DNA from: Patescibacteria group bacterium
Lineage (GTDB): Bacteria > Patescibacteriota > Patescibacteriia > PEXW01
DNA: 64,000 bases
Reading direction: 5' to 3'
NCBI GenBank assembly: GCA_041671325.1
Contig: JBAZBR010000001.1
Location: forward strand, 415,504 to 479,503
Shown: positions 1 to 64,000 of the stretch, one piece after another
Position numbering within the stretch: the stretch's first letter is position 1
Layout: every line of letters starts with the position of its first letter
Notes under the pieces: generated by a model
The model's database searches: none
Told to the model about the DNA's origin: nothing
The model's input: the letters and a program-made list of their open reading frames with translations, nothing else
Translations under genes and position numbers: made by a program

Positions 1-579
1 CTTTGCACGAAGTGTATTCTCCTTAAAAATGGACAAGTGGTAATGTTTGACGAAACAAACAAAGTGGTTGACACATACCTTCAAGGCGGACAACTTGCCA
101 CGCAACAACCACTCCGCCAGCGTCGCGACCGAGACTCAAAAGGTCGAGTGACAATGACCGACATTGCTGTAACTACGCTTAGCGGTAAGGCGGAAATTGA
201 AAGTGGCGACGCGCTTCGCTTCCGTATAAAGTACGAGAGTGTTTTTACAAAACCAATCCATAATGTCCGAATGGTAATAATGATTGTAAATGATGATCTC
301 CAAAATGTTTTATGGTTTGATAATGAAGTGAGTAAGCAGACCCTCACTGAATTTTCACCAAATGGTGAATTTTTATGCGAAACAGGACCTCTAAATCTTT
401 CGCCTGGACGCTACTTTGTCAACCTTCATTTTCATAGCGATGGCGTCAGTGAAGATTCAGTACTTTTGGCTGCCTCGTTTGAAGTAAAAGAAAACTTGCA
501 TAGGTATGCGTTTCAAAAAAGTGCTGACTACAAGGTTACCAACTTCATTGCGCCATTTCAGTATTCGCAAAAAAAATAA
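1..579 (+). CDS. wzt: ABC transporter ATP-binding protein, C-terminal part (Wzt/TagH-like): end of the nucleotide-binding domain plus a C-terminal carbohydrate-binding beta-sandwich domain. Partial; continues upstream of the window.
   Basis: Frame 1 is open from nt 1 (LCTKCILLKNGQVV..., typical of the ABC ATPase C-terminal region). The downstream ~150 aa resemble the Wzt C-terminal O-antigen-binding domain. Confidence 0.6.
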   Translation, partial: LCTKCILLKNGQVVMFDETNKVVDTYLQGGQLATQQPLRQRRDRDSKGRVTMTDIAVTTLSGKAEIESGDALRFRIKYESVFTKPIHNVRMVIMIVNDDLQNVLWFDNEVSKQTLTEFSPNGEFLCETGPLNLSPGRYFVNLHFHSDGVSEDSVLLAASFEVKENLHRYAFQKSADYKVTNFIAPFQYSQKK

Positions 580-617
580 TTATCTTTTCAAATTTACACC
601 ATTAACTTATTGATAAT

Positions 618-1394
618 ATGAAAGTCATTATTTTAGCCGGTGGTTTTGGTACGCGTTTGGGCGATATGACCAGGGAAATTCCAAAACCAATGGCTTTAAT
701 TGGCGACAAACCCATAATTTGGCATATCATGAAAATTTATTCGCATTACGGTTACGATGATTTTATTTTAAGCTTGGGTTATAAGCATCAGGTGATTAAA
801 GAATTTTTCTGCCACTATGATACTCACACTAATGATTTTGCCGTCAACCTTGGTACGAACAAGATTGAAAACTTAAACACCCATAATGAAGTGAATTGGC
901 GAGTTATGTTGGTAAATACCGGCTTAAACACCTTAAAAGGCGCCCGCATTAAACGCCTGGAAAAATACTTAGATGATGATTTAACCATGTGCACTTACGG
1001 TGATGGCGTTGCTGATATCAATATTAAAGCGCTAGTTGAATTCCATAAATCACAAGGCAAAATGGTCACCATAACCGGCGTTAGACCACCCTCAAGATTC
1101 GGCGAAATCACAACAGATGGCGATAAAGTTCTATCTTTCAGTGAAAAGCCGCAATCTTCAACCGGCTTGATAAACGGCGGTTTTATAATATTTGACAAGA
1201 GATTGTTGGGATATCTTTCAGAAGACGAAAATTGCGATTTAGAATATGGCGCTTTTGAAAAAATCGCAAAGGAAGGCGAATTAATGGTTTACCGGCATAC
1301 TGGCCAATGGGAATGTGTTGATACGGAACGCGACTTTAAACATTTAAATAAAATATGGGAAGCAAATGAAGCTTTTTGGAAAGTTTGGAAATAA
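618..1394 (+). CDS. rfbF: Glucose-1-phosphate cytidylyltransferase
   Basis: MKVIILAGGFGTRL...KPM..IG.KPIIWHIMK.YS.YG..DFIL..GYK nucleotidyltransferase signature. About 257 aa, as expected for RfbF/DdhA. Confidence 0.9.
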   Translation: MKVIILAGGFGTRLGDMTREIPKPMALIGDKPIIWHIMKIYSHYGYDDFILSLGYKHQVIKEFFCHYDTHTNDFAVNLGTNKIENLNTHNEVNWRVMLVNTGLNTLKGARIKRLEKYLDDDLTMCTYGDGVADINIKALVEFHKSQGKMVTITGVRPPSRFGEITTDGDKVLSFSEKPQSSTGLINGGFIIFDKRLLGYLSEDENCDLEYGAFEKIAKEGELMVYRHTGQWECVDTERDFKHLNKIWEANEAFWKVWK

Positions 1395-1397
1395 CTA

Positions 1398-2498
1398 ATG
1401 ACTGATAAATTATTTAATGGCATATACAAGGACAAAAAAGTTTTCCTAACCGGAAACACTGGTTTTAAGGGTTCTTGGCTAGCTTTATGGCTTACTAAAC
1501 TGGGTGCGCAAGTTCACGGCTATTCTTTGGACATCCCAACCAAACCAAGTCATTTTGAATTATTGAAGTTAGAAATAGACACTGAATTTGGTGACATCCT
1601 GGATAAAAAAAGATTGCATACCGCCATAGACTCTTTTAAACCTGATATTGTTTTCCATATGGCAGCGCAACCACTGGTCAGAAAATCTTACGCTTTACCT
1701 GTGGAAACATTTGAAACAAACATTATCGGTACACTTAATGTTTTAGAAAGTTGCCGCAAAGCAGGAATAAGAACAATTATCAATATTACCAGTGATAAAT
1801 GCTACGAAAATAAAGAACATCTCCGGGGTTATACAGAAGATGACCCAATGGGTGGTAAAGATCCTTACAGCGCCTCCAAGGGCTGTGCTGAATTAGTAGC
1901 CAATTCATACCGGCATTCATTTTTCAATTTGAACCAATACGGCAAAAGTCATTCAACCCTTTTGGCAGATGTCCGGGCGGGTAATGTAATCGGCGGCGGG
2001 GACTGGGCTGACGACAGATTGATCCCTGATCTAATCAAGGCCGCCAGTATTAACCAAAAAGTAATAATTCGCTATCCCCGCTCAATAAGACCCTGGCAAC
2101 ACGTTTTAGAACCATTAAGCGGCTATTTGCAATTAGGCTGGAAATTATTGGAAGGCAAATTGGAATTCGCCCAAAATTGGAATTTCGGGCCGAATAATGA
2201 ATCTGACCTGACGGTTAACGAAGTGATTGAACGTTCGAAAAAAATTTGGGATAAAATTGACTATCAAATACAGGAAAGCTCTGAAAATTTCCACGAAGCA
2301 GGTTTATTAAAACTGGATTCGACCAAAGCCCGTTCCCAATTGAAATGGTCAAGCGTTTGGGATCTTAATCAAACTTTCGAAAAAACCATTGCATGGTATA
2401 AAAATTATTATTTAAATAGCCAAATCTTCAGTGAAAAGGATTTAGATGATTATATTCAAGACGCGCAAAAAGCTGGATTGGCTTGGACGATAATATGA
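1398..2498 (+). CDS. rfbG: CDP-glucose 4,6-dehydratase
   Basis: Extended SDR: TGNTGFKGSWLALWL Rossmann motif and YSASK catalytic motif. 366 aa. Follows rfbF directly. Confidence 0.88.
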   Translation: MTDKLFNGIYKDKKVFLTGNTGFKGSWLALWLTKLGAQVHGYSLDIPTKPSHFELLKLEIDTEFGDILDKKRLHTAIDSFKPDIVFHMAAQPLVRKSYALPVETFETNIIGTLNVLESCRKAGIRTIINITSDKCYENKEHLRGYTEDDPMGGKDPYSASKGCAELVANSYRHSFFNLNQYGKSHSTLLADVRAGNVIGGGDWADDRLIPDLIKAASINQKVIIRYPRSIRPWQHVLEPLSGYLQLGWKLLEGKLEFAQNWNFGPNNESDLTVNEVIERSKKIWDKIDYQIQESSENFHEAGLLKLDSTKARSQLKWSSVWDLNQTFEKTIAWYKNYYLNSQIFSEKDLDDYIQDAQKAGLAWTII

Positions 2499-3046
2499 AA
2501 ATTATTCAAACCCAACTAAACGAAGTGTATATAATTGAGGCTGATGCCTTCCCCGATGACCGAGGCATTTTTGTCAAAATCTACAATCAAGAAATTTTTA
2601 ACGAACATAAACTTAATTTTCAACCCAAAGAAACTTATTATTCATTTTCAAAAAAAAATGTTATTCGAGGCATGCATTTCCAAACCCCGCCCGCTGACCA
2701 CACTAAATTGGTATATGTCACACAGGGAAAAATTTTAGATGTGATACTGGATATCAGGGTTGGTTCTCCAAATTATGGAAAATACATTACGATAGAATTA
2801 TCCGCTGAAAACCATAAAGCCATTTATATCCCTTCTGGTTTTGCCCACGGCTTTTTATCTTTACAGGAAAATTCTTGTGTCATTTATTCCCAAACTGCGG
2901 TGTATTCACCAGAGAATGACAATGGCATAAACATAAACTCTTTTGGCATGCAATGGGGAATTGAAAATCCAATCGTTTCCAAAAGAGACCAGAATTTCCA
3001 AAATTTCAAGGATTTCAAATCGTCTTTTATCTATAAAAAACCATGA
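2483..3046 (+). CDS. RmlC-like cupin sugar-nucleotide 3,5-epimerase
   Basis: About 187 aa with an RmlC-family pattern (GMHFQ..P....KLV.V..G.I.DV.LD.R..S..YGK). Start overlaps the rfbG stop. Confidence 0.7.
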   Translation: MDDNMKIIQTQLNEVYIIEADAFPDDRGIFVKIYNQEIFNEHKLNFQPKETYYSFSKKNVIRGMHFQTPPADHTKLVYVTQGKILDVILDIRVGSPNYGKYITIELSAENHKAIYIPSGFAHGFLSLQENSCVIYSQTAVYSPENDNGININSFGMQWGIENPIVSKRDQNFQNFKDFKSSFIYKKP

Positions 3047-3930
3047 AATTACTAATCAGCGGGGCTACAGGTTTTATTGGCAACTATTTGGTAAAACGCT
3101 TACTGGCAGAAGGACATGAAATTTTTATTGTAGTCCGGCCTTCAAGCAAGGAAATCCCTGCTGAAAATATTGGTTCCTATGTTTTTGATGGCGACACTGG
3201 AAAACTTATAGACTTTATGCGCCAAAATAATTTCAACGGCATAATACACCTGGCTTCACTTTTTTTAGCCCAACATACTACTCAAGACATTAAAGCCTTA
3301 ATTGATTCAAATGTTTTGTTCTCAACCAACTTGTTGGAAGCCGCCAGCAAAAGCGAAGTTCCTTGGTTCATCAATACTGGGACTTTTTGGCAACATTTCC
3401 AAAACAGTACTTACTCCCCTGTTAATCTCTATGCGGCAACCAAACAAGCTTTTGAAGACATCGCCAAGTACTATATCGAAACTTCCAATATAAATTTTGT
3501 TACCTTAAAATTGTGTGATACTTTTGGCCCCAATGACACCCGAAAGAAAATTTTTAACTTGTGGATGAAAATTGGCAAATCTGGTGAAACTTTGGATATG
3601 TCAAAAGGCGAACAAATCATTGACATAAGTTATATTGAAAATGTCATTGATGGCTATATATATTTAATAAATCTATTAAGCCAGGATGATTCCAAAAAAC
3701 TGCAAGGGCGTTCCTTTGCCCTGAAGTCAAACGAAAGGATGACCCTAAAAAATTTAGCTAAACTTTTCGAAGAAGTGACGAACACTAAATTGAACATCAA
3801 TTGGGGCAAAAAGAAGTACCGCTTAAGGGAGGTTATGGTGCCTTGGGAAAACGGCGAAACTATTCCGGGCTGGCAGCCAAAAATTTCCTTGAGAGAAGGA
3901 ATTAAAAGGACATTTAATCAAAGTCTTTAA
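3043..3930 (+). CDS. NAD(P)-dependent epimerase/dehydratase (SDR); candidate CDP-4-keto-3,6-dideoxyhexose reductase
   Basis: GATGFIGNYLVKRLL Rossmann motif. About 295 aa, similar in size to RfbJ/RfbS. The synthase assignment is inferred from its position in the CDP-sugar operon. Confidence 0.6.
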   Translation: MKLLISGATGFIGNYLVKRLLAEGHEIFIVVRPSSKEIPAENIGSYVFDGDTGKLIDFMRQNNFNGIIHLASLFLAQHTTQDIKALIDSNVLFSTNLLEAASKSEVPWFINTGTFWQHFQNSTYSPVNLYAATKQAFEDIAKYYIETSNINFVTLKLCDTFGPNDTRKKIFNLWMKIGKSGETLDMSKGEQIIDISYIENVIDGYIYLINLLSQDDSKKLQGRSFALKSNERMTLKNLAKLFEEVTNTKLNINWGKKKYRLREVMVPWENGETIPGWQPKISLREGIKRTFNQSL

Positions 3931-3931
3931 T

Positions 3932-5266
3932 ATGACAAAAGCAGAAAAGCTTAAAAAGGAAATCTTTGAAAAAGTTAAGGCATATTACCAAGAAGCCCAC
4001 AACCAACCTAAAAAATTCGTTGAAGGTGTTAGTACGGTAAGATACGCTGGCCGGGTTTTTGATGAAAAAGAAATTCTTAATCTAATTGATTCCTCATTAG
4101 AATTTTGGCTGACCTATGGCCGCTATTCCAAACTTTTTGAAGAAAAATTGGCTAAATTTCTGGGCAGGAAATGGACTTTTTTAGTCAATTCAGGCTCTTC
4201 AGCCAACCTTTTGTCCTTATCAGCCCTAACTTCGCCTTTACTTCGCGATAGGCGCCTTAAAAAGGGCGATGAGGTAATTACCCTGGCCGCCGGGTTTCCA
4301 ACCACAGTAGCGCCAATAATCCAGAATGGAGCGATTCCAGTATTCGTTGATATCGACCTAAAAACTTGTAATATAGACGTTAACTACCTGAAACAAGCGC
4401 TTTCGGAGAAAACCAAAGCTATTATGATCGCCCACACCCTAGGCAACCCTTTTAACTTAAGAGCAGTTAAAAATTTCTGCGAAATAAATAAGCTTTGGCT
4501 AATCGAAGATAACTGCGATGCCTTAGGTAGCACTTATGAAGGTAAGTTAACTGGCACTTGGGGTGATATTGGGACTTCCAGCTTCTACCCGGCCCATCAT
4601 ATAACTATGGGTGAAGGCGGCGCGGTTTATACCGATAATGTTATTTTAAAAAAAGTCATCCTGTCTTTACGCGATTGGGGTAGGGATTGCTGGTGCGACA
4701 GTGGCAAAGAAAATACTTGCGGCGCTAGGTTTTCCCAACAACACGGAACCTTGCCTTTTGGTTATGACCATAAATATGTTTATAGCCATTTTGGATATAA
4801 TTTGAAAGTTACCGACATGCAAGCGGCTATTGGCTGTGCCCAAATTGACAAATTGCCAATGATTATCCAAAAACGTAAGGACAATTTTAATAAATTATTT
4901 GAAGGACTGAAGAGTCTCCAAGATTATTTTTACCTGCCCCAAGCAACACCTAACAGCGATCCAAGCTGGTTCGGCTTTTTATTGATCCTCAAGGACAAAT
5001 TGCTATTCACCAGAAAGGATTTGACCACTTACCTTGATGAAAAACATATCCAATCCAGAAATTTGTTTGCCGGAAATTTAGTCAGGCAACCTTTATTTCA
5101 AAACTTAATTCCTGATAAAGATTTTCGGGTAATTGGCAATTTAAAAAATACTGACAAGGTTATGAACGACGCATTTTGGCTAGGCGTATATCCGGGCAGG
5201 AAAATCGATGAGATCGAATATATGATTAAAACCCTTAAAAATTTTGTTTCAATTTATGCAAAATAA
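3932..5266 (+). CDS. rfbH: CDP-6-deoxy-D-xylo-4-hexulose-3-dehydrase (E1, PLP/PMP-dependent DegT/DnrJ/EryC1 family)
   Basis: 444 aa. Aminotransferase-fold motifs (LVNSGSSANLL, DNCDALG) plus a cysteine cluster (CWCDSGKENTCGARF) characteristic of the E1 iron-sulfur site. Confidence 0.85.
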   Translation: MTKAEKLKKEIFEKVKAYYQEAHNQPKKFVEGVSTVRYAGRVFDEKEILNLIDSSLEFWLTYGRYSKLFEEKLAKFLGRKWTFLVNSGSSANLLSLSALTSPLLRDRRLKKGDEVITLAAGFPTTVAPIIQNGAIPVFVDIDLKTCNIDVNYLKQALSEKTKAIMIAHTLGNPFNLRAVKNFCEINKLWLIEDNCDALGSTYEGKLTGTWGDIGTSSFYPAHHITMGEGGAVYTDNVILKKVILSLRDWGRDCWCDSGKENTCGARFSQQHGTLPFGYDHKYVYSHFGYNLKVTDMQAAIGCAQIDKLPMIIQKRKDNFNKLFEGLKSLQDYFYLPQATPNSDPSWFGFLLILKDKLLFTRKDLTTYLDEKHIQSRNLFAGNLVRQPLFQNLIPDKDFRVIGNLKNTDKVMNDAFWLGVYPGRKIDEIEYMIKTLKNFVSIYAK

Positions 5267-6680
5267 TCAAAGAAAATTAATTAGTGTTGGGTTGCCGGTC
5301 TATGACATGCATGGGCTGGGTCATATTTTTCTGAAGCATAGCTTGGATATCTTAATTAATCAGAGCTTCAAGGATTTTGACGTGATTGTTTCTGATTATT
5401 CGGCCGACAAGGTCATTAAAAACCTGTGCCAAAGTTATACCGGTCGGCTCGACATCAAGTATTTCAAAAATACCGACCCTACTGGCGGCATGTCGGCTAA
5501 TACCAATAATGCTATTCGACACGCCACTGGTAAAATTATTAAAATCTTATTCCAAGATGATTTTCTTTATGATGAGAAATCCTTGCAAATTATTGCGGAA
5601 AACTTTGACTTGGAAAAAGATAACTGGTTGGTGACGGCCTGCGAACATTCTAAAGACGGTAAAACTTTTTTTCGGCCTTTTTACCCTAGATATAACCATA
5701 AAATACTTTTGGGCAATAATACTATAAGTTCGCCGTCTGTTTTATCAATTAAAAACGATAACCCCCTGCTTTTTGACCCAAAACTCAAATGGCTGATGGA
5801 CTGCGATTATTACAAAAGATGCTATGACAAATTTGGCGAACCGAAAATTGTTAACCAAATTGCCGCAGTTAACAGAATTGGCGATCATCAAATCTCAAAA
5901 ACTGAAGCTGATGAACACTTAAGAAAGGTTGAATACAAATATGTCAAAGAAAAAAATTCAATAAAAAACGCAAGCAAAATTCGACTACCTGACGTCACTT
6001 TAGTGGCAGTATCGGGCATAAATCCAACCGGCGTTATAAAAGCTCTGGAAATATCAATGGATGGTATTGAATTCAATGAAGTTGTGCTTATCGCCCATAA
6101 TTGCCCGCCGGATATGAATAAAAAAATAACCTTTAAAAAGTGCAAACCAAACCAATTGGCAAGTCAAGATCCCAAAAATACCAATGATTTTAGCCATTTT
6201 ATGGCTTATGACTTGTGGGAATACATAAACAGTGATTATGCGTTAATCGTACATAATAAAGCCTTTGTTTTAAGACCTGACAAATGGGATGAAGAATTTT
6301 TAAAATATGATTATATTGGCCCGCCCTGGCCTAAAGGCGTACATTTTACCAATGAAGGCAATAATGTTCGGGTTGGGAATGGAGGTTTTTCTTTACGCAG
6401 CCAAAAACTGATGCGTACACTGAATGAATTAAAATTACCTTTTACTGACAATGGTACTGGTTTTTTCCACGAAGACGGCATAATTTGTGTATACTATCGA
6501 AAAAAACTGGAGAACTACGGAATTAAATTCGCTCCCGTTGATATAGCATCACGCTTTGGCAGAGAAAAAGATTGTGAAGATTCTGTTTCTAAACCATTTG
6601 GCTTTCATAACAACTCCAAGGCTATGCCCAGATTCTTTTATCTCAAACGTAAACTAAAAAATCTCGGGTTTAATACATGA
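5244..6680 (+). CDS. Two-domain glycosyltransferase-like protein (N-terminal GT2/GT-A-like; C-terminal uncharacterised domain)
   Basis: The N-terminus has the GT2 pattern (VGLPVYDM....L..SLDILINQSFKDFDVIVSDYSAD; DD). The C-terminal half (VGNGGFSLRS motif) resembles an uncharacterised GT-associated domain. Confidence 0.5.
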   Translation: MFQFMQNNQRKLISVGLPVYDMHGLGHIFLKHSLDILINQSFKDFDVIVSDYSADKVIKNLCQSYTGRLDIKYFKNTDPTGGMSANTNNAIRHATGKIIKILFQDDFLYDEKSLQIIAENFDLEKDNWLVTACEHSKDGKTFFRPFYPRYNHKILLGNNTISSPSVLSIKNDNPLLFDPKLKWLMDCDYYKRCYDKFGEPKIVNQIAAVNRIGDHQISKTEADEHLRKVEYKYVKEKNSIKNASKIRLPDVTLVAVSGINPTGVIKALEISMDGIEFNEVVLIAHNCPPDMNKKITFKKCKPNQLASQDPKNTNDFSHFMAYDLWEYINSDYALIVHNKAFVLRPDKWDEEFLKYDYIGPPWPKGVHFTNEGNNVRVGNGGFSLRSQKLMRTLNELKLPFTDNGTGFFHEDGIICVYYRKKLENYGIKFAPVDIASRFGREKDCEDSVSKPFGFHNNSKAMPRFFYLKRKLKNLGFNT

Positions 6681-6739
6681 TTACTGCAGATACAATAGAA
6701 TAATTTTTTTAGGAAATATAATACGTTCTATCACTCTAT

Positions 6740-6768
6740 TTGAAATTATATCAGTTTTAGTATATAAT
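6740..6768 (+). promoter_or_regulatory. Consensus sigma-70-type promoter (TTGAAA, 17-nt spacer, TATAAT) in the AT-rich spacer upstream of the methyltransferase gene
   Basis: TTGAAA at 6740-6745 and TATAAT at 6763-6768 with an exact 17-nt spacer. Sits in the only ~100-nt intergenic gap of the plus-strand gene array. Confidence 0.5.
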
Positions 6769-6784
6769 TAAACAGAAATTTTTA

Positions 6785-7654
6785 TTGTTAAACAATAACA
6801 CTCATATGACAGTAAAAAAACTAGGTTGGGAAAAATGTCCAGACGGTAACGCTCAATTGTACATGGACAAATGTAAATTATTTGTCGCCGACGAAAAGAG
6901 CTTTGCTAACTTTAAAAGGGACAAGGACTATGGCAAAATTCTAGAAGGAGGCGAGAAAATCGTCGGTGAAATTGCACTAAAAGGTATCTTGAAAATGAAA
7001 GGTCAAACTATTCTGCTGGATAATCTGAAAAAATTCAAAGAAAACGAAATGTACGGTAACCCAATCCTGCATGAATATGAATTAACCGGACCCATGGTGC
7101 CATCCACGCTACGCTACGTCAATACTTATTTGGAAGTCAAGGAACTTACCAAAGATCATAAATTAAAAAAAATAGTTGAGGTCGGAGGAGGTTACGGTGG
7201 GCTTTGTAAAACAATAAGTGTTTTGGAAAACTTTGATGAATACACAATGGTTGATTTACCTCCGGCTATTGCACTTTGTCAAAAATATTTAAATCATTTT
7301 GACAGCATTAAAAACAAAATTAAATACATTTCATGCGAGGATATTAAAAGCCTTGAAGCGATAACTGATGTGGATTTGTTTATCAGTGATTCGGCTCTGG
7401 CTGAATGTGACCTTGAAACGCAAATACTGTACACAAAGACAATTGCAAAAAAATCCAAATTCATTTACGTAAACTTTAACACACTTCATATAAAAAGTGC
7501 GGCAAAGGAAATGAAATTATTTATTAAGAGTTTTCCAAATAAAAAAGTGCAGACATATCAATCTGGCATGGTCACAGCCATAATTATTGACACTACGAAG
7601 GAAGCTTCTCCGAAATTCTTTTCGATCAAAGGTCTAATAAAGAAATTCACTTAG
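6785..7654 (+). CDS. Class I SAM-dependent methyltransferase (putative sugar O-methyltransferase)
   Basis: VEVGGGYGGL glycine-rich SAM-binding motif followed by an acidic residue. Lies within the glycan operon. Confidence 0.55.
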   Translation: MLNNNTHMTVKKLGWEKCPDGNAQLYMDKCKLFVADEKSFANFKRDKDYGKILEGGEKIVGEIALKGILKMKGQTILLDNLKKFKENEMYGNPILHEYELTGPMVPSTLRYVNTYLEVKELTKDHKLKKIVEVGGGYGGLCKTISVLENFDEYTMVDLPPAIALCQKYLNHFDSIKNKIKYISCEDIKSLEAITDVDLFISDSALAECDLETQILYTKTIAKKSKFIYVNFNTLHIKSAAKEMKLFIKSFPNKKVQTYQSGMVTAIIIDTTKEASPKFFSIKGLIKKFT

Positions 7655-7658
7655 AAAA

Positions 7659-9341
7659 ATGATTGTAACTGAAATATACAGGGGGCAAGGACTGGGAAAT
7701 CAACTTTGGTGCTATGTTACAACCAGGGTTATTGCCAAAGATAAAGGCTATGATTTTGGCATTAAATCTCCAGAAAAATTCAAGTGCAATGATTTCTTAC
7801 AATTAGATTCTGGCAAAACGGTGGCCGGCGGGTCTGGCCCTGAAGGTGGTCCACCGCATGTTTTACCTGAAGGCATCCAATATTATTATAACGAACGTCG
7901 TATTAACCATCCTGAGAATGGCGTTGACATCCGAACTTTTGATAAAAATCTAGTCGAAATTCCGGACAATACAAAAATCGATGGCGTCATGCAAGATGAA
8001 CAATACATACTACACCGTAAAAACGAAATTCGTATTTGGTTGAAAGTTAAACAGGAATTTGAATGTCATGATTACGCCAGCGAAGAAATTTGCGTCATTA
8101 ACTTTCGTGGTGGCGAATACGTCAATATAAAAAACGTATTTTTACCCCAAAAATACTGGGACGATGCCGTGGCGCATATGCGGAAAATCAACCCGAATTT
8201 CAAGTTTGTGGTTATTACTGATGATGTTAAAACCGCCAAAAAGTTCTTCCCCGAATTTGAAGTTCACCACTTCAACATTGCCAAGGATTACGTCATCGTC
8301 AAAAATGCCTATTATCTTATCCTTTCCAATTCCAGTTTTGCGTGCTTTCCCGCTTGGCTGAGTGAAAACCTGAAATTTTGTATTGCGCCAAAATACTGGT
8401 CACAGCATAACACATCTGATGGATACTGGGGCTGCGGTTATAATATGATTCACGGTTGGCATTACCTTGATCGTCATGGCAAATTTTTTGACTATGAGAC
8501 GTGTCAAAATGAATTTAACGACTACGCAAAAAAACACGCTATCTTTTTTGAACAAATGAAAATTAAAAACAATTTCTTAGTAATTTCAAATTATCATAAT
8601 GATCTTAGTTGGGTACCAGAATACACGGAGAATTATCTTATTTATGATAAAACGTCAATAAGCGTTCACCCCCCCAAACTTAATTCGCAAAAAGTTAAAA
8701 AAAGTCCAAATGTCGGTTATAACCTTTACGATTATTTCGATTATATCATCGATCATTATGAAAATCTGCCGGATTGTATAATTTTTACAAAAGGCAATGT
8801 CTTCCCAAGGCACGTGACTAAAGAATATTTCGATCGAATAATCAATAATGACTTTTTTACGCCTATTGAAGACTATCGTATGCATAAAGAAAAATGGCCT
8901 ATCTGTTTCTTTGCATCAGATGGAGGTTTTTGCGAATTAAATAACGACTGGTATCTAAATTACCATGAAACCAAGTATTTTTACCACTATAATGATTTTC
9001 TCCAGTTTTGCTTTAAAAATCCAGTATTACCAAGGTATATAAGATTCGCTCCTGGTGGCAATTACATCGTCCCAAAAGAAAACATACTTAAATTACCAAA
9101 AATTTTTTATGAAAATTTACGAACTTTTGTATCCCATACCCAGCTTCCTGGTGAAGCCCATATTATTGAAAGAGCTCTGTATACTTTATGGACATGTAAT
9201 TTTGAAATAAATACTACTATGTTAAGACCAGCTGATAGTAATTTTATTACTAAACCAAGCCCAAACCTCTCTTTTAAAGAGCGGATTACTAGAAGAATTA
9301 AATCTCTTTTTGAAAAAACTGTTACCAAAATTTACCAATAA
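7659..9341 (+). CDS. GT11-family (alpha-1,2-fucosyltransferase-like) glycosyltransferase with an ~290-aa uncharacterised C-terminal extension
   Basis: GT11 motifs are recognisable in order: GQGLGNQLW.Y, INFRGGEY (HxRRGDY-like), VITDD (FSDD-like), and LSNSSFACFPAWL (STFSWWAAYL-like). Confidence 0.6.
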   Translation: MIVTEIYRGQGLGNQLWCYVTTRVIAKDKGYDFGIKSPEKFKCNDFLQLDSGKTVAGGSGPEGGPPHVLPEGIQYYYNERRINHPENGVDIRTFDKNLVEIPDNTKIDGVMQDEQYILHRKNEIRIWLKVKQEFECHDYASEEICVINFRGGEYVNIKNVFLPQKYWDDAVAHMRKINPNFKFVVITDDVKTAKKFFPEFEVHHFNIAKDYVIVKNAYYLILSNSSFACFPAWLSENLKFCIAPKYWSQHNTSDGYWGCGYNMIHGWHYLDRHGKFFDYETCQNEFNDYAKKHAIFFEQMKIKNNFLVISNYHNDLSWVPEYTENYLIYDKTSISVHPPKLNSQKVKKSPNVGYNLYDYFDYIIDHYENLPDCIIFTKGNVFPRHVTKEYFDRIINNDFFTPIEDYRMHKEKWPICFFASDGGFCELNNDWYLNYHETKYFYHYNDFLQFCFKNPVLPRYIRFAPGGNYIVPKENILKLPKIFYENLRTFVSHTQLPGEAHIIERALYTLWTCNFEINTTMLRPADSNFITKPSPNLSFKERITRRIKSLFEKTVTKIYQ

Positions 9342-11133
9342 AACTAGCCAAAACTCAATGCCATTAGAGAACCTGCCTGAACAATCAAAAAAAAATCCTA
9401 AGATTTACGACATTTTTACTTTTTTTAACGAATTAGACTTATTGGAAATTAGGCTGAATATTTTGGATAAAGTTGTGGATTATTTTGTCATTATTGAATG
9501 CGTGGAAACTTTTTCTGGTTTGCCAAAAATGCTTTATTACCAAGAAAACGCTAAGCGATTCGAAAAATTTAAACATAAAATCATTCACTACGTTGTCGAT
9601 GGTGTCCCTAAGGACTTTAATGATGCCCAGATAATGCTCCAAAACAGCGCTTCTGGTTCATTAGAGCGAGATGCGTTACAAAATGCCCTGACTTCGGATA
9701 ATGTTCCAAAGGGAGTGATCCACTGGCTAAAAGAATTCTATCAAAAAGAAATGATCAAAAATGCATTGCTAAATTTACGGGATGACGATATGTGTTTTGT
9801 CTCCGACGTGGACGAAATCTGGAATCCACGGGTTAAAATTGATTTTACCAAACCTGATGTGTATAAACTCAGACAATTGGTTTATTCGTACTATCTGAAT
9901 AACCGTTCTAATGAACCTTGGGCGGGTACATTAGTAACGAAGTACAAAAATATCAAAAACAACTGTTTAAATCATCTACGGACTTCAAGAAAAACTAAAT
10001 ACACTTATGTAGAAAATGGCGGATGGCATTTTACAAATCAAGGGGGAGCTGAACAAATCAAAATGAAAATCGAATCTTCATATGGACAAGAAGATTATAA
10101 TAACAACAGTATTAAATCAAAAATAACTGAAAGAATTCTTAAAAATAAAGACTACATCGGCAGAAAATTTAAGTTTTGGATCGATGAAAGCGATCTGCCT
10201 AAGTATATACTTGATAATAAAGAAAAATACCGACATTTATTCAACAATCAAACTGATTTAAAGTCAGCTACTGTTTTACCATTGATTATTAAACTGCATG
10301 GAGGCTTAGGCAATCAACTTTTTGAATATGCTTTAGGTCGGAGCCTGGCTTTAACAAAAAATGTTAAAGTAAAATATGACATTTCTTGGTTTGCCGAACA
10401 GACTAAAAGAAAATATGAGTTGGACAACTTCAATGTCAAAGCTGATTTTGCCACAAACAGAGAAGTAAACAAATTAAAAAAATTCCAAAAAAGGACAGGC
10501 TATTGGGGTTTTATTTACAATTTTTTCTTTGCCAATGATGCTGTTTATATTAAGGAAAAACAGTTAAGCTTTGACCCAAAAATTCTGGAAATTACTCCCC
10601 CAGCCTATTTAGAAGGCTACTGGCAAAGTGAAAAATACTTCGCTGGGATTGCCGACCAAATTCGAAAGAATTTTACTTTAAAGAATCTCCCATCCAGACA
10701 TTTGGAAAGCCAAAAAAATGATATTGCTAACTCTAATGCAGTTTCATTGCACATCCGCAGGACAGATTACTTAACCGGCAGTAATGGCTTTTATCACATC
10801 TGCTCCTTGGGATATTATCAAGATGCAATAAAATTAATTGAAAAATCCCAAAAGAACCTAAAATTATTTGTTTTTTCCGACGACATAAATTGGGTAAAAG
10901 AAAATTTAAAGACTAACCAACCTATGGTCTTTTTACAAGGTAATACTAGTTATGAAGACTTAATATTAATGAGTTTATGCAAGCATAATATTATTGCTAA
11001 TAGCACTTTCAGCCTCTGGGGTGCCTGGCTGAATGCCAATCCCAATAAAATTGTAGTTGCACCCAAAAAATGGTTTACCGACCCAAAAATTAGCACTCAA
11101 GATTTGGTGCCAAGTTCTTGGTTTAGAATTTAA
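9310..11133 (+). CDS. Fusion glycosyltransferase: N-terminal GT17-like domain plus a complete C-terminal GT11 (alpha-1,2-fucosyltransferase-like) domain
   Basis: The N-terminus has the Glyco_transf_17 pattern (IYDIFTFFNELDLLEIRLNILDKVVDYFVIIE). The C-terminal half carries all four GT11 motifs (HGGLGNQLFEYA, HIRRTDY, FSDD, NSTFSLWGAWL). Confidence 0.7.
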   Translation: MKKLLPKFTNKTSQNSMPLENLPEQSKKNPKIYDIFTFFNELDLLEIRLNILDKVVDYFVIIECVETFSGLPKMLYYQENAKRFEKFKHKIIHYVVDGVPKDFNDAQIMLQNSASGSLERDALQNALTSDNVPKGVIHWLKEFYQKEMIKNALLNLRDDDMCFVSDVDEIWNPRVKIDFTKPDVYKLRQLVYSYYLNNRSNEPWAGTLVTKYKNIKNNCLNHLRTSRKTKYTYVENGGWHFTNQGGAEQIKMKIESSYGQEDYNNNSIKSKITERILKNKDYIGRKFKFWIDESDLPKYILDNKEKYRHLFNNQTDLKSATVLPLIIKLHGGLGNQLFEYALGRSLALTKNVKVKYDISWFAEQTKRKYELDNFNVKADFATNREVNKLKKFQKRTGYWGFIYNFFFANDAVYIKEKQLSFDPKILEITPPAYLEGYWQSEKYFAGIADQIRKNFTLKNLPSRHLESQKNDIANSNAVSLHIRRTDYLTGSNGFYHICSLGYYQDAIKLIEKSQKNLKLFVFSDDINWVKENLKTNQPMVFLQGNTSYEDLILMSLCKHNIIANSTFSLWGAWLNANPNKIVVAPKKWFTDPKISTQDLVPSSWFRI

Positions 11134-11141
11134 ACTTAAGT

Positions 11142-12125
11142 ATGAACAATTTACAAAAGAAAAAAATACTCGTATTTGGCGGATTAGGTTTAATTGGTAG
11201 CTCAACAGCAAGAAAATGCATTGCGGAAGGTGCGTTAGTAACTATAGCTGATAACCGGGCGCCAATGTATGGGGCAAATGATTTTAATATGCAGGACCTG
11301 GAAGGAAAATTTCAGTTGGTTATTGGCGACATCCGAAATGGTGATTTCGTGAACGAAATAGTCAAAGGCCAGGATTATATTTTTAATTTTGCCGCTCAGG
11401 TTAACCACAATTTAAGCATTGAAGACCCGATTTTGGACAATCAAATTAATTGCATCGGCCATATTAATGTCTTAATGGCCTGTAAAAAAAATAACCCCGA
11501 AGCCAAGCTTGCCTATCCTGGCTCAAGATTACAGTACGGCAAAATAAAAAAATTGCCGGTAAATGAATCACACCCTCTCCAACCTTTAAGCGTTTATGCA
11601 ATTCACAAAAACACGGCCGAACAGTATTATCAAGCTTTTTATAAGCATTATGGCATTCGATCAGTCTGTTTTAGAATTACTAATCCCTATGGTCCTCGAG
11701 CTCAAATGAAATCTTCCGGTTATAGCATTATTAATTGGTTTATCCGTCAAGCTTTGGATGATAAAAATATAACTATTTTTGGTGAAGGCACACAAATCCG
11801 AGATTATATTTATATTAATGATTTGATTGCAGGAATTATTACTGCGGTTACTAATCCAAAAACAGACGGCCAAATATATAACCTTGGCTCCGGACTCGCC
11901 ACGCCATTTAAAAAAATGGCCGAATTGGTTATTGAAATCGCGGGCGGAGGTAAACTTAAAAAAGTACCTTGGCCGAAAAATTACGACAATTTTGAAACTG
12001 GTGATTTTTACGCGGACATAACCTCAATTAAATCCGCAATCGATTGGATGCCCTCAACATCCTTAAGGGATGGGGTAAAAAAAACCGTGGAATATTACAA
12101 GCAAAACCGAAAATATTACTGGTAG
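11142..12125 (+). CDS. NAD-dependent epimerase/dehydratase (extended SDR), sugar-nucleotide epimerase-like
   Basis: GGLGLIGS Rossmann motif and YAIHK (YxxxK) catalytic motif. About 327 aa. Could be a CDP-paratose 2-epimerase-like enzyme, but this is unverified. Confidence 0.7.
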   Translation: MNNLQKKKILVFGGLGLIGSSTARKCIAEGALVTIADNRAPMYGANDFNMQDLEGKFQLVIGDIRNGDFVNEIVKGQDYIFNFAAQVNHNLSIEDPILDNQINCIGHINVLMACKKNNPEAKLAYPGSRLQYGKIKKLPVNESHPLQPLSVYAIHKNTAEQYYQAFYKHYGIRSVCFRITNPYGPRAQMKSSGYSIINWFIRQALDDKNITIFGEGTQIRDYIYINDLIAGIITAVTNPKTDGQIYNLGSGLATPFKKMAELVIEIAGGGKLKKVPWPKNYDNFETGDFYADITSIKSAIDWMPSTSLRDGVKKTVEYYKQNRKYYW

Positions 12126-12154
12126 GCAATCCAAGTTAATTAAAGAATTAGCAA

Positions 12155-13171
12155 ATGTTAAAAAAACCTTTAGTAACCGTTGTAATGCCAATTTATAATG
12201 GTGAAGTCCACCTTGAAACTGCCATTAAAAGCATCCTTAATCAGACTTATCCAGATTTTGAATTGCTTATTTTAGATGATGCCTCAACTGATTCCAGTTT
12301 GAAAATTATAAAGTCCTTCAACGACCCGCGGATACGTTTAATCCAAAATGAAGCAAATGCAGGACTTAATAAAACCCTGAATATCGGTTTGGCCGCTGCC
12401 CATAGCGTGTATATTGCCCGCATGGATCAAGATGATATCAGTCATCCTGAACGATTAAAGAAGCAAATTGCTTATCTGGAACAAAATCCAGAAATTGGCG
12501 TCTGCGGGACTGCAGTCGAATTTTTAGCTAAGACCGGTAAAAAAACCAATTTAATTTTCCCCACGGGTAATAACTTAATTAAATGGGCGTTTTGTTTTTA
12601 CAACCCAATTGCTCACCCTACAGTAATGATGCGAAAAAAAATTGTCGAGCAAGTAAATGGCTACTCTACCTTGGAGCATACGCATTACACTGAAGATTAT
12701 GACTTGTGGTACCGACTTCTGCCGATTACGAAATTCCATAATCTTGAAGAACCCTTACTCACCTTGAGGAAACATGAAAGCAACATGACTGTAAAAAACC
12801 TTGAAAAAAATCTTCAAAATGCTGGGACAGTGAACAAGAATTTTCTGGAATATTTTCTTAATCACAAAATCCAGTGGGATTTAATGAATAAGCTGAATAC
12901 AAAAAATGAAATTTATTTTAACCATGTAATATCTACCATTATTGAGCTAGTCAAAAATTTTAAAATTATCCAAAATTTATCCAGGGAAGAGCAAAAATTC
13001 ATAACTTTTGACGCGGCCAGGCGTTTAGTTAACTTGTTTCTGATTAATTTGAAAAATAAAAGCAGTTGGAAATTCTTAAAGACCGCTCTGAACATAGACC
13101 CTTTATTGCCGATCCATTACTTGCTTAATTTTTTTAAATCCGCTAATTCTAATGCCTATAGAAAAGAATAA
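12155..13171 (+). CDS. GT2-family glycosyltransferase
   Basis: VVMPIYNGE...L.SIL.QTY.DFELLILDDASTD and the DQDD motif. Confidence 0.8.
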   Translation: MLKKPLVTVVMPIYNGEVHLETAIKSILNQTYPDFELLILDDASTDSSLKIIKSFNDPRIRLIQNEANAGLNKTLNIGLAAAHSVYIARMDQDDISHPERLKKQIAYLEQNPEIGVCGTAVEFLAKTGKKTNLIFPTGNNLIKWAFCFYNPIAHPTVMMRKKIVEQVNGYSTLEHTHYTEDYDLWYRLLPITKFHNLEEPLLTLRKHESNMTVKNLEKNLQNAGTVNKNFLEYFLNHKIQWDLMNKLNTKNEIYFNHVISTIIELVKNFKIIQNLSREEQKFITFDAARRLVNLFLINLKNKSSWKFLKTALNIDPLLPIHYLLNFFKSANSNAYRKE

Positions 13172-14372
13172 AAAAAAATTACTAATCGTTGCCATGTCTG
13201 ATAGTATTCACACGGCACGCTGGCTTTCGCAAATCACTGACCAAGGCTGGGATATCCACCTTTTCCCCAGCATGGATCTTGGGGTAGTTCATCCTGAATT
13301 GAATAATATCAATGTCCATCATTCCGTTTATGGTACTCAAGCCAATTTACCAGCAAAAATTAAGTTGGCAGGCATCCCTATATTTTCAAGTTTCTTAGCC
13401 ACTGGCATAAGGTTTATTTTACGAAAATTCTTCCCTTCATACCGCGCAAAACAATTGGCTAGGCTAATCCGTAATCTGAACCCGGACTTAATCCATTCAA
13501 TGGAAACTCAACACGCCGGTTATCTTATGCTAGAAGCTTTAAATGAACTGGACATGAAACTACCGGCTTGGATACACTCTATTTGGGGCAGTGACCTTTA
13601 TTTATTTGCAAAACTTAAAGGACATCAAGCAAAAATACGTGAAGTACTGACCTGCTGCAAATATTTGTGGTGCGAAGGGCAGAGGGATATTAAACTCGCT
13701 CGTGATCTGGGTTTTAAAGGTACTTCCCTACCAGCCTTGCAAGCAACAGGTGGTTTAGACATTAATAAATGTTTAAAATTAAGGAGCCAGGAACTTCCAT
13801 CAAAAAGAAAAATAGTTATTCTTAAAGGTAACCAGGGTTGGGCAGGTAGGGCTTTAATTGGACTTCAAGCATTGGCAAAATGCACTGATTTTCTAAAAAA
13901 TTATAAATTGGTTATCTATTCAGTAAGTCCAAATTCAGAAGTCGAAAAAGCCGCTAAGGTTTTTTTTAGCCAAACAGGAATCCCGATCACAATAATTTTA
14001 AAGGGCATGAAATATGAGGAGTTACTAAAAATATATGGCCGAGCGCGGCTTTCTCTTGCATTAAGCATTAGCGATGGTGTACCGAATTCTTTACTTGAAT
14101 CAATGGTAATGGGCGCCTTTCCTATCCAGTCCAATACTTCTATGGCAGAAGAATGGATTATAGATAGAGAAACCGGATTTTTAACCCCACCAGAAGACTT
14201 ACAAATCATTCAAAAAGCCATAAGCACTGCCATGACAAACGATGTCTTGATTGATTCAGCAGCAGAAAAAAATTTAATGACTATAAAATCAAAATTGGAT
14301 TATAATATCGTGAAAAAGCAAGTGATTAAAATTTATTTAAATATCCTGGATTCTGCTAACCTACATGTTTAA
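13152..14372 (+). CDS. GT4-like (group 1) glycosyltransferase
   Basis: C-terminal SDGVPNSLLESMVMG motif (EX7E-like) typical of GT-B retaining transferases. Confidence 0.6.
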   Translation: MPIEKNKKKLLIVAMSDSIHTARWLSQITDQGWDIHLFPSMDLGVVHPELNNINVHHSVYGTQANLPAKIKLAGIPIFSSFLATGIRFILRKFFPSYRAKQLARLIRNLNPDLIHSMETQHAGYLMLEALNELDMKLPAWIHSIWGSDLYLFAKLKGHQAKIREVLTCCKYLWCEGQRDIKLARDLGFKGTSLPALQATGGLDINKCLKLRSQELPSKRKIVILKGNQGWAGRALIGLQALAKCTDFLKNYKLVIYSVSPNSEVEKAAKVFFSQTGIPITIILKGMKYEELLKIYGRARLSLALSISDGVPNSLLESMVMGAFPIQSNTSMAEEWIIDRETGFLTPPEDLQIIQKAISTAMTNDVLIDSAAEKNLMTIKSKLDYNIVKKQVIKIYLNILDSANLHV

Positions 14373-15642
14373 TCCAAGCAAAAAAATTCTAATCGTTTCG
14401 AGCTGGGCTCCGCCAGATATTGGCGGTCCCCAAAGCCTTTACGCTTTTTTTTCCCAATTTCCGCCAGAAAGTTTTGTTATTCTCACCAGTTTTTATTCAG
14501 AACAACAACGCAAAACCGGTAATTGGTTACCTTGTGACTATTATTATTATGATCATCCTCCGGTTTTTTTTAAGGAACAAAAACTTTATCATAAAATCCA
14601 CTTAACTACTTTTTTAAAACAGAAAAAAAATAAAAGTCCAAAAAGACCAAGCAGAATAAAAACAATAGTTAAAAAACTTCCCCTGATAATGGCCATGATT
14701 CTTGGTTATATATTAGTAAAAAAAATAATTAGTTTTTATTCAGCTGGTAAAAAATTAGCATTTGACGAGAATATCCAAGTAATTTTAGGCACTTCGGATT
14801 CAGGGCCTAGCTTAATCGCCGCTTATTTATTAAGCAAGAAATCCGGAAAACCGTTATGTTATTTCCTTTTTGACATTTATAAAGGCAACTTTCTTGAAGC
14901 TCCTAGCAATTGGGTTGCAAACCTCATGGAAAAAAGAATGTTCAAAAAGGCCAGTAAAATATTTATAACAAACGAAGGTACCGCTGAATACTACCGAAAG
15001 CGTTACCCATTTTTACATGATCGATTGTTGATCATCCATAATTCAGTTTTTCCAGAAGAATACGAAAATCAGCGTACATCTTACCAACCAAAACCTCCTT
15101 TCACCATCCTCTTTACCGGTCATGTATATTGGGCCCAGGAACAAAGCGTTTTGAATATGATCAAGGCTATGGACTACTTGACGGATATTCCAGTCAAACT
15201 GGAATTATTCATACCAAATGCCATTGAGAGTATTAAACTGGCAATTAATAAGAAGCCTAATATTACACTGTCATCCGCACCGCCTTCAGAAATGCCAAAA
15301 ATCCAAAGCCGGGCGACATTATTGTTTTTACCTCTGGCGTGGAATACAAAAAGTCCTGACATTGTTGCTACGGCAACTCCTGGCAAATTTACCGGATACC
15401 TTGCTTCTGGACGTCCCATGCTAATCCATGCTCCAGATTATGCCTACGTCAGCCAATATGCGCGAAAAAATAATCTTGGTTTGGTGGTTGATCAAAACAA
15501 TATTCAATTGCTTGCCGATAGTATCCGCGAATTTCTTAAGCACCCCGAACAAGGCCAGATTTTTATCAAGAATTCACTTGAAATCTTCTATCAAAATCAT
15601 GATGCCCGGCAAAACTTCAAAAAATTGACAGAATCGCTGTAA
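14365..15642 (+). CDS. GT4-like (group 1) glycosyltransferase
   Basis: GT-B architecture. The C-terminal region (GKFTGYLASGRPMLIH...) resembles the GT4 sugar-donor-binding half. Confidence 0.55.
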   Translation: MFNPSKKILIVSSWAPPDIGGPQSLYAFFSQFPPESFVILTSFYSEQQRKTGNWLPCDYYYYDHPPVFFKEQKLYHKIHLTTFLKQKKNKSPKRPSRIKTIVKKLPLIMAMILGYILVKKIISFYSAGKKLAFDENIQVILGTSDSGPSLIAAYLLSKKSGKPLCYFLFDIYKGNFLEAPSNWVANLMEKRMFKKASKIFITNEGTAEYYRKRYPFLHDRLLIIHNSVFPEEYENQRTSYQPKPPFTILFTGHVYWAQEQSVLNMIKAMDYLTDIPVKLELFIPNAIESIKLAINKKPNITLSSAPPSEMPKIQSRATLLFLPLAWNTKSPDIVATATPGKFTGYLASGRPMLIHAPDYAYVSQYARKNNLGLVVDQNNIQLLADSIREFLKHPEQGQIFIKNSLEIFYQNHDARQNFKKLTESL

Positions 15643-15656
15643 ATGCTATGATTTTT

Positions 15657-15692
15657 AAGGTTTTCAAGGTGATAAAACCTTATTTTAAAAAA
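15657..15692 (+). terminator. Rho-independent terminator-like hairpin after the GT4 gene
   Basis: aaggtttt-caaggtgat-aaaacctt (8-bp stem) followed by an A/T run (attttaaaaaa). Confidence 0.5.
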
Positions 15693-15740
15693 TTCAAGGT
15701 TTGGTTAATTTCACTTAAATATTTTTAACTAAGCTCACTT

Positions 15741-16778
15741 ATGGACGAATTCCAAAAATCTATTGAAGACAAAACTATTTTAGTAACCGGCGGCACGGGT
15801 TCTTTCGGCAATGCGGTAGTAAAAAAACTGCTTGCAAAAAATGTTAAAAAAGTAATCGTCTTCAGTCGAGATGAAAAAAAACAATTTGACATGGGCAATA
15901 AATTCAATTCGGACAAGCTAAGGTTTTATTTAGGCGATATCAGGGATAAAGATTCAATTTCCCATGCCATGTATGGCGTAAATTATGTTTTCCATGCTGC
16001 CGCTTTAAAACAAGTTCCCAATTGCGAATTTTTTCCGTTAGAAGCTATTAGGACAAATTCTTTGGCTGCCCATAATGTCATTGACGCCGCAATTGATAAT
16101 CACGTTGAACGAGTGGTGGTTTTAAGCACTGATAAGGCGGTTTACCCGATTAATGTTATGGGCATGACTAAAGCTTTGATGGAAAAAGTCATGACTGCTG
16201 CTGCGCGTGAAAACAGGAATAAAACCATATTATGCGGAACGCGTTATGGGAATGTTATGTTTACTAGGGGCTCGGTAATCCCCTATTTTATCGATTTAAT
16301 GAAAGCCAACAAACCTTTGCGAATGACCAACGGTAAGATGACTAGATTCATGATGTCTTTGGACCAGTCAATTGATTTAGTGCTTTTTGCCTTAACTAAT
16401 GGCAGTGGCGGTGATATTTACGTCAGAAAAGCCCCGGCTGGCACAGTTGAAAATTTGGCTAAGGCCATGATTGAAATTTTTAAATATGACAAAGGCCTGG
16501 AAGAAATTGGCATTCGCCCAGGCGAAAAAATGCATGAGACTTTAATTTCCTCGGAAGAAACATTTCGGACCGAAGATAAGGGCGACTATTTTAGAATCGC
16601 CCCTGAAGTTCCTAATATGGATTATAAATCTTACTTTTTTAAAGGTCAGGGTAATGAAGCAGTGACAAGCTCTGGCTACACTTCAGCAAACACGAAACAA
16701 TTAACTGTGCCTGAGATAAAAGATCTGCTTTTAAGCTTAGGGGAAGTCAGGCAGGAAATAGCAAATTTTAAGAACTAG
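15741..16778 (+). CDS. fnlA: UDP-N-acetylglucosamine 4,6-dehydratase/5-epimerase (FnlA/CapE/WbjB-like polysaccharide biosynthesis protein)
   Basis: KTILVTGGTGSFGNAVVKKLL; about 345 aa with the CapD-like layout; upstream of a UDP-GlcNAc 2-epimerase. Confidence 0.8.
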   Translation: MDEFQKSIEDKTILVTGGTGSFGNAVVKKLLAKNVKKVIVFSRDEKKQFDMGNKFNSDKLRFYLGDIRDKDSISHAMYGVNYVFHAAALKQVPNCEFFPLEAIRTNSLAAHNVIDAAIDNHVERVVVLSTDKAVYPINVMGMTKALMEKVMTAAARENRNKTILCGTRYGNVMFTRGSVIPYFIDLMKANKPLRMTNGKMTRFMMSLDQSIDLVLFALTNGSGGDIYVRKAPAGTVENLAKAMIEIFKYDKGLEEIGIRPGEKMHETLISSEETFRTEDKGDYFRIAPEVPNMDYKSYFFKGQGNEAVTSSGYTSANTKQLTVPEIKDLLLSLGEVRQEIANFKN

Positions 16779-16786
16779 CCTATTTT

Positions 16787-17155
16787 ATGATTGAAGATTT
16801 GTTGATTAAAGAAGACCCCCGGGGAAAATTAATTGAAATTTTCAAAGTTCCCAACTTCGGACAAATCCATTATTCCACTTCCAAACCAGGGGTAATACGA
16901 GGCAACCACTACCATACCAGGAAGATTGAAAAATTTTGCGTTATTGAGGGTCAAGGCAAAATATGCTTAAGAAACCGGAAAACCGATGAACGAAAGGAAT
17001 TTTTGGTATCAGGTCAAAAACCACAGGTCGTTGAAATGTCGGTCAATTGGACGCATAACATCCAAAATGTCGGTGAAACAGAAATGAAATTATTAGTCTG
17101 GAACAGTGAAATTTTTAATCCCCAAGACCCTGACACTTTTCCGGAAGAAGTTTAG
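16787..17155 (+). CDS. Stand-alone cupin (RmlC-like jelly roll; CapF C-terminal-domain-like)
   Basis: 122-aa cupin pattern (G..RGNHYH......F.V.EG.G). Lies between the FnlA-like and WecB-like genes. Confidence 0.5.
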   Translation: MIEDLLIKEDPRGKLIEIFKVPNFGQIHYSTSKPGVIRGNHYHTRKIEKFCVIEGQGKICLRNRKTDERKEFLVSGQKPQVVEMSVNWTHNIQNVGETEMKLLVWNSEIFNPQDPDTFPEEV

Positions 17156-17175
17156 CAACTTAACCAATATATCCT

Positions 17176-18318
17176 ATGGACTTGAAAAAAAGTAACTTAA
17201 AAGTAATGACAATTTTCGGCACCCGGCCGGAAATTATCAGAATGTCGAGAGTTTTTGCCAAGCTTGATCAATTCGTCAACCACATTATGGTCCACACCGG
17301 CCAAAGCTTTGATTATGAAATGGATAAAGTTTTTTTTGAGGAATTGGGAATCCGCAAACCAGATTATTTTTTAGAAATAAAATCTGAAACCTTAGGCGGC
17401 CAGATTGCGAATGTTATCCTAAAAAGCGAAGAGGTTTTTAAGAAAGAAATGCCGGATGCTTTGGTTCTGCTTGGTGATACCAACAGCGCTCTTTCAACCA
17501 TCATCGCCAAACGGATGAAAATCCCGATTTTCCATTTGGAAGCTGGCAATAGAAGTTTTGACGAGAATGTCCCTGAGGAAATTAATCGCCGTATTGTTGA
17601 CCATATTAGCGATCTCAACTTCCCTTATAGCGAAAATGCTCGGCTTAATCTTTTACGCGAAGGCATCCACCCTGGAAAAATGTTCACCACAGGTTCCCCA
17701 CTGCCCGAAGTTCTCGAATACCATAAGCAATCAATCACCAAATCAACAATTTTAGATGACCTTAAATTAGAACCAAAAGCCTATTTCTTGGTGAGTATCC
17801 ATCGGGAAGAAAATGTTGACTCTGAAAAACAACTTTCGATCCTAATTGAAATATTGAATACAGTTGCGGAAAAATACAATTTTCCGCTTATTGTAACTAC
17901 CCACCCCCGAACCAAAAAACGATTAGATGAGCATAAATTTACGCCACATAAACTCATTAATTTCCATAAACCCTTTGGTTTTTTTGAATATGTTCACTTA
18001 CAAATGAATGCTTTTTGCGTGCTTTCAGACAGCGGAACAATCCAAGAAGAATGCTCAAATTTAGGTTTCCCAGCAATACAAGTCCGAAACAGTTCTGAAA
18101 GACCAGAAGCCTTTGATGAGGGCGTAACAATTCTCACTGGTTTGGATAAAGACATCGTTTTGAAATCCATTGAAATTATAACCCAGCAAAAAATCGAGGG
18201 TCTAAAGTTCAATATCCCCCAAGCCTACAAAGATACCAACTTTTCAAGCAAGGTCTTAAGGCACATTGTTGGTTTGGCAAAAATCACCAAAAAAAGACGC
18301 GGCGACCCAATGGTATAA
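17176..18318 (+). CDS. wecB: UDP-N-acetylglucosamine 2-epimerase (non-hydrolysing)
   Basis: IFGTRPEIIRM....L......VHTGQ..DY.M; ...GDTNS.L..........IP..H.EAG.RS. Confidence 0.85.
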   Translation: MDLKKSNLKVMTIFGTRPEIIRMSRVFAKLDQFVNHIMVHTGQSFDYEMDKVFFEELGIRKPDYFLEIKSETLGGQIANVILKSEEVFKKEMPDALVLLGDTNSALSTIIAKRMKIPIFHLEAGNRSFDENVPEEINRRIVDHISDLNFPYSENARLNLLREGIHPGKMFTTGSPLPEVLEYHKQSITKSTILDDLKLEPKAYFLVSIHREENVDSEKQLSILIEILNTVAEKYNFPLIVTTHPRTKKRLDEHKFTPHKLINFHKPFGFFEYVHLQMNAFCVLSDSGTIQEECSNLGFPAIQVRNSSERPEAFDEGVTILTGLDKDIVLKSIEIITQQKIEGLKFNIPQAYKDTNFSSKVLRHIVGLAKITKKRRGDPMV

Positions 18319-18349
18319 TTTTCGATAAATTTACTAAATAAGAATTTTC

Positions 18350-19237
18350 ATGAAGACAGTTGCGATTACTGGGCCGACAGAAATGCTCGGCAGCATGGTC
18401 TATAATGTTCTAAAAAATAAATACAATCTAATTCTCATTTGCGATGAAAATGATGATTTTGAATTGCTTGAAAAGACTTATAGTCATACCTCAAAACATA
18501 AGCAATTAAAAATAAAACTACATGCTTTGTACCAAGACTACCTGGCTGGCTTTTCGGATAAGCCTATTGGCGTAAATTTTAAAAAAATGGTTTCTGAAAT
18601 TGGCCAAATTGATGCAATCATTAATTGTTTAACCATCACCAAGCCCAATTTAACAACCGACCCAGTAATGGCATTTTTTATCAATGGTTGTTTGCCCCAT
18701 GTTTTAAGCCGCTTTTACAAAGAAAAACTGATTCATATTACAACTGACTGTGTCTTTGATGGTTTAAATGGCGCCCCTTATACTGAAGACTCCATATTTA
18801 ATCCAACAGATTTTTATGGACTTACCAGGAGCTTGGGCGAACCGAATAAACAATCATTGGTATTGCGTACTTCTACAATTGGCCCAGAAATCCAAGGATT
18901 TAACCTGTTTTTGGAATGGTTTAAGAAGCAGGAAGGAAACACTATTAAAGGTTTTACCAACCATTTATGGAATGGCATTACTACCAAGCAATTCGGGGAA
19001 ATCTGCGATAAAATAATTTTTGACCGCCAAAATTACCCCGCCAATGGCCTGTACCATATTTTTTCAAACGAAGTTACAAAATTTGAGATGCTTACAAAAT
19101 TCAAAGAAAAATTTAATATTAAAGTAAATATTGAAGCAGAAAAATCAACACCTATTGATAGGCGTTTGGCTACCAAAAAAGATTTATGTGCGAAACTGCA
19201 AATCCCCTCTTTTGAAAATATGCTTTTAGATTTATAA
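18350..19237 (+). CDS. RmlD-like sugar-nucleotide reductase (SDR; dTDP-4-dehydrorhamnose-reductase family)
   Basis: N-terminal VAITGPTEMLGSMV Rossmann-like motif. About 295 aa. Candidate 4-reductase (FnlB/CapF N-terminal-domain equivalent). Confidence 0.5.
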   Translation: MKTVAITGPTEMLGSMVYNVLKNKYNLILICDENDDFELLEKTYSHTSKHKQLKIKLHALYQDYLAGFSDKPIGVNFKKMVSEIGQIDAIINCLTITKPNLTTDPVMAFFINGCLPHVLSRFYKEKLIHITTDCVFDGLNGAPYTEDSIFNPTDFYGLTRSLGEPNKQSLVLRTSTIGPEIQGFNLFLEWFKKQEGNTIKGFTNHLWNGITTKQFGEICDKIIFDRQNYPANGLYHIFSNEVTKFEMLTKFKEKFNIKVNIEAEKSTPIDRRLATKKDLCAKLQIPSFENMLLDL

Positions 19238-19250
19238 TAACAAAAACTTA

Positions 19251-20381
19251 ATGAAAAAAATTTGTTTTATTTCAACATTTGCTTATCCTCTTTTTAACAA
19301 ATCGTCAAAAATAATTCATGGTGGAGCTGAGATAGATTTATTCTTTATAGCAGAAGAATTAGCTAATCATGAAAATTTTGAGGTGTTTTTCGTTACGGCA
19401 GATTTTGGACAACCAAATCCTGAAAAATTTAATAAAATCGTTGTTTATTCTTCATGGAAAGTAAACTTGACTGGTTGCTTAAAATATCTTTATTCATTTT
19501 TTGGTCTTTTTAAATTTATTAAGGCTCTTAAAAGTACTAAATCTGAAATATTCGTTCAAGAAGCTGCAGGAATTGAAACATTAATTGTTTCATTATTCTG
19601 TCGATTAACCAAAAAAAAGTTTGTTTATCGTGTTTCCAGTACGGTGGAATGTGATGGGAAAATAATACAACTTCATCCATTTATGGGAAGGCTATTTTTG
19701 TTAGGATTACGTCTAGCTGACGCAATTGTAACCGAAGATCAAGAAGAAGTTGATTTACTAAAACAAAAATATAATTTAAAAGCGCAAGCAATATATGATA
19801 CAACGCCACTACCAAATATTAAGCTATTAATTCCAGTGGAACAGCGGCGTCATATTATTTGGGTGGGCCGTTTAGTTAAAATTAAACGACCAGATATTTT
19901 TTTAGATTTAGTAACAAATTTACCTTATGAAAAATTTATAATAATCGCTGCTACGGTTGATTCAAATGATGAATATACAAAAAAAATTATAGTCCAAGCA
20001 AAGACTTTAAAGAATACGGTGTTGATTCCGGGGCTTAAATATTATGAGCTTGATGAATTTTATCGTTACTCGAAATTATTAATTAATACTTCGGATTTTG
20101 AAGGATATCCAAATACTTTTATTGAAGCTGGGAAATACGGCGTACCTATCATCACTTTGAATGTAGATCCCGACAAATTATTAAGTTTGAATAATTTTGG
20201 AGAATGTGCTAGAGGTAATATAAATATATTGATTGATACTGTTAGTACTTGGTTAAAAAATATAAAAAAACGCGAGGTCGCGGGTCAGGCATTCAGGGAA
20301 TATGTTGAAAAAACCAATGATATCCATAAAAATATCCAGGATTACATCTCGCTTTTTGATCGTTTATCTATGCCCAAGTAG
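19251..20381 (+). CDS. GT4-family glycosyltransferase
   Basis: C-terminal SDFEGYPNTFIEAGKYGVPII (EX7E region). Confidence 0.7.
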   Translation: MKKICFISTFAYPLFNKSSKIIHGGAEIDLFFIAEELANHENFEVFFVTADFGQPNPEKFNKIVVYSSWKVNLTGCLKYLYSFFGLFKFIKALKSTKSEIFVQEAAGIETLIVSLFCRLTKKKFVYRVSSTVECDGKIIQLHPFMGRLFLLGLRLADAIVTEDQEEVDLLKQKYNLKAQAIYDTTPLPNIKLLIPVEQRRHIIWVGRLVKIKRPDIFLDLVTNLPYEKFIIIAATVDSNDEYTKKIIVQAKTLKNTVLIPGLKYYELDEFYRYSKLLINTSDFEGYPNTFIEAGKYGVPIITLNVDPDKLLSLNNFGECARGNINILIDTVSTWLKNIKKREVAGQAFREYVEKTNDIHKNIQDYISLFDRLSMPK

Positions 20382-20407
20382 ATATTAAAATATTGTCTGT
20401 TGATTAA

Positions 20408-21901
20408 CTACGAAGCTATTTTATACAAAACTATATTCGAATCACTATATTCCTTTGAAAAATATTTCGTATTATCAAAAACCTTCAGGTTCATATCGTA
20501 AATCGCACTATTACGCCAATAATCAATTGCACTTGGGCGTTGTTTAATTTGATATAATGAAATCAATACGTAAATATTGGTATTTTTATATGTTCCTTTT
20601 ATATAATCATAAGCTTCCTTGGATGATGGGATTTTAAACAACTGTGGTCCGTCTTGAGTAATAATATAATTATTTCCAAGAAGTGCATATCTTATTTGTA
20701 AATAATTAGCATTTGTAGTTAAAATCATAGAATCATTTTGTATATACAATTTTGACATTGCATCTAGTGTTTTAAAATCAGCGGTAAACATATTATCAAA
20801 AACTAATCCTCCGGGAATGGTAAATAAAAATAGTACACTAAAGAAAAAATACTGTAAAACTTTTTTGTTTTCAAAAAATGTAAACATATAATCAAAACCA
20901 TAACCCAATAAAATGATTGTATAAAGGGTAAACCATGTATAAAACCTCCAAGGTATTAAGCTATATAAATTCAAGTTAGGCAATATGTATAAAAAAGAAA
21001 AGTAAAATAATGTTATAACCAAGATTATTATAAAACTTAATTTGCTTGAAGTTTTTATTTTTTTAAACAGATTTACAAACCCGTATATTATTCCCAAAAA
21101 GAGCGGGAGAAGAAAAATAAACGAATAATTAGTTAAAAATCTCGATATTGGGATAGCATCACCATTAAAAGCTGTATCAGTGTTATTTGATTGTGTTAGA
21201 AAAAATTTAAAACTATTGAACAAATCTTTATTAAAGAAAAGAATAGATGATAAAAAAACTAAAAGTCCGATAAAAATTAATATTTTTGACTTAATTTTGT
21301 ATTTCTGGCTAAATAAAAAATAAAGAAATATTGTGACTAAACTGAAAAAAATAAAATTTAATCCACTCTGGTGCAAATGAAAATACAAATAGTTACATAC
21401 CAGTATCAATAATAAGTATACTAACTTCTGGTCTTTAAACAGCTTAATAAATAAATAAACTAAATACATCCCGACTAGATAACTTAAAGTTTCTGGCAGG
21501 TACATTATCGAACGTGGCAACAATTGAACTGCTGTCGCGTAAATCAATAATACAAGTAGACGAGCAAGTTTATTTTCGAATAATAAAATTAAAATTTGAT
21601 ATAAAACAAGAAAAGTTATTAAGGTTATAATCCCACCTCCTAATAAATAAACATAAAACAAATTAATACCAGAAATCATGGAAATAAATGCATTAAAAAG
21701 CGGGAAAATAAAAAGGCTATGCAAGGGTGCTTGTCCTGATAATAATATCTGTTTGGACTGCATTGCCCAGTCAAAAATATCAAACTGGGTCAAGGCTTGA
21801 AATTTTAAAGGCTGATATAGACGATAGAAAGCAGCGATTAAAAAAACTACTATCAAAGTTGATTTGTAAAATAGTTGACTTTTATCAATAAAAATTTTCA
21901 T
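20408..21901 (-). CDS. Polytopic membrane protein, GT-C-like (ArnT/PMT-like glycosyltransferase or polymerase candidate)
   Basis: About 11 predicted TM segments, an acidic first loop (FDIFDW), and a ~130-aa C-terminal soluble domain. This topology is typical of the GT-C fold. Confidence 0.45.
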   Translation of the reverse strand: MKIFIDKSQLFYKSTLIVVFLIAAFYRLYQPLKFQALTQFDIFDWAMQSKQILLSGQAPLHSLFIFPLFNAFISMISGINLFYVYLLGGGIITLITFLVLYQILILLFENKLARLLVLLIYATAVQLLPRSIMYLPETLSYLVGMYLVYLFIKLFKDQKLVYLLLILVCNYLYFHLHQSGLNFIFFSLVTIFLYFLFSQKYKIKSKILIFIGLLVFLSSILFFNKDLFNSFKFFLTQSNNTDTAFNGDAIPISRFLTNYSFIFLLPLFLGIIYGFVNLFKKIKTSSKLSFIIILVITLFYFSFLYILPNLNLYSLIPWRFYTWFTLYTIILLGYGFDYMFTFFENKKVLQYFFFSVLFLFTIPGGLVFDNMFTADFKTLDAMSKLYIQNDSMILTTNANYLQIRYALLGNNYIITQDGPQLFKIPSSKEAYDYIKGTYKNTNIYVLISLYQIKQRPSAIDYWRNSAIYDMNLKVFDNTKYFSKEYSDSNIVLYKIAS

Positions 21902-21907
21902 AAATTA

Positions 21908-23008
21908 TCATCTAGTAACTCTTTTTGTTCCCTGACAAGTAATCCCCGCCTCTGGATGTTCGTAAGATTTAATTGATTGAAATCCGCTTTGTCTAAACCA
22001 ATCTTCAATTTCTTCTACAAAATAGTAGTTACTTTTTGGAGTAGCCAATACATCAAAAGAATCATTTAATTTCATGCTAAAGGGAAAATTTGCATAATAT
22101 GAAAATGGTATTTTGTTGCCTAATTTTTTGTTTCCAATTTTTTGAAAAACTTTAGTTAATCCATTAAATCCCTCAACAATTAGTGCGGGGATATAACATA
22201 ATTTCAATAATACTTTTTTCGGGATAAACTTCATTACCGATCTTATTGGTTCATAAATATAAAGTGCCCGTCTATTATGACGACGATTGTATACCCAAAT
22301 AATCATCTGACCACCTGATTTTAATAATTTAACCAAACTTGAAAACCCTACCTGGGGCTGGGGTAAATGATGAAGAACACCGATACTGTAGGCGTAATCA
22401 AAAATTTCAAAAAATGGCATACAATAAATATCTGCTTGAATAATACAAATATGTTCATCGCCTTTGGTCATTTCATAAGCGACTTCAACGCTTTCACCTA
22501 AATCCGTGCCAAAAGCTATATTTGCCCCACAGACAACCGCCTGCTTAGTAAAGCGCCCAGAACCACAACCGATATCAACAACTGTTTTACCTTTCAAATC
22601 ATTAGCTGTAATGTGAGGTCCGATAAAATGTAGAAAATTCTGTTTTTCAAAATTATTTTCCTGGTAAATATTTTTCCATTCAAAAGCAAAACTTGCTCCT
22701 GTTTTTTCTTGGTGCTGAATAAATTTATTATAATCCTTTACATCCGCAACGGCTTCTTGCCACTCAGTTTTAACTAATAATGGCAATTCATTAAGCCAAG
22801 TTCGATAAAAGATTAAATGGTTTCTCAACATTTGTTTTCTTAATTCTTTTACTAACATTCGCGGGATACCATTGATTATTGGGAACCATTCTTGTTTATT
22901 TATCAGCAAACCAGCTGTTATCTGATTATCTTGAGTTTGAAATTTAATCAAGTTTAAATCCTGTTTGGATATTGGCGCTTTAATATAGTTTATAAATTTT
23001 TCCCTCAT
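21908..23008 (-). CDS. Class I SAM-dependent methyltransferase
   Basis: VVDIGCGSGRF motif I, and acidic motif II. Confidence 0.75.
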   Translation of the reverse strand: MREKFINYIKAPISKQDLNLIKFQTQDNQITAGLLINKQEWFPIINGIPRMLVKELRKQMLRNHLIFYRTWLNELPLLVKTEWQEAVADVKDYNKFIQHQEKTGASFAFEWKNIYQENNFEKQNFLHFIGPHITANDLKGKTVVDIGCGSGRFTKQAVVCGANIAFGTDLGESVEVAYEMTKGDEHICIIQADIYCMPFFEIFDYAYSIGVLHHLPQPQVGFSSLVKLLKSGGQMIIWVYNRRHNRRALYIYEPIRSVMKFIPKKVLLKLCYIPALIVEGFNGLTKVFQKIGNKKLGNKIPFSYYANFPFSMKLNDSFDVLATPKSNYYFVEEIEDWFRQSGFQSIKSYEHPEAGITCQGTKRVTR

Positions 23009-23062
23009 ATTTAATTAAGTAAAAATAATGATTAATTGACTAAGCAAAATGCATTTATAAGT

Positions 23063-24184
23063 TTATATTAATTCCTTAAAAAAACGACTTAGTTTAGCAA
23101 CGCCTTGATCGACTGAAAAATAATTATTGACCCGTTGCCTTGCTGCTGCGCCCATTTTTTTTCGCAATGATTCATTATTTAATAATTCTACAATAGCTTT
23201 TGAAAATTTTTCTTCATTTGCTGTATCTATTAGTCGTCCGGTTTCAATAGTTATCACTTCACGGTTTTCAATTGTGTCAGTAATCAATACGGCTCGTTCA
23301 GCCGCCATTGCCTCCAGTAAAGCAACTGACATACCTTCAAAATATGAAGCAATGACGAAAACGTCAATCATTGGGAGAATTGAGGGAACATCATTTCGAT
23401 CTCCAAGAAAACGAACGTGGTTAGTTATTTCAAGTTTAGCAGCAAGTTGTTCCATTTGGCTTTTTAATACACCGCCTCCAATAAAAATCGCATAAACTTT
23501 AGGTGAAGATTTGATAACTATTGGCAGTGCATTTAGAAAACGTTCAACACCCTTTTCAGGACGTAATTTAGAAACTGTTCCGATAATCATAGCATCGACG
23601 GGTAAATCGATTTCTTGTAGAAAAAAATTACGTTTAGATTTATCTGCGTGGGTAAAAAATTGTAAAGGATTTATGCCACATGTAATAACTGTAAATTTTC
23701 TAGCTGGTAAATTAATATCTTCAACAAAAAATCTTTTTACTTCTTCGGAAACGGCAATATATCGATCTACCATCCAATTAGTCAAAACCATTAAACGGAT
23801 TGGGTTTTGAAACCTATCCCCTCTAAATCGGGCAACTAAATAACTTACTATATTTGGTATGCCGCATATTTTACCCCAGACTCTACCAATTAAATCAGCG
23901 TGGATTAAATAAGTAACCAAGACTTGCGGATGATATCGCTTAACTAATTTAAAAAATTTAAAAAATGCATGGGGACTGAAAGGAAAATGCATATTAAGAA
24001 TTGCGGTAGTCAATCCAACGCGCTCATATGCTTCACGCATGGGACCATCACCCCTAAGCGAAATGACAATATGACGAAATTCAGATAATTTAGGTAAAAA
24101 ACTTTCAAGCAAGCGTTCTGCGCCACCTATTTCAAAACAGGTTATTAAATGGAATACAACAGGTTGTTTATTTTTAGTGATCAT
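23063..24184 (-). CDS. GT4-family glycosyltransferase
   Basis: GGAERL...; C-terminal SYFEGMSVALLEAMAAERAVL (EX7E). Confidence 0.8.
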   Translation of the reverse strand: MITKNKQPVVFHLITCFEIGGAERLLESFLPKLSEFRHIVISLRGDGPMREAYERVGLTTAILNMHFPFSPHAFFKFFKLVKRYHPQVLVTYLIHADLIGRVWGKICGIPNIVSYLVARFRGDRFQNPIRLMVLTNWMVDRYIAVSEEVKRFFVEDINLPARKFTVITCGINPLQFFTHADKSKRNFFLQEIDLPVDAMIIGTVSKLRPEKGVERFLNALPIVIKSSPKVYAIFIGGGVLKSQMEQLAAKLEITNHVRFLGDRNDVPSILPMIDVFVIASYFEGMSVALLEAMAAERAVLITDTIENREVITIETGRLIDTANEEKFSKAIVELLNNESLRKKMGAAARQRVNNYFSVDQGVAKLSRFFKELI

Positions 24185-24199
24185 AAATCAAACCCTTAT

Positions 24200-26101
24200 T
24201 TACTGAGTGACTTTTGCTGTGTCAAAAAAAGTTTGGAACCAAAGTTCTAGCGTCAACAAGGCCCAAAGTTTACGTGACTGGTCCAGTTTAGTATTTTGGT
24301 GGCTTATAATTAAGTTATTGATTGATTCTGGATTAAATATGTTCCTTGCTCTGGCACGGGGATTTAATAAGCTCTCACGGATATAATCCTTTAATTCATG
24401 CCTGAACCAATGTTCAATTGGCACACTAAAACCCATCTTTTTTCTGTAAAGAATTTCATTTGGCAATAACCCTTCAAGAGCCTTCTTGAAAATGTATTTA
24501 TTTTTTTGCCCCTTTAATTTTAATGATGAGGGTATGTTAGCGGTAAATTCTAAAAATTCATGGTCAAGCAGAGGTGAACGTCCCTCTAAAGACACAGCCA
24601 TTGAAGCAATATCAACTTTGACTAATAAATCATCTGGCAAAAATGAATTAAAATCAACCGACAATGCTTGGTCAATTATATCAGTAGTGCCTGCCTGCAT
24701 AAATTTGTTCTCAATTATATCCCGCGAATCAGCCTCACCTACCCGGCTTTGAAAATCTTGGGTATAGAGTGCATGCTTGCTTTTTTCATTAAAATAAACG
24801 ATATACTCCAAATAACGCCGGAATTTACCTTCGGAAAAAGTATCATTGAACCTTAAAACCCGGTCAGATAAAGTCGATTTAAAAATTTTGTTATTCAAAC
24901 TTGCTCCTTGGCGGATAACAGATTCGCGCAACCATCTAGGAACATAATCGTAGTAACTAGCGAACTTTTGAATATTGTACCATTTATAACCTGCAAAATT
25001 TTCATCACCGCCATCGCCATTAAGCACGACGGTTACATGCTCTCTGGTTAATTTTGAAACATAATACGTTGGAATTGCCGATGAATCAGCGTAAGGTTCT
25101 TCATAGTGGTAAATCAACTCAGGTAATATTTCTAGAGCTTTTGGTTCAACAATGAATTCCGTATGGTCAGTTTTAAAAAGGTTGGCGATTTGACGGGCAT
25201 AAGGTAATTCATTATGTGATTGTTCTTTAAAACCAATAGTAAAAGTTTTAACCGGTTGATTTGAGTTTTTTGCCATTAAACCAACTATCGCGCTGGAATC
25301 AACGCCCCCTGATAAAAAAGCTCCCAAAGGTACATCAGAAACCAACCGTAATTTAACGGCTTTTTCCAAGCGCTCCATTATTTCCTTTTGCCATTCATTT
25401 TCGCTAAGCTTAAGTTTTTTTGAAAAATCAAGACGCCAATACCTTTCAATCCTGACTTTACCATTTTCCACAATTAAATAATGGGCTGGAGGTAGCTTTT
25501 TAATACCTTTAAAGCCAGTTAAGGGATTTGGGACGTATTGAAAACTTAAATAATGATGGATGGCGATATAATCCGGCTCCCGAGGCACTTCTGGGTCAAT
25601 CAAAAACACTTTCAATTCCGATCCAAAAACAATGAAATCTTTTCCAAGATAATATTTCAAAGGCTTTTTCCCTACCCTATCACGAGCTATGAATAGTTTA
25701 TGCTTTTTTGAATCCCAAATGGCAAAAGCAAACATGCCACGAAGGTGCTCAAGGCATTTTTCGCCATATTCCTCATAAAGATGGATGATGACTTCTGTAT
25801 CAGAATTTGAATTAAATTTATAGCCCAGTTTCCGTAATTTGATTTTTAACTCTTGAAAATTATAAATTTCGCCATTATAGACAATCCAGATAGTCGCATC
25901 AGTATTTGACATCGGTTGATGGCCTGCAGGTGAAAGATCAATAATAGAAAGACGCCTATGACCAAGCCCTATCTGACCTTGGCAAAAATGGCCTTCATCA
26001 TCTGGGCCGCGATACTTAATAGTATCGGCCATTTTTTTTATTAATTCTGGGTCAACTTGCCTTGCCCCAGAAAAATATAGTTTTCCAACAATCCCACACA
26101 T
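24200..26101 (-). CDS. asnB: Asparagine synthase (glutamine-hydrolysing) family amidotransferase (AsnB/WbpS-like)
   Basis: MCGIVG N-terminal nucleophile, a GATase-II domain, and SGGVDSS PP-loop. 633 aa. Confidence 0.88.
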   Translation of the reverse strand: MCGIVGKLYFSGARQVDPELIKKMADTIKYRGPDDEGHFCQGQIGLGHRRLSIIDLSPAGHQPMSNTDATIWIVYNGEIYNFQELKIKLRKLGYKFNSNSDTEVIIHLYEEYGEKCLEHLRGMFAFAIWDSKKHKLFIARDRVGKKPLKYYLGKDFIVFGSELKVFLIDPEVPREPDYIAIHHYLSFQYVPNPLTGFKGIKKLPPAHYLIVENGKVRIERYWRLDFSKKLKLSENEWQKEIMERLEKAVKLRLVSDVPLGAFLSGGVDSSAIVGLMAKNSNQPVKTFTIGFKEQSHNELPYARQIANLFKTDHTEFIVEPKALEILPELIYHYEEPYADSSAIPTYYVSKLTREHVTVVLNGDGGDENFAGYKWYNIQKFASYYDYVPRWLRESVIRQGASLNNKIFKSTLSDRVLRFNDTFSEGKFRRYLEYIVYFNEKSKHALYTQDFQSRVGEADSRDIIENKFMQAGTTDIIDQALSVDFNSFLPDDLLVKVDIASMAVSLEGRSPLLDHEFLEFTANIPSSLKLKGQKNKYIFKKALEGLLPNEILYRKKMGFSVPIEHWFRHELKDYIRESLLNPRARARNIFNPESINNLIISHQNTKLDQSRKLWALLTLELWFQTFFDTAKVTQ

Positions 26102-26102
26102 A

Positions 26103-27221
26103 TTAATAATTATTGTAAACTTCTTTGAATAAATTCATATATTGATCGGAAATTTTATTCCAATCAAATTCTTGAATAATCTTTTTTCGACCGGCCAAAG
26201 CAAGCTTTTGGCGTAATTCTGGATTTTCTACCAAACTTGATAACTTCTGAATTAGTTCCTTCTGATCGCCAGGTTTGAAAGACAAACCATTTACGCCGTT
26301 TTGAATCAAAATTTTGACTCCCCCCACATCTGAAGCTACACAAGCAATACCTGATGCCATAGCTTCCATTAAAGCATTTGGCAAGCCCTCCGAATAAGAA
26401 GACAAGACAAAAATATCCATGATTTTTAACAATGAATATATATCTTCTCTATGTCCTAAAAATATAATTTTTTCATTAATTATGTTTTTTACCATTTCTT
26501 CTTTACCTAAATATGAACCTATAAAGTAAAATTTTACTTGGGGATATTTAAAAGTTATCTGCTTTGCCACATCAATTATATCCTTATAACCCTTGATTGA
26601 TTCTAATCGACCGATATAACAAATATTAATCTGATTAATATGTTTAATAATATCAGTTGGTAGTTTTGCAGCAACTAACGTTTCCAGATCAACACCATTG
26701 TGTATAACCTTAAATCTTATTTTCAGTTTTTTCGCGATTCCTACTAATCCTTCATGATACAAAATTACCAAATTTGACAGCTTTAAAATCGGCCAGCCAA
26801 TTAACCAAGCATATATTGTCATGATAATACTAACTATTTTTTTTCGAGGATGCCAGTTAATTCCTGGAAAAGTATCAGTAGCTAATATAACTTTTTTTCC
26901 CATTATTCTTAATAGTATTACAGAAAATGAGGTAAAAAACATATGCTTATTAACTAAATAAACGTCTGGTTTCTCTTTTTTTACAACCCGCCATAAATTC
27001 CAGGCTAAATTTGGAACAATACTATAATTCACCGGATCCGGTAAAAACCAATCCACCATACGATATATTTTTATATGCTCACCTATTTGTTCAAATCGAG
27101 GCTGTCCGGTTGTTAGTACCACTACTTCGCACTGCTTAGCTAAATTCAGCGCCGTCTTATAAGCGCTGATCATCCATCGATGTGGTTCGTAAAAGTAAGG
27201 AGCAATAATCAAAAGTTTCAT
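26103..27221 (-). CDS. GT4-family glycosyltransferase
   Basis: SSYSEGLPNALMEAMASGIACVASDVGG (EX7E). Confidence 0.8.
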   Translation of the reverse strand: MKLLIIAPYFYEPHRWMISAYKTALNLAKQCEVVVLTTGQPRFEQIGEHIKIYRMVDWFLPDPVNYSIVPNLAWNLWRVVKKEKPDVYLVNKHMFFTSFSVILLRIMGKKVILATDTFPGINWHPRKKIVSIIMTIYAWLIGWPILKLSNLVILYHEGLVGIAKKLKIRFKVIHNGVDLETLVAAKLPTDIIKHINQINICYIGRLESIKGYKDIIDVAKQITFKYPQVKFYFIGSYLGKEEMVKNIINEKIIFLGHREDIYSLLKIMDIFVLSSYSEGLPNALMEAMASGIACVASDVGGVKILIQNGVNGLSFKPGDQKELIQKLSSLVENPELRQKLALAGRKKIIQEFDWNKISDQYMNLFKEVYNNY

Positions 27222-27565
27222 TCTTTATCATTTTTATCGCGCAATGCATCTTGTCTAACGAAATTTTCAAGTTTTCTTTCCATCCTTCTTAACAAAACAT
27301 AATTCCTAAAAGTGATCCCAAATAGCACAATTATGCCGACGATAACCACAAAATCGAACGTCCGGTTAATGCTAAAAGCATTTAAAATGAAATTTACGCT
27401 ATGTGGATATATAACTACTACAACCAAACCAATCCACAAAATTTGCCAGAAAATATATTCATATATGCCAAATTCCTTTCGACGATAGTGCAGGTACGAA
27501 AAATAAGTCATCCAAATAACAAATAAAATTGCTCCAATTTGTATGCCAATCATCTTAACCTCCAA
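27218..27565 (-). CDS. Small 3-4 TM membrane protein (DUF2304-like partner of GT2)
   Basis: 115 aa, hydrophobic, overlaps and follows the GT2 gene. Confidence 0.45.
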   Translation of the reverse strand: MEVKMIGIQIGAILFVIWMTYFSYLHYRRKEFGIYEYIFWQILWIGLVVVVIYPHSVNFILNAFSINRTFDFVVIVGIIVLFGITFRNYVLLRRMERKLENFVRQDALRDKNDKE

Positions 27566-28209
27566 ACTAATATATTAAAAATTATTCTAATTCCATCTAA
27601 AATTGTCATGCCACGGTATTTATCATTATAAATCGTGCTGATAGGAATTTCTTTGCAACGCAAATGATTCTTTCCGGCATTCACTATCATTTCCGTCTCA
27701 ACCGCATAACGTGCAGATTCCCAAGCTAACTTATTATAGACTGATAAACGAAAAGCCCGATAACCAGAAAGTATATCGCTAACTTTAATTCCAAATAATA
27801 CTTTTACTAGAGTTGTTAATAAAACTTTTCCAAATTTTGCAATTAGCGGCATTTGCTGATGTACGCTTCTGACTCCAAAAACCACATCAGCATCATTATT
27901 CATTATTGGCGAAAAAATTGAAGCAATCTCATCTGGATGATGCTGACCATCAGCATCAATAAATATTACCGCATCAAATTTATTACTAATTGCCCACTGT
28001 ACGCCAGTAGTCATAGCTGCACCTTTGCCTAAATTTATCCTATGGCGTAAGCAGATAATTTTGTCATCTAGTGGCAAAAATTGCTTCAAAGGTTTAGCTG
28101 AACCATCATCAACAACAATTACTTTGTCAACATACTGTCCAGCTGCAATTGCTACTGAAGCAATATTATTAATTTCATTTAATGCTGGGATAATGGCAGC
28201 GGTTTTCAT
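27550..28209 (-). CDS. GT2 polyprenol-phosphate glycosyltransferase (dolichol-phosphate-mannose-synthase-like)
   Basis: AIIPALNE....V......YVDKVIVVDDGS.....; DADGQHHP. Confidence 0.82.
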   Translation of the reverse strand: MKTAAIIPALNEINNIASVAIAAGQYVDKVIVVDDGSAKPLKQFLPLDDKIICLRHRINLGKGAAMTTGVQWAISNKFDAVIFIDADGQHHPDEIASIFSPIMNNDADVVFGVRSVHQQMPLIAKFGKVLLTTLVKVLFGIKVSDILSGYRAFRLSVYNKLAWESARYAVETEMIVNAGKNHLRCKEIPISTIYNDKYRGMTILDGIRIIFNILVWRLR

Positions 28210-29135
28210 TTATTTTGTGTAAGGCGCCAAGTTATATAACGGTCAATTCCGTCCCAGATTCCTACTTTTGGTAAAAAACCCAATCTTGATTTTGACTTTG
28301 TAATATCGCCACCAATAAAACTTTTAACTTCACCCGGCCGAGGCTCTTGGTACTCAATTTTTCCGTTCATTTTTTCAGCAATATGCTCAGCAATATGTTT
28401 AATTGATGTTTCAACGCCAGTCCCAAAGTTAAACACTTCCCCAGCGGTCCCATCATGTTTTAGCAATAAATCATAGGCTTGGACCAAATCATCTATATTC
28501 ATATAATCCCTGGTTTGCAGGCCATCACCAAAAATAACTATTGGCTGACCATCAAGAATACGCTTAACAAAAATTGCAATAGCAGCGCCACCGCCTTTTT
28601 CTTTTTGTCTCTCCCCGTAAATATTGAAAGGCCGGGCCATAGTGACATCTAAACCATAAGTTTTATAATAGGCAAAACATAAACGGTCAGCACCGGCTTT
28701 GCTTGCCGCATACGGGCTATGAGGCCGCATTTCTGCATCTTCTTTTATCAATAAATGCTGCTCGGGTGCACCATAAACTTCACAAGTACTGGCGTGAATC
28801 AAGCGATTACCGTATTCCCGGACAGCTTCCAAGACATTATATGTACCATAGATATTCACGTCTAAATACGCAGCTGGATCCTTAATTGATTCGTCTACAT
28901 TAATCCTGGCCGCTAAATGAAAAATCACATCATGATCGCGGATTGTTTTTTTTACTAATTCTTTATCAGTTATACTCCCCCAAACGCAAGTCATTCCCTT
29001 TGGCATTTTTTTCCAGATTTCAATGGCTCGATCAGAAATTGTATTCAAAACTGTTACCTCATGGCCAGCCTTCTGAAAATGTTCGGCTAAGTGACTGCCT
29101 TGAAAACCGAGGCCTCCAGTGATAAGAATTTTCAT
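28206..29135 (-). CDS. NAD-dependent epimerase/dehydratase family protein
   Basis: ILITGGLGFQGSHL and the YAASK motif. Confidence 0.78.
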   Translation of the reverse strand: MKILITGGLGFQGSHLAEHFQKAGHEVTVLNTISDRAIEIWKKMPKGMTCVWGSITDKELVKKTIRDHDVIFHLAARINVDESIKDPAAYLDVNIYGTYNVLEAVREYGNRLIHASTCEVYGAPEQHLLIKEDAEMRPHSPYAASKAGADRLCFAYYKTYGLDVTMARPFNIYGERQKEKGGGAAIAIFVKRILDGQPIVIFGDGLQTRDYMNIDDLVQAYDLLLKHDGTAGEVFNFGTGVETSIKHIAEHIAEKMNGKIEYQEPRPGEVKSFIGGDITKSKSRLGFLPKVGIWDGIDRYITWRLTQNK

Positions 29136-29199
29136 ATATAAGAGTTAAATTATAAAATTAAATATTTAATTATTTCAAATAGAACCGTTGGATAATTTT

Positions 29200-30486
29200 T
29201 TACCTGCCAATCCCTTTATAAATAATTCCCAATTTTTGTATTACTTCCTTATCCCAAACATTCTTACCGTCAATGACTATTTTGATTTTATGCTTTTTAA
29301 GTTCTTTAGGATTAAGCACGACAAAGTCTTTATGGTTAGTAGCTAAAATTATAGCATCTACATTTTTAAGAAAAGTATTCAGATCTTTCTCGGTTGATTG
29401 CTCGGGGAAATACGGGTCAAACACATGAATATTAGCCTTTAAATCGCTTAAGAGGCTGATAACCTTCTTGGAAGGACTTTCTCTTATATCGCCCACGTTA
29501 GCCTTGTAAGAAAGGCCTAAAATGCCAATGCTAGTACCTTTAATGGGTAAGCCAAGCTCATTTAAAGCCGATTGCAGCTTATCCACTGTATATTGCGGCA
29601 TACTGTTATTAATCTCTCTGGCTAGCTTTAAAAATTTATGATCAAAACCGGCTTTACGGGCTCTTTCAATTAAGTAATACGGGTCCACGGCAATGCAATG
29701 TCCGCCCACGCCCACTGAAGGATAATGCGGCATAAAAGCAAAGGGCTTGGTTGCCGCTCCTTGGATAACATCATAAACATCAATACCTAAAACATCAAAA
29801 GATTTTGCTAATTCATTGACATAGGCAATGTTAATATCTCGAAAAGTATTTTCAATAATTTTGGTAGCTTCAGCTTCTTTAATGGATTTCATGATTCTTA
29901 CTTCCCCATCCAAAATTGACCGATAAAATTTTGCCGCGCGGAGAGCGCCTTTTTTTGTAACCGAACCGACACAGCGCGGTATATTCCTGACATTCCATTT
30001 TTGATTGCCAGGATCAATTCTTTCTGGGCAATGCGTTAATTCAAAATCTTTACCGACTTTTTTGCCGGTTGATTCCAGAATTGGCAAGACTACTTCTTCG
30101 CAAACACCAGGGTTGATAGTTGATTCAATTATGATTAACTGGCCCTTTTTCAAATTTTTTAAGATACTCTTGCTGGCTGAAATCACGGGGGTTAAATCGG
30201 GATTATTCAACTCATCAATTGGTGTAGGCACACAAACAATTACTATGTCAGATTTTTTAACCGGTTCATATGACCAGCTGGCTTTGATCAATCGTTTTTT
30301 GATAGTAGCTTCTAAACTTTGATCATCTTTTAAAGTATTAACGCCTTTGTTAAGCAAATTGATATTATGTTTATTTCTAGCTACGCCAAAAACCCGATAA
30401 CCTTTTTCCGCAGTTAAGGCAGCCAAGGGTAAACCAACATAACCCAGGCCAATTATTGAAACGATTTCTTTTCTCTTATTTTTCAT
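29200..30486 (-). CDS. Nucleotide-sugar 6-dehydrogenase (UDP-HexNAc dehydrogenase, WbpO/TviB/WecC-like)
   Basis: IGLGYVGLPLA N-terminal NAD-binding motif of the UDP-glucose/GDP-mannose dehydrogenase family. 428 aa. Confidence 0.82.
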   Translation of the reverse strand: MKNKRKEIVSIIGLGYVGLPLAALTAEKGYRVFGVARNKHNINLLNKGVNTLKDDQSLEATIKKRLIKASWSYEPVKKSDIVIVCVPTPIDELNNPDLTPVISASKSILKNLKKGQLIIIESTINPGVCEEVVLPILESTGKKVGKDFELTHCPERIDPGNQKWNVRNIPRCVGSVTKKGALRAAKFYRSILDGEVRIMKSIKEAEATKIIENTFRDINIAYVNELAKSFDVLGIDVYDVIQGAATKPFAFMPHYPSVGVGGHCIAVDPYYLIERARKAGFDHKFLKLAREINNSMPQYTVDKLQSALNELGLPIKGTSIGILGLSYKANVGDIRESPSKKVISLLSDLKANIHVFDPYFPEQSTEKDLNTFLKNVDAIILATNHKDFVVLNPKELKKHKIKIVIDGKNVWDKEVIQKLGIIYKGIGR

Positions 30487-31409
30487 TGTTTTATTAAATC
30501 ATTAAAATATTGATAAGTTTTACTTAAGCCATCTTCAAATATTATTTGGGGTTCCCAGCCTAATTCATCTTTAGCTTTTTGGTAATCTAAAATACTTCTT
30601 ATTATTTCTCCAGGCATTGGTTCTTTGTGTTCAAATAAAACATCTTGGGAATGGTTCTTCTTGATTAGTTCTATAATGCCCAAAACGCTTAATTCCTTCC
30701 TAGTGCTGATATTATAGACCTCATTTTTACCATTTTCTATGGCTGCTAAAAAAGCCCTAACTACATCTTGGACATAAACATAATCCCGGGTTTGCTTGCC
30801 ATCGCCATTCACAAACAAAGTTTCTTTGGCGATTGCTCTTTTGCAGAAAATGGCAACCACTCCGGCTTCTCCATAAGGGTCTTGCCTGGGCCCATAAACA
30901 TTGGATAATCGTAATACGGTATATTGTAAATTATTCAATTTACCAAGCAATTCAAGATATTTTTCAGAAGTTAATTTTGCCAAGCCATATGGCGATTCCG
31001 GAGTTGCAAGTTCAGTTTCCTTGGCTGGTAATTCAACCCCTTCGCCGTACATGGCACCGCCGGTTGAGGCAAAAACAAATTTTTTTATACCAGTTGAAAA
31101 ACAAGTCTCTAAAAGCTTTAAAATTCCAATAATATTGATATCCGCATCATAGCTTGGTTTGCGAAGAGAATCCCTGACGCTTTTTTGAGCAGCCAGGTGA
31201 AATACTACTTCGGGTTTGAAATTTTTAATTTCTTCTTGGGTTTTATCATCACGTATATCGCCTTGATAAAAAATAGCTTTGGGATTAATAAATTCCTTTT
31301 TGCCTGTTGATAAATCATCCACAATTAAAACCTCTTCACCTTTTAAAATTAATGCGTCAACTAAATGTGAACCTATAAAACCTGCACCACCAGTAACTAA
31401 AATTTTCAT
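30483..31409 (-). CDS. UDP-hexose 4-epimerase family protein (GalE/WbpP/TviC-like)
   Basis: ILVTGGAGFIGSHLV and YGLAK. Directly downstream of the dehydrogenase, as in the tviB-tviC and wbpO-wbpP pairs. Confidence 0.78.
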   Translation of the reverse strand: MKILVTGGAGFIGSHLVDALILKGEEVLIVDDLSTGKKEFINPKAIFYQGDIRDDKTQEEIKNFKPEVVFHLAAQKSVRDSLRKPSYDADINIIGILKLLETCFSTGIKKFVFASTGGAMYGEGVELPAKETELATPESPYGLAKLTSEKYLELLGKLNNLQYTVLRLSNVYGPRQDPYGEAGVVAIFCKRAIAKETLFVNGDGKQTRDYVYVQDVVRAFLAAIENGKNEVYNISTRKELSVLGIIELIKKNHSQDVLFEHKEPMPGEIIRSILDYQKAKDELGWEPQIIFEDGLSKTYQYFNDLIKQ

Positions 31410-31439
31410 TGATGCCCCCTCTCCTGCCCTTCGACTCGC

Positions 31440-31545
31440 TCCGCTCGCTCAGGACATCCTCTCCCGCGTGGGGAGAGGAGGAATCCAATTACACTAAACC
31501 ACCCTCTCTCCACTGGTGGGAGAGAGTTGGAGAGAGGGGGAAAAT
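31440..31545. repeat. Pair of GC-rich palindromic hairpins (REP/terminator-like) in an otherwise AT-rich spacer
   Basis: cctctccc-gcgt-ggggagagg and ccctctctcc-(17 nt)-ggagagaggg. Related copies occur at ~41583-41612 and ~44283-44325. Confidence 0.6.
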
Positions 31546-31560
31546 AACTAATAAAATTCA

Positions 31561-32580
31561 TCATTCTTCTGGTTGGTAAGAGATGACCCGACTGGCCTTC
31601 ATGGCTTCAATAGTCTTGGCTAAACCATCTTCCAAAGGAATTGTCGGAAACCAGCCTAATATATCTTTTGCTAATCTGATGTCTGGCGAACCTTGCTTAT
31701 GACTGTAGAGATGAGCTTCAACATGTTCAATTGTGCTAGTGCTTTGGGTCAAGGCTAAAATTTTCTCTGCGACCGTAGCTAACAACACTGGCTCAGGACT
31801 GCCTAAATTGATTGGTCCACCTTCAGTGGATTTCATCATTTTTAATATTCCATCAATCATATCAGTAAAAAAACAAAAGGTGCCCAAAGAATCTGGCTTG
31901 CCATAAATTTTTAAATTTTCACCCTTTAATGCATTTTTAACTAAATCAGGAATGAACCGCCCATCATTCAAATTCATTCTGGGTCCGTAAGTCGTAAATA
32001 TCCTCACCACCTTAGCATCGAGTTCTTTATGATTTCGATAGTTGATAGTCAAGCTTTCGGCGAACCTTTTGCCTTCGTTATAACAGCTTCTGGGACCAAT
32101 AGGATCGATAAAACCCCAATAATCTTCACGAAAAGGCTGGGAATCAACCGGCTCACCATATATGGCTGAAGAAGAAGTAAGAAGATATTTGGATTGGTAT
32201 TGAACTGCTAAATCCAAGAGATATCTGGAAGCAAAGGCGTTTGCTAATAAAGTTTCAATCGGCAGTTTGGAATATTCTTTGGGTGAAGTCGGACAGGCAA
32301 AATTATAAATTTCTTGCACGCCTTGAAAAGCCACTTTAAAAGGCCGCAATTCCGCAAACCTTTCCAAATCCAGGGGTTCGGATAAATCATGCTTGATGAA
32401 TTTAAAATTAGGTAATTGCAGGAGGTGGTTTATATTATCAATTGAACCAGAGCTAAAATTATCCACGCAAATGACTTTATCCTTTTTTACCAATTCATCG
32501 CATAAATGTGAGCCTAAAAATCCCGCGCCGCCGGCTACAAGCACATTTTTGGTTTCAAAGATGGGTCTTTTTGATGTCAT
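31561..32580 (-). CDS. UDP-glucuronate decarboxylase (UDP-xylose synthase-like, UXS/ArnA C-terminal-domain family)
   Basis: VLVAGGAGFLGSHLCD..., VDNF..G, YNEGKR and TYGPRM..NDGR motifs typical of UXS. Confidence 0.78.
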   Translation of the reverse strand: MTSKRPIFETKNVLVAGGAGFLGSHLCDELVKKDKVICVDNFSSGSIDNINHLLQLPNFKFIKHDLSEPLDLERFAELRPFKVAFQGVQEIYNFACPTSPKEYSKLPIETLLANAFASRYLLDLAVQYQSKYLLTSSSAIYGEPVDSQPFREDYWGFIDPIGPRSCYNEGKRFAESLTINYRNHKELDAKVVRIFTTYGPRMNLNDGRFIPDLVKNALKGENLKIYGKPDSLGTFCFFTDMIDGILKMMKSTEGGPINLGSPEPVLLATVAEKILALTQSTSTIEHVEAHLYSHKQGSPDIRLAKDILGWFPTIPLEDGLAKTIEAMKASRVISYQPEE

Positions 32581-33302
32581 ATATTTTGAGCAAAAAATGG
32601 AAGAAATCGAAATCTTAATTTTATGAGGGTTAAAAGCATTATCAAACTTGTTTTAATTAATTTGGCTGGATTTCCAACAATAACCGAGTCTGAACGGTCA
32701 AACCAATGGGTCGGGTATTCGACTATCCTGGCCTTAAAATGCCTGGCTAAAAGCAAAAGCTCAACGTCAAAAGCAGTATCATTAACTTTTGAAAAAGCCA
32801 AAATTTTCTCCAGTAATTCTTTAGTAAAAATTTTAGCCCCGCATTGGGTATCGTAATAAGGCAGCCAAAAAAGGATTTTAACTATTTTCGAAAAAATAAT
32901 GCCTGCCAATTTTCTTAAGCGAGTCCGATTTTCGACAGTTGCCCCCGGCGCCAAACGGGATGCAATCACGCCATCAGCATCCTTCATTGCAATTAGCAAT
33001 TTTTTAAATTCCTCCGGACTAGTTGAATAATCCGCATCCAAATAAGCAACAATTGTGCCTGCGGCAAGAGAAAGGCCTTTTCTAACCGCCCGCGCCTTGC
33101 CGACAGGCTCTGGAATTTCATGAACTTTAAGGTTTGGATAATTTTTCTGGAAAGATCTGGCAATTTCAACAGTCCCGTCTTTGCAGCCATTGGGCACAAC
33201 CACAAATTCAAATGAATCCTTGGGGAAAAAACTTAAATAAGCTTTTAAAGTCTTGCTTAATATTTTCTCCTCGTTATAAGCTGGAATGACAATAGAAATC
33301 AT
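32577..33302 (-). CDS. GT2 polyprenol-phosphate glycosyltransferase (GtrB-like)
   Basis: ISIVIPAYNEE...; YLDADYS; followed by a GtrA-family gene. Confidence 0.82.
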   Translation of the reverse strand: MISIVIPAYNEEKILSKTLKAYLSFFPKDSFEFVVVPNGCKDGTVEIARSFQKNYPNLKVHEIPEPVGKARAVRKGLSLAAGTIVAYLDADYSTSPEEFKKLLIAMKDADGVIASRLAPGATVENRTRLRKLAGIIFSKIVKILFWLPYYDTQCGAKIFTKELLEKILAFSKVNDTAFDVELLLLARHFKARIVEYPTHWFDRSDSVIVGNPAKLIKTSLIMLLTLIKLRFRFLPFFAQNI

Positions 33303-33479
33303 TTGTTATTTTAAAAAACACCTCATTTTGGGTGTTTAAACTCTAACACTTTTTGTAATTTTTTGCAAGTTAAACTCCACCTATAAAAGGCGGTTTCGTA
33401 TAGGGACTGGTGCGGAGTAAAACCTCGCAACGTCCTGCTGTGCGGGACTGGTGCGCGGGCGAATAAACCTCAATATTTA

Positions 33480-33911
33480 TTAGTTATTTGAGGGTTTAAA
33501 AGCCCATTTACGGCCGGCTAAAAAATTCCAAATTAAAGCGGCGCCAACTGCTAAAGTTTTGCCCAGTAACCGGGATTGAGTCAGATGATAAACAATGCCT
33601 AAGACTAAAGTGCTTATCCCCAAACTGACAAAATTAATTAAAAGGAAAATGACTACTTGCCTTGCTACCTTGGGTTCTTTTGACTTAAAAGTCCAGTTGC
33701 GGTTAAAGGCAAAGCTGCTGGTAAAACCGCAGGCAAAAGAAATTATATTGGCGATAAGTACATGGGCTTTAAATAAGTCAATCCAGCTGGTTAAGGCAAA
33801 AAAAACTGCCCAATCTATTCCAGTGTTTAAAAATCCAATTATTACGAATTTAGAAAATTGCCGGGTTAAAGGGTGCTGCGCTATTGGGTGTTTTAATAAT
33901 TTATTAAGCAT
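33480..33911 (-). CDS. GtrA-family membrane protein (polyprenol-phosphate-sugar translocation)
   Basis: 143 aa, 4 TM, the FSKFVIIG..NT..DW..F motif. Classic partner of GtrB-like GT2. Confidence 0.82.
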   Translation of the reverse strand: MLNKLLKHPIAQHPLTRQFSKFVIIGFLNTGIDWAVFFALTSWIDLFKAHVLIANIISFACGFTSSFAFNRNWTFKSKEPKVARQVVIFLLINFVSLGISTLVLGIVYHLTQSRLLGKTLAVGAALIWNFLAGRKWAFKPSNN

Positions 33912-33912
33912 T

Positions 33913-36051
33913 TTATTTGACCACTATACTTGCCACCCGCACCCCAGTCTTGGAATTTAAAGTATAAGCTAGGAATTTGACAATTCGTTGCTTGGTTAAA
34001 TTCCTAAAAACCCTGATTTCAGGTTTGGCGCCTTGGCCAGTACCAGTGATAATATCATCTATACCGTCAGAATTAATATCAGCGCTGGCTACATTAACTC
34101 CGCCAGTTTGTGATTTATCATATGCTAACAATTCGCTTAACAGTTTTCCTGAATCGCTGAATACCCTCACTCTTGGCGAACCTTTAATTAAACCGACGAT
34201 TATCTCAATCTTGCCATCTCCATTCACATCACCAGCCGCAATATTTAAGCCTTCTTTAATTTTTAAAGGAAAAGCTCGAAAAGAATTGGCTTGCTTGCCT
34301 TGAATGTCATAAATTGCGACTCTTGGTTCTTTGCTGGCTTTTGAAATTATAATCTCATTCTTACCATCAGCATTGACATCGCCGATGGCTAACCTGACTC
34401 CCCCACTATAACTGGAAGTAAAAGCTGAAAATTGGGAAATTAATAATCCATTCAGATCAAAAATCCTGATGTGGGCTTTACCCGTGTCTGTCCCAGTGAC
34501 TATTTCATCTTTACCGTCTGCGTTAACATCGCCAATGGCCAAGCTGACTCCGCCTTTAAAACTTTTTGCATAAGCATAAAAGCTTGTCAGTTGGTCGCCT
34601 TTTTTATCATAAACTCTGATTGTAGAATCTGCGCCCTTTTGGAAAGCGGTGACAATTTCCATTTGGCCATTGGCATCCAAATCACCTGACGCCACGACTA
34701 CGCCTTTTTGGTTTTTTGAAGAACTCGTGATAAATTGGTTTTGGATTTTTCCGGCTTTAGAATATTCCCTAACTTTAGGCGTATCTCCTGCTTGCGGACT
34801 GGTTAAAATATTAATCTTCTGATTTTGCGCGGCTTTTATCTGGACTAATAAATTTTCTATGGAAAGCCTGCCGCTGCCTAAACTATTTATATAATCAGGA
34901 TTCAAACTGCTGATATCAATGGCTTTTTCTTTTAATATATTTTCAATCTCATCAACCGTTAGGTTCGGAGCCGTAGCCTCTAATAAGGCCGCCGCACCCG
35001 CAACTAAAGGTGAGGCAACTGAAGTGCCATACCAACCGTCACTATTTGTTTCTGTGTAATTCTTGCCTGGCTGGTAAAACAAGGTGCTGTAAATATTTTC
35101 ACCTGGCGCAGAAATGTCTATACATGAGCCATAATTTGAAAAAGTCGACTTAACGTCGTTTTCTCCGACTGAAGCTACGCCAACCACTCCGGAATAACAA
35201 ACTGGGTATTGCGGATCTGTGTCTAAATCTAAATTTTCATTGCCAGCGGCCGCAATTACCAAAACCCCAGCTTTGCGGGCTGACTCAATGGTGGCAGCCA
35301 AAGTCGGGCTGGTGCCAGAACCCACAAAACTTAAATTAATAATTTTCGCTCCGGCATTAACTGCATAGGTTATGCCTTTGGCGACGGTAACCGTATCTCC
35401 CGAGCCGGTGCTGTCTAAAACTCTGACTGGCAAGATCTTTACATTCCAGGCCGTGCCAGTGCCGGCCAGCCCATTATTGCCCCTGGCTCCGATTATTCCG
35501 GCAATAACCGTACCATGGTGGATGCCGGCAGTCGTGGCGCCTTCAGTTACTTGGGGCCTGGGATCATTAGAATTTTCGATAAAATTCCAGCCATGAATAT
35601 CATCAATATAACCGTTAACATCATCATCAAGGCTGTTTGCGGAGGTTTCTTCAGGATTAAGCCAGATATTATCAGCCAAATCAGGGTTGGTGATATCCAC
35701 TCCGGAATCCAAGACTGCCACGGTTATGCTAGAGGCATCGGTTAAAGTATCCCAAGCAATAGGCGCACCGATCTTGCTTAAACCCCATTGCAGGGAATAA
35801 TCCGGATCGTTTGGAATTAAGACAGTCTTATACTTGATATTTTTTTCAACGCGCAGGGCTCCGGGTAGTTTTTTTGCGATTTTCAAGGCTTGGCTTAGAG
35901 TGGGAGCTTTTATTTTTTCTGACTTAATGTTTCCATTTTTTTGCTGGATGACAATATCATAAGCATTTGTCTTGGCTTCTGCGGGCAACACAAAAATAAA
36001 GAATCCTGTGATTACTAAGAACCCCAAAACCGGCCTTAAGTATTTTTTCAT
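33913..36051 (-). CDS. Secreted subtilisin-like serine protease (S8) with C-terminal FG-GAP/VCBS repeat domain
   Basis: Signal peptide; S8 triad motifs VAVLDSGVD, HGTVIAG and GTSVASP; at least five GDVNADGKDEIV-type repeats. Confidence 0.85.
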   Translation of the reverse strand: MKKYLRPVLGFLVITGFFIFVLPAEAKTNAYDIVIQQKNGNIKSEKIKAPTLSQALKIAKKLPGALRVEKNIKYKTVLIPNDPDYSLQWGLSKIGAPIAWDTLTDASSITVAVLDSGVDITNPDLADNIWLNPEETSANSLDDDVNGYIDDIHGWNFIENSNDPRPQVTEGATTAGIHHGTVIAGIIGARGNNGLAGTGTAWNVKILPVRVLDSTGSGDTVTVAKGITYAVNAGAKIINLSFVGSGTSPTLAATIESARKAGVLVIAAAGNENLDLDTDPQYPVCYSGVVGVASVGENDVKSTFSNYGSCIDISAPGENIYSTLFYQPGKNYTETNSDGWYGTSVASPLVAGAAALLEATAPNLTVDEIENILKEKAIDISSLNPDYINSLGSGRLSIENLLVQIKAAQNQKINILTSPQAGDTPKVREYSKAGKIQNQFITSSSKNQKGVVVASGDLDANGQMEIVTAFQKGADSTIRVYDKKGDQLTSFYAYAKSFKGGVSLAIGDVNADGKDEIVTGTDTGKAHIRIFDLNGLLISQFSAFTSSYSGGVRLAIGDVNADGKNEIIISKASKEPRVAIYDIQGKQANSFRAFPLKIKEGLNIAAGDVNGDGKIEIIVGLIKGSPRVRVFSDSGKLLSELLAYDKSQTGGVNVASADINSDGIDDIITGTGQGAKPEIRVFRNLTKQRIVKFLAYTLNSKTGVRVASIVVK

Positions 36052-37319
36052 TTAGCTGTTACGTCTAAAGTAACGGGCAAACTTTCTTCTTTTCCATTTC
36101 TAGAAAACTGGATGGTTATTGTTGCTCTTGCGGACTGTGCTTGAATGATTTCAGCAACTGATAGCGAACCATTGATTTGCTGATCATTAATTTTTTTGAT
36201 TATATCGCCCGACTTCAAGCCAGCGCGTCCAGCCGGAGATTTTGCGCCAACCGCTGGAATATTTGCCGTATCTTCGCTGACTAAAAGCGCACCTATATCA
36301 CCAATATTGGCTGGGCTTAACAATAAGCCTTTCGCAACTTGCAAATCTAAATATTTAACGCCTAAAACGTTCCTGGTTACAGCACCCGTCTTATTGAATG
36401 AATCTAAAGCGTTGCTGATTATGTTCCCAGGAATTACCTCACCGTCTGTGCCGGTATGAATGCCGATTATCTTGCCGGCTAAGGAAAATGTCGAAACGCC
36501 AGGAATTTCTACGGTATTCTGAGTTTGGAAAAAATTGTTCAGCTTTTCGCTGCTTTCAATTAAATCAGCGCGGGTATTAACCCTTTTCATTCTTAATGAA
36601 ATCAGGCCTGTCAAAGCGACATTGATGGATTGGGTAGTGGTTTGGCGGCTAATGTCTAAAACAGTCTGAGGAACAATCAAGGCGCTTGCATCAGCAAAAT
36701 CCAAGGCTGGAAAGCCTTTGCCGCTTATTTTAAACAAGACAATATCTGATGCTGGATCTGGATAAAAAACTTTGGTCAAATATACGGTTTTATCACTGGT
36801 TATAATGGCAATTTCTTTGCTTAAATCTGGTATGGCTTTTCTGGTGGTCACGCCTATTCCGTCTTCAGTCAGTAACGTTCCAATGCCGCGGCGGTCGCCA
36901 GGCAAATAAAGCTGGTCTAATAATGCCGCGTTCTTTTTTACTGGCACTTGCCTGACATAAATTGAAACGACATTTGGAGAGAGCTTGTCAACCACCTCGG
37001 CGTAATTAGTAATGGAGCTTTCTTTCTTGGGCACAGATTTTATCACTGAAATTTCTTGGTTGGTATTCCCAATCCATTTTCCAAGCCATTGCCATTGTTC
37101 TTTACCAAACATAAAAAACATCGCCCCGACCAAACCAGCCAAAAAACTTATTATGACCGTTAAAATTAAAAAACTTGAAGAAAACCGAGTGATGTTTGGC
37201 TTGGTGATGGGCTGGGGTTCTTTCAAAAAAGCTTCCACTTCTGCTTCTTTTTCATCGTTAGCTCGATTTTTTGGAGAAGTAGGAATAGGCTTGGCTTTCA
37301 TAGTTTTTATATAAACCAC
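36048..37319 (-). CDS. Membrane-anchored HtrA-like protein (trypsin-like domain + PDZ domain)
   Basis: N-terminal TM; C-terminal PDZ (GALLVSED...AGLKSGDIIKKINDQQI). The trypsin-like region has D (DIVLFKI) and S (PGVSTFSL). The His motif is not evident (TTRKAI where TNNHVV is expected). Confidence 0.55.
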   Translation of the reverse strand: MVYIKTMKAKPIPTSPKNRANDEKEAEVEAFLKEPQPITKPNITRFSSSFLILTVIISFLAGLVGAMFFMFGKEQWQWLGKWIGNTNQEISVIKSVPKKESSITNYAEVVDKLSPNVVSIYVRQVPVKKNAALLDQLYLPGDRRGIGTLLTEDGIGVTTRKAIPDLSKEIAIITSDKTVYLTKVFYPDPASDIVLFKISGKGFPALDFADASALIVPQTVLDISRQTTTQSINVALTGLISLRMKRVNTRADLIESSEKLNNFFQTQNTVEIPGVSTFSLAGKIIGIHTGTDGEVIPGNIISNALDSFNKTGAVTRNVLGVKYLDLQVAKGLLLSPANIGDIGALLVSEDTANIPAVGAKSPAGRAGLKSGDIIKKINDQQINGSLSVAEIIQAQSARATITIQFSRNGKEESLPVTLDVTAK

Positions 37320-38068
37320 TTAGCAGTGGCTAATAAAAATATTAGCACGAGGGTATAAATTATTAAAGTCCATCGGCTTGCTTGCGGTTTTTCCAAAAGC
37401 TCATTCCTGTATATTTGAACGGCCAGGGTCAAGAAAACCACTAAAAAACCGGCTTTATAAATGGGTAAGATCGGAAACCAGCTTGCTAATAAGAATAATT
37501 GCACGCCAAAAACCACCAAACCAAAACTAAAGACCTTATTGATTTTTTTGGGAGCCTGGAGTAGCCTGCTTAAAAAGTATAACCAAACAAAGATCATAAC
37601 GATAAAAATAATCCCAGTTAACCAGATTGCCAGGTTTACAAAAAGACTAAAGTCAAAAATTGTCTTTAAAGCAAAAAGTAACCCAAAAACTGCAAAAATT
37701 AAAGAAAGATTTAAAAGCGCATTTGTTTGGTAGCGAGCTGGCTGGAATACAAATCGAAAAGTATTTTCCAGATAAAGGTTAGTTAAAAGCACCATACCTA
37801 AACAGATAATGACTTTAAAAAGCAGGGCTTCGGAAAACATTAAAGCGCCAAAGCTAGTTAAAATTGCGAATATTGGAAAAAAAATAAAAGTCATGAAACC
37901 TTGGGGTATATTAATTTTTTTTGTAATCAACCAAAGGGCTAAAAGCGGACCAATTAACGCTAAAACAATAAATATCCAAAATAAATTATAAAATTTAGTG
38001 GTGAAATAATAAATCAAGCCCAAATACGGGATAATGAGCGTTGGTAGTAATCTTAAGAATAAAATCAT
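37307..38068 (-). CDS. Polytopic membrane protein, unknown function
   Basis: 253 aa, about 8 hydrophobic segments, overlaps the upstream gene. Confidence 0.4.
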   Translation of the reverse strand: MILFLRLLPTLIIPYLGLIYYFTTKFYNLFWIFIVLALIGPLLALWLITKKINIPQGFMTFIFFPIFAILTSFGALMFSEALLFKVIICLGMVLLTNLYLENTFRFVFQPARYQTNALLNLSLIFAVFGLLFALKTIFDFSLFVNLAIWLTGIIFIVMIFVWLYFLSRLLQAPKKINKVFSFGLVVFGVQLFLLASWFPILPIYKAGFLVVFLTLAVQIYRNELLEKPQASRWTLIIYTLVLIFLLATAKWFI

Positions 38069-38075
38069 TTTTTTA

Positions 38076-38732
38076 TTAAAAACCTAAAATTAAGTTTCTG
38101 CTTTCTAATTTGACTTGCCGAATTTCAGGAGCGACTTTTAAAATTGGCGACAGTTCCTGGGCTAATAAAATTTTCGTGGGTTCACCAATTAACCAACTGG
38201 GGACTGAAACTTGGCCAAGAAAAGTTTTTGAAACAACAAATTCTAAAGAATTTTCGGCATTTAATATTGGCTGTAAGTAGAGCCTGACGATTGCATTATT
38301 CTTTTTGGGGATTAAAAAAGAAAATTCCATTGTTTGGCTTTCTATCGTTAAATTCGGACGGCTTATCCCCAAGTGCATGCCGGCTATAGAATTTGCAAGT
38401 AGATAAGTCAAACCGCCCTCTGAAAGCCTGAAGTTTTTATTAGTAATATCGGCCTTGGACTGAATGATCAATTCTGGAAAATTCTGGCTTATTGGGCCGA
38501 CAATCCTGATTGGTTCAGGGGCCTGGTAAAAATATTTTGTAAATAATGGAATTTGCCAAAGGCCGGTTCTAGCAACTTGAATAGCAGTCCAAACAACTAA
38601 AACCAATATTATTAATTTTATTAACCTGCCAATAGTAAATTTTGGAACAGGCAAATTGATTCCGGATTTATTAGGCACGGACGACTGAGCTTTAACAGGT
38701 TCGATTCTGGCCATATTTATTCCCCTCCGCAA
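38076..38732 (-). CDS. Hypothetical protein with N-terminal membrane anchor
   Basis: GGAGGGG RBS-like element 8 nt upstream of the ATG; single TM near the N-terminus. Confidence 0.4.
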   Translation of the reverse strand: MRRGINMARIEPVKAQSSVPNKSGINLPVPKFTIGRLIKLIILVLVVWTAIQVARTGLWQIPLFTKYFYQAPEPIRIVGPISQNFPELIIQSKADITNKNFRLSEGGLTYLLANSIAGMHLGISRPNLTIESQTMEFSFLIPKKNNAIVRLYLQPILNAENSLEFVVSKTFLGQVSVPSWLIGEPTKILLAQELSPILKVAPEIRQVKLESRNLILGF

Positions 38733-38865
38733 CTAAAACAGAACCCAAAGATTAGAGTATTCGAGGGGAAGCCTCCGAAGCTTTGAGCGGAGGAGGATAA
38801 AAAGCTACGGGGAATGAACTGCTTTTTGTATCGCTGCGTTAACTCGCAGCTTGCTGTAGGATAGT

Positions 38866-39480
38866 TCATTTTTCGTCTTCCTGTTTATGCGCAATTAAAC
38901 GCCGGAATTGCTCTTCGCCAATGCCTGCTTTAATTTTTTTAATCATTTCCAAAAGCTCATCCGCTGACAATTTGTCTTCGGTCTGCTTTGTTGCCTGGTT
39001 CTGCAATTTAACCAGCAAATCTTGGACTTTAACCGGGCTTCTTACGCCATTTAATTCAAGATTCACATTTGAGCCTGCGGTTTGAATAATAATGGTCCCA
39101 AACTGAAAAATTGTGGCAAAAACGCCTTTGACGCTGTAACTAATGTCTTGGATCTTATTAAAAGCTGCTTCCGAAACAACTTTATGGAAAAGTCCCTTTT
39201 GGTCAACATCAATAACCCTGTCTTTAGTAATGATAAAAGCATTTAAATGATGCAGCCAAAGGGTTCGAAATGCTAAACCTAAGCCAATTATAAATAATAA
39301 TCCAAAAATCAGACTGCCCACCCAGCCCCAACGTAATAAAAGGTAAAGGAAAAAAAAGGGTGCTATAATTAAAATCACGGAAATTAAAGTCGGGAAAAAA
39401 GAGACTATGGGCGAACGCTTGATGACCGCTAAAACCTCTTCTTCTTCTTTAACGTTTTCTAATAATCTTTTTTCAAACAT
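38866..39480 (-). CDS. Bacterial PH-domain (YdbS/YdbT-like) membrane protein
   Basis: Two N-terminal TM helices followed by a PH-like domain ending ...IIIQTAGS. Confidence 0.45.
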   Translation of the reverse strand: MFEKRLLENVKEEEEVLAVIKRSPIVSFFPTLISVILIIAPFFFLYLLLRWGWVGSLIFGLLFIIGLGLAFRTLWLHHLNAFIITKDRVIDVDQKGLFHKVVSEAAFNKIQDISYSVKGVFATIFQFGTIIIQTAGSNVNLELNGVRSPVKVQDLLVKLQNQATKQTEDKLSADELLEMIKKIKAGIGEEQFRRLIAHKQEDEK

Positions 39481-39597
39481 AATTTATATGAAAAAAAAGC
39501 GAATTGTAAAACTATTGTGGATTATCATCGTAATTATCGGGACCTTAAGTATGATATTTTTTACCATGCTCGGCATGTTTGGCATGGGGCAGACATT

Positions 39598-41448
39598 CTA
39601 GTCTCTTTTTAATACCGCAAAAAAGGCTTCTTGCGGAATATCGACTTTACCCAAGCTTTTCATCCGGCGCTTGCCTTTTTTCTGTTTTTCCAATAATTTC
39701 CTTTTTCGGGTCACATCGCCGCCATACAACTTTGCCGTAACATCTTTCCGCATGGCTGACAAGCTGGCTGAAGCGATTATTTTGGCATTAATTGCCGCTT
39801 GGATCTTCACTTCAAACATCTGCTTTGGTAAAATACCTTTTAAATGTTCAACCACCTGCCGGGCGACTTTATAAGCTTCATCTTGATAAACCATTACGGA
39901 CAAGGCATCAACTTTTTCCCCAGCTACCAGGACGTCCATCCTTTCTACTTCAGCTTTTTCTGAATTGCTGATTTCATAATTTAAGGATGCATAGCCACTG
40001 GAGACACTTTTTAATCTATCATAGAAATCAACTAAAATTCCAGCTAAGGGCAGTTTGGCATGGATTACCACCCGGCTTTCATCTAGGTATTCCGTATTTT
40101 CGTGCTGACCGCGCTTTTCAATGATTAAGCTTAAAATCCCGCCGATATTCGAAGTTGGCGTGACAATATCGGCTTTAGCCCAGGGTTCTTCAATATGCTT
40201 GATATGCGAAGGTTCAGGCAAGTCCAAGGGACTGGTTATGACAACGGTGCCGCTTTTGGCTTCTTTGATGGAAGACTGTTCTTTAACTTTTTTCTCGTGT
40301 GCATGGATTCCGGCTTCGCTTAAAAATATTTTATAAGCCACGGAAGGGACGGTAACGACTAAATCTAAATTATATTCGCGCTTTAAGCGTTCCTGGACAA
40401 TGTCCAAATGCAAGAGGCCTAAGAAGCCGCACCGAAAACCATGCCCCAAGGCTTGGGAATGTTCAGTTTCATAAGAAAGCGCGGCGTCATTCAATTTTAG
40501 TTTGCCTAAAGCTTCTCTTAATAAGGGGAAATCATCACCGGCTTTGGTATACAAGCTGGCATAGACCATGGGCTGTAAATGCCGATAGCCTGACAACGCC
40601 TGATTGGCCGGGGCTTTTTCCAAGGTTAAAGTATCGCCGACTCGCGCATCAGCCACGCTTTTTACGCCAGTGACCACATAGCCGATTTCTCCCGCACCCA
40701 AATTCGGGCAAGAAACAAATTTTGGGTGGAAGTATCCGACCTCTAAGGCTTCGCCCTTGGCCCCAGTAGCCATGAACCTGACATGGTCGCCTTTGCTGAT
40801 TTGGCCTTGAACAATCCTGACAAAAGTGATGACCCCTCGGTAATCGTCAAATTTTGAATCAAAAACCAAAGCCTGCAATGGCTTAAGCAAATCGCCTTTT
40901 GGCAATGGAACTTTTTCAATGACTTTTTCTAAAAGTTCTTTCACGCCTAACCCGCTTTTGGCTGAAACTCTTAAAATTTCCTCTTTTTTGCAGCCCAGCA
41001 ATTTAACCAGCTCCCTTTCACTTTCATCTGGCCTGGCATTAGGCAGATCCACCTTGTTAATTGCCGGGATAATTGTCAAGTCCTGTTCTAAAGCCAAATA
41101 CAAATTTGCCAAGGTTTGGGCTTCCACGCCCTGGGTAGCGTCAACTAAAAGAATCGCGCCTTCTACTGCGGCTAAAGACCGGGAAACTTCATACGTGAAA
41201 TCCACATGCCCTGGCGTATCGATCAAATTCATCTCAAACTCCTGGTTTTGGTATTGATATTGCATCCTGACTGCCGCAAGTTTAATGGTAATTCCGCGTT
41301 CCCTTTCAATATCCATTTGGTCTAAAACTTGGGAACGCATTTCTCTTTTCGATACTGTATTAGTCAATTCCAAAAACCGGTCGGCTAAAGTCGATTTCCC
41401 GTGGTCAATATGCGCAATGATACAGAAGTTACGTATATTCGTACTCAT
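39598..41448 (-). CDS. lepA: Translation elongation factor 4 (LepA)
   Basis: MSTNIRNFCIIAHIDHGKSTLADR (G1), DTPGHVDF (G3), NKVD (G4); 616 aa. Confidence 0.95.
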   Translation of the reverse strand: MSTNIRNFCIIAHIDHGKSTLADRFLELTNTVSKREMRSQVLDQMDIERERGITIKLAAVRMQYQYQNQEFEMNLIDTPGHVDFTYEVSRSLAAVEGAILLVDATQGVEAQTLANLYLALEQDLTIIPAINKVDLPNARPDESERELVKLLGCKKEEILRVSAKSGLGVKELLEKVIEKVPLPKGDLLKPLQALVFDSKFDDYRGVITFVRIVQGQISKGDHVRFMATGAKGEALEVGYFHPKFVSCPNLGAGEIGYVVTGVKSVADARVGDTLTLEKAPANQALSGYRHLQPMVYASLYTKAGDDFPLLREALGKLKLNDAALSYETEHSQALGHGFRCGFLGLLHLDIVQERLKREYNLDLVVTVPSVAYKIFLSEAGIHAHEKKVKEQSSIKEAKSGTVVITSPLDLPEPSHIKHIEEPWAKADIVTPTSNIGGILSLIIEKRGQHENTEYLDESRVVIHAKLPLAGILVDFYDRLKSVSSGYASLNYEISNSEKAEVERMDVLVAGEKVDALSVMVYQDEAYKVARQVVEHLKGILPKQMFEVKIQAAINAKIIASASLSAMRKDVTAKLYGGDVTRKRKLLEKQKKGKRRMKSLGKVDIPQEAFFAVLKRD

Positions 41449-41522
41449 ACAAAATTAAAATTGAGGTGCTCGAGTCTCGCCCCGCACCGTAATTCCGCAC
41501 GAGCGGAATGACTGGTGCGCGG

Positions 41523-41570
41523 GTGGTCAATATGCGCGATTATACAAAAGTTCCGAATGTTTTTAGGCAT
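41523..41570 (-). pseudogene. Divergent duplicate of the lepA 5' end (encodes MPKNIRNFCIIAHIDH then frameshifts/stops)
   Basis: 48 nt about 80% identical to lepA codons 1-16. Located 75 nt upstream of the real lepA start, separated by a GC-rich spacer. Confidence 0.6.
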
Positions 41571-41649
41571 AGATAATAATTAACAGTTTCCCTCTACCTC
41601 TGGGAGAGGGGGTTGGAAGAAACATACTTCTTAAAAATTTAATCATGGT

Positions 41650-43272
41650 TTAATTTGAATTACCCGGCTTATTACCATTATTTACAAAATTCCTGAATTT
41701 TTGCCACCATTGCCTAAAGACTTCCATTTCTTCAACCTTCAGAATTGATGCCAAACACAAGAATATTACAATGCCAAAAATTCCAGAGATTAAACCTTGT
41801 AAAAAGATGCCGACTAAAGTATGCATGTCTACACCCATTGCCACAAAATGCAAAGCTCCCCAAGCGCCAAAACCTGCAAACAATGAGGCGATGACAATTT
41901 TTACGCTTGACTTGGCAATATGCGCATCGTCCAGATTACCCAGCCGGCGTCGAAGCAAAAAATACAGCAAGGACATATTGACTAGACTTGAAATTGAAAA
42001 AGCCAAAGCCACGCCAATAATGCCGAAATGTTTTGAAAGGATGATGGCTCCGGCAATATCAATAACGACTGAAAAAATTCCTACTTTAACTGGGGTGGAA
42101 GTATCATGCAAAGCATAAAACGACCTGGCAATGATCGGGATCAAGGCTTGGGCAAAAATTGACAAGGTGAAAAACCCCAAAACCTGGGCAGTCAAATAAG
42201 TCGCGTTCCAATCAAAAGTCTGGGCGCCCACGACCACCCGGACGATTTGAGCCCGCAAAACTAAAAGCAAGACCGAAGTTGGGATCATGACTACCAATAA
42301 CCTTCGAATGGTTTTTGAAAAATGTTTTTTAAAAGCTTCCATGTCTTGGCTGGCATAAGCCTCGGAAAAAGCGGGAAAAATGGCGATGGCCAAGGAAACC
42401 CCGAAAACATTGATGGGAAAATTCTGGAGATTATTGGCAAAATTAAGCTGGGTTAAACTGCCAGCTGCCAAACTGGAAGCAATAATCGTGCTGACCAGCT
42501 GGTCAATTTGGTTGACAGCCAAGCCAAAAGTCCTGGGTAGCATAAGCTTCCCCACTTCTCTAACGCCTTTATGGCGCCAATTTAATATTCTTTGATAGCG
42601 GAATCCCAGCTTAAAGACGCTGGGGATTTGGATAGCTAAGTGGGCAAAAGCGCCCACGACCACGCCATAAGCCAAACCAATAATCCCCCATTTGGGCACA
42701 AAAAAAATGATGCCGGCGATTATGCCAAGGTTATACAAAACCGGCGCCAAGGCAAAAGCAAAAAACCTTTTGAAGGAATTGAGGATGGCGGAAACAATAT
42801 TACTGGCTCCGAAAAAAATTATGGCCACCAGCATTATCCGGCTTAAGTGGATGGTGGTCTGAAGTTTTTCACCGGAAAAGCCTGGGGCAATTAAAGGCAC
42901 CAAGTGATTGGCAAAAATAAAAAAGATTAGGCCTAAGACAATCAGGACGATCAGTAGCAAGTTCAAGATTGAATTGGCCACGCACCAAGCATCATCTTTC
43001 AGTTCTGGATTCTTTTCCGCCCTTTTTAAATAACTAACAAATACTGGAATAAAAGAGGAGGAAAGAGCGCCCAGCACCAAGACATTAAAGACAAAATCAG
43101 GGAGTTTAAATGCGGCAAAATATGGGTCCAGGTTGCCACCGCCGCCAAAAGTGCTGGCTAGCATCCGATCCCTGACTAAACCCAAAACTCGGCTGGCCAC
43201 GCCAGTAAAACCAATTACGATGGCGCCGCCAAGGATAGTGGTGGAGAGTTTGTGCCAAAGCTTCTTTAACAT
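41650..43272 (-). CDS. murJ: Lipid II flippase MurJ (MviN)
   Basis: 540 aa, about 14 TM, N-terminal VASRVLGLVRDRMLASTFG motif typical of MurJ. Confidence 0.88.
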   Translation of the reverse strand: MLKKLWHKLSTTILGGAIVIGFTGVASRVLGLVRDRMLASTFGGGGNLDPYFAAFKLPDFVFNVLVLGALSSSFIPVFVSYLKRAEKNPELKDDAWCVANSILNLLLIVLIVLGLIFFIFANHLVPLIAPGFSGEKLQTTIHLSRIMLVAIIFFGASNIVSAILNSFKRFFAFALAPVLYNLGIIAGIIFFVPKWGIIGLAYGVVVGAFAHLAIQIPSVFKLGFRYQRILNWRHKGVREVGKLMLPRTFGLAVNQIDQLVSTIIASSLAAGSLTQLNFANNLQNFPINVFGVSLAIAIFPAFSEAYASQDMEAFKKHFSKTIRRLLVVMIPTSVLLLVLRAQIVRVVVGAQTFDWNATYLTAQVLGFFTLSIFAQALIPIIARSFYALHDTSTPVKVGIFSVVIDIAGAIILSKHFGIIGVALAFSISSLVNMSLLYFLLRRRLGNLDDAHIAKSSVKIVIASLFAGFGAWGALHFVAMGVDMHTLVGIFLQGLISGIFGIVIFLCLASILKVEEMEVFRQWWQKFRNFVNNGNKPGNSN

Positions 43273-43656
43273 AGTTTGTGGAATTGAGTTTAGCTGAAAA
43301 GCCCAATAGTTTCAAGGTTTTTTATCGCACGTCTCCAGCTCCGTGAGAAAAAGCTATTATCATTGTCATTGCGAGAAGGCCAGTTTTTGCGGGACGACGC
43401 GGCAATCTCGCTTTACAGTGAAAGATTGCTTCGCTTCTCCCCGCGGCCGCGGGGTCGCCCGCAATAACAGGGTTTATACTGGTCCAAACTAAAAACCGCC
43501 ATCTTTATCAGATAACGGTTATTGGTTCTCCTGGCCGGATTACACCGTGCGAAAGATACCCGCGTCTTGCTTCCATTCATTAGGGAGAGAGTCCTTTTGA
43601 ATTTCATTAAAACGTGAGATCGTAAGAAGGGTAACCCGGCCGGGAGAAAATACTTT

Positions 43657-43767
43657 TGTCATTTCGAGCGAAGCGTAAGCGTAGTCGAGAAATCTCTTTG
43701 TAATAGTTGAGATTCCTCCGCTCGTCCTCGCTTAATCGAACTCGGTCGGAATGACAAAATGAAGTTT
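43657..43767. repeat. Imperfect inverted repeat (~45-nt arms beginning TTGTCATT[TC]CGA...) forming a MITE-like structure. Related motif copies at 43359 and 56480.
   Basis: Left arm ttgtcatttcgagcgaagcg...gaaatctc; right arm (reverse complement) ttgtcattccgaccgag...ggaatctc. Confidence 0.5.
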
Positions 43768-43858
43768 CACCCCGATTATAGTCCTCCTGCCTGAAAAGAC
43801 AAATTTTGTCTTTTCAGGAAGAGGAGCCAGTTTAAACTGACTCACTCAAGGTGCGGTT

Positions 43859-44242
43859 TTAATGCAATTTGAGCAAATTGACTTCGGCTGACCTACCTGA
43901 CCCCAGTTTATAACCAATTACCGAGCGTCCTAACGGAACCAGGTTTGAATCCTTGGCGGTTGCGATTATTACCGCACAAGCACTATCCTGATACAGCCGA
44001 TATGAGTACACGCTGGTATCCAGATCGGCATCAGGATAATAGATGGCCACATTGCTGAACAAAGAATCGCCCGCGTTAAAATGCCTCGACGCATTGACGA
44101 CTATTTGCAAAAGCTGACGCTCGCCTATAAAAGCGGTCTGCTCTTTCGAACGCTCAGTCTTAAGGTCGTTAATATAGCTAACCGCAAAGATTAACGATAA
44201 AGCTACCATAACGAAAAGAACCGTCAACACTCTACTGAACAT
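43859..44242 (-). CDS. Small membrane-anchored/secreted hypothetical protein (island gene)
   Basis: Start reassigned to MFSRVLTVLF..., preceded by AGGAGG 8 nt upstream. The track ORF extends to 44287. N-terminal TM/signal. Confidence 0.5.
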   Translation of the reverse strand: MFSRVLTVLFVMVALSLIFAVSYINDLKTERSKEQTAFIGERQLLQIVVNASRHFNAGDSLFSNVAIYYPDADLDTSVYSYRLYQDSACAVIIATAKDSNLVPLGRSVIGYKLGSGRSAEVNLLKLH

Positions 44243-44353
44243 ACAATATCCTCCTAAATCAACTTTATTTTTTAATCTCTCCCACAACCGACTTTTGTAA
44301 AATCAGCTCTGGGAGAGGAGCCAGAAAAGTATCTGGCTCAAAACGAACAATAC

Positions 44354-44743
44354 TCAATCAAGCGGTGACTGCAGATAATCGTCTGCCAGGCGATAGTATA
44401 CGCCGCAGACGAATGTGGTATCCCCTGAAAAATTCTCATCCCGGTACAGAAATTCCGAAGCTACGAATTTCCGGTTTTGGTTTTTCCATTCCTTGATTTT
44501 CTCATCAATCAACGGTTGTGCGATTGCGCTATCCGCCAAATTGTATTCAACTGGGATTTGAAGAACTAGTGCCGTGGAATCGGGATCTGTCCATGATCCA
44601 TGTGCAACCCCCAGCTCGCCATTAAAAACGATGACGGCGGTGTGGCTTGGAACAAGCCACGCATCCACGGCAATGCCAATCAGAATACCAAAAACCAATC
44701 CGATCGCGAAAACTGCAAAAACATTCCGCATCAAAACCTCCAT
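44354..44743 (-). CDS. Membrane-anchored hypothetical protein (island gene)
   Basis: Likely start MEVLMRNVF, with AAAGGA 10 nt upstream. The track ORF extends to 44824, across a terminator hairpin. One TM. Confidence 0.45.
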   Translation of the reverse strand: MEVLMRNVFAVFAIGLVFGILIGIAVDAWLVPSHTAVIVFNGELGVAHGSWTDPDSTALVLQIPVEYNLADSAIAQPLIDEKIKEWKNQNRKFVASEFLYRDENFSGDTTFVCGVYYRLADDYLQSPLD

Positions 44744-44812
44744 GTTTTGGTTATCCTTTTTTGTTTCTGTTTCTCCCCCACCCGTCGAAATTTTTTCAAC
44801 GCGTAAGGGAAA

Positions 44813-44842
44813 AAGGCAAACCACGGAAGGTTTGCCTATTCT
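44813..44842 (-). terminator. Intrinsic terminator-like hairpin after the 53-aa gene
   Basis: On the minus strand, ggcaaacc-ttccgt-ggtttgcc followed by tttttccc. Confidence 0.45.
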
Positions 44843-44853
44843 GCAATGAAATT

Positions 44854-45015
44854 TCAGCAGATGGAGGTATAATTAAAGCTCCAGGCTAAAGCACTCAAGA
44901 GAACAATTGTCATACCCGCGGGTATGACGAACTTTTTCGGCCGAAGGAACATGATCCCCAGCCCGATAGCCATGGTAAACACTGTGGCTATAAAAACCCT
45001 GGTACACAGATCCAT
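44854..45015 (-). CDS. Small (about 53 aa) two-TM membrane protein
   Basis: Start MDLCTRVF, preceded by AAAAGGAGAGG. The track ORF extends to 45072. Confidence 0.4.
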   Translation of the reverse strand: MDLCTRVFIATVFTMAIGLGIMFLRPKKFVIPAGMTIVLLSALAWSFNYTSIC

Positions 45016-45037
45016 ATCCTCTCCTTTTGTTTTGCAT

Positions 45038-45466
45038 TTAGTAATAAATGAACCTAAACAATTCTTTGACAACCGGGATGCACGAAGTCTTGGTTAGCTT
45101 TTTGGCAAGCCAGGAAAACCCAACCAAGACCAGACCAACGAGGGCAATTATGTAGTGATCCGAAGCGTTTTCCAAACCCTCGGTTGGATTTTTTACCAAT
45201 GCGGTGAAAAATCCAAACAGAAACAGGATAACGCCAACTATCAGTGAACTGGCCGCGAAATATACCACATAATACTTTGCGGTTATTTCCAGCCGGCGTC
45301 CACACAAATATGTAACGCATCCAAAAATCAGGTATGGCCATATAATGTAGTAAGCCAATCCTGGAACGTACCTGATTGGTAAGGTAACCATTAAAACTGC
45401 CAACAAAGCTGTTAACAGGGTGCAAACCATGACCCCGATCTCAAAAAATGTTTTCGTAAAAGTCAT
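45038..45466 (-). CDS. Polytopic (about 4 TM) membrane protein, unknown function
   Basis: Likely start MTFTKTFFEIG, with GGAGG 5 nt upstream. The overlapping other-frame ORF at 45054..45425 is judged spurious. Confidence 0.45.
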   Translation of the reverse strand: MTFTKTFFEIGVMVCTLLTALLAVLMVTLPIRYVPGLAYYIIWPYLIFGCVTYLCGRRLEITAKYYVVYFAASSLIVGVILFLFGFFTALVKNPTEGLENASDHYIIALVGLVLVGFSWLAKKLTKTSCIPVVKELFRFIYY

Positions 45467-45577
45467 CCAAACCTCCATGTTTGTTCATTTTTATTTCCTC
45501 TGAAAAGACTTTGTTTAAAATCTGTTCAGAGGAAATGGCGAAGTTTTTGAGGCTTCGCCAATCCAAAGAAAGTTACA

Positions 45578-46282
45578 TCACAGCTTGGTGATGTGCAAAC
45601 AAACATCGATGCCGTGGCCAATGGCAGGCGCCGTCAAGATGACGCTGATTGTTGAATTTGATGGCAATGCCAGGTCTATCGAAAACTTTTTATTTTCCAA
45701 AGACCATTTATAGGTTATGCCGTCAATCGTAACCAGTAAATCCTGCAAAGGCTGGTCATTCTGGGTTTCAGCGCTGAACTCCAGTCGATACGAACCGATT
45801 GGGTTCATGAGAAGCCAATTGATGACCTTATCGCACCCTTTCAGGTGCCCGCAGAATTTTTCACCGAGGTTGAGAGTGTCAGTGACGTAAACCGTATCCA
45901 CATGGCTACTATCGATAACGATCAGAGTAGACTCAGGCGGAACAACCCAGACGCCGTGTGAAGCTGTGGCAGTTTGGCCATCAGTCGAATTGACCAGCAG
46001 GCCAAAATCGAAATATCCGGTATCACTCAACCTGCCCTCAAAATAAGGCAAGTGAGTAATTACAGAATCTTTCAGATACCAGCTTGCTTGGTAGGGCTGC
46101 TGTCCACCGGTAATAGTTGCGAAAAGAAAAAACTTCTCGCCGACGTAGACAGTGTCAGGCCCCAGGATTCCGGCTTCCAGTTTCCCATACACTTCGGGTG
46201 AAACTGGATTGACCTGTTTTTCCGCGCAACCGGCAAAGATTGCCAGAAACGCCACGAACACGAGGAGGATAAACTGCTTCAT
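45578..46282 (-). CDS. Putative lipoprotein (signal peptide + AIFAGC lipobox-like cysteine), unknown function
   Basis: AGGAGG 9 nt upstream of the ATG. MKQFILLVFVAFLAIFAGC signal. Confidence 0.5.
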   Translation of the reverse strand: MKQFILLVFVAFLAIFAGCAEKQVNPVSPEVYGKLEAGILGPDTVYVGEKFFLFATITGGQQPYQASWYLKDSVITHLPYFEGRLSDTGYFDFGLLVNSTDGQTATASHGVWVVPPESTLIVIDSSHVDTVYVTDTLNLGEKFCGHLKGCDKVINWLLMNPIGSYRLEFSAETQNDQPLQDLLVTIDGITYKWSLENKKFSIDLALPSNSTISVILTAPAIGHGIDVCLHITKL

Positions 46283-47283
46283 TAGTGTTTACCTCCTGAG
46301 ATCGTGAACTGATAGGCAATAATCACACGAACGTGCGAATTCTCCCATTCAACTTCTTCGGTACCCCGCTGGTACACATACACTGGAGTCCAGACAGCAG
46401 CCAGAACCCAGCTTTTTGCGAAAGTCACCTGAGCCCCAAGCTCGGGTCCAGTTCGTTTCTCACCCCAGGGACCGTCGAAGTACCGGTTAATTTCGCTTCG
46501 TTGCCCACCAAAAATGAGTTCAAATGGTTTCTCCAACCAAGGTCGCACAAGAACATGGACTGAGCCGTATCTATAGATGTAGCTCATTTCTTCCTTGCAG
46601 TATGTACGATCTTCGCGGTAGAAAGAATAACCGCCCTCCAAAGCAATACGGAAGCGGTCATTCCCCCACTGAAGACATGCTATTGGCATAAAGCGTTCAG
46701 CCGGCGTATACGCTACGCCAATGCCGAACCAAATCCGGTTGTCGAAGTGATTAATCACTTCAGTTTTATAATTATTAACAACCGGCGCTAGTTTTGGCTG
46801 GGCGGCAAAAGCCGAATCAATTGAGTGCTGCATTTCTGCCGGTGTAACATACCGGTCGAACTGCACCACTTCGATAACGACTTTTCGATGATCGCCACCG
46901 ATTTTTTTCTCGTTATCCGGGTCAGGCATTCGTGGCCAGATCAAATCGCGAGGAGTGCCGCATTCTTTCAAATGCAAAGCGGCCCATTCATAGCGACTGA
47001 CCTTTAAAGCAGCTTCCAGCACGTCTTCCTTAGTCGGCGTATCGAATTTCAATCCGTCGACATAAGAATAAATCTTGATATAACGATGCTGGAATGCACA
47101 GACCGAATCAGTCAGCATTTGGAATACTGCCTGATTCTTTTTAGCCAGTTCCACCTGGCTCATGCCTTTTCCTGGTGCAAATCCAGAAATTTCTTTGCTT
47201 ATGATCACGGTTTCAGCCAAAGCCGAAACCGAAAAAATCACAAGCATGAGAAACGAAAGCAAGACTATCGTGAGTTTCTTCAC
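46282..47283 (-). CDS. Secreted protein with beta-strand-rich C-terminal half (possible outer-membrane beta-barrel)
   Basis: GTG start preceded by GGAGGT. Signal peptide MKKLTIVLLSFLMLVIFSVSALA. Alternating hydrophobic pattern in the last ~170 aa. Confidence 0.45.
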   Translation of the reverse strand: MKKLTIVLLSFLMLVIFSVSALAETVIISKEISGFAPGKGMSQVELAKKNQAVFQMLTDSVCAFQHRYIKIYSYVDGLKFDTPTKEDVLEAALKVSRYEWAALHLKECGTPRDLIWPRMPDPDNEKKIGGDHRKVVIEVVQFDRYVTPAEMQHSIDSAFAAQPKLAPVVNNYKTEVINHFDNRIWFGIGVAYTPAERFMPIACLQWGNDRFRIALEGGYSFYREDRTYCKEEMSYIYRYGSVHVLVRPWLEKPFELIFGGQRSEINRYFDGPWGEKRTGPELGAQVTFAKSWVLAAVWTPVYVYQRGTEEVEWENSHVRVIIAYQFTISGGKH

Positions 47284-47400
47284 TAAGTTACCTCCATGCT
47301 AAGGGTTTTTTCAATAATACGTTTTGTTGTTGGTTTTGCTAAAATATCTTAATTTTCAAGATGACTTTAGTAAAACTAACAAACCTCTATTAGGTTTATT

Positions 47401-47429
47401 ATATTATTTCTAATTGAGCCTTCTGTCAA
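47401..47429 (-). promoter_or_regulatory. Consensus sigma-70 promoter (TTGACA, 17 nt, TAATAT) about 110 nt upstream of the 333-aa secreted-protein gene
   Basis: Minus strand: ttgaca gaaggctcaattagaaa taatat. A 9-bp GC hairpin (47451-47483) lies just upstream. Confidence 0.5.
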
Positions 47430-47754
47430 AAATATGAAAAATAAATTGATGGTGTGCGGTTGCCCGAAAGCATTCCGCACACCACCATTTTTCCTTTTAC
47501 TTCGCCCGGTTTACGAATTTGCAACGAGAAAAAGCAAAAGGTCTTTAGCATATGGCTGTCTTGCCATGGTTGTGGTGCCAAGCATACCACCAGCCCGAAA
47601 TCATCTTCGGGTCCGAGGATCCAACCAAGTGATTATCTGATTGGAAATTTTTGTGAGGTTCTCCCACATTCCGCAGGACAAATTGCTTTCTCCTGCCGAA
47701 TGCAAGAAGGAAAACCACAGCGGTTCTCCTTCTAAAACGAACAGCTTATTTCCG

Positions 47755-47910
47755 TTATTCCAGTACTTCGCATCTTGCTTTCACTTCCGAAGGAATGAAC
47801 CCCAACGCGACATCGGCTGAAATGTCTCCGTCGTCCACTTTTGCGTCGAGAGCTCTATAGAACTCCTCAAACGCTAAGTCAAACTCGGCTTGCTCTTCAT
47901 GTGTCGCCAT
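47755..47910 (-). CDS. Small acidic protein (about 51 aa)
   Basis: Start MATHEEQ, preceded by AAAGGA 7 nt upstream. The track ORF extends to 47973. Confidence 0.35.
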   Translation of the reverse strand: MATHEEQAEFDLAFEEFYRALDAKVDDGDISADVALGFIPSEVKARCEVLE

Positions 47911-47962
47911 GTTTTCATCCTTTCTGGTGACCGAATTTTTGTCTTTAGTTTGTTTTTCGCGG

Positions 47963-48175
47963 CTACTCCACAACTCTTACGAGAATAGCCTCTTTCGCTG
48001 CAGCTCCTTCCATGGCGATTTCCATTCGCAATGGTTGTGTATTCAGTATTCCCACCAAACCGACAATGGCATCAAGAATAGCAGGCACGATTAAAACTGT
48101 TTTTCCATAAAATAACCATCCAGTTACGCAATAAAGCGCTGTTGCCAAAGCCGCATAAGATATAAGCCTCATCAT
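47963..48175 (-). CDS. Small (70 aa) two-TM membrane protein
   Basis: AAGGAGA 3 nt upstream of ATGATG; hydrophobic. Confidence 0.45.
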   Translation of the reverse strand: MMRLISYAALATALYCVTGWLFYGKTVLIVPAILDAIVGLVGILNTQPLRMEIAMEGAAAKEAILVRVVE

Positions 48176-48915
48176 TGCAAGATCTCCTTGTAATGGTTTA
48201 TTCGTTCATTTTTATACTTTCAAAAACAAGATTAAAGACGATTTAAAACCCCATCAAACCATCATCTTCACTGTTGTTTTAAAAAATTTGGGAGAGCGAG
48301 GGCCGAAGCCTCTCGCTCTCACCGGGGAGGAAGGAGGTGAACAATAAACATGCTTTACCAGGGAAGCTCCTTGGGATTTGACGAAAGAGAATGCGGCACT
48401 TGTCCCAGTGGATTGGAGCTTCCCTGATTTTTTTCTTTTTCCAAAAATACCAGTTTTATTGATACGCTTGGAAAAAGAGGCAACCGACCCTAATAAGCCA
48501 GTCGCCTCAAAATTTGGTTTCGCCTTGGAAACCTGCTTTTGTATGGCAATAAAGCCGCAAGCACCGCTAACGAAACTAGGCATTTTTATCAAAACAGGTG
48601 CCGCCTGTTGACCCGTACATCTTGCTGTCCTGCAACAGTCAAAATACCTACGGGTCCGAGGCCGTTCCCTAAGATACCAGGAAACTGATTTTTCAAGGCA
48701 ATTTCTGCCCGCAATTTACTTTTATAAAAATATTATAAAGGAAAATTCCCGAAAGAAATAATGGGAGGAGAGGATTTTGGGGTCCTACTCCTCCCTGGGC
48801 ACCATATGAAAGAAAATGAGGCAATGAGGCTAAGTGAGGCTTTTTAGTTTTTCTTTTTCTCTACTTTATTAAATAGTGGACAAGCAGAATTTCGGAAAAA
48901 TGATCGAACTATCGC

Positions 48916-49395
48916 TTAATTCTTGACAGCAAGACCGACAAAGAAGCCTATGACTAAAATAATGGGTATAACTCCCAATGACCAGTTGCCCAAGTTTGAC
49001 TTGATACGGATGGCTACCGCATTACCCCCGTCAAACGAGATCAACTCATAGGTCTGGGTAGTAAAATGTCCCGAATTCAAAACCGGGATATCCCAAGTCT
49101 TCATTTCGCGTCCAGCCGAAATTGAGATTATTCCACATTCAACTGAATCATGTGTGAGGTACGTCATAACCGCAAAGTCGTCTTCGGAAGTTTTAACTTC
49201 CGGCTCGACTCTGTTTACGGAATTCACGAAAGCGTCTCTTACCACATCGGAAAACGTCGCGCTTTGTAGCAACGTTTCAATCTGCGCCGTTTCATAAGCA
49301 GAAACGGTGACGTCGAAAACGGTGGCAGTTTTGGCAATCACAGGGTATGCCACAACACAGATCACGAATACGAGAATGATTGTCTTAAAATTCAT
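48916..49395 (-). CDS. Secreted/anchored hypothetical protein (signal peptide + C-terminal TM)
   Basis: TAGGAGC RBS-like element upstream. N-terminal signal; C-terminal VIPIILVIGFFVGLAV anchor. Confidence 0.5.
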   Translation of the reverse strand: MNFKTIILVFVICVVAYPVIAKTATVFDVTVSAYETAQIETLLQSATFSDVVRDAFVNSVNRVEPEVKTSEDDFAVMTYLTHDSVECGIISISAGREMKTWDIPVLNSGHFTTQTYELISFDGGNAVAIRIKSNLGNWSLGVIPIILVIGFFVGLAVKN

Positions 49396-49436
49396 TTCGA
49401 GCTCCTAAGCTAAATTGTTTATTTTACGTTTTTCCC

Positions 49437-49509
49437 TTTTTTCAACCGACGAAATTGCTTCTTCGGCTGGAAAAATCGCAGGATGCCGGATGGCATCCTG
49501 CAAAATGAC
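49437..49509 (-). terminator. Copy 1 of a repeated ~70-nt intergenic cassette: 10-bp GC hairpin (gcaggatgcc-NNNN-ggcatcctgc) + U-tract, then a conserved spacer leading into the next RBS
   Basis: Near-identical copies at 49776-49846 and 50985-51058. Each sits between consecutive minus-strand genes. Confidence 0.65.
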
Positions 49510-49749
49510 CTAATGCAAGCCAAGGTCTCTTGGGTTGACCTTAGTTAACACTATTAATATGGTCACCATCATCAAGCAAAATTCAAAAATTGCGGTGGTG
49601 AAGAAGCCAATACCCACTCCTATAATGATTGATGTGGGTTGCGCTTCAAATAAAGTGATGATTATCACCGCTATTGCTACTCCCAATCCTGAAGCGATCA
49701 CTAGATTGAGAGCCAATATCACCAACAGCGCTTTCATTTGAATTTTCAT
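49510..49749 (-). CDS. Small (79 aa) two-TM membrane protein
   Basis: AAGGAGA RBS-like element 5 nt upstream; flanked on both sides by the cassette. Confidence 0.5.
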   Translation of the reverse strand: MKIQMKALLVILALNLVIASGLGVAIAVIIITLFEAQPTSIIIGVGIGFFTTAIFEFCLMMVTILIVLTKVNPRDLGLH

Positions 49750-49775
49750 TTATTTCTCCTTTTTGTTTTTTTCTC

Positions 49776-49846
49776 TTTTTTCAACCGGAGAATTGCATCT
49801 TCGGCTGGAAAAAACGCAGGATGCCGGATGACATCCTGCAAAAGAG
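49776..49846 (-). terminator. Copy 2 of the repeated terminator cassette
   Basis: The same hairpin, with gacatcctgc in the second arm, followed by a U-tract. Confidence 0.65.
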
Positions 49847-50937
49847 CTAGTCTTCTTCGTAAGACCGGCAGACTTCACGTTTGATCTCATCAAAAACTAG
49901 GCGACTCGATCTAGCTTTGCGAGGAATCCGAGTTGGATTAACCCGATCTACAAAACTGCAAAGCGCTACTTGCGATCGCTGATATTGCTCTTCCAGCTTT
50001 TCAAGCCAGCGCCTTTTTTGTGCCTCCTCTCTCGCTCGTTTGATATCCTGCTCATCAAACTTTTTCAGAACAGCGTTTCCAATCACAATAGCTATGAAAA
50101 CTACGCAGAAGGTCCCGACAGCAAGATACATGACGTTCGCGGAATGAGTGGCGTTGAAGATCCGGCCCAGCACCATGAAAATGACAAAAGTCAAAATCGG
50201 GTAGATAGGCCGGAACATCCACAACCATGGCTTATTCCAGTACCAGGACTGATCCCAATAAATATATTTGGGTTCGCCAGAAAATATATCAATCCGGAAA
50301 GGGTTGACATATTTCCAATTTGGCACTCGGCCGATTGCCAGGTTCCACAGGCAAACCACGGCATTGACCAAAACCATAAAAATCCAACCAATTGCCACAA
50401 TAAACGGCTGGAGGGAATAGGCCGGAAAAATCCGGCGACGGCGCATATGGCATTGGTCAAAAGCTGGATGGGTAAACCAGAAATTTACCCATTTCCAGTC
50501 CCAGGGTTTGGCCGGAAACAGTTTCGGATCAACAGCAACGGTTTCCATCGCTTGGTCCATGGTGTTTTCCAGGTCATTGAGAAACGCCGAATTGCCACTA
50601 TTTAAAACTGTTGTACGATATTTACTATCCGACCTGCTAAGGTAGTTATCCTCAGGAGAAGACAGCTTTATTCCATTTTCAGTCTTATCCCAGCAAATGG
50701 TGATGAAAATTCGGTGTGCACCTGAGGATTTGAAGGGAATGTAAAAAGCTAGTTCCGACAGAGGCCGGATATATCGATGCTCATTTTTTTTCTTGACCGA
50801 ATAATCAACGATCAAGACGCATGGGTTTTCTCGGCTTTCACTTTTCAGCTTAGCCAAGGTTTCGGCGTTCGTGCACCACCTGACCACTGTGGTCGGATTG
50901 GCTGCGACTTTACTCTCAACAAACAACTGAAGCATTT
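49847..50937 (-). CDS. Hypothetical membrane protein (about 363 aa: N-terminal soluble domain, 3 TM, C-terminal charged coiled-coil-like tail)
   Basis: Start reassigned to MLQLFVESKV, with AAGGAGG 4 nt upstream. The track ORF extends to 51091, reading through the repeated cassette. No recognisable domain. Confidence 0.5.
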
Positions 50938-50984
50938 TTCCTCCTTTGAATTTTAGCTTCTTTTTAATTCTGTTTTTTAGTTTT

Positions 50985-51058
50985 TCTCTTTTCAACCGAC
51001 GAATTGCTTTATCGGCTGGAAAAAGTGCAGGATGCCGGATGGCATCCTGCAAAATGAC
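50985..51058 (-). terminator. Copy 3 of the repeated terminator cassette
   Basis: The same gcaggatgcc/ggcatcctgc hairpin followed by a U-tract. Confidence 0.65.
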
Positions 51059-51094
51059 TTTTCGAGATAGTCCTACTGTCACAAACGACATTGA

Positions 51095-51478
51095 TTAAGG
51101 CCGCCAATGCCGTTCCTCAAAGTCAAGGTGTTCAACTTGACCAAGAGGAAGATAGAAAACTGCGATCGTATCAAGGGAACCATCATCCTTTTGCCAAAAA
51201 CACAGTTTTTGTCCGTATGACGGCAACGCGTCGTTCACGCGCACAGATGGAAAATTTTGCTCAGTGAGCGTATCAAAAGGCGGTTCTTTGCCAACCGCCA
51301 CAAAATAATCAACGACAACTTTCGTCTCGCCGTCGATTTTGACGGTATGTACTCTGTAGCTGAGTACATCAGCTTCCTTCGGAATCCCTTTACTTATCAG
51401 GCTCATGCCCCAGCCAACCGAAAAAATGATAGCAAGAGCTATTACGACCACGATAACGTTACTTGTTCTTCTGTTCAT
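51095..51478 (-). CDS. Small membrane-anchored hypothetical protein (127 aa)
   Basis: AGGAGG 5 nt upstream; N-terminal TM VIVVVIALAIIFSVGWG. Confidence 0.5.
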   Translation of the reverse strand: MNRRTSNVIVVVIALAIIFSVGWGMSLISKGIPKEADVLSYRVHTVKIDGETKVVVDYFVAVGKEPPFDTLTEQNFPSVRVNDALPSYGQKLCFWQKDDGSLDTIAVFYLPLGQVEHLDFEERHWRP

Positions 51479-51618
51479 TTCTACCTCCTGTTAAACATTT
51501 AGTTTTTAATTTTTTCATTTTCTCATCTCGAATAACCTTTTGAAAAGATTAACCGGGACGAAAGCAGAGTTTAAGAAAATGTAAATTTTTAGGTACTCTG
51601 CAAAACCCTCAATTTCTA

Positions 51619-51861
51619 CTAATCAGTCTCCATGTAAAGCACGAGAGCATCACGAAGACTTTTGTACAGCCATATGCCTATACTTATGATCCAGTTTGTC
51701 ACATAAGCAATACCAACAAACACGACTGCTAGAGTTAACCCCGCAATTGGCCACTTAACATCCTTAAGAGTAAATGAACAGTGGTAGAAGAAAAAAAGGT
51801 ATACTGGACAAAAAATTATATACCTTTGAGTCTTTTTCCAAAACATTGGGAACTCAGACAT
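51619..51861 (-). CDS. Small (80 aa) two-TM membrane protein
   Basis: GAAGGA RBS-like element upstream; hydrophobic. Confidence 0.4.
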   Translation of the reverse strand: MSEFPMFWKKTQRYIIFCPVYLFFFYHCSFTLKDVKWPIAGLTLAVVFVGIAYVTNWIISIGIWLYKSLRDALVLYMETD

Positions 51862-52077
51862 TTTTTCCTTCTTTCAAAATTGGTTTATTTTCTTCTATTT
51901 ATTTGAAGACATAAAATCCAAATATCTTGAATTAATCTTTATCTCCCCAAGTAAATAGAAAAAATTGTCAAGGTGCCTTCCCTTTTCTCGCAATTATTCA
52001 AAATCGCTTTACTTAACATACCCGCGCTTGCATGGCAAAAACCAGATCCTCCCAAAAAGCGTGGTATGAGAGCGCCT

Positions 52078-52195
52078 GTCTTTAAATAAAGGCTGCTTTT
52101 TTGCCCTTGCTCTCTCGGCAAAAAAGCCAGTAAATGCGATTTTTATGAATTAACAAACAACAGGGAAATATAGTCTATTTCTTGAATTTTGTCAA
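52078..52195 (-). ncRNA. Candidate small RNA / transcription attenuator: consensus sigma-70 promoter followed ~80 nt later by an intrinsic terminator
   Basis: Minus strand: TTGACA (plus 52190-52195), 17 nt, TATATT (plus 52167-52172). Hairpin ggcttttttgcc / ggcaaaaaagc(ag)cc at plus 52091-52130, followed by UUUAUUU. Confidence 0.35.
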
Positions 52196-52320
52196 GCCCA
52201 TGTACCACTAAGGTTAGCCATTTTTATTCCTCCCAAACCCGTTCCAGTCTTCGGCTTTCCCGCACCCGCCTTCGATACCTTTGCAAGGGGAGGAGCTTAA
52301 AGAATTTTGTATAAAAAATT

Positions 52321-52358
52321 GGATTAAAAAGAGCTTCTGCAATTTCTGCAAAAGCTCT
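52321..52358 (-). terminator. Terminator-like hairpin after the 909-aa gene
   Basis: Minus strand: agagcttttgcag-aaa-ttgcagaagctct followed by ttttt. Confidence 0.4.
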
Positions 52359-52423
52359 CATTTGTTCATTTTACACATATGGACTTTCCAAGTTTCCAGG
52401 TGTGTAGGCTAAAGACCGGTTTT

Positions 52424-55153
52424 TTACTTAACCAAGAGCATTTTCTTGGTTTGGGTGAAAGATCCAGCAGACAAGCGATAAAAATAAACCCCCGAAGCGT
52501 ATCTGGAAGCCTCCCAGGTTTTGGCGTACTCGCCCGCTTCCTGGTATTCATTCAATATCGTTTCCACTTTCTGGCCCAGAAGGTTATAGACTTCCAGGCT
52601 GACTTCGCCGGCTTGAGGCAAAGTATAACTGATGGTCGTAGTTGGGTTAAAGGGATTGGGATAATTCTGGCTCAAAGCAAATTCTTTAGGCAGAGAAACA
52701 TCTTCCTCTGTTTCAGTATTTTGCTTCATTAATCCAGAACCGCTGGCGTTGAACTTGCCCATGATAAATCCATTAGTATAATCCCAGCCATAGCCTTCAG
52801 CCCGCCACCAGTAAGCCTGGTACAGAAAGCTGGAACCCGTGGACAAGAAAGAGTGGATAGCGCTGGAATACTGGCCATAGCGACAGGCCATGACGACATC
52901 AGCGTAACCGTCGCCATTGATGTCGCCCATTTGCATATACGGCATGGCATCCAGACTGTAGGAATCAAAATGCCACCACCAGCCTCGGTAATTAAAGCCT
53001 GAACCCGTGGAAAGAAAAGCCAGAAGCGCAGTTTCGCTTGGGCCATAACGGCAGGCCATGACTAAGTCTGATTTGCCGTCGCTATTCAAGTCGCCCATTT
53101 CCATGAACTTCATGGCATCTAGACTGAACCAGCCATCAGCCCAGAACCAGTACGGCACATAATTGAAGTAAGTGCCGTTGGTAAGGAATACATGGAGGGC
53201 GGTACTGGCTGGACCATACTTATAAGCCATGACAATATCGTCCCCGCCATCACCATTCAAATCGCCCGCGCTTACGAACTTGACGGCTTCGGCGCAGTAC
53301 CAGCCCGGCGCATGCCACCAGCCTTCATTACCCTGGTATATGAAATTCGTACCAGTGGAAAGCAGGACATGGATGCGAGTATCGCAACTACCGTAATTAT
53401 AGACTACGGCGATATCATCTTTGCAATCGCCGTTAAAATCCCCAGACACCGCGCCCTTGATGGCATAAGTGCAATAGCCGTTTGATTGCCACCAATAAAC
53501 CTGGTATTCAAAGCTTGAACCCCGGCTTAGAAGCATGTGAATGCCCACGCTGGATTCGCCATATTTGTAAATCATGGCAATATCCGTCAAGCCATCGCCG
53601 TTATAATCCCCGGCTATGCTCTTAAAAACGTACTGCAGGCAATAATTATTGAGGATTTTCCAGCCATCATTGCCTTGGTAGGCGAAGTTAGAGCCGTTGG
53701 AAAGCAGTACGTGCGCGCGGGTTTGGCAACCGCCGTAATCATACAAAACCGCCAGATCAGACTTGGGATCAACGATGCCAGTTGAGATGTGCACCTGGAT
53801 TGGCCAGACTTGCGTACCCGCAGCATTGTAAGCGTAAACAGTTCCCCCGCGCTCTTCCATCCGGCCAGTCTTGAAGTATTGGACATTGCCTTCGCGATCG
53901 CGGGTTGGCGCGCCAATGACCCAAGCCCCGGCTTCCTGGATGTTGGTATAGGTATCCAGGAAGTTTCCATACAAATAATAAGCTTCGTTGGTGGCTTCGG
54001 GATTGGTGTAATTGCGGGGGTCATAGAAAATCATGCCCCTGCCCCGCGCTCCCCAATTGAATTCTTGGACGCAATAATCCGTGGCCCGGCCAAAAGCTGG
54101 CCAATTGGAGACGACCTTTCCCATCGCCTCGCCAACCATTTGCCTGGCACCGTTTCTTTCATACGCCCGAGCAATCAAGTATGAGTGCTGGTTATCCCAG
54201 CCGGAATTTGTCCAGCCTGGCGCGCAATTCGGATATTGGTTTACGGAAACCGAACTGCCGTTCCAGTACAAGTAGCCTTTTTGGAAGTCCTGCCTGGCAT
54301 TGCCGTAACCCGCATACTCATTGTTTATAGGCATGCCCAGCGAACTTTGCGGACCATTCAAACTGTTCCACTTGCCGTAAAAGCCGGTTTTTACCACGTA
54401 GGCTTTTCTGGCACCGCCTAAAGCGTCATAAACAATGGCACAAGCACCATAAACAGTACCGAAATAATCCTCACGATAACAGCGTCGGGCGCAGTTATTG
54501 GCATCATAGCGGTCGTTGCTGTCCCAATTTCCCGGCCACCATGCCACGTTACTGACCTTGTTCCCAATGCTGCTGCCATGACGGACTTTCTCAACTTCAA
54601 AGATGTTGCGGTTGAGAGAAGTGTAACGATGTTGACCATCATCTGAATAAGAACAGTTCGATGGCCCAGTTGGCGTCCCGATATCCTCGAAATTCCACGG
54701 AATCGAACTTCCATTCACCGCGGTTTGATGTTGGTAGTGAATATGTGGCCCAGTTGAATTTCCGGTAGTACCACACATTCCTATGACTTGCCCTTGCACA
54801 ACGTACTCGCCAACTTTAACTACGACGCTTTGCAAATGAGCTAAACGGTCATACGATGATTCACCTATTTTTATCTCAACGGTATTGCCCCAACCATCGT
54901 TATAACCACCACCATCATACACGGCAGCTACAACTCCCGAATTCGACGCTAAAACTGGTTTGTTTAAGTCACTTGTACTGATTGTCCCCCAATTGAAATC
55001 GAATCCATATCTGTAGACACTTACATGTCCACATTGATCCTGTCCGCGGCTGCACCACCAAGTTTCCCCATACATAAATGGGGCTTTCGTACCAGCTATA
55101 GCAGTGGACACAATAGCCATAGCCAATACGACAACAGTAAATACCTTCTTCAT
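52424..55153 (-). CDS. Large secreted multidomain protein: N-terminal M23 (LytM) metallopeptidase domain, central FG-GAP/VCBS repeat region, C-terminal T9SS-type sorting domain (Por secretion tail)
   Basis: AGGAGG 9 nt upstream; signal peptide. M23 motifs H..L......G..V..G..IG..G.TGNSTGPHIHY. At least six GDxNGDG repeats. Por-tail C-terminus (NYPNPFNPTTTISYTLP...GVYFYRL). Confidence 0.7.
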   Translation of the reverse strand: MKKVFTVVVLAMAIVSTAIAGTKAPFMYGETWWCSRGQDQCGHVSVYRYGFDFNWGTISTSDLNKPVLASNSGVVAAVYDGGGYNDGWGNTVEIKIGESSYDRLAHLQSVVVKVGEYVVQGQVIGMCGTTGNSTGPHIHYQHQTAVNGSSIPWNFEDIGTPTGPSNCSYSDDGQHRYTSLNRNIFEVEKVRHGSSIGNKVSNVAWWPGNWDSNDRYDANNCARRCYREDYFGTVYGACAIVYDALGGARKAYVVKTGFYGKWNSLNGPQSSLGMPINNEYAGYGNARQDFQKGYLYWNGSSVSVNQYPNCAPGWTNSGWDNQHSYLIARAYERNGARQMVGEAMGKVVSNWPAFGRATDYCVQEFNWGARGRGMIFYDPRNYTNPEATNEAYYLYGNFLDTYTNIQEAGAWVIGAPTRDREGNVQYFKTGRMEERGGTVYAYNAAGTQVWPIQVHISTGIVDPKSDLAVLYDYGGCQTRAHVLLSNGSNFAYQGNDGWKILNNYCLQYVFKSIAGDYNGDGLTDIAMIYKYGESSVGIHMLLSRGSSFEYQVYWWQSNGYCTYAIKGAVSGDFNGDCKDDIAVVYNYGSCDTRIHVLLSTGTNFIYQGNEGWWHAPGWYCAEAVKFVSAGDLNGDGGDDIVMAYKYGPASTALHVFLTNGTYFNYVPYWFWADGWFSLDAMKFMEMGDLNSDGKSDLVMACRYGPSETALLAFLSTGSGFNYRGWWWHFDSYSLDAMPYMQMGDINGDGYADVVMACRYGQYSSAIHSFLSTGSSFLYQAYWWRAEGYGWDYTNGFIMGKFNASGSGLMKQNTETEEDVSLPKEFALSQNYPNPFNPTTTISYTLPQAGEVSLEVYNLLGQKVETILNEYQEAGEYAKTWEASRYASGVYFYRLSAGSFTQTKKMLLVK

Positions 55154-55223
55154 TGTTACAGACCTCCTGAGACATAGTCTCGGTTTAAGTTACTATTTAA
55201 TTGTCAACGTACGTTTTTTAGAT

Positions 55224-55970
55224 TTACTTAATTAAAAACGAACTAATAATGTTGTTAAATGTATTTAAAGCCGAAGTCCTAATATCCCCACCTGAGTAGA
55301 GCCGAAGAAAAATGAATTTTTTTTCATTGTAAACAATTTGAGACATCAGTTGAGGAACAGAATTACTAGCGAAAAGCTTACTTCCAATTCCATGGTTATA
55401 CCCAACTGAAGTACTTTGCGTTACCGATATACCCGCAAACTGAATTTGTCTCTCTGTATGACTAATTTCCTGACCCAAATCTTGAGCAAATTCCCAACCC
55501 GCCACTTTTGTATTTTGAACACCTATATCGATATATGATTGATTTAAATATAATCTTGTCCAAGGATCGCGAACATCTTCTGTGGTTATATCACCGTTGA
55601 GTAGAGAAATTCTAAGTAGGTCATTATTATCAACGGCTGAAATTTTCCAATCTTTTGGATATTTAAAATTGATACCATAATTATCGTTGACATATACCTT
55701 CCATTCACTAGTATTTACATTACTATTCGCATTTCCATTAAATCCCGAATTTACGTTCAAGTTTGAATTTACGTTAATTGGGGAATTAATATTTACATTC
55801 TGGTTAGTTTTATTAATAATATTGTCGTTATTGGTATTAATATTCTCTTGTTTTAACAAAAAATATCCGACGATTAATAAAGCGGCAATAATTACCCCAA
55901 ATATTACCCAGGCGATAATTGTGTTTTTTGGGGTATTTAAGGGCTGATTTTGAGGGTTATTTTGGTCCAT
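55224..55970 (-). CDS. Membrane-anchored hypothetical protein with Asn-rich low-complexity linker
   Basis: AT-rich, no Shine-Dalgarno site (host-like). N-terminal TM IIAWVIFGVIIAALLIVGYFLL. Confidence 0.5.
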   Translation of the reverse strand: MDQNNPQNQPLNTPKNTIIAWVIFGVIIAALLIVGYFLLKQENINTNNDNIINKTNQNVNINSPINVNSNLNVNSGFNGNANSNVNTSEWKVYVNDNYGINFKYPKDWKISAVDNNDLLRISLLNGDITTEDVRDPWTRLYLNQSYIDIGVQNTKVAGWEFAQDLGQEISHTERQIQFAGISVTQSTSVGYNHGIGSKLFASNSVPQLMSQIVYNEKKFIFLRLYSGGDIRTSALNTFNNIISSFLIK

Positions 55971-56039
55971 AAATGATTAATTAATATTTGCTTAATTTAA
56001 GGCTATCACACTTTTTGGCTAAAAAAGACAAAGTTATCC

Positions 56040-56330
56040 ACGATAAAACCGCGACGGCGCGACGGCGCTCGGGTCACCGCGAATGTCGGGTTTCGCGTGC
56101 TATTAGTGGGTTATAGCCCGCTTCACCCTTTATTCGCGTGCCCCTCTACCCCATCCCGCCGTATGGCGGGACGTGCTCACTACGTTCCGCGCCACATCTG
56201 CGGGGATCCCCTGATTTTTAACCAAATGTGCCGCTCTTCTTCACAAACCCGTGCTCGTCACGCTGCTGCGAGCCTGCGCTCCTGTCTTGTGGGGACCCCA
56301 AAATAAGAAACCTTAAATAATCCTGCATTC
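56040..56330. other. About 290-nt GC-rich (~60%) noncoding block in AT-rich surroundings; candidate structured RNA or decayed foreign fragment
   Basis: No protein-like ORF. Multiple short GC stems (ggggatcccc, gcgacggc x2). Confidence 0.3.
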
Positions 56331-56597
56331 CTGATTTACAGGGACCCAGATACAAAAAATAAACCTCGACTTATCTTAGCCGAAACCTTTTCACCACAAC
56401 GATACGGAGATCTACACCCAAACCCAACCCCCCTGTTAAACCGCTGGTTCCAATTTCACATCCACGGGTAAAATACACCACGTCATTGCGAGTGCAAACG
56501 AAGCAACCCCATTTAATATTGAATCAAATATATTAAACAACTATAATTACAAAACTAAGCAAACATAATATTTATAAATCCTTTTCATATATAAAAC

Positions 56598-57230
56598 ATG
56601 CTCAGATCAGAACGTATTGCCAAAAAAATTAATAAGAAAATTCAGTTATGGTCTAAAAACCAAACCAAATTAATCGTGGCAATTGACGGCTATGCCGGTG
56701 CCGGGAAAACCACAGTTACTGACTATCTTGCGAAACAAAACCATAATGTACTGCCTGTCCACTTGGATGATTTTATTAAGCATTGGAAAGACAGGAAGAA
56801 GATACTTGATACAGCTAAAAATAAATCACGAATTTTTGAATGCCGCTGGTTTCGCTATGATGATCTTGAAAAATTACTAAATGCTTTTAAAACAAAAAAT
56901 AAAGGGGTAATAAAATTTAGAACATACAACTACAACAAAAATAATTTCGGTCCCCAAAAATCGTTTGACTTATCCAAAAAAATTCTGATGATTGATGGCA
57001 TCTTTCTATTTAATCCTAAACGTAAAATATTCAAATTGCTGGATAAAACAATTTACCTTAATGTTGATTTTGCCAAAGCTGATAAAAAGAGAATTGCCAG
57101 GGAAAAGAAAAAATGGGGTAAAAATTATATTCCAGAAAATCATCCCGATAATTGGACAAAATACTACAAAAAAGCTTATCGCGGGTATGTAAAAAAACAA
57201 AAACCACAAAATAGCGACTTGGTGTTTTAA
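56598..57230 (+). CDS. P-loop nucleoside/nucleotide kinase (uridine kinase / nicotinamide-riboside kinase family-like)
   Basis: Walker A IDGYAGAGKTT, and a Udk-like second half (ILMIDGIFLF...DKTIYLNVDFAKADKKRIARE). Confidence 0.55.
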   Translation: MLRSERIAKKINKKIQLWSKNQTKLIVAIDGYAGAGKTTVTDYLAKQNHNVLPVHLDDFIKHWKDRKKILDTAKNKSRIFECRWFRYDDLEKLLNAFKTKNKGVIKFRTYNYNKNNFGPQKSFDLSKKILMIDGIFLFNPKRKIFKLLDKTIYLNVDFAKADKKRIAREKKKWGKNYIPENHPDNWTKYYKKAYRGYVKKQKPQNSDLVF

Positions 57231-57303
57231 GTGTAATATTTTATTAGATTATTAATTAAGTCCCGACAACTCTCCCCTCTCCCTATATCGCCACTTCCGT
57301 GCG

Positions 57304-57333
57304 AGGTTTCCTGGAATAAAAAAAGACGACAGT
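57304..57333 (-). terminator. Rho-independent terminator after the Nudix-like gene
   Basis: Minus strand: agacgaca-aatac-tgtcgtct followed by ttttttt. Confidence 0.6.
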
Positions 57334-57350
57334 ATTTGTCGTCTTTGTAA

Positions 57351-58106
57351 TCAAACTGCCAACAACATGCGCTCAAGCAATGGGACTAGATAATCAACGC
57401 AGGTGTGGGTAGTCGAAAATGTACAGATAGTATTTTTAGTTACTCTCATAATTTCGAGCTGGGAGAATTCTGGGCGCTCATTCCGCTGGAGTAATTCTTC
57501 AGTATACAGACGAAAATGTGCACGTAATTCGTCACCGGTGAGAGCTAAACTCACCCGAAAAATTACTGCAAGGAAATTATGATCACCGCCACTTTTTAGT
57601 AAATATGGGGTAATAGCGTTAACCTTTTGCGAAGTATGTACACTTAGACCTACTTCTTCTTCAATTTCCTTCGAGATATTGCCTAGGATGTTAAACTTTC
57701 CATGATCTACATCAGAAAAATCTAAGCCACCACCAACGCACTGAAACCTGTTGGGCGTCGATGTGTGAGAAGCCATTTTGCCAAAGGAGACAAAACCATC
57801 AGATGTTTCGAGAATTGCCGATGTATAGAGAACCTTACAAGCATATTCTTCTTGTAATTCGTTTTCGAGCGTAAACATATAATGCGCATAATCTGTTTCA
57901 TCTAATACAACTTGAAGCTGATCATTTTGCATGTTTATTTTACTAACCGTAAATACTACACCACGGCGTAATGATGGCCTGTTACCTATTAAAAGCTCCC
58001 AATTGCGTTCAATTTGATAAACAATTTTTTCTGGAAGAGCAACTTTCTTACCAGAAAACACTACATCTATTCTGTGTGCGACGGGTTGTAAAAGTACTGT
58101 TTTCAT
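57351..58106 (-). CDS. Nudix-fold hydrolase-like protein (degenerate Nudix box)
   Basis: KEIEEEVGL matches the REUxEExGU helix of the Nudix box, with R replaced by K. Upstream G/E positions are non-canonical. 4-bp overlap with the SIR2-like gene. Confidence 0.45.
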   Translation of the reverse strand: MKTVLLQPVAHRIDVVFSGKKVALPEKIVYQIERNWELLIGNRPSLRRGVVFTVSKINMQNDQLQVVLDETDYAHYMFTLENELQEEYACKVLYTSAILETSDGFVSFGKMASHTSTPNRFQCVGGGLDFSDVDHGKFNILGNISKEIEEEVGLSVHTSQKVNAITPYLLKSGGDHNFLAVIFRVSLALTGDELRAHFRLYTEELLQRNERPEFSQLEIMRVTKNTICTFSTTHTCVDYLVPLLERMLLAV

Positions 58107-59350
58107 TTTATCTCCTTTAAGTTTCTCATCAGGGCTAAGAACACATCACCAGCGCATTTCTTTACCAAAGCATCATCATTTTGAACTGACTCTAAAGGAT
58201 ACGAGATGAATTTACCATTTATCAAGTACCCTTCTGGATCAATGTACAAAACTTTTAATTTCTTTCGCCTTGCTGCATGCTGAATTTTTCTACGATCCGC
58301 ATGACTTCCGATAACAATTAGACTTTTTGCCTTTGGATGAAATTGTATATTAGGTATTAAATGTTGTTCATCAAACCTTCTTACCATTAGTTCTTTTAAG
58401 CCACTTTTCGTAGCAAGACCATCAAAATTATTGGTAATGATTGACCCAACAATATACCCCTTTTTGTGCAAATTTGTCAAGTGTTTATAGAATTGTGATG
58501 GCTTTGCGGTTAAGCATGTAATATACATATATGTCATTTGATGAAAACTTTCTTTTTGATCAATAATGATGTTCCTGACAAACCGATCTTCGCTTAAGGA
58601 AAGCGTAAACTTACCTGAAATTGGATCCCCAACTGAATAAACACTATGGAGATAATGAAGGGGTGGAATTTTTGCTTCAATTGCTGGCCCACAACCTAAT
58701 TCAACTTGAGCCGGAAAAAATTTAATAAGTTCAGAAACATTATTGATTATTTTTGGATTTCCGCGCTTATCTTTTTTTCTCATACCGCTGTTAAGTATTG
58801 TAAAAGCACGATTTATAAAAAATGGATGTGGGCGTTTATGAGAAAATATTGATATTTCCAAATTTGAATAGTTTTTAGGAAAAATCCTTTTAACATGTAA
58901 ATCAGCAGGATGATTTTTAAATATGTTTAATTCAATATTTAGATCACTTTTTGAAAAACTTTGAATTTTTTTATCTAAAGTTTGGAAATGTTTATTTCTT
59001 GTCCAATTGTTTTTTATAAATAAAGTATTTAGATCTTTTAAATATTGATTTATTTCTTGATTTGGAAAACAATAATTCAACCAAATAGTTGATCTCTGCA
59101 AAGCTAATGCTTTAATGTTGTGTTTATCTTTAACTAAACCATAAGTATGTCGGAAATGAATCATCCTGCGACGTCTGTCATTTTTTTCATGATATCCCGA
59201 AAAAAAGGCATTCTCTTTTTCTTGGGTTCTTCTCCAAATACCCTCATCAACACTTCTGTCCCATTGAAAATTTTTACCAGAATAATATTTCTTCCAGGTC
59301 TTAATATCTTTAACTTTTAAGCTAATTATGTATGGGAATTTAATCGTCAT
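58103..59350 (-). CDS. SIR2-family (sirtuin-like NAD+-binding) domain protein with ~200-aa unknown N-terminal domain. No Zn-ribbon or canonical HG motif.
   Basis: ELGCGPAIEAKIP (GAGIS.ESGIP-like), AKPSQFYKHL...IITNNFDGLATKSG (PN..H...TQNIDGLH..AG-like), LIVIGSHA (IGTS-like). Confidence 0.6.
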   Translation of the reverse strand: MTIKFPYIISLKVKDIKTWKKYYSGKNFQWDRSVDEGIWRRTQEKENAFFSGYHEKNDRRRRMIHFRHTYGLVKDKHNIKALALQRSTIWLNYCFPNQEINQYLKDLNTLFIKNNWTRNKHFQTLDKKIQSFSKSDLNIELNIFKNHPADLHVKRIFPKNYSNLEISIFSHKRPHPFFINRAFTILNSGMRKKDKRGNPKIINNVSELIKFFPAQVELGCGPAIEAKIPPLHYLHSVYSVGDPISGKFTLSLSEDRFVRNIIIDQKESFHQMTYMYITCLTAKPSQFYKHLTNLHKKGYIVGSIITNNFDGLATKSGLKELMVRRFDEQHLIPNIQFHPKAKSLIVIGSHADRRKIQHAARRKKLKVLYIDPEGYLINGKFISYPLESVQNDDALVKKCAGDVFLALMRNLKEIK

Positions 59351-59387
59351 ACTTCCATTTTGCTTAATCCAAAACCCAACCCTCTCC

Positions 59388-62204
59388 CTAAATCGCCGCC
59401 TCCAATTTCACATCCACGGGTGTAATCGGCAAAGTGAATTGGAAAGTGCTGCCCTTGCCTGGGCCATCGCTTTCCACCCAAATCTTGCCGCCATGCACTT
59501 CCACAATCCTTCGGGCCACATACAAGCCCAAACCCGAGCCGTCAGGATTCACCTGGGCAATGCCAAAACCCCGCACGAATTTAGTAAACAAGCCTTTAGC
59601 CTCTTTGGGATCCAAACCCCGGCCCGAGTCTTTAACTTTCACGTGCACCCACTCGCCTTCCCTTTCTGAAGTCAAGATTATACTGCCTTTTTCCGTATAC
59701 TTGATGGCATTATCAACCAAGTTCAAAATCACATCCGTGATCTTGTCGTCAATAGTCAGCAGGGGTAAAGCAGTTTTGGGTTTCTTGTATTCCAATTTCA
59801 ATTTCTTGTCTTTGGCAATCTTGTCCAAAACCTGCAATTCCTTATTAATCATGTCTTCCAATTGCATTGGCCGCTTGTCCAAAATCAATTTCCCGCTTTC
59901 AATCTTGGAAACATCCAAGAAGAGATTGATCAAACGGATCATCCTTTGGCTGGCATCCAACAAGCTTTCGATTATCTTTTTCAAGTCAGGCGTAAGTTTG
60001 CCATAATCCCCTTCCATCAACATGGAAAGGTAACCCATAATGCCGGTCATGGGCGTGCGCAATTGGTGGCTGGCAATAGAAACGAATTCGCTTTTGGCTT
60101 GGTCCAATTCTTTCAAATGCACATTAGCCTCAGCTAACTGTCCATTAGTTTCTTCCAGCCTTCGGACCAATTCAATGTTTTGGTAAACCACGCCAGTCTG
60201 GTCAGTGATTGCCTGCATCATGTTATAGTCATTCCGGCTAATTTCACCTTTGGGTTTGGCCAACAGGAAATCAATCGCGCCCACCACTTCATTTTCCGTC
60301 ACGATCGGCACGGCCACCACGGATTTAATGCCCGCCATCTTTTGCATGGCTTCGCAGCCTTCTTTGGGTACTGGTGGGCTGAAAAAATCCGATAAGTTTG
60401 AACTTACGCGAACTTGCCTGGCTTTCATAGATTCAATTGAAAGGGTTTTATCCACATTATAATCACCCCAATATTCATTAAAAGGCTTGGGCAGTAAAGC
60501 CATGACTTTATCCGTCAGCTTGGTTTTGGTAATGGCTTCTGGAAAAATTTTTCGTCTGGATTCACCCAAAAACAAAAGAATCCCTCCCACAAAACCCAGC
60601 TCGGTATAAATGGCGTCAACGATAGATTGAGTGACTTTCTTGAATTCCAAAGTCTGGGTAATGAGATTGGTAACTTTTTGCACCGCATCCAAAAACCGGT
60701 TACGGTCTTCCAACTGCAAGTTCTTTTGTTTTAACTTTTCCGTGGCCAGGGCAATATCTTTTTCCAATTTGATATTAAATAACCGGATTTCTTCATATAA
60801 CCGGGCTTTTTCCAAAGCACTGGCCAATTGCGGCCCTAATAATTGCAGGAGGTTTAAATCTTCATCAGAAAAAGGATCCCCGGATAACTTTCCACCCAAA
60901 ACTAAAATTGCGGCAATACGATCTTCTGTTAAAACTGGAAAAAGCACTGAAGCGTTCAGTTTATCCAGTTCTTCTTTGGATTTTTCCAAAGAAGTTCTTT
61001 GTTTGTCATCAGTGGTGTCTTCAATTTTCCGCTCCAAGGCTTCCAAAACTACGGTATCTTTTTGCTTTTTAATATACTGAGCCAACGCGCTGTTTCGCGT
61101 TAATACTGTTTCTTTATTACCGGTTGGCAGTTGGTTTACAAAAATCTCTCCACCTTGCCCTGGCAAAATAATCTTTGCTGATTGAATCTTTAAATCTTGA
61201 TGTAATTTAGTTTCAACTTCATCTAATAATTTATCAAGGTCGATTTCTTTATTAATGATTTCAACCAGATTTTGAAGTATTAATTGATAATTAACCTTAG
61301 CTTTAAAAAATAAGTTGTCTGTTATCTTTCCAATATAACTTTTCAACGGATCAAAAATAATAACTAAAACTATTGAAAGAAATATTGCGATTGCTGTTTG
61401 ATATGTTTGATTTGAAACTTGCTGTGGAAGAAATACCGCAAGACTAACAATAAAAACTGAAACTAATAAAACGACTAATGAATAAGTTACCGTCCGAATA
61501 ACAACAAAACGAATATCCAGTAAATGATGTTTCGCAATTGCATAAGCCGTAAATGCTGCGACAAAAATTGCGGCAAATGGCCCAACTTTAGTAAGTTCAT
61601 CAAAACCAGCAAAAGTTGGTAGAATTATATTGGTTAAACTTGCTATTACACCAGAAATAAGAACACCCATAAATAAATACGCAATTTGCGTGCGACTTGT
61701 ACCTTTTGCTTTACGAAAACTTTGAATTGTTCGACCAAATGCTAATGACATGTAAAATATAAAGTACGCGGCAAAAACGTAATAACCAGCACCGGGTGTA
61801 AATAATACACGTCCACCTAATCCTTGATTCTGATCAAATGAAATACTGTTAATAAAATAATTTGTTGGTACTAATAATAACAATACTATTGTTGGCAAAG
61901 GAAGTAATACCAATAACCGTTTAGTTAGAACTTTTCCCCTTAATGGGAAATACAATGTAAATAAAAAGAAAAAGTAGGGAATTAAAATTGGTCCTAAAAA
62001 TGAAGCTTTGCTCCAAAAAATTGCAGTTCCTAAAGAGGTTGATTTATCAGTTAAGTAGTCAGTTATTACCCATAATGCAGATGAAATAATAAATGCAAAA
62101 AAAGTTTGATTAATTTTACTGTGACTATTCCTTGAAATAATAAAAATGCCCAAAAATATAAATAGAATTCCAACTACTATTGACGTTTCATTAAGTGTAA
62201 TCAT
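59388..62204 (-). CDS. Sensor histidine kinase: N-terminal multi-TM sensor, two GAF domains, HisKA + HATPase_c
   Basis: H-box SHQLRTPMTGIMGY; N, G1 and G2 boxes (VDNAIKYT, DSGRGL, GSGLGLYVARRIVE). About 7 N-terminal TM helices. Confidence 0.85.
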   Translation of the reverse strand: MITLNETSIVVGILFIFLGIFIISRNSHSKINQTFFAFIISSALWVITDYLTDKSTSLGTAIFWSKASFLGPILIPYFFFLFTLYFPLRGKVLTKRLLVLLPLPTIVLLLLVPTNYFINSISFDQNQGLGGRVLFTPGAGYYVFAAYFIFYMSLAFGRTIQSFRKAKGTSRTQIAYLFMGVLISGVIASLTNIILPTFAGFDELTKVGPFAAIFVAAFTAYAIAKHHLLDIRFVVIRTVTYSLVVLLVSVFIVSLAVFLPQQVSNQTYQTAIAIFLSIVLVIIFDPLKSYIGKITDNLFFKAKVNYQLILQNLVEIINKEIDLDKLLDEVETKLHQDLKIQSAKIILPGQGGEIFVNQLPTGNKETVLTRNSALAQYIKKQKDTVVLEALERKIEDTTDDKQRTSLEKSKEELDKLNASVLFPVLTEDRIAAILVLGGKLSGDPFSDEDLNLLQLLGPQLASALEKARLYEEIRLFNIKLEKDIALATEKLKQKNLQLEDRNRFLDAVQKVTNLITQTLEFKKVTQSIVDAIYTELGFVGGILLFLGESRRKIFPEAITKTKLTDKVMALLPKPFNEYWGDYNVDKTLSIESMKARQVRVSSNLSDFFSPPVPKEGCEAMQKMAGIKSVVAVPIVTENEVVGAIDFLLAKPKGEISRNDYNMMQAITDQTGVVYQNIELVRRLEETNGQLAEANVHLKELDQAKSEFVSIASHQLRTPMTGIMGYLSMLMEGDYGKLTPDLKKIIESLLDASQRMIRLINLFLDVSKIESGKLILDKRPMQLEDMINKELQVLDKIAKDKKLKLEYKKPKTALPLLTIDDKITDVILNLVDNAIKYTEKGSIILTSEREGEWVHVKVKDSGRGLDPKEAKGLFTKFVRGFGIAQVNPDGSGLGLYVARRIVEVHGGKIWVESDGPGKGSTFQFTLPITPVDVKLEAAI

Positions 62205-63929
62205 TTATTTGCCAAAAATTTTCTTTCCAATATATTGATATTTAACCGCTCCTCTGTTTATAAGTGGACTTTTCTCAAATGGACCCTCTGCGAATTGGAA
62301 GAGTTTTACTAGAATATTTGCAGATTTAAAACGACTATCGACAATTAATTTATACCCATTGCTATAGTTTGGGAGTTGATTTTCAAAAATTCTTTTTATT
62401 ATCCCTACGTCAGCCGAAGTAGTCCCATTCTTTAGTTCCAAATCAATTTCAAATCGATAATCATCAGAAATAGCCATTTGGAAACTTGCAACAAGTTCTG
62501 ACACCTCCTTTAAATTCTCTATCATACGCCCAACTTCTTCGGGATAAATATTGGATCCGTCAATTGAAACCGTACCATCAGATCGTCCAAACACATATAT
62601 AAAAGGTAAAGGAAGTATTTTATTAATATCATTTCCCTGGTTTTTCAAAATTGCTTTTAAATTATATGAATAAGCTGATGAAATTCTAAAGACATCACTG
62701 TAACCTATCATCCCACTATCATCCTCAATGTTATAACGAATTATTGGTTGTGAAGCATGAGATTTTAAAACGGTAGTAAGAAGTTCAGTTCTAGTGACTC
62801 CAGTTGATGTTTTATTTGTAACTTGTTCTTCAAAATATGATATCGGTACACTTTGAAAGATCATGGGTAATCTCTTTTCTATTATTGGATCCCTTCCAAA
62901 AAGTTCTTTGATAAAAGCATTCGCTCTTTGTTCATTAGTAGGCATTACTTCTTCGTTTATGAAATGTTCTTTTGCTATTTCGCTAGCAAGCTTTTTATCG
63001 AATAAGTAAACTTGATTAATACGGATTAAATTACGCAAAATAATAGATAGAGGTGTTTCAAACCCTTCCGCTAAACCTTTATCTGTTGAGCCATAAGAAG
63101 AAGCTATAATGCACTTCTTACCAAGTTTTGTTTTTAAATAATCCCGCCATTCCTCCACAAAACCTTCACCACCAGTAATTACATCAATATGATACTGCGA
63201 CCAAGTTATTCCTTGTCGCTCACCTTCAGTTATCATGTTTCGTAAAAATGGTGGATAACCAGAAATTAAATAATTGTGTTTTGGACCTAAAAGTTTAAGA
63301 GTAGTAATAAGCTCATTAATATCTGTACCAATATTAATCATTTGTCCACACTTTCTTGCTGACTTAGTAAAATCGATTGCGGTTGGCCAGGTACCAAAAG
63401 CCCAACAGTTAAGAATTTTATACTCCTTACCTTTATAGCCAACGATATAATCAATTCCAAAAGGAACAAAAACTTCAAACTTGTCCTCTTCTTTTAATGC
63501 CTGAGTCCAATAAGTAGGATTTCCAGCGACACCTGCACTCCGAAAAATTATTCCATCTTTAGGTAATCTACCCCCCACGCATCGCTGTTCAAGAGGATAG
63601 GTTTTAACGTAATTTTGCTTTGTAGTTTGAGGAACTAATCGAGAAAAATCTTCAATTGTCTTGATATCACTTGGATTAACACCGTGCTCATCTAGAAACT
63701 TCCTGTATGCTGGAGTTGTTTTAACTGCACGTTGAAAAATGAACAATAATTTCTTTTTAGCAACATCCTCTAGTACCCCCGGTTTAATTGAAGTAAGGAA
63801 TTCTTCTAAATATTCTTGATCTGACCAAACTATATAATCAAAAACAACAAGCATTAGATCTGGAATCCAAATATGGTGATTTAGTAAATAAACAAAAACA
63901 CGTACGATAAATTTATTAATTTTTTTCAT
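62205..63929 (-). CDS. Phenylacetate-CoA-ligase-like adenylate-forming enzyme (CapK / coenzyme F390-synthetase family)
   Basis: RSAGVAGNPTYW (AMP-binding SSGTTG-like) and a PaaK-like architecture. 574 aa. Confidence 0.6.
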   Translation of the reverse strand: MKKINKFIVRVFVYLLNHHIWIPDLMLVVFDYIVWSDQEYLEEFLTSIKPGVLEDVAKKKLLFIFQRAVKTTPAYRKFLDEHGVNPSDIKTIEDFSRLVPQTTKQNYVKTYPLEQRCVGGRLPKDGIIFRSAGVAGNPTYWTQALKEEDKFEVFVPFGIDYIVGYKGKEYKILNCWAFGTWPTAIDFTKSARKCGQMINIGTDINELITTLKLLGPKHNYLISGYPPFLRNMITEGERQGITWSQYHIDVITGGEGFVEEWRDYLKTKLGKKCIIASSYGSTDKGLAEGFETPLSIILRNLIRINQVYLFDKKLASEIAKEHFINEEVMPTNEQRANAFIKELFGRDPIIEKRLPMIFQSVPISYFEEQVTNKTSTGVTRTELLTTVLKSHASQPIIRYNIEDDSGMIGYSDVFRISSAYSYNLKAILKNQGNDINKILPLPFIYVFGRSDGTVSIDGSNIYPEEVGRMIENLKEVSELVASFQMAISDDYRFEIDLELKNGTTSADVGIIKRIFENQLPNYSNGYKLIVDSRFKSANILVKLFQFAEGPFEKSPLINRGAVKYQYIGKKIFGK

Positions 63930-64000
63930 TTTAATTTAAGGCTAAATTTCATGATAATGTATATTTATGTTGTGAATCATCAAATTTAATAATACCATCA

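Follow-up and report, generated by a model that had tools for sequence, protein, structure and literature searches.

Gene content of the array

The window analysed here, a stretch of 64,000 nucleotides from a 618,411-bp Patescibacteria (Parcubacteria) contig, contains an array of small genes directly upstream of murJ and lepA, next to a gene pair that includes a predicted peptidoglycan hydrolase gene. The initial annotation had placed the array and the hydrolase gene, but not the partner gene of the pair, in one island (43273-55223). The anchor and array genes are listed below (SD, Shine-Dalgarno site; TM, transmembrane).

39598..43272, minus strand: lepA and murJ, conserved anchor genes of the locus, no SD
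43859..44242, minus strand: 127-aa N-terminally anchored protein, SD AGGAGG
44354..44731, minus strand: 125-aa N-terminally anchored protein
44854..45015, minus strand: 53-aa protein with two TM segments
45038..45466, minus strand: 142-aa multi-TM protein, homologous to a 140-aa array protein of relative L128 (phmmer E 6.5e-10; tblastn 2.6e-7)
45578..46282, minus strand: 234-aa putative lipoprotein (…IFAGC), SD AGGAGG
46282..47283, minus strand: 333-aa secreted protein, no Pfam or PDB match
47755..47910, minus strand: 51-aa acidic soluble protein, the sole array product without a hydrophobic segment
47963..48175, minus strand: 70-aa membrane protein, SD AAGGAG
48916..49395, minus strand: 159-aa protein, signal-like segment at the N-terminus and TM anchor at the C-terminus
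49510..49749, minus strand: 79-aa protein with two TM segments, SD AAGGAG
49847..50935, minus strand: 362-aa membrane protein of a large uncharacterised family
51095..51478, minus strand: 127-aa N-terminally anchored protein, SD AGGAGG
51619..51861, minus strand: 80-aa membrane protein, weak SD GAAGGA

At least one hydrophobic segment was found in 13 of the 14 island proteins, and searches of Pfam, NCBIfam and PHROGs returned no match for any of them except the 909-aa hydrolase, in agreement with the earlier description of small envelope-type proteins without known domains plus one M23/FG-GAP/T9SS-CTD protein. For most small array proteins, no homologue was detected even within the arrays of related genomes. 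The 362-aa protein has an FN3/Ig-like N-terminal domain, three TM helices and a C-terminal helix, with conserved Cys residues in VRWC, DQCxFRRRR, LxC and KVCRPF; the true start of its open reading frame, called as 414 aa, is M53 (50935). Its family includes a Parcubacteria MAG protein as well as members inside the syntenic array of L011/L012. The 127-aa protein at 51095..51478 is weakly related to a 124-aa protein of L011 (E 2e-3); the gene for the latter is likewise followed by a member of the 362 family, after one intervening gene. For the 333-aa protein, initially proposed to be an outer-membrane beta-barrel, a single-sequence structure model had a pLDDT of 34.5.

The hydrolase gene and its partner

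52424..55153, minus strand: 909-aa predicted secreted peptidoglycan hydrolase (Pfam M23 64 bits, FG-GAP 70, Por_Secre_tail 41.9, all above curated cut-offs)
55202..55207, minus strand: TTGACA -35-like box inside the 70-nt spacer that precedes the hydrolase gene, conserved in position in three other genomes
55224..55970, minus strand: 248-aa partner gene beyond the annotated island border, GC 32%, no SD

The 909-aa protein consists of an N-terminal signal-like hydrophobic segment, an M23 domain (residues 60-144, HxH = HIH), an LGFP-like middle region, about six FG-GAP repeats and a T9SS type-A CTD (831-906), which also matches NCBIfam TIGR04183 (47.7 bits, cut-off 23), confirming the domain make-up first assigned to it. 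The organism that carries this T9SS-type CTD presumably has no outer membrane. Full-length homologues are present in Patescibacteria MAGs, and the HxH motif is kept in the M23-bearing members of the family.

The partner protein carries an N-terminal TM anchor, an Asn-rich linker and a PsbP-like domain ('W(K)xY..KYP'). In three other genomic contexts (L005, L006 and L008), a partner-type gene of matching architecture directly precedes the hydrolase gene; the two are about 70 nt apart, and the hydrolase gene has an SD whereas the genes around it have none. The partner proteins of these three match one another with E values of 2e-46 and 3e-32 and weakly match that of the window (E 1e-5, 4e-4). 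The hydrolase gene is thus SD-led (CTCAGGAGGT in the window), associated with a TTGACA box within the motif (A/C)(G/T)TTGACAA, and preceded by a membrane-anchored partner gene in four of four contexts, so that a unit border at 55223 splits a gene pair seen in four genomes. In MAG GCA_964362715.1, the hydrolase pair (L008, adjoining ftsEX) and the array (L129) lie on different contigs.

Translation and transcription signals

SD sites, called at a duplex dG <= -6 with the anti-SD, precede 12 of the 14 island genes versus 2 of the 45 flank genes (Fisher p = 7e-9). When alternative in-frame starts up to codon 60 were allowed as a control, an SD was possible for only 7/45 flank genes, and the contrast noted initially therefore stands. 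Three related genomes gave 8/8 array genes versus 0/5 other genes, 5/5 versus 0/15 and 6/7 versus 3/14; their housekeeping genes likewise lack SDs. This is in line with a published account in which the anti-SD motif is often undetectable in a Parcubacteria subgroup (PMC9297842). We infer that SD-dependent translation is reserved for the array and hydrolase genes and that the remaining genome initiates without SD; if the clade truly lacks a 16S anti-SD, the conserved GGAGG motifs cannot be classical SDs. Concerning transcription, the initial annotation held up for terminators, with 35 terminator-like sites versus 19.2 +/- 4.6 in shuffles, but not for sigma-70 promoter-like sites, which were not enriched in the same comparison (37 versus 30.6 +/- 5.0).

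Structured leader RNAs and other noncoding elements

43522..43652, minus strand: murJ-leader RNA, a 131-nt conserved structured RNA upstream of murJ with three nested helices
43654..43759, minus strand: MITE-like insertion, about 107 nt long and bounded by 18-nt terminal inverted repeats, recognised by these repeats and an alignment gap
43768..43825, minus strand: conserved hairpin then TATAAT, 83% identity to L011 7584-7643
44278..44316, minus strand: leader family C hairpin CUCUCCCAGAG..UUGUGGGAGAG, upstream of a 127-aa gene, fold z = -4.0
44771..44837, minus strand: leader family B, upstream of the 125-aa gene, fold z = -6.9
47664..47736, minus strand: conserved noncoding element, hairpin then CGGCAGGAnAAAGCnATTTGTCCTGCGGAATGTGG, 82% identity over 73 nt to L011 1400-1470
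49412..49505, minus strand: leader family A copy 3, upstream of the 159-aa gene, fold z = -4.15
49750..49843, minus strand: leader family A copy 2, upstream of the 79-aa gene
50961..51054, minus strand: leader family A copy 1, upstream of the 362-aa gene

The large noncoding gaps of the island were measured at 586, 471, 740 and 562 nt, matching the sizes first reported (470-740 nt), but they hold conserved structured RNAs. Leader family A, with four further copies in L011, runs from a GC hairpin with a U-run through a conserved hairpin (CCAGCYGA..CGGYTGAAAA) and an A-rich tract to the SD. In family B, a GC hairpin (44814-44837) is followed by the conserved hairpin CUUUUUCCCUUACGCGUUGAAA..UUCGACGGGUGGGGGAGAA (44771-44813), and the family is also found upstream of L128 8720, L128 9266 and L129 8163. 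The family C motif, which is the ctctccc/gggagag hairpin pointed out earlier near 44283, recurs in L129, upstream of 9484 and, in partial form, at 9094. The counterpart of the element at 47664..47736 in L011 leads a 95-aa gene; in the window neither an SD nor an ORF comes after it, suggesting that it is probably a decayed cassette.

Upstream of murJ, the hairpin at 43768..43825 shows a compensatory change (GACA/UGUC to GGCA/UGCC) and is a probable terminator plus promoter preceding the murJ-leader RNA, from which the promoter is separated in the window by the MITE-like insertion missing in L011 and L012. The murJ-leader RNA, which in the window precedes a terminator-like hairpin (43494-43520), has no Rfam match; a single copy per genome lies immediately upstream of murJ, both in the window and in L011, L012, L128, L129 and L130. 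It is 85% identical to the L011 copy despite saturated synonymous sites in murJ and lepA; its 36 pairs are 95.8% paired versus 32-54% in slid controls, and 11 pairs show compensatory changes. Leader families A-D are likewise shared between genomes despite this saturation.

Assembly integrity and base composition

The region is real and correctly assembled. Logan contigs of SRR6484324, produced by a second assembler, match the window at 100% identity, with one border lying inside each of them; the left one was compared over 35650-49272 and, judged by its length, extends to about 49507, and the right one corresponds to 51029-56061. The shift in composition and SD use and the contig ends within the island (about 49507 and 51029) might suggest a Patescibacteria contig fused to another organism's DNA. 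However, these ends fall on the 94-nt family A repeats, away from the borders; moreover, the murJ-array junction was found again in independent MAGs of other studies and is spanned by the conserved murJ-leader RNA. A chimeric assembly is therefore ruled out as far as sequence data go, and we regard it as extremely unlikely.

The island has a GC content of 44.8% (43.6% without the M23 gene), compared to 36.4% in the left and 35.8% in the right flank. The reported rise is thus real, but its size (48-50% versus 35%) was overstated, values of 49-54% being reached only by the M23 gene. While the right compositional edge is sharp, at about 55200, no such edge exists at the left limit, 43.27 kb, since lepA and murJ (39598-43272) already have a GC content of 43.9% and a GC3 of 0.46-0.48, as high as the array, and the rise begins at lepA (39.6 kb). 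Trinucleotide signatures correlate at r = 0.72-0.74 between the array and its own flanks versus 0.83-0.92 between flanks, and arrays are closer to other genomes' arrays than to their own flanks. Across four genomes, array and host GC fractions are.436/.36 (window),.428/.465,.525/.565 and.457/.585, indicating that array GC holds at 43-52% while host GC ranges from 36% to 58%. The distinct array signature could partly stem from noncoding content and TM-rich proteins rather than from a shared pool.

Same-site arrays in related genomes

The array was compared with three related genomes (four MAGs; MurJ 76-85% identical). In all three, SD-led genes for small membrane proteins form an array at the matching site, directly upstream of murJ-lepA; two to three protein families and several noncoding elements of these arrays also occur in that of the window. 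In L011/L012, the order is PDZ protease, 253-aa protein, about-200-aa protein (192-218 aa), bPH, lepA, murJ and then the array; the syntenic block reaches an S8/FG-GAP protease in L128, L129/L130 and L131, although the L131 contig begins 240 nt upstream of murJ and is uninformative on the array. Judged by position, gene architecture, leader RNAs and the two to three families, these would be the same array. The region deserves the term compositionally foreign insofar as it has its own GC, oligonucleotide signature and translation signals, but arrays of like kind at the same site speak against a one-off horizontal acquisition, and the array is best read as a conserved, fast-changing locus.

Alternative explanations

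A recent horizontal transfer of the entire 12-kb stretch from an FCB-group bacterium (Ignavibacteria, Zixibacteria or Bacteroidota) that has a T9SS and uses SDs would account for SDs and GC unlike those of the host and for the bona fide type-A T9SS domain, 45-63% identical to the CTDs of Ignavibacteria, Zixibacteria and Balneolales; one full-length hydrolase homologue is also binned as Zixibacteria (P0006, about 39-42% identity). However, the five best full-length matches (54-70% identity) either carry no label or come from Patescibacteria as named by NCBI, with the Zixibacteria-labelled one only sixth (39%), the 362-aa family has Parcubacteria and syntenic-array members, relatives hold arrays with the same leaders at the same site, and array genes were found in no non-CPR genome, making such a transfer very unlikely. 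We consider it very unlikely that the region is a cryptic prophage or integrative element, with small membrane proteins for lysis or exclusion and M23 as endolysin. Two other genomes do have the hydrolase pair directly after a large serine recombinase, amid RM, relaxase and integrase genes, and the MITE-like insert, terminator-rich monocistronic units and atypical composition fit as well. Against this, and against the cryptic mobile element proposed initially, no integrase, transposase, tRNA, border repeat, structural or replication gene, and no phage, integron or defence signal was found for the island; PHROGs, phage genomes and IMG/VR gave no match, nor did any viral fold at E <= 0.001, and the chromosomal site is kept across genomes with saturated synonymous sites.

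An integron-like cassette array (CALIN), with promoterless small ORFs between attC-like recombination sites on a fixed chromosomal platform, appears just as improbable as the prophage. It would explain co-oriented small ORFs with their own RBS and imperfect-palindrome families between them, content that differs among relatives at a fixed site and a composition independent of the host, and scanning metagenomes for the core motif of family A likewise turned up attC-like sites with AAC...GTT boxes. Those loci, however, encode nothing related to the island, and the likeness was imposed by the search pattern; neither intI nor any tyrosine recombinase was found near the array. Moreover, the island repeats have no RYYYAAC/GTTRRRY boxes, consist of two tandem hairpins of which the first is a terminator, and fold better as the sense RNA strand owing to G-U pairs. 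An effector-immunity locus, the idea put forward initially, is also unlikely, though less so than these alternatives; here the hydrolase would attack bacteria or lyse host cells as an effector, and immunity or accessory functions would fall to the small membrane proteins encoded downstream of it. A secreted M23 enzyme with adhesion-type repeats does adjoin many small envelope proteins, and catalytic domains are swapped (M23 versus CHAP) on a constant C-terminal scaffold, as is typical of polymorphic effectors. However, no positive evidence for this function was found. A 562-nt gap separates hydrolase and array in the window, no array-type genes come after the hydrolase gene in the three other contexts, L128 and L129 have arrays without an adjacent hydrolase, and the separate contigs of GCA_964362715.1 indicate independent assortment in one MAG.

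Proposed organization of the two modules

On balance, we lean towards the region being a lineage-conserved flexible array of self-contained expression cassettes beside a separate hydrolase module, both of which would be native but atypical parts of a Parcubacteria-type Patescibacteria chromosome. In the first module (43.3-52.4 kb), kept across the lineage directly upstream of murJ-lepA, each cassette would combine two hairpins, the first an intrinsic terminator and the second a conserved leader hairpin, with an A-rich tract and a strong SD ahead of a short ORF, whose product is predicted to be membrane-anchored or secreted in nearly all cases. Gene turnover appears to be fast, with only the 362-aa, the 142-aa and perhaps the 127-aa families common to relatives. 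Because the site and the leader families are kept while the genes turn over and the array GC of 43-52% does not track the host, cassettes may be gained, lost and exchanged at a fixed hotspot, drawing on a pool common to the clade. Neither a recombinase nor any other means of exchange was found within or beside the array.

In the second module (52.4-56.0 kb), the gene for the TM-anchored PsbP-like protein would be followed by a promoter, an SD and the M23/FG-GAP/CTD hydrolase gene. The hydrolase may be exported by Sec and then cleave peptidoglycan cross-links in a partner or host cell or in the septum of its own cell; the FG-GAP propeller and the CTD beta-sandwich would mediate binding or anchoring instead of providing a T9SS signal. 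The region may thereby act in remodelling the envelope or the host interface.

A small-gene array occupies a conserved site upstream of murJ

Between 43273 and 55223, the window holds a run of genes, all on the minus strand and with checked starts, which the initial annotation had read as a foreign or chimeric island of small secreted and membrane proteins plus an M23 peptidase. The underlying observation was largely right, but "foreign island or chimera" holds only in part, as the locus is native and conserved in position, and its expression signals are unusual. By sequence, the locus fits a lineage-conserved hotspot upstream of murJ with a turnover-prone array of insulated cassettes (43.3-52.4 kb).

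The protein RJO59763.1 of Ca. Parcubacteria (GCA_003597955.1; locus L011), which belongs to the family of the island's 362-aa protein, is encoded amid a run of small hypothetical genes, and the same locus type was found in a second MAG (L012). In both, the run ends at murJ, lepA, a bPH gene, a 192-aa gene, a 253-aa gene and a PDZ protease gene, which is the left flank of the window in the same order; MurJ and LepA from L011 are 85% and 82% identical to those of the window. A MurJ search yielded further related loci, L128 (GCA_964486505.1), L129/L130 (GCA_964362715.1) and L131. In L128 and L129/L130, 3-4.5 kb of small ORFs lie between a DUF4012 gene and murJ, and both share with L131 the same block from lepA to the S8/FG-GAP gene beyond murJ; the L131 sequence begins only 240 nt upstream of murJ, leaving the array region outside it. 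None of L011/L012, L128 and L129/L130 thus lacks an array at this site.

Synonymous sites in lepA and murJ are saturated, with a third-position identity of ~0.5 at identical residues in every gene, so the genomes of these relatives are not close. For the same reason, a recent lepA-murJ transfer from an L011-like donor is ruled out, MurJ being simply well conserved in the clade. The lepA-murJ spacer of the window contains a second copy of the lepA start (first ~55 nt, MSTNIRNFCIIAHIDH...), 122 nt upstream of the original (41401-41455 and 41523-41577, 78% identity). In L128 and L129, murJ and lepA overlap and the spacer is absent.

Composition and assembly of the island

The GC content of 43273-55223 is 44.8% (43.6% without the M23 gene), compared to 36.4% in the left flank and 35.8% in the right flank. 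The reported GC rise is therefore real, but the quoted 48-50% is true of the M23 gene only. The right border is compositionally sharp, while the GC step on the left falls at lepA: lepA and murJ (39598-43272) already have 43.9% GC and a GC3 of 0.46-0.48, and the left "border" is thus a change of gene content rather than of composition. In base-composition-normalised trinucleotide signature, the array correlates with its own flanks at only r = 0.72-0.74, compared to 0.83-0.92 between flanks, and with the L011 array at 0.91. The arrays of L128 and L129 also correlate with each other (0.74) above their correlation with their own flanks. Array and flank GC fractions are.436 and.36 in the window,.428 and.465 in L011,.525 and.565 in L128, and.457 and.585 in L129. 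Array GC thus remains within 43-52% across hosts of 36 to 58%, and the offset changes sign.

Exact protein matches put the window on a contig of 618,411 bp (ENA ERZ27249449, k141_710309), the proteins of which carry the NCBI label "Patescibacteria group bacterium". Two Logan contigs from a second assembler (SRR6484324) overlap the island. One, of 22,291 bp, is 100% identical over the part fetched to 35650-49272 and, judged by its length, extends to ~49507, and the other, of 5,033 bp, is identical to 51029-56061. Each spans one of the two annotated borders, and their breaks coincide with a 94-nt repeat within the island, away from both borders. The identical sequence suggests that both assemblies derive from the same or a closely related sample, and the stronger argument against a chimera is therefore the recurrence of the murJ-array junction in independent MAGs from other studies. 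Together, these data speak against the chimera idea and illustrate that a GC- or SD-marked "island" within a metagenome-assembled genome need not mean contamination or chimera.

Array genes carry Shine-Dalgarno sites in an SD-poor genome

Shine-Dalgarno (SD) sites were scored in the 20 nt upstream of each start against ACCUCCUUA, at a threshold of dG <= -6 kcal/mol. An SD was present in 12 of 14 island genes (median dG -10.0) versus 2 of 45 flank genes (median -0.5; Fisher p = 7e-9). Even when any in-frame ATG, GTG or TTG within the first 60 codons was allowed as start, an SD could be assigned in only 7 of the 45 flank genes, which bears out the SD contrast described initially. On the sense strand, GGAGG occurs 1.34 times per kb within the island, compared to 0.39-0.48 times per kb in the flanks. 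The relatives show the same split between array and flank genes (8/8 versus 0/5 in L011, 5/5 versus 0/15 in L128, 6/7 versus 3/14 in L129). Terminator-like sites are enriched in the island (35 versus 19.2 +/- 4.6 expected), but promoter-like sites are not (37 versus 30.6 +/- 5.0 expected).

In a published survey (PMC9297842), an anti-SD motif was found in no more than 48% of Parcubacteria. The SD-less housekeeping genes are consistent with this figure, which also makes the conserved SDs of the array gene class the most interesting point. Either the anti-SD is kept and SD-dependent initiation is reserved for the array class, or the GGAGG boxes act otherwise. No 16S 3' end was found among the fetched loci. 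In the MAG GCA_964362715.1, pyrH rather than rplK-rplA precedes rplJ-rplL (L008, 13092-14939); this would fit, without proving, membership in the uL1-lacking Parcubacteria subgroup, which the survey ties to a missing anti-SD motif (PMC9297842).

Structured leaders are better conserved than the proteins they precede

The large noncoding gaps of the island are indeed noncoding, but they are not empty: they hold RNA-like elements and leaders, and several noncoding stretches are 75-88% identical between genomes despite the saturated synonymous sites. The elements are as follows.

Noncoding elements of the murJ-upstream locus (window coordinates unless stated)
43494-43520: terminator-like hairpin, following the murJ-leader RNA
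43522-43652 (-): murJ-leader RNA, 131 nt, structured; also L011 7652-7782, L128 9807-9936, L129 9750-9879
43654-43759: MITE-like insert, ~107 nt with 18-nt inverted ends, between the murJ-leader RNA and the hairpin/TATAAT in the window
43768-43825: conserved hairpin and TATAAT, preceding the murJ-leader RNA
44278-44316: leader family C, CUCUCCCAGAG..UUGUGGGAGAG; also in L129
44771-44837: leader family B, hairpin ...CUCCCyCAmGCGUUGAAA..UUCGACGGGUGGGGGAG; two in L128, one in L129
49412-49505, 49750-49843 and 50961-51054: leader family A, variable GC hairpin and U-run, then CCAGCYGA..CGGYTGAAAA; four in L011
Relatives only: leader family D, anti-SD-like CACCUCCAGAUYGA

The murJ-leader RNA is present as a single copy immediately before murJ in each relative with upstream sequence available. 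It forms three nested helices with 36 pairs, in which 95.8% of cells are paired compared to 32-54% when the partners are slid, and compensatory changes occur in 11 pairs compared to at most 2 in slid controls. Helix P1, for example, reads GGCCGGGUUAC/GUAAUCCGGCC in the window but GCCCACCGGAU/AUCGGUGGGC in L128. The RNA has no Rfam match. It resembles a cis-regulatory leader of murJ, which encodes the lipid II flippase, and is a candidate leader or riboswitch for that gene. Between this RNA and murJ (43273-43500) lies a second palindromic repeat, of type "ATTGCGGGCGACC...CTCGCAATGACA"; with the MITE-like insert, it shows that small mobile repeats accumulate at the murJ-upstream site.

The array genes have tandem-hairpin leaders that can be sorted into families A-D, and the window leaders fold much better than shuffled sequence (z -4.0 to -6.9). 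The ctctccc/gggagag hairpin pointed out initially proved to be the family C leader. Window 47664-47736 corresponds to a leader that precedes a 95-aa gene in L011, with neither SD nor ORF following it in the window; some of the "gap" DNA, at least, is therefore probably decayed cassette. The 740-nt gap at 48176-48915 holds several long stable hairpins, such as GGGAGGAG..CUCUCCUCCC, and two clean terminators; neither an SD-led ORF nor similarity to the relatives was found in it. Across the window, no tRNA gene was found, Rfam 15 gave no gathering-score match, and relaxed thresholds gave chance-level matches only. Outside the island, ~270 nt of noncoding DNA with ~52% GC amid 35% GC lie between the 248-aa gene and a uridine-kinase-like gene (56040-56310; no Rfam match), followed at 56483-56510 by a "GTCATTGCGAG...CGAAGCAA" repeat of a kind common in genomes of uncultured bacteria.

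The array is probably a flexible island rather than an integron, prophage or defence locus

Besides the 909-aa hydrolase, the island encodes 13 products of 51 to 362 aa, 12 of which have at least one hydrophobic segment, and none received an assignment from Pfam, NCBIfam, PHROGs or PADLOC. The description of small, mostly secreted or membrane products without recognisable domains is thereby upheld. A single-sequence structure model of the 333-aa protein, the putative beta-barrel, reached a pLDDT of 34.5, too low to bear on that fold. Few array proteins are common to the genomes: the 362-aa family (in the window, with two copies in L011), a 142-aa multi-TM protein that the window shares with L128 (E 6.5e-10) and, by a weak match, a 127-aa protein (E 2e-3). 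The 362-aa family comprises 911 clusters (50% identity, E <= 1e-3), none of them annotated. Scanning the genome collection for this family gave no match with patterns from one alignment (A3), which were too narrow, and the other alignment (A2) was too divergent as a query; a word-indexed profile search with A2 returned 3 proteins only.

Several known kinds of locus resemble the array. In sedentary integron arrays and CALINs, co-oriented small ORFs with unassigned function and their own RBS are also separated by lineage-specific structured repeats. The array, however, is without IntI, attC core sites and attI/Pc; there is no recombinase in the island, and its repeats, judged by sequence and folding, are two tandem RNA-type hairpins including a terminator and have no RYYYAAC/GTTRRRY boxes. 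When metagenomes were scanned with the core of the family A hairpin, 35 loci were returned, made up of a single repeated coding region, attC-like sites and chance matches, none encoding island proteins. The integron reading was dropped, since the likeness was imposed by the search pattern, the island repeats have no AAC/GTT boxes and the loci encode nothing related to the island. The attC-like sites (gcccAACaatt TTTTCCAGCCGACCGTCAAAGCCCGGCGGCTGAAAA acacGTTrgg) are a widespread family in sediment and freshwater metagenomes that is unrelated to the island genes (L094, L098, L103, L104, L106, L108, L113-L115, L117, L118, L125). For a prophage, neither PHROGs nor phage genomes nor IMG/VR gave a match, and no BFVD fold was found at E <= 0.001; for anti-phage defence, PADLOC gave one sub-threshold match (E 0.004).

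Closest are flexible genomic islands, which likewise occupy a fixed site between core genes (here with murJ on one side) and have variable content, atypical composition and mostly envelope or surface products. Different from these, each array gene is an insulated unit of terminator, structured leader and SD in an otherwise SD-less genome, the leaders are better conserved than the proteins, and no tRNA, integrase or transposase domain, IS or direct repeat was found at the borders. We class the locus as a flexible genomic island with several new parts, namely the covariation-supported murJ-leader RNA, the four tandem-hairpin leader families, the unannotated 362-aa family and a gene class marked by SDs within SD-poor Patescibacteria.

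We propose that a cassette consists of a terminator, a structured leader, an SD and a small envelope-protein ORF. In the window genome, the array adjoins the PsbP-like/hydrolase pair. Its products may remodel the surface or host interface, with the hydrolase putatively cleaving the wall; cassette exchange, selective translation and physiological role are what we infer here. Patescibacteria make up a large share of bacterial diversity. To our knowledge, almost nothing is known of their gene regulation or of how they build host-facing surfaces. The locus offers a concrete testable case, in which one gene class is marked by SDs and leader RNAs in otherwise SD-free genomes.

The hydrolase and its PsbP-like partner recur as a separate module

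The hydrolase (52424-55153, -) consists of an N-terminal hydrophobic signal, an M23 domain (residues 60-144), a weak LGFP match, FG-GAP repeats and a T9SS type-A C-terminal domain (CTD, residues 831-906), with M23, FG-GAP and CTD all over curated cut-offs. PF01551 scored 64.2 bits (cut-off 28.7), TIGR04183 47.7 (cut-off 23) and PF18962 41.9 (cut-off 27). A Sec-type signal was recognised heuristically, rather than by a trained predictor, from hydrophobic residues 4-22 followed by AIAG. In the hydrolase alignment, the HxH motif (HIH in the window) is conserved in all M23-bearing homologues, with the Asp in a (W/F)DF motif and a His 8-12 residues upstream; this spacing is non-canonical, and the residues are therefore putative Zn or catalytic ligands. 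The hydrolase shares Pfam M23 and HxH with M23 endopeptidases such as LasA/lysostaphin/LytM and the FtsEX-coupled EnvC/PcsB, and in one relative the gene for the homologue comes right after ftsE-ftsX, as is classic for division hydrolases. Different from them, its family combines M23 or CHAP with an LGFP-like part, an FG-GAP propeller and a CTD, always has a TM-anchored PsbP-like gene before it, and seems to have a long, LasA-like His-Asp spacing rather than HxxxD.

Several MAGs of Patescibacteria, and one labelled Zixibacteria, encode full-length homologues (39-58% identity), and in some of these CHAP replaces M23 on the same scaffold. At loci L005 and L006/L007 of other genomes, the hydrolase gene follows a large serine recombinase gene, in L006/L007 amid RM, relaxase and integrase genes, and at L008-L010 it comes after ftsE-ftsX, with rplJ-rplL in the same core region. 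In all three contexts, the product of the gene directly before it is TM-anchored and combines an Asn-rich linker with a PsbP-like domain. The partners match each other at E 2e-46 and 3e-32, and the 248-aa protein of the window (55224-55970, -) at E 1e-5 and 4e-4. The spacer between partner and hydrolase is 67-77 nt and contains TTGACAA. Since the pair recurs, the right border annotated initially splits a gene pair. The hydrolase gene is SD-led in all contexts, with almost no SD on its neighbours (one other gene, in L006). L008 and L129 belong to the same MAG, in which pair and murJ array thus lie on different contigs. By these contexts, the hydrolase appears as a separate recurrent module beside the array.

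Downstream of the hydrolase genes lie CAACTAACAATyAACAC, a GC hairpin and a T-run (L005 6182-6230, L006 12710-12760, L008 10049-10105). This tail, absent from the window, is conserved though the hydrolases are only ~46% identical, which suggests that promoter, SD, gene and terminator travel or are conserved as one unit.

T9SS cargo of Bacteroidota/FCB, such as gingipains and mirolase, resembles the hydrolase in the last 80-90 residues matching TIGR04183/PF18962 and in the N-terminal Sec-type signal. The CTD is 45-63% identical to those of Ignavibacteria, Zixibacteria and Balneolales, and is thus canonical in sequence. The host, however, is a Patescibacterium, and no SprA, PorV, PorU or GldKLMN was seen among the window proteins scanned or with precomputed Pfam matches. 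A genome scan with the hydrolase alignment, seeded on the CTD motif QNYPNPFN, matched CTDs in FCB MAGs only, with no Patescibacteria context, and a literature search returned nothing relevant on T9SS CTDs in Patescibacteria or Parcubacteria. As far as we know, Patescibacteria are generally held to be without an outer membrane and a T9SS, so the probable role of the CTD is that of a plain beta-sandwich module. The protein is a recurrent putative wall hydrolase of Patescibacteria with a T9SS-type tail in organisms thought to be without a T9SS.

A second secreted protease-plus-propeller protein of the clade is a 712-aa subtilase (S8) with FG-GAP repeats, whose gene has no SD (window 33913-36051, -; L128 16846-18984; L129 16908-19049; L131 7338-9476). 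All three relatives with sequence reaching that far have it at the corresponding place in the syntenic block, and its FG-GAP part matches those of the L005-L007 hydrolases (tblastn, E about 1e-8).

A possible SD-led envelope gene set

A broader reading, which we regard as rather unlikely, is that the clade would use two initiation modes, with housekeeping genes SD-less and an envelope set SD-led. This set, the murJ-proximal cassette array together with the M23/CHAP-FG-GAP-CTD hydrolase, would form an SD-dependent regulon remodelling the surface or host interface. Its strong SDs would sit behind conserved CU-rich/GA-rich leader hairpins, the switch could be 16S anti-SD availability or a leader-binding factor, and the T9SS-type CTD would be either re-used outside a T9SS or aimed at a T9SS-bearing host. 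A parallel to the SD contrast is SD-independent translation in Bacteroidota, in which housekeeping genes are also SD-less and a small defined set keeps strong SDs. There, a few genes such as rpsU are SD-led and translated by special ribosomes. The set there includes a ribosomal protein gene, whereas here it comprises a small membrane-protein array and a secreted hydrolase.

One of the only two SD-led flank genes (57351-58106, -) encodes a 251-aa protein without a domain and overlaps by 4 nt the gene at 58103-59350 (-), which encodes a 415-aa protein with a weak SIR2 match; the two could be a small defence-type pair.

Follow-up and report, generated by a model that had tools for sequence, protein, structure and literature searches.

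The window considered here is a 64,000-nucleotide (64-kb) stretch of DNA from a Patescibacteria group bacterium. On its minus strand, between 48.9 and 51.9 kb, lie five co-oriented small genes encoding proteins of 80, 127, 362, 79 and 159 aa, each preceded by an SD sequence. Other ORFs of the window encode sugar-nucleotide enzymes, glycosyltransferases, peptidases, MurJ, LepA and a histidine kinase; neither tRNA genes nor matches to defence systems were found in it. The window sequence recurs in independent assemblies, namely an ENA contig, two NCBI MAGs and a Logan contig, the last being an independent contig that is identical in sequence and has both ends inside the repeats.

According to the original prediction, the proteins of the array have no recognisable function. 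Library searches agree with this, except that the 362-aa protein is not an orphan. The 127-, 79-, 159- and 80-aa proteins gave no match in the protein libraries searched, and the syntenic islands described below contain no detectable relatives of them; exact look-up places the small proteins in clusters of one or two members at 90% identity. PHROGs, PADLOC, NCBIfam and PDB sequence searches returned nothing usable. For the 362-aa protein, a HMMER scan found 908 family representatives (E<=1e-3) with invariant Cys and Arg residues, and the family has no relatives in Pfam, in NCBIfam or among PDB sequences. Its structure is predicted with confidence (pLDDT 89, pTM 0.78) as an N-terminal beta-sandwich, weakly resembling FN3/Ig domains, followed by long helices.

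Strong promoters on the coding strand were found only at 52195, 47429 and about 43800 (Table 1). The site at 52195-52167 is presumed to be the promoter of the operon.

Table 1. Genes, modules and promoter-like sites of the array and the adjoining island (positions in the window; H1 and H2, first and second hairpin of a module; CM, covariance model)
Feature	Position	Strand	Remarks
Best sigma-70-like promoter of the region	52167-52195	-	TTGACA-17-TATATT, 11/12; ~300 nt upstream of the 80-aa gene
80-aa gene	51619-51861	-	first of the presumed operon; followed by a weaker two-hairpin spacer
127-aa gene	51095-51478	-	N-terminal membrane anchor; no family match
Copy A	50961-51054	-	after the 127-aa gene; H2 CM score 62.5 bits
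Parts of copy A	H1 51027-51050; U-tract 51020-51024; H2 and A-run 50989-51019	-	then A-rich tail
362-aa gene	49847-50935	-	large uncharacterised family; predicted Ig/FN3-like beta-sandwich, then helices; conserved Cys
Copy B	49750-49843	-	after the 362-aa gene; H2 CM score 61.5 bits
Parts of copy B	H1 49816-49839; U6, H2 and A6 49776-49814	-	one G-U pair in H1
79-aa gene	49510-49749	-	hydrophobic, two TM segments
Copy C	49412-49505	-	after the 79-aa gene; H2 CM score 63.4 bits
Parts of copy C	H1 49478-49501; U5, H2 and A6 49437-49475	-	
159-aa gene	48916-49395	-	signal peptide and C-terminal TM segment; last gene served by copies A-C
Degenerate module	48436-48508	-	H1, U5, UUUUUCCAAG...UUUUUGGAAAAA; gene-poor stretch; H2 CM match 48434-48479, 16.6 bits
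H1-H2 module	47666-47733	-	after a 51-aa gene; GCAA apex in H2; matches L017 spacer 1405-1473
Second strong sigma-70-like site	47429-47401	-	10/12
H1-H2 module	45493-45559	-	after a 234-aa gene; UUUCCUCUGAA...UUCAGAGGAAA
H1-H2 module	44770-44837	-	UUUUUCCCUUACGCGUUGAAA...CGACGGGUGGGGGAGAAA; type also in L020, L022, L025
H1-H2 module	44277-44339	-	after a 156-aa gene; CUCUCCCAGAGCUGA...UCGGUUGUGGGAGAG; type also in L020, L022, L023, L025
Last H1-H2 module of the island	43783-43842	-	TTGTCT-16-TATAAT promoter and murJ leader directly 3'
Third strong promoter	about 43800	-	TTGTCT-16-TATAAT; after the last module

Three copies of a two-hairpin module

A repeat search over the 64 kb revealed one family on the minus strand with three copies of 94 nt, 76-81% identical without gaps; the length of the module is given here as 85-94 nt, or about 90 nt. 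Thus, the same element does occur in three spacers, as had been predicted, and nowhere else in the 64 kb. Its 24-nt H1 core, GCAGGATGCC-ATCC-GGCATCCTGC, has exactly three matches in the window, all on the minus strand (0, 1 and 0 mismatches in copies A, B and C, i.e., 24/24, 23/24 and 24/24 identical), and none in 100 shuffles of the window. The predicted iteration between consecutive co-oriented genes is borne out by the positions of the copies. They follow the stop codons of the 127-, 362- and 79-aa genes at distances of 47, 8 and 9 nt and precede the next ATG, which is in every case provided with an SD sequence, by 57, 31 and 47 nt. In their alignment, the conserved stretch starts about 8 nt ahead of the hairpin and stops about 25 nt past GGTTGAAAA.

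On the sense strand, every copy runs from the stop codon through UUUU, H1, U5-6, H2, A4-6 and an A-rich spacer to the SD and the ATG. By RNAfold, each copy folds into two neighbouring hairpins with energies from -34 to -36 kcal/mol and z-scores against shuffles from -5.2 to -7.3. The stem of H1 is a perfect GC-rich 10-bp helix with a 4-nt loop in copies A and C, and a single C->T change in copy B converts a G-C pair into G-U. All three H1 hairpins are terminator-like, having 11-12 pairs, of which 6-7 are G-C, a 4-nt loop, T5-6 immediately after and an energy of -16 to -21 kcal/mol. In other words, the predicted GC hairpin with a U-tract is a canonical intrinsic (Rho-independent) terminator hairpin, located 3' of a stop codon on the transcribed strand.

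The downstream sequence, described in the original prediction as a conserved spacer, is indeed conserved, but rather than a spacer it represents a second hairpin, in which the U-tract provides one of the strands. The conserved CCAGCCGA...GGTTGAAAA part of the copies folds into H2, whose strands in copies A-C are CCAGCCGA and, after a loop with a GCAA apex, UCGGUUG. In the RNAfold structures, the U-tract forms the outer 5' strand of H2 and pairs with the A-run at its base, and the gap between H1 and H2 is only 0-2 nt, an arrangement characteristic of V-shaped terminators. The H2 helices contain 14-19 pairs with 1x1 internal loops; sites of RNase III are expected to have about 20 bp or more.

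A 414-aa ORF (49847-51091) runs through copy A, as the earlier reading had noted, and begins upstream of the SD-preceded ATG at 50935, which gives a protein of 362 aa. On this sequence evidence, the crossing is an annotation artefact: the longer ORF is an over-extended version of the 362-aa gene, with its true start at 50935.

The module has no close counterparts in the collections screened. An exact-pattern scan of viral contigs with the 24-nt H1 core gave no matches, and among 185,579 species-representative genomes (GTDB) there was one, a hairpin of Methylococcaceae, which was rejected as unrelated since its context differs and it is without a U-tract or H2. The H2 pattern had no match in viral contigs and 13 in JGI metagenomes, none with H1, the source contig being contained in neither of these two collections. 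The JGI matches are all unrelated sequences, and most of them represent one conserved gene whose reading frame crosses the pattern. Rfam gave no match at gathering score in the 64-kb window, and at E<=1 in 43200-52500 only two chance-level matches, both outside the modules.

The H2 family and the murJ island in related genomes

Relatives of the MurJ protein are named Parcubacteria, Kerfeldbacteria or Patescibacteria. In contigs with MurJ orthologues 75-91% identical, synteny is kept, and a variable run of small same-strand genes is located upstream of murJ-lepA-bPH_2-... In one of them, a related Parcubacteria contig designated L017 (MurJ 85% identical), six spacers contain TTTTTCCAGCYGA...YCGGYTGAAAA, each of the six H2 copies standing behind its own different H1. 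A covariance model of H2 built from nine copies (three from the window and six from L017) recovered exactly these nine in 169 kb, with 55-64 bits, all on the coding strand and all in spacers; it had no match in relatives whose MurJ is 75-79% identical.

Covariation within H2 was one of the checks proposed for the element, and in the window and L017 its pairs are kept with compensatory changes: 96.8% of cells in the nine copies are paired, three pairs are altered on both sides, and G-U pairs appear on the sense strand only. At the nucleotide level, H2 copies of the window and of L017 are up to 84% identical, compared with 77% for murJ and 74% for lepA. The 3' end of H2 reads GGTTGAAAA in the window copies and GGCTGAAAA, without GTT, in four of the six L017 copies. 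Gene content around the copies, the subject of another proposed check, differs strongly between the window and L017. The only family common to the two islands is that of the 362-aa protein, which has 35% aa identity with its L017 homologue and DNA similarity below detection. Gene number also differs among the islands of L020, L022 and L023.

When every spacer of six islands was folded (window, L017, L020, L022, L023 and L025), the H1-H2 layout was found, with other sequences, in nearly all of them. Generally, immediately after H1 comes a pyrimidine-rich strand, whose purine-rich partner lies 20-45 nt downstream, for example, CUCUCCCAGAG...UGUGGGAGAG or UUUCCUCUGAA...UUCAGAGGAAA, and some subtypes are common to four or five genomes. 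The element is, consequently, less singular than the original prediction implied: copies A-C are one sequence subtype of a layout present in almost all island spacers, those of relatives included. A scan of the whole window found no H1-H2 module outside 43.8-51.1 kb.

In 26 modules, which were chosen by eye on the sense strand, the sense RNA fold is more stable than the antisense one in 24 cases (mean difference -7.2 kcal/mol, Wilcoxon p ~1e-6), with 80 G-U pairs against 32, a bias due in part to strand composition, the 5' arm being pyrimidine-rich and the 3' arm purine-rich. Such a bias favours a role at the level of the transcript over one as double-stranded DNA. Several sister modules have CUCUCCC after H1 instead of a U-rich tract, so termination may not be the common denominator of the layout.

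The H1 sequence is near-constant in the three window copies and freely different among the L017 copies, which points to local homogenisation. The best reading of these sequence comparisons is that copies A-C are the youngest members of a lineage-specific RNA module, made alike, most of all in H1, by local duplication or gene conversion.

Possible functions of the module

In our opinion, the modules probably serve as lineage-specific leaky tandem-hairpin (V-shaped) terminators or mRNA 3'-end stabilisers in operons, homogenised locally; we assign this explanation a probability of about 55%. The promoter at 52195-52167 would serve the five genes 51861->48916. Across the modules, 25-60 nt separate the end of H2 from the ATG, and copy B, with 31 nt, has no room for a promoter; together with the lack of a consistent -10 box downstream of H2 in any copy, this suggests that the genes separated by modules are co-transcribed by read-through. 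At each junction, H1 would halt a part of the polymerases, leading to a stepwise drop of expression along the array, and would cap terminated or processed mRNAs at their 3' ends. H2 could form in read-through RNA, hide the U-tract in a helix of 14-19 bp and protect the junction from endonucleases; alternatively, this helix may be cut as a defined double-stranded site, leaving hairpin-protected ends. Copies A-C would descend from an older family marking every gene boundary of a fast-turnover island, which encodes small membrane and secreted proteins beside murJ in this Parcubacteria clade. Of the roles proposed originally, an RNA-level one, attenuation or processing, fits best, in view of the G-U pairs on the sense strand, the compensatory changes and the absence of promoter room in copy B.

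The efficiency of termination, the read-through and the processing at the modules, as well as the mechanism of H2, are what we infer from these features, and the role of H2 is the weakest link of the explanation. By the time H2 is transcribed, termination at H1 has already been decided, and H2 therefore has no direct means of tuning it. With so strong an H1 (-16 to -21 kcal/mol, U5-6), the downstream genes might hardly be expressed unless an antitermination factor or unrecognised promoters take part. The last module stands directly before the promoter of the murJ leader, which indicates that H2 belongs with the upstream 3' end and not with the downstream leader.

Canonical L-shaped terminators share with H1 a GC-rich stem of 10-12 bp, a 4-nt loop, 5-6 U and a position shortly past the stop codon on the coding strand. 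The modules differ from them in being near-identical, in lying between closely spaced co-oriented genes without intervening promoters and in having a U-tract that doubles as a strand of a second helix. V-shaped terminators, consisting of two immediately adjacent hairpins, are catalogued but rare, namely 1,615 of 1.23 million (0.13%) in WebGeSTer (PMC3013805), and clusters of hairpins have been reported as termination units by Gupta and Pal (PMC8355165). The modules correspond to these classes of V-shaped (PMC3013805) and hairpin-cluster (PMC8355165) terminators. Unlike in them, H2 of the module belongs to a conserved covarying family, is followed by an A-run instead of a U-run, is confined to the island and is the rule there.

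As regards processing, resemblance to a phage system should be mentioned. In the early region of phage T7, related irregular hairpins processed by RNase III separate consecutive cistrons of one transcript. Cleavage at H2 would similarly leave hairpin-protected ends, but its 14-19 bp are at the lower limit for RNase III, and each H2 is preceded by a terminator, unlike the T7 sites.

Alternative readings

According to one alternative, H2 is an RNA site for a protein or another factor controlling the island, either a nut/boxB-like loader of an antiterminator or an operator of a translational repressor. The conservation of H2 beyond that of housekeeping genes would suit such a role, as would its apex, in many cases a GNRA-type loop that is closed by a covarying pair and set on an A-U mini-helix (copies A-C and the H2 at 47700 have GCAA, L017 has GCGA, GUAA and GAAAA), and strong H1 terminators within an apparent operon do call for control of read-through. 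This reading is nevertheless rather unlikely: no candidate binding protein was identified, H2 is present also where no gene follows, it lies anywhere between 25 and 60 nt from the SD, and sister modules keep the architecture and not the sequence. Slightly more doubtful is a broader variant, in which H2 would be recognised specifically by an RNA-binding antiterminator, by a processing factor or by a folded-strand recombinase whose gene lies elsewhere, and in which H2 would punctuate and control the hypervariable surface-protein cassettes arrayed beside murJ in a Parcubacteria clade.

The original prediction also considered that the copies may be integron- or gene-cassette-like. In that case, they would be recombination sites, attC-like or other, and each gene with its module would be mobile by means of a recombinase encoded elsewhere. 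The likeness to attC/CALIN arrays is considerable: small, co-oriented and mostly promoterless genes with no assigned function each have a structured imperfect palindrome behind them, related genomes differ strongly in what genes they carry at a fixed site beside murJ, conservation of the modules is far above that of the genes flanking them, and three near-identical copies have unrelated flanks. However, no integrase, other recombinase or transposase was found among the ORFs of the 64 kb. Integron arrays without an integrase exist, so that this absence alone is not decisive. The RYYYAAC/GTTRRRY (R''/R') cores are also absent, the 5' ends reading TTTTGCAGG or TTTTTCC, and two independent hairpins are present instead of one long bulged hairpin. 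It is the sense strand that folds better, H1 is free to differ between copies, and related genomes have orthologous, though divergent, modules at the same positions, as vertical descent predicts. Taken together, these features speak against the cassette claim and make recombination sites a distinctly improbable reading.

REP/BIME elements of enterobacteria are repeated palindromes located in operon spacers, where they can block 3' exonucleases and cause attenuation of transcription. A small mobile repeat of this kind, non-autonomous (REP/BIME-, MITE- or PATE-like), inserted beside terminators, might explain why about 90 nt are near-identical between unrelated genes, why H2 is a palindrome of roughly 40 nt with T5...A5 ends and why repeats break a short-read assembly. 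We consider this to be just as improbable as mobile cassettes. Instead of being dispersed, the three copies in the 64 kb (of a 618-kb contig) all lie within 1.7 kb and are coupled to a terminator hairpin, and the six copies of L017 are in the syntenic island. There are no target-site duplications around the 85-94 nt unit, T5/A5 being parts of the H2 palindrome, and in the window neither a GTAG (GT(A/G)G) head on the module nor a RAYT, Y1 or other transposase was seen. The scans of viral, GTDB and JGI collections for the core or H2 yielded no related copy, and every spacer already holds some H1-H2 module, leaving no empty sites. A REP without a link to gene boundaries, which had been named as the outcome that would overturn the original prediction, does not agree with the location of all nine H2 copies in spacers on the coding strand.

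It is highly improbable that H2 acts as double-stranded DNA, i.e., as an operator or promoter with an inverted repeat for a dimeric regulator and TTGAAA as a -35 box: although H2 is palindromic, TTGAAA-17-CAGAAT in copy A scored as promoter-like and H2 of the last module contains the -35 box of a good TATAAT promoter, the half-site spacing varies (13-17 nt), stem changes are compensatory with G-U pairs on one strand only, four of six L017 copies have CTGAAA, no -10 box is conserved and a promoter would not fit in copy B. A promoter reading of GGTTGAAAA was dropped because of the inconsistent -10 box and the lack of room in copy B. A DNA-uptake sequence, a DGR, a CRISPR/TIGR-like array and a type I toxin-antitoxin were dropped as well, on the grounds of copy number or because partner genes or antisense terminators are missing.

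Patescibacteria cannot be grown alone, and, to our knowledge, almost nothing is known about their transcription units, terminators and mRNA processing. A covarying second hairpin at the gene boundaries of an island is a concrete and testable RNA signal, and the island, with its rapidly changing small envelope proteins, offers a handle on the expression of surface proteins in episymbionts. If H2 were a site of factor binding or recombination, it would represent a new way of organising gene cassettes, unrelated to integrons. The modules also have practical consequences, as they mislead gene callers, which produced the 414-aa ORF through copy A and wrong-strand genes in L017, and break short-read assemblies.

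RNA candidates around the island

In the long leader of murJ, 3' of a TATAAT promoter, a conserved structured-RNA candidate of ~115 nt was found in the window and in related contigs carrying murJ orthologues (Table). Of the 34 base pairs predicted, 10 show compensatory changes according to RNAalifold, run on five sequences only, and the candidate has no match in Rfam. It could be a riboswitch or another cis-regulatory RNA for this lipid II flippase gene.

At the start of the island, the variable run of small same-strand genes upstream of murJ, relatives carry a non-coding element of ~79 nt in tandem pairs (GAGGGAGCGGTATCGCG...GGGCTTCGGTCC...). On the 3' side of each element stands CTCACCTCCAGATCG, a sequence similar to the anti-SD end of 16S rRNA.

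Coordinates of RNA candidates, repeated elements and the 909-aa protein
Feature	Sequence	Positions	Strand	Remarks
murJ-leader RNA candidate	window	43530-43648	-	
	L017	7654-7775		
	L020	9752-9867		
	L022	9810-9925		
	L023	9712-9828		
	L025	about 2860-2975		further occurrence
Tandem ~79-nt element	L022	7170-7248 + 7331-7409		
	L023	8256-8332 + 8417-8493		
Similar to ~79-nt element	L020	about 5880-5990		
	L025	1-200		
909-aa protein	window	52424-55153	-	M23 peptidase domain, FG-GAP repeats, Por_Secre_tail

Gene calls and proteins of the island

The publicly annotated 414-aa gene P0001 (49847-51091, minus strand) has its start placed 156 nt too far 5' and includes in its translation copy A of the H1-H2 module, a terminator hairpin directly adjoined by a second hairpin. 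The start preceded by an SD sequence lies at 50935, where the alignment of family members also begins, and gives a protein of 362 aa (49847-50935, minus strand). With 908 representatives at E<=1e-3, the family of this protein is large and uncharacterised; C162, R165, C326, K352 and C356 are invariant in it, and the related contig L017 carries two tandem paralogues. A confident AlphaFold model of the 362-aa protein predicts an Ig/FN3-like domain followed by helices.

In L017, at 5737-7120, both called genes are on the minus strand, and the plus strand contains SD-preceded ORFs at about 5822-6311 and 6424-6870, each with an H1-H2 module on its 3' side. The public annotation probably assigns the two genes to the wrong strand.

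A convincing gene is absent from the 740 nt at 48176-48915 of the window (minus strand), which hold a degenerate module and a long-range hairpin. A mini-ORF of 10 codons (MFIVHLLPPR) also lies here, as does a very strong predicted UUCG-loop terminator at about 48286-48320. This stretch may be a site of decayed cassettes or of a small RNA.

Base composition and assembly of the locus

The GC content of the island with murJ and lepA (window 40000-54000) is 42-48%, in contrast to 28-39% in the polysaccharide/glycosyltransferase cluster (window 1-33000). The 90-nt repeats fragment short-read assemblies at this locus, since a Logan contig of 1577 bp from SRR6484324 (L019) extends from within copy A to within copy C of the module.

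The type IX secretion sorting domain Por_Secre_tail of the 909-aa protein is unexpected in a genome labelled as Patescibacteria.

Follow-up and report, generated by a model that had tools for sequence, protein, structure and literature searches.

Gene content and domain architecture of the locus

The window considered here is a stretch of 64,000 nucleotides (64 kb) from the genome of a Patescibacteria (CPR) bacterium. An open reading frame located at exactly 52424-55153 on its minus strand was found to encode a protein of 909 aa with an ATG start, hereafter the hydrolase. [quoted passage not shown] A second gene, the partner, lies immediately upstream, and the two are probably co-transcribed, given their shared strand and conserved adjacency. 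The features of this gene pair (the cassette) are as follows:

55224-55970, (-): partner gene, 248 aa, candidate immunity or inhibitor protein (a homologue lies upstream of the hydrolase in nearly every locus)
55154-55223, (-): spacer between partner and hydrolase, 70 nt, with the Shine-Dalgarno sequence AGGAGG 9 nt before the hydrolase ATG (read directly from the sequence)
55091-55153, (-): Sec-type signal peptide, residues 1-21 (...STAIA-GT; hydrophobic N-terminal helix at residues 2-15 in the model)
54674-55090, (-): M23 (LytM-type) zinc endopeptidase domain, the exchangeable "warhead" (Pfam, NCBIfam and PDB matches, alignment, GC3)
53804-54631, (-): middle domain, residues ~175-450, LGFP-like repeats (PS1 match, Foldseek match to 6swz)
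52754-53758, (-): six-bladed FG-GAP beta-propeller, residues ~466-800 (Pfam, AlphaFold, Foldseek)
52664-52753, (-): low-confidence linker, residues 801-830, probably flexible (pLDDT <50 at 803-830)
52427-52663, (-): T9SS type A C-terminal sorting domain, residues 831-909 (PF18962, TIGR04183, all-beta model)

Judged from the sequence and the model, the hydrophobic N-terminus followed by AIA-G has the form of a Sec signal, with cleavage predicted after AIA. A similar segment begins all members of the family in the alignment.

The M23 domain was recognized by Pfam Peptidase_M23 (PF01551) at residues 60-144 (64.2 bits, cut-off 28.7), and PDB sequence matches included TagE, lysostaphin, ShyA, LytM and zoocin A. 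All 17 relatives keep H106, H137 and H139, and D52 is almost invariant (at least 90%). The first zinc-ligand histidine is displaced: a conserved H43 lies 9 residues before D52, and Arg48 occupies the canonical HxxxD position. In the family alignment, the canonical HPGWD was found only in the P0003 subgroup (P0003 has a longer isoform, P0247). Because of this displacement (H43...D52), the predicted catalytic competence is based on conservation. Actinophage Lysin A and phage M23 peptidases were found as structural neighbours in BFVD, as domain-level matches only.

The middle domain is the best-aligned region common to the hydrolase family. Between the M23 and FG-GAP regions, Pfam LGFP (PF08310) scored 20.6 bits, below its cut-off of 22; the label "LGFP-like" was used because of this sub-threshold score, and its support comes from a sequence match to the LGFP domain of Corynebacterium glutamicum PS1 (E 4.5e-6) and a Foldseek match to 6swz, with actinophage Lysin A proteins among the structural neighbours. 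This domain is presumed to be a cell-wall-binding module. It had been missed in the first-pass annotation.

The propeller was identified by FG-GAP (PF01839, 70 bits, cut-off 22.1) and FG-GAP_3 (PF13517, 57.2 bits, cut-off 26.9). Its AlphaFold model contains six repeats of ~57 residues (pLDDT 85-95), and five DxNxDGxxD calcium-type loops are present. Foldseek gave as its top matches UmbA4, a lectin in complex with teichuronic acid (9oee_A, E 4e-19), the propellers of integrin alpha, and PVL (2bwm), a lectin that binds GlcNAc. By analogy with these structures, the propeller is presumed to be a lectin or target-recognition module.

The C-terminal tail matched Por_Secre_tail (PF18962) at residues 831-905 (41.9 bits, cut-off 27) and NCBIfam TIGR04183 at model positions 2-70 of 72 (47.7 bits, cut-off 23), the latter at the extreme C-terminus of a protein that ends in ...SGVYFYRLSAGSFTQTKKMLLVK. 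Six beta-strands were modeled at 838-907. Both curated models identify the tail as a genuine type A Por/T9SS CTD.

Host and genomic setting

The exact hydrolase protein was found on a 618,411-bp contig, k141_710309 of ENA ERZ27249449, as well as in an independent Logan assembly. Its source is labeled Patescibacteria at NCBI. Patescibacteria also make up almost all named relatives of the LepA encoded in the window (60-87% identity), the few others being recorded as unclassified "bacterium". The host is therefore an ultra-small Patescibacterium and, as far as could be tested, the contig does not belong to a T9SS-bearing lineage. These results bear out the first-pass description of an M23 / FG-GAP protein with a T9SS-type tail in a CPR-like context, the M23, FG-GAP and both tail profiles all scoring above their curated cut-offs.

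A chimeric assembly or mis-binning was rejected. The partner-hydrolase junction recurs in the independent Logan assembly, the genes are present in two NCBI metagenome-assembled genomes (MAGs), whose locus tags begin with WCT08_ and WC270_, and in JGI records, and the window copy of the hydrolase is identical in at least three independent assemblies; its relatives, many of them full-length CPR proteins, lie on Patescibacteria contigs of 200-650 kb.

GC content is higher in the 40-56 kb block of the window than in its flanks. A foreign GC island or diderm donor block was rejected as the cause, given that the native LepA and MurJ have the same GC and that core genes 250 kb away have a GC of 0.42-0.45, the same as the block. 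The low-GC outlier of the window is a polysaccharide locus at 1-39 kb. No tRNA or Rfam match marking an attachment site was found near the cassette, no recombinase or other element genes surround this copy, and MurJ lies 9 kb from it.

The protein encoded at 46282-47283 had been read as a putative outer-membrane beta-barrel and as a sign of a diderm donor; its use as a sign of such a donor is not supported. A full HMMER search of 1.84 billion representatives returned 14 relatives, of which the named ones are all Patescibacteria/Kerfeldbacteria, and a separate homology search returned only the protein itself. Pfam, NCBIfam and PDB gave no match, outer-membrane protein families included, and the single-sequence AlphaFold model was unusable (pLDDT 35). 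The C-terminal half carries alternating hydrophobic strands and ends in ...GGK, not in an aromatic residue. By its named members, this very small family is CPR-only.

Conservation and context of the C-terminal domain

A T9SS CTD is taken as diagnostic of type IX secretion and hence of diderm FCB bacteria, the T9SS extending to the wider FCB group. In the literature, the T9SS has been described as confined to Bacteroidetes (PMC7073777), and CPR/Patescibacteria have been proposed to have no outer membrane. A literature search found no paper tying a T9SS tail to CPR.

The CTD is the best-conserved region of the hydrolase, with 52-69% identity in 13 of 16 relatives and a dN/dS of about 0.2. Between pairs of Patescibacteria members (L004-L025, L011-L019 and L001-L019, L numbers denoting loci), omega was about 0.17-0.31. 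In a Parcubacteria sister pair, the CTD is 84% identical and the warhead 38%. Every type A motif is kept in 10 of the 12 CPR tails; they match the motifs of the Ignavibacteria and Zixibacteria copies, without drift, and the tails are indistinguishable from FCB ones. Five CPR members have no CTD (L015, L021, L022, L024, L026), and two have a divergent one (L016, L023). An unrelated fn3-like protein from a Patescibacteria MAG also bears the tail (31.8 bits, cut-off 27).

No other CTD protein was found within the window, and inspection of ~87 kb of the 618-kb contig revealed no T9SS gene. Because the host group is proposed to be outer-membrane-less and the inspected parts hold no T9SS gene, the hydrolase is not established as a T9SS substrate in its Patescibacterium host. 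A conserved CTD in such a group implies that the signal is either doing something new or being carried between phyla on a mobile element.

Partner protein and exchange of modules

The partner is built from a short N-terminal segment in the cytoplasm, a single TM helix, a linker rich in Asn and an extracytoplasmic domain (ectodomain) that opens with the motif "TSEWKVY..NYG..FKYP". Its match to PsbP_2/PsbP-Mog1-like (PF18933) reached 17.9 bits, below the cut-off of 27, and recurs weakly in four of five partner members (best E 0.002); the PsbP-like assignment is a lead only. Nearly all of the ~25 loci, including those from Ignavibacteria and Zixibacteria, have a partner homologue directly upstream of the hydrolase. 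Immunity had previously been sought in the small membrane proteins downstream, but these small ORFs have no family match and are not syntenic with anything at the other loci; it is the upstream gene that is conserved as a neighbour.

Two natural exchanges were identified. L003 and L007 are 89% identical in DNA from about hydrolase codon 281 to the end and 79% identical over the first ~54 partner codons, with no similarity across the partner ectodomain, spacer, signal peptide and catalytic domain, which is M23 in one and CHAP in the other. M23 and CHAP are carried on scaffolds that are 82-94% identical. Between L011 and L029b, identity is 82-84% in the scaffold and CTD, 38% in the catalytic domain and 54% in the partner N-terminus, and no alignment is obtained for the ectodomains. 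L011 against P0017 gives the second case of a variable warhead on a conserved scaffold. The family thus has the variable toxin domain on a conserved scaffold by which polymorphic toxins are recognized. Conversely, L027 and L029a have the same warhead type, and their ~310-aa partners align end to end.

Among 153 cassette pairs, the ectodomains were similar in six, five of which also had similar catalytic domains; the sixth was a CHAP-CHAP pair. The association between ectodomain and catalytic domain was significant (Fisher p = 3.8e-5) and that between ectodomain and middle domain was not (p = 0.25), the pairs in both comparisons not being phylogenetically independent. Catalytic domains were similar in 16 pairs, and 11 of these had dissimilar ectodomains, so any partner specificity must be loose or fast-evolving. 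The closest warhead relative of the window copy (P0008/L028, M23 71% identical) has a partner ectodomain without detectable similarity (25 bits).

The composition of the window cassette is mosaic, with GC3 stepping from 0.22-0.35 in the partner to 0.37-0.39 in the M23 domain and 0.52-0.62 in the middle domain and propeller.

Distribution, copies and mobility of the family

The hydrolase family is mostly Patescibacterial. In the tree, its CPR members are intermixed with FCB ones (Ignavibacteria, Zixibacteria); for L012, L014 and L018, the FCB identity is taken from MAG labels only. The flanks of these three loci contain no outer-membrane genes; mobile (recombinase) and defence genes are found there instead.

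Two intact, full-length hydrolase paralogues are present in this genome. The second is part of an element that also carries two serine recombinases, a primase, GmrSD and SocA, and its cassette begins just after ftsX. Tandem cassettes occur in L028 and L029. Related large serine recombinases of one family are found beside both CPR and FCB cassettes (L003, L007, L010, L012, L013, L014, L018 and L027). In L027, an element bounded by recombinases lies between ftsX and the cassette; this arrangement looks more like an insertion hot-spot than an operon and weakens FtsEX as a functional partner of the hydrolase. A phage origin was rejected, as protein and family-profile searches of IMG/VR (2.9 million viral contigs) returned no relatives; the neighbours of the cassette had no PHROG matches.

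Interpretation and alternative explanations

With confidence a little above even, we interpret 55224-55970 and 52424-55153 as one copy of a mobile, modular cassette of a bacteriolysin and an immunity-like partner, distributed among Patescibacteria and the FCB group. The hydrolase would be exported by Sec, and its N-terminal M23 domain would cut peptidoglycan cross-links. The LGFP-like repeats and propeller may hold it on the cell wall and probably choose the target wall by binding a surface glycopolymer. Anchored in the producer's membrane with its ectodomain outside, the partner would most likely bind and neutralize the matching catalytic domain and so spare the producer's own wall. Much as in polymorphic toxin systems, the scaffold stays constant and ectodomain and catalytic domain appear to be exchanged as one unit, with M23 traded for CHAP or for another M23 type. 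The CTD would, in diderm FCB hosts, route the enzyme to the outside via the type IX secretion system; in this Patescibacterium, the same CTD is intact and apparently under purifying selection.

Block replacement is favored by the GC3 step, which falls at the same boundary as the module swaps. An outward-directed function is argued for by the tail, which in FCB hosts would move the enzyme off the producer's periplasmic wall, and the best structural match of the propeller, the target-selecting lectin of umbrella toxins (PMC13274773), also counts in favor of the cassette. Against it, the prediction of matched partners failed for the window's closest warhead relative (P0008/L028), and the swapped segments are adjacent, so they could be replaced jointly through physical linkage alone. 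Further points against it are the 11 of 16 warhead-matched pairs whose ectodomains differ, the displaced zinc ligand, the cassettes beside cell-division genes (L004, L005), the lack of a recombinase near the window copy and the label-based FCB identity of L012, L014 and L018. The earlier proposal of a secreted peptidoglycan hydrolase, possibly a lytic effector, agrees with this reading: the protein is predicted to be a Sec-exported M23 enzyme, and its family behaves as an outward-directed lytic effector would.

The hydrolase could also be a housekeeping autolysin with a membrane-anchored regulator, remodeling or splitting the cell's own wall in growth and division while the partner tethers or gates it (compare FtsEX-EnvC, PcsB and CwlO) and the CTD and propeller bind the wall or surface. 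We regard this as unlikely, though several observations speak for it. M23/LytM proteins are classic division hydrolases and, to our knowledge, CPR genomes have few recognized autolysins. L004 adjoins the dcw cluster (MraZ, MraW, FtsI, Mur ligase) and L005 lies beside FtsE, FtsX, an S11 carboxypeptidase and YceG; the position of the second copy after ftsX and of MurJ near the window copy can be added to these. Such a role sits poorly with a family that is multi-copy, tandem, patchy and tied to mobile elements, and the exchange of catalytic domains of different chemistry on one scaffold would be unusual for a core division enzyme. An FCB T9SS tail would, moreover, take the enzyme out of the periplasm where its own wall lies, and in L027 the ftsX adjacency is interrupted. 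The tail might instead be a functionless passenger, recently acquired from or cycling through T9SS-bearing hosts, with the tail or protein neutral or decaying in CPR and a CTD that only looks conserved, selection having acted elsewhere. The scaffold GC3 (0.56-0.62 in the window and 0.54-0.71 in L027, against a genome-typical ~0.4-0.48), which indicates that the scaffold has not ameliorated, speaks for a passenger, as do the shared serine recombinase family, the CPR members with missing or divergent CTDs and the lack of T9SS genes in the inspected ~87 kb. This explanation is nonetheless improbable, as is the first-pass view that, in a host without a T9SS, the protein is probably non-functional cargo: neither paralogue is truncated or disrupted, the window copy does not differ between assemblies, full-length CPR relatives are many, and the omega values, the retained motifs, the sister pair with its conserved CTD and diverged warhead, and the tailed fn3-like protein are all on the other side. 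The GC-rich scaffold also fits GC-rich Patescibacteria (L005, GC 0.55) better than the FCB loci (0.47-0.49).

A wall-breaching hydrolase that serves the transfer, entry or release of a serine-recombinase element or phage, comparable to VirB1, CwlT or an endolysin, rather than antagonism, is very improbable. Recombinases, Toprim primase, Replic_Relax relaxase-like genes and restriction systems flank several cassettes, the structural neighbours include phage enzymes, and monoderm conjugation systems bear CHAP or lysozyme hydrolases (10.1101/2025.01.22.634366). The viral and PHROG searches were negative, however, no VirB4, VirD4 or capsid genes were found up to 10 kb from the cassettes, element genes do not surround the window copy, and VirB1-type enzymes are not marked by a signal peptide, a lectin-like propeller, a T9SS tail or a dedicated partner.

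Returning to the bacteriolysin cassette, our leading guess for its CTD in this Patescibacterium is surface retention or docking. A broader proposal, to which we give a rather low probability, is that some Patescibacteria use the type IX CTD without a canonical T9SS, either through a CPR pathway for surface retention or display or by docking epibiont enzymes onto T9SS components of an FCB host (e.g., PorV). If docking on an FCB host is true, the shared cassette would mark a direct host-parasite arms race between CPR and FCB bacteria.

Significance

A conserved, multi-copy and constrained T9SS-type CTD is present in ultra-small bacteria believed to lack both an outer membrane and a T9SS. Should the tail be functional in CPR, a sorting or docking mechanism, as yet undescribed, awaits discovery. 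If it is not, a single family of serine-recombinase elements would have carried a weapon module across very distant phyla, and this would hint at physical association of CPR with Ignavibacteria- or Zixibacteria-like hosts. The natural M23/CHAP warhead swaps with their matching partner swaps offer a ready experimental system for episymbiont attack and defence at exposed walls. For annotators, TIGR04183 alone is insufficient for calling a protein a "T9SS substrate".

Comparison with known systems

With T9SS type A cargo, such as gingipain RgpB and other surface or secreted enzymes of Bacteroidota, the hydrolase shares an N-terminal Sec signal and a ~80-residue all-beta CTD with a terminal GxYxxR...KKMxLxK; it differs in that its host is a Patescibacterium.

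Bacteriolysins (class III bacteriocins, e.g., lysostaphin/Lif and zoocin A/Zif) likewise combine a secreted M23 enzyme with a wall-targeting module and an adjacent self-protection gene, often on a mobile element, the counterpart of that gene in the cassette being the candidate immunity partner. Bacteriolysin immunity is a FemABX-like wall-altering enzyme, whereas that of the cassette would be a membrane-anchored PsbP-like binding protein. The cassette further adds the LGFP-like domain, the FG-GAP lectin-like propeller and the T9SS tail, and its warhead is M23 or CHAP.

TANFOR toxins have been proposed as T9SS substrates (PMC7073777). Polymorphic toxin-immunity systems, TANFOR included, have a constant trafficking or targeting scaffold with exchangeable toxin domains, and they form tandem arrays and spread horizontally, all as in the cassette; the small neighbouring gene that varies together with the toxin may have its counterpart in the partner. 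In contrast, the cassette has its warhead at the N-terminus and its immunity-like gene upstream, because the export signal occupies the C-terminus; its toxins are wall hydrolases only, and most of its occurrences are in CPR genomes.

Actinophage Lysin A and the Corynebacterium PS1 LGFP domain are comparable in the M23 and LGFP-type wall-binding regions, but the hydrolase is not phage-encoded, and its Pfam LGFP score is 20.6 against a cut-off of 22. Finally, the umbrella toxin spoke UmbA4 of Streptomyces (PDB 9oee; PMC13274773) is a six-bladed propeller lectin and the best structural match of the propeller of the window. In that antibacterial system, target cells are selected via a wall glycopolymer, and the window propeller may have a similar lectin role. 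UmbA is a separate lectin subunit of a multiprotein particle, without a hydrolase or CTD, and its identity to the window propeller is 15%.

Domain architecture of the hydrolase

Comparative sequence analysis leads us to lean slightly towards reading the hydrolase gene at 52424-55153(-) as part of a mobile, modular bacteriolysin cassette that includes an immunity-like partner, is present twice in this genome and is common to Patescibacteria (CPR) and Ignavibacteria/Zixibacteria-type (FCB) lineages. The open reading frame encodes 909 aa from an ATG start, with an AGGAGG ribosome-binding site 9 nt 5' of the ATG. HMM searches for Peptidase_M23 and for the T9SS type A C-terminal sorting domain (CTD; TIGR04183 and PF18962) were all above curated cut-offs, and the M23 and Por-tail protein proposed in the first-pass annotation is thus real. 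A structure was predicted with AlphaFold using 17 relatives in the input (mean pLDDT 81) and was divided into five parts.

Features of the hydrolase and its partner gene
55224-55970(-): partner gene, conserved upstream neighbour
52424-55153(-): hydrolase gene, with the following features
Residues 60-144: Peptidase_M23 (Pfam, 64 bits)
FG-GAP and FG-GAP_3 (Pfam, 70 and 57 bits)
Residues 831-905: Por_Secre_tail (Pfam, 41.9 bits; cut-off 27)
Extreme C-terminus: TIGR04183, T9SS type A sorting domain (NCBIfam, 47.7 bits; cut-off 23; nearly full model)
Part 1 of 5: M23 domain (AlphaFold model)
Part 2 of 5: middle domain, ~280 residues (AlphaFold model)
Residues ~466-800: six-bladed propeller (AlphaFold model)
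Residues 803-830: disordered linker (AlphaFold model)
Residues 838-907: compact all-beta C-terminal domain (AlphaFold model)

The middle domain is LGFP-like: its LGFP score in Pfam was below threshold, and it matched the Corynebacterium PS1 LGFP domain in sequence (E 4.5e-6) and 6swz using Foldseek. Top structural matches of the propeller included UmbA4 (Foldseek, E 4e-19), a teichuronic-acid-binding lectin of Streptomyces umbrella toxins, as well as the T9SS protein PorZ, integrin propellers and a GlcNAc-binding fungal lectin. The first zinc-ligand histidine is shifted in most of the family (H43...D52, not HxxxD). Given that H106, H137 and H139 are invariant and D52 nearly so, hydrolase activity is predicted. 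The secreted lytic effector suggested at first pass stands as a putative function.

Host identity and genomic context

That the host belongs to the CPR, as the CPR-like genome context had indicated, was confirmed. The exact hydrolase protein was found on a 618,411-bp contig and is labelled Patescibacteria by NCBI, and an independent Logan assembly also contains the hydrolase, spanning the partner-hydrolase junction. The LepA in the window provided an independent check: its named relatives (60-87% identical) were almost all Patescibacteria, Parcubacteria, Kerfeld-, Falkow-, Komeili-, Kuenen- or Buchananbacteria, the remainder being unclassified 'bacterium'. Elsewhere in the window are a polysaccharide-synthesis locus, LepA, MurJ, a subtilase, an HtrA-like protease and a 7TM-GAF histidine kinase; T9SS or outer-membrane genes were not seen in the rest of the window. 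The sequence read amounts to ~87 kb of the 618-kb contig, and a T9SS is presumably absent from the host genome.

GC content was 0.42-0.48 over 40-56 kb of the window versus 0.33-0.39 in the flanks. A raised-GC foreign island at 40-56 kb was ruled out by the same GC in LepA and MurJ, and is also contradicted by the GC of 0.42-0.45 in core genes 250 kb distant on this contig. The low-GC outlier was the polysaccharide locus (1-39 kb), which is lowest at 19251-24184, a stretch resembling a glycan-variation segment acquired by horizontal exchange; ORF 20408-21901 (497 aa, GC 0.26) had no Pfam match, and the GC3 of adjoining genes was 0.21-0.25. A second FG-GAP protein, 33913-36051(-), combines an S8 subtilase with FG-GAP_3 repeats and lacks the CTD; its gene overlaps by 4 nt that of an HtrA-like Trypsin_2 and PDZ protease, 36048-37319(-).

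The 333-aa secreted protein at 46282-47283(-) had been taken as a putative outer-membrane beta-barrel implying a diderm donor. A word-indexed search returned only itself, and its family comprised 14 relatives in 1.84 billion representatives, some on contigs >1 Mb and all named ones Patescibacteria or Kerfeldbacteria. Its C-terminal half, beta-rich and containing alternating hydrophobic strands, ends in GGK, not an aromatic beta-signal. The protein does not count as evidence of a diderm donor. The N-terminal half of one relative matched OmpA (peptidoglycan-binding) below threshold, and a single-sequence model was unusable (pLDDT 35).

Partner gene and upstream region

In nearly every relative's locus, a 200-310-aa partner lies directly upstream of the hydrolase on the same strand, including in Ignavibacteria and Zixibacteria. 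Partners have an N-terminal TM helix, an Asn-rich linker and a domain starting 'DTSxWKTY..YG...YP', and the same weak PsbP_2 match was obtained in 4/5 members. The 43-52 kb block of the window shared nothing with other cassette loci, and its ORFs had no Pfam, NCBIfam or PHROG family match. The conserved neighbour is thus the upstream gene 55224-55970 and not the downstream small membrane proteins previously considered as immunity candidates.

Directly upstream of the partner, a GC-rich non-coding stretch of ~300 nt, 56035-56350(-), ends in a terminator-like hairpin (56063-56048) and folds at -127 kcal/mol (z = -4.2 versus shuffled controls). No Rfam match was obtained with a cut-off as loose as E <= 1, and no counterpart was seen ahead of the cassettes of other loci; the stretch may be a structured RNA or leader that has escaped annotation. 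A ~53-nt repeat, 'ACCCGTGGATGTGAAATTGGA...GGGTTGGGTTT', occurs at ~56417-56469, upstream of this stretch, and at ~59369-59421, between a SIR2-like gene and the histidine kinase (both minus strand, intergenic, 81% identical). The gene pair at 57351-59350(-), which overlaps by 4 nt, encodes a 415-aa protein with a SIR2 match below threshold (21.3 bits vs 24) and a 251-aa protein that matches no family, and could be a defence pair.

Family distribution and second copy

Full-length relatives with the hydrolase architecture, or with CHAP replacing M23, were common in Patescibacteria MAGs. Scanning GTDB species representatives with an M23-plus-middle-domain profile yielded 18 loci (11 Patescibacteria, 2 Ignavibacteria, 1 Zixibacteria, 1 MAG labelled Gammaproteobacteria and 3 unclassified). 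Three loci (L012, L014 and L018) are assigned to FCB by MAG labels, and their flanks held only recombinases and defence genes. CTD-bearing members were present on Patescibacteria contigs of 203, 651 and 618 kb. A neighbour-joining tree built on the middle domain interleaved CPR and FCB members; in it the window hydrolase clustered (bootstrap 80) with several members from CPR and one from Ignavibacteria, and the deepest branches were CTD-less and all Patescibacteria.

A second copy (P0003/P0247, 54% identical) is encoded on this contig at a distance of 257 genes. Its locus, L027 (618-kb contig, record 265158-287878), comes shortly after ftsX and appears to be part of an integrative element that also carries two large serine recombinases, a Toprim primase, DUF5659, GmrSD_C and SocA/Panacea. 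A related cassette directly follows ftsX in locus L005 too, which suggests an insertion hot-spot. Large serine recombinases occur within a few kb of the cassette in L003, L007, L010, L012, L013, L014, L018 and L027; they all belong to a single family, with identities of 36-60% among CPR and FCB loci, and three of these loci have the order recombinase, partner, hydrolase.

Module exchange

Loci L003 and L007 are 89% identical in DNA from hydrolase codon ~281 to past the stop codon and 79% identical in the upstream spacer and in the first ~54 codons of the partner, with no similarity across the partner ectodomain, spacer, signal peptide and catalytic domain; for the last, one locus has M23 and the other CHAP. 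The same pattern was seen between L011 and L029b. In the window cassette, GC3 steps from 0.22-0.35 (partner) and 0.37-0.39 (M23) to 0.52-0.62 (codons ~140 to 810), a compositional boundary at the same place. Tandem cassettes were found in L029 (1084-5717) and L028 (2-5079), a Parcubacteria MAG and an unclassified contig, as arrays ordered partner, hydrolase, partner, hydrolase; in the second hydrolase of L028, FG-GAP repeats come after an N-terminal domain of another kind.

Among 153 cassette pairs, which are not mutually independent, similar ectodomains tracked similar catalytic domains in 5/6 cases, the sixth being CHAP-CHAP (Fisher p = 3.8e-5), and ectodomain similarity was not associated with middle-domain similarity (p = 0.25). 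L027 and L029a have a warhead (exchangeable catalytic domain) type in common, and their long partners align over their full length. As the swapped segments adjoin each other, their joint movement could be due to physical linkage alone. The immunity prediction failed for P0008 of L028, whose M23 is closest to that of the window (71%), yet whose partner ectodomain is not detectably similar.

Conservation of the sorting domain

The CTD was 52-69% identical in 13/16 relatives, compared with 23-46% for the M23 domain in most, and 84% versus 38% for the catalytic domain in a Parcubacteria sister pair. Among pairs with unsaturated synonymous sites, including those labelled Patescibacteria-Patescibacteria, CTD omega was 0.17-0.31. 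Side by side, 10/12 Patescibacteria tails were indistinguishable from Ignavibacteria and Zixibacteria tails, with the common motifs QNYPNPFNP...LGQ...SG[VI]YFYR...KKMxLxK. Por_Secre_tail also exceeded the Pfam threshold in an unrelated 609-aa fn3-like protein adjoining mraZ in Patescibacteria GCA_041650915.1 (L004, 18843-20672(-)); within CPR the tail thus extends beyond the hydrolase family.

The first-pass annotation considered the protein probably non-functional cargo if the host lacks a T9SS. The low omega and the two copies in the host genome speak against this, and the sequence comparisons indicate a CTD that is conserved, not decaying. This reading is weakened by the GC3 of the scaffold that bears the warhead, which is unusually high in both host-genome copies (0.56-0.71); both may therefore be fairly recent arrivals, in which case CTD conservation could partly have been earned in other hosts.

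No paper was found on a canonical type IX export tail kept intact in CPR, a lineage expected to be without its exporter. CPR have been proposed to be without an outer membrane (10.1101/2025.01.22.634366), and the T9SS has been described as confined to Bacteroidetes (PMC7073777).
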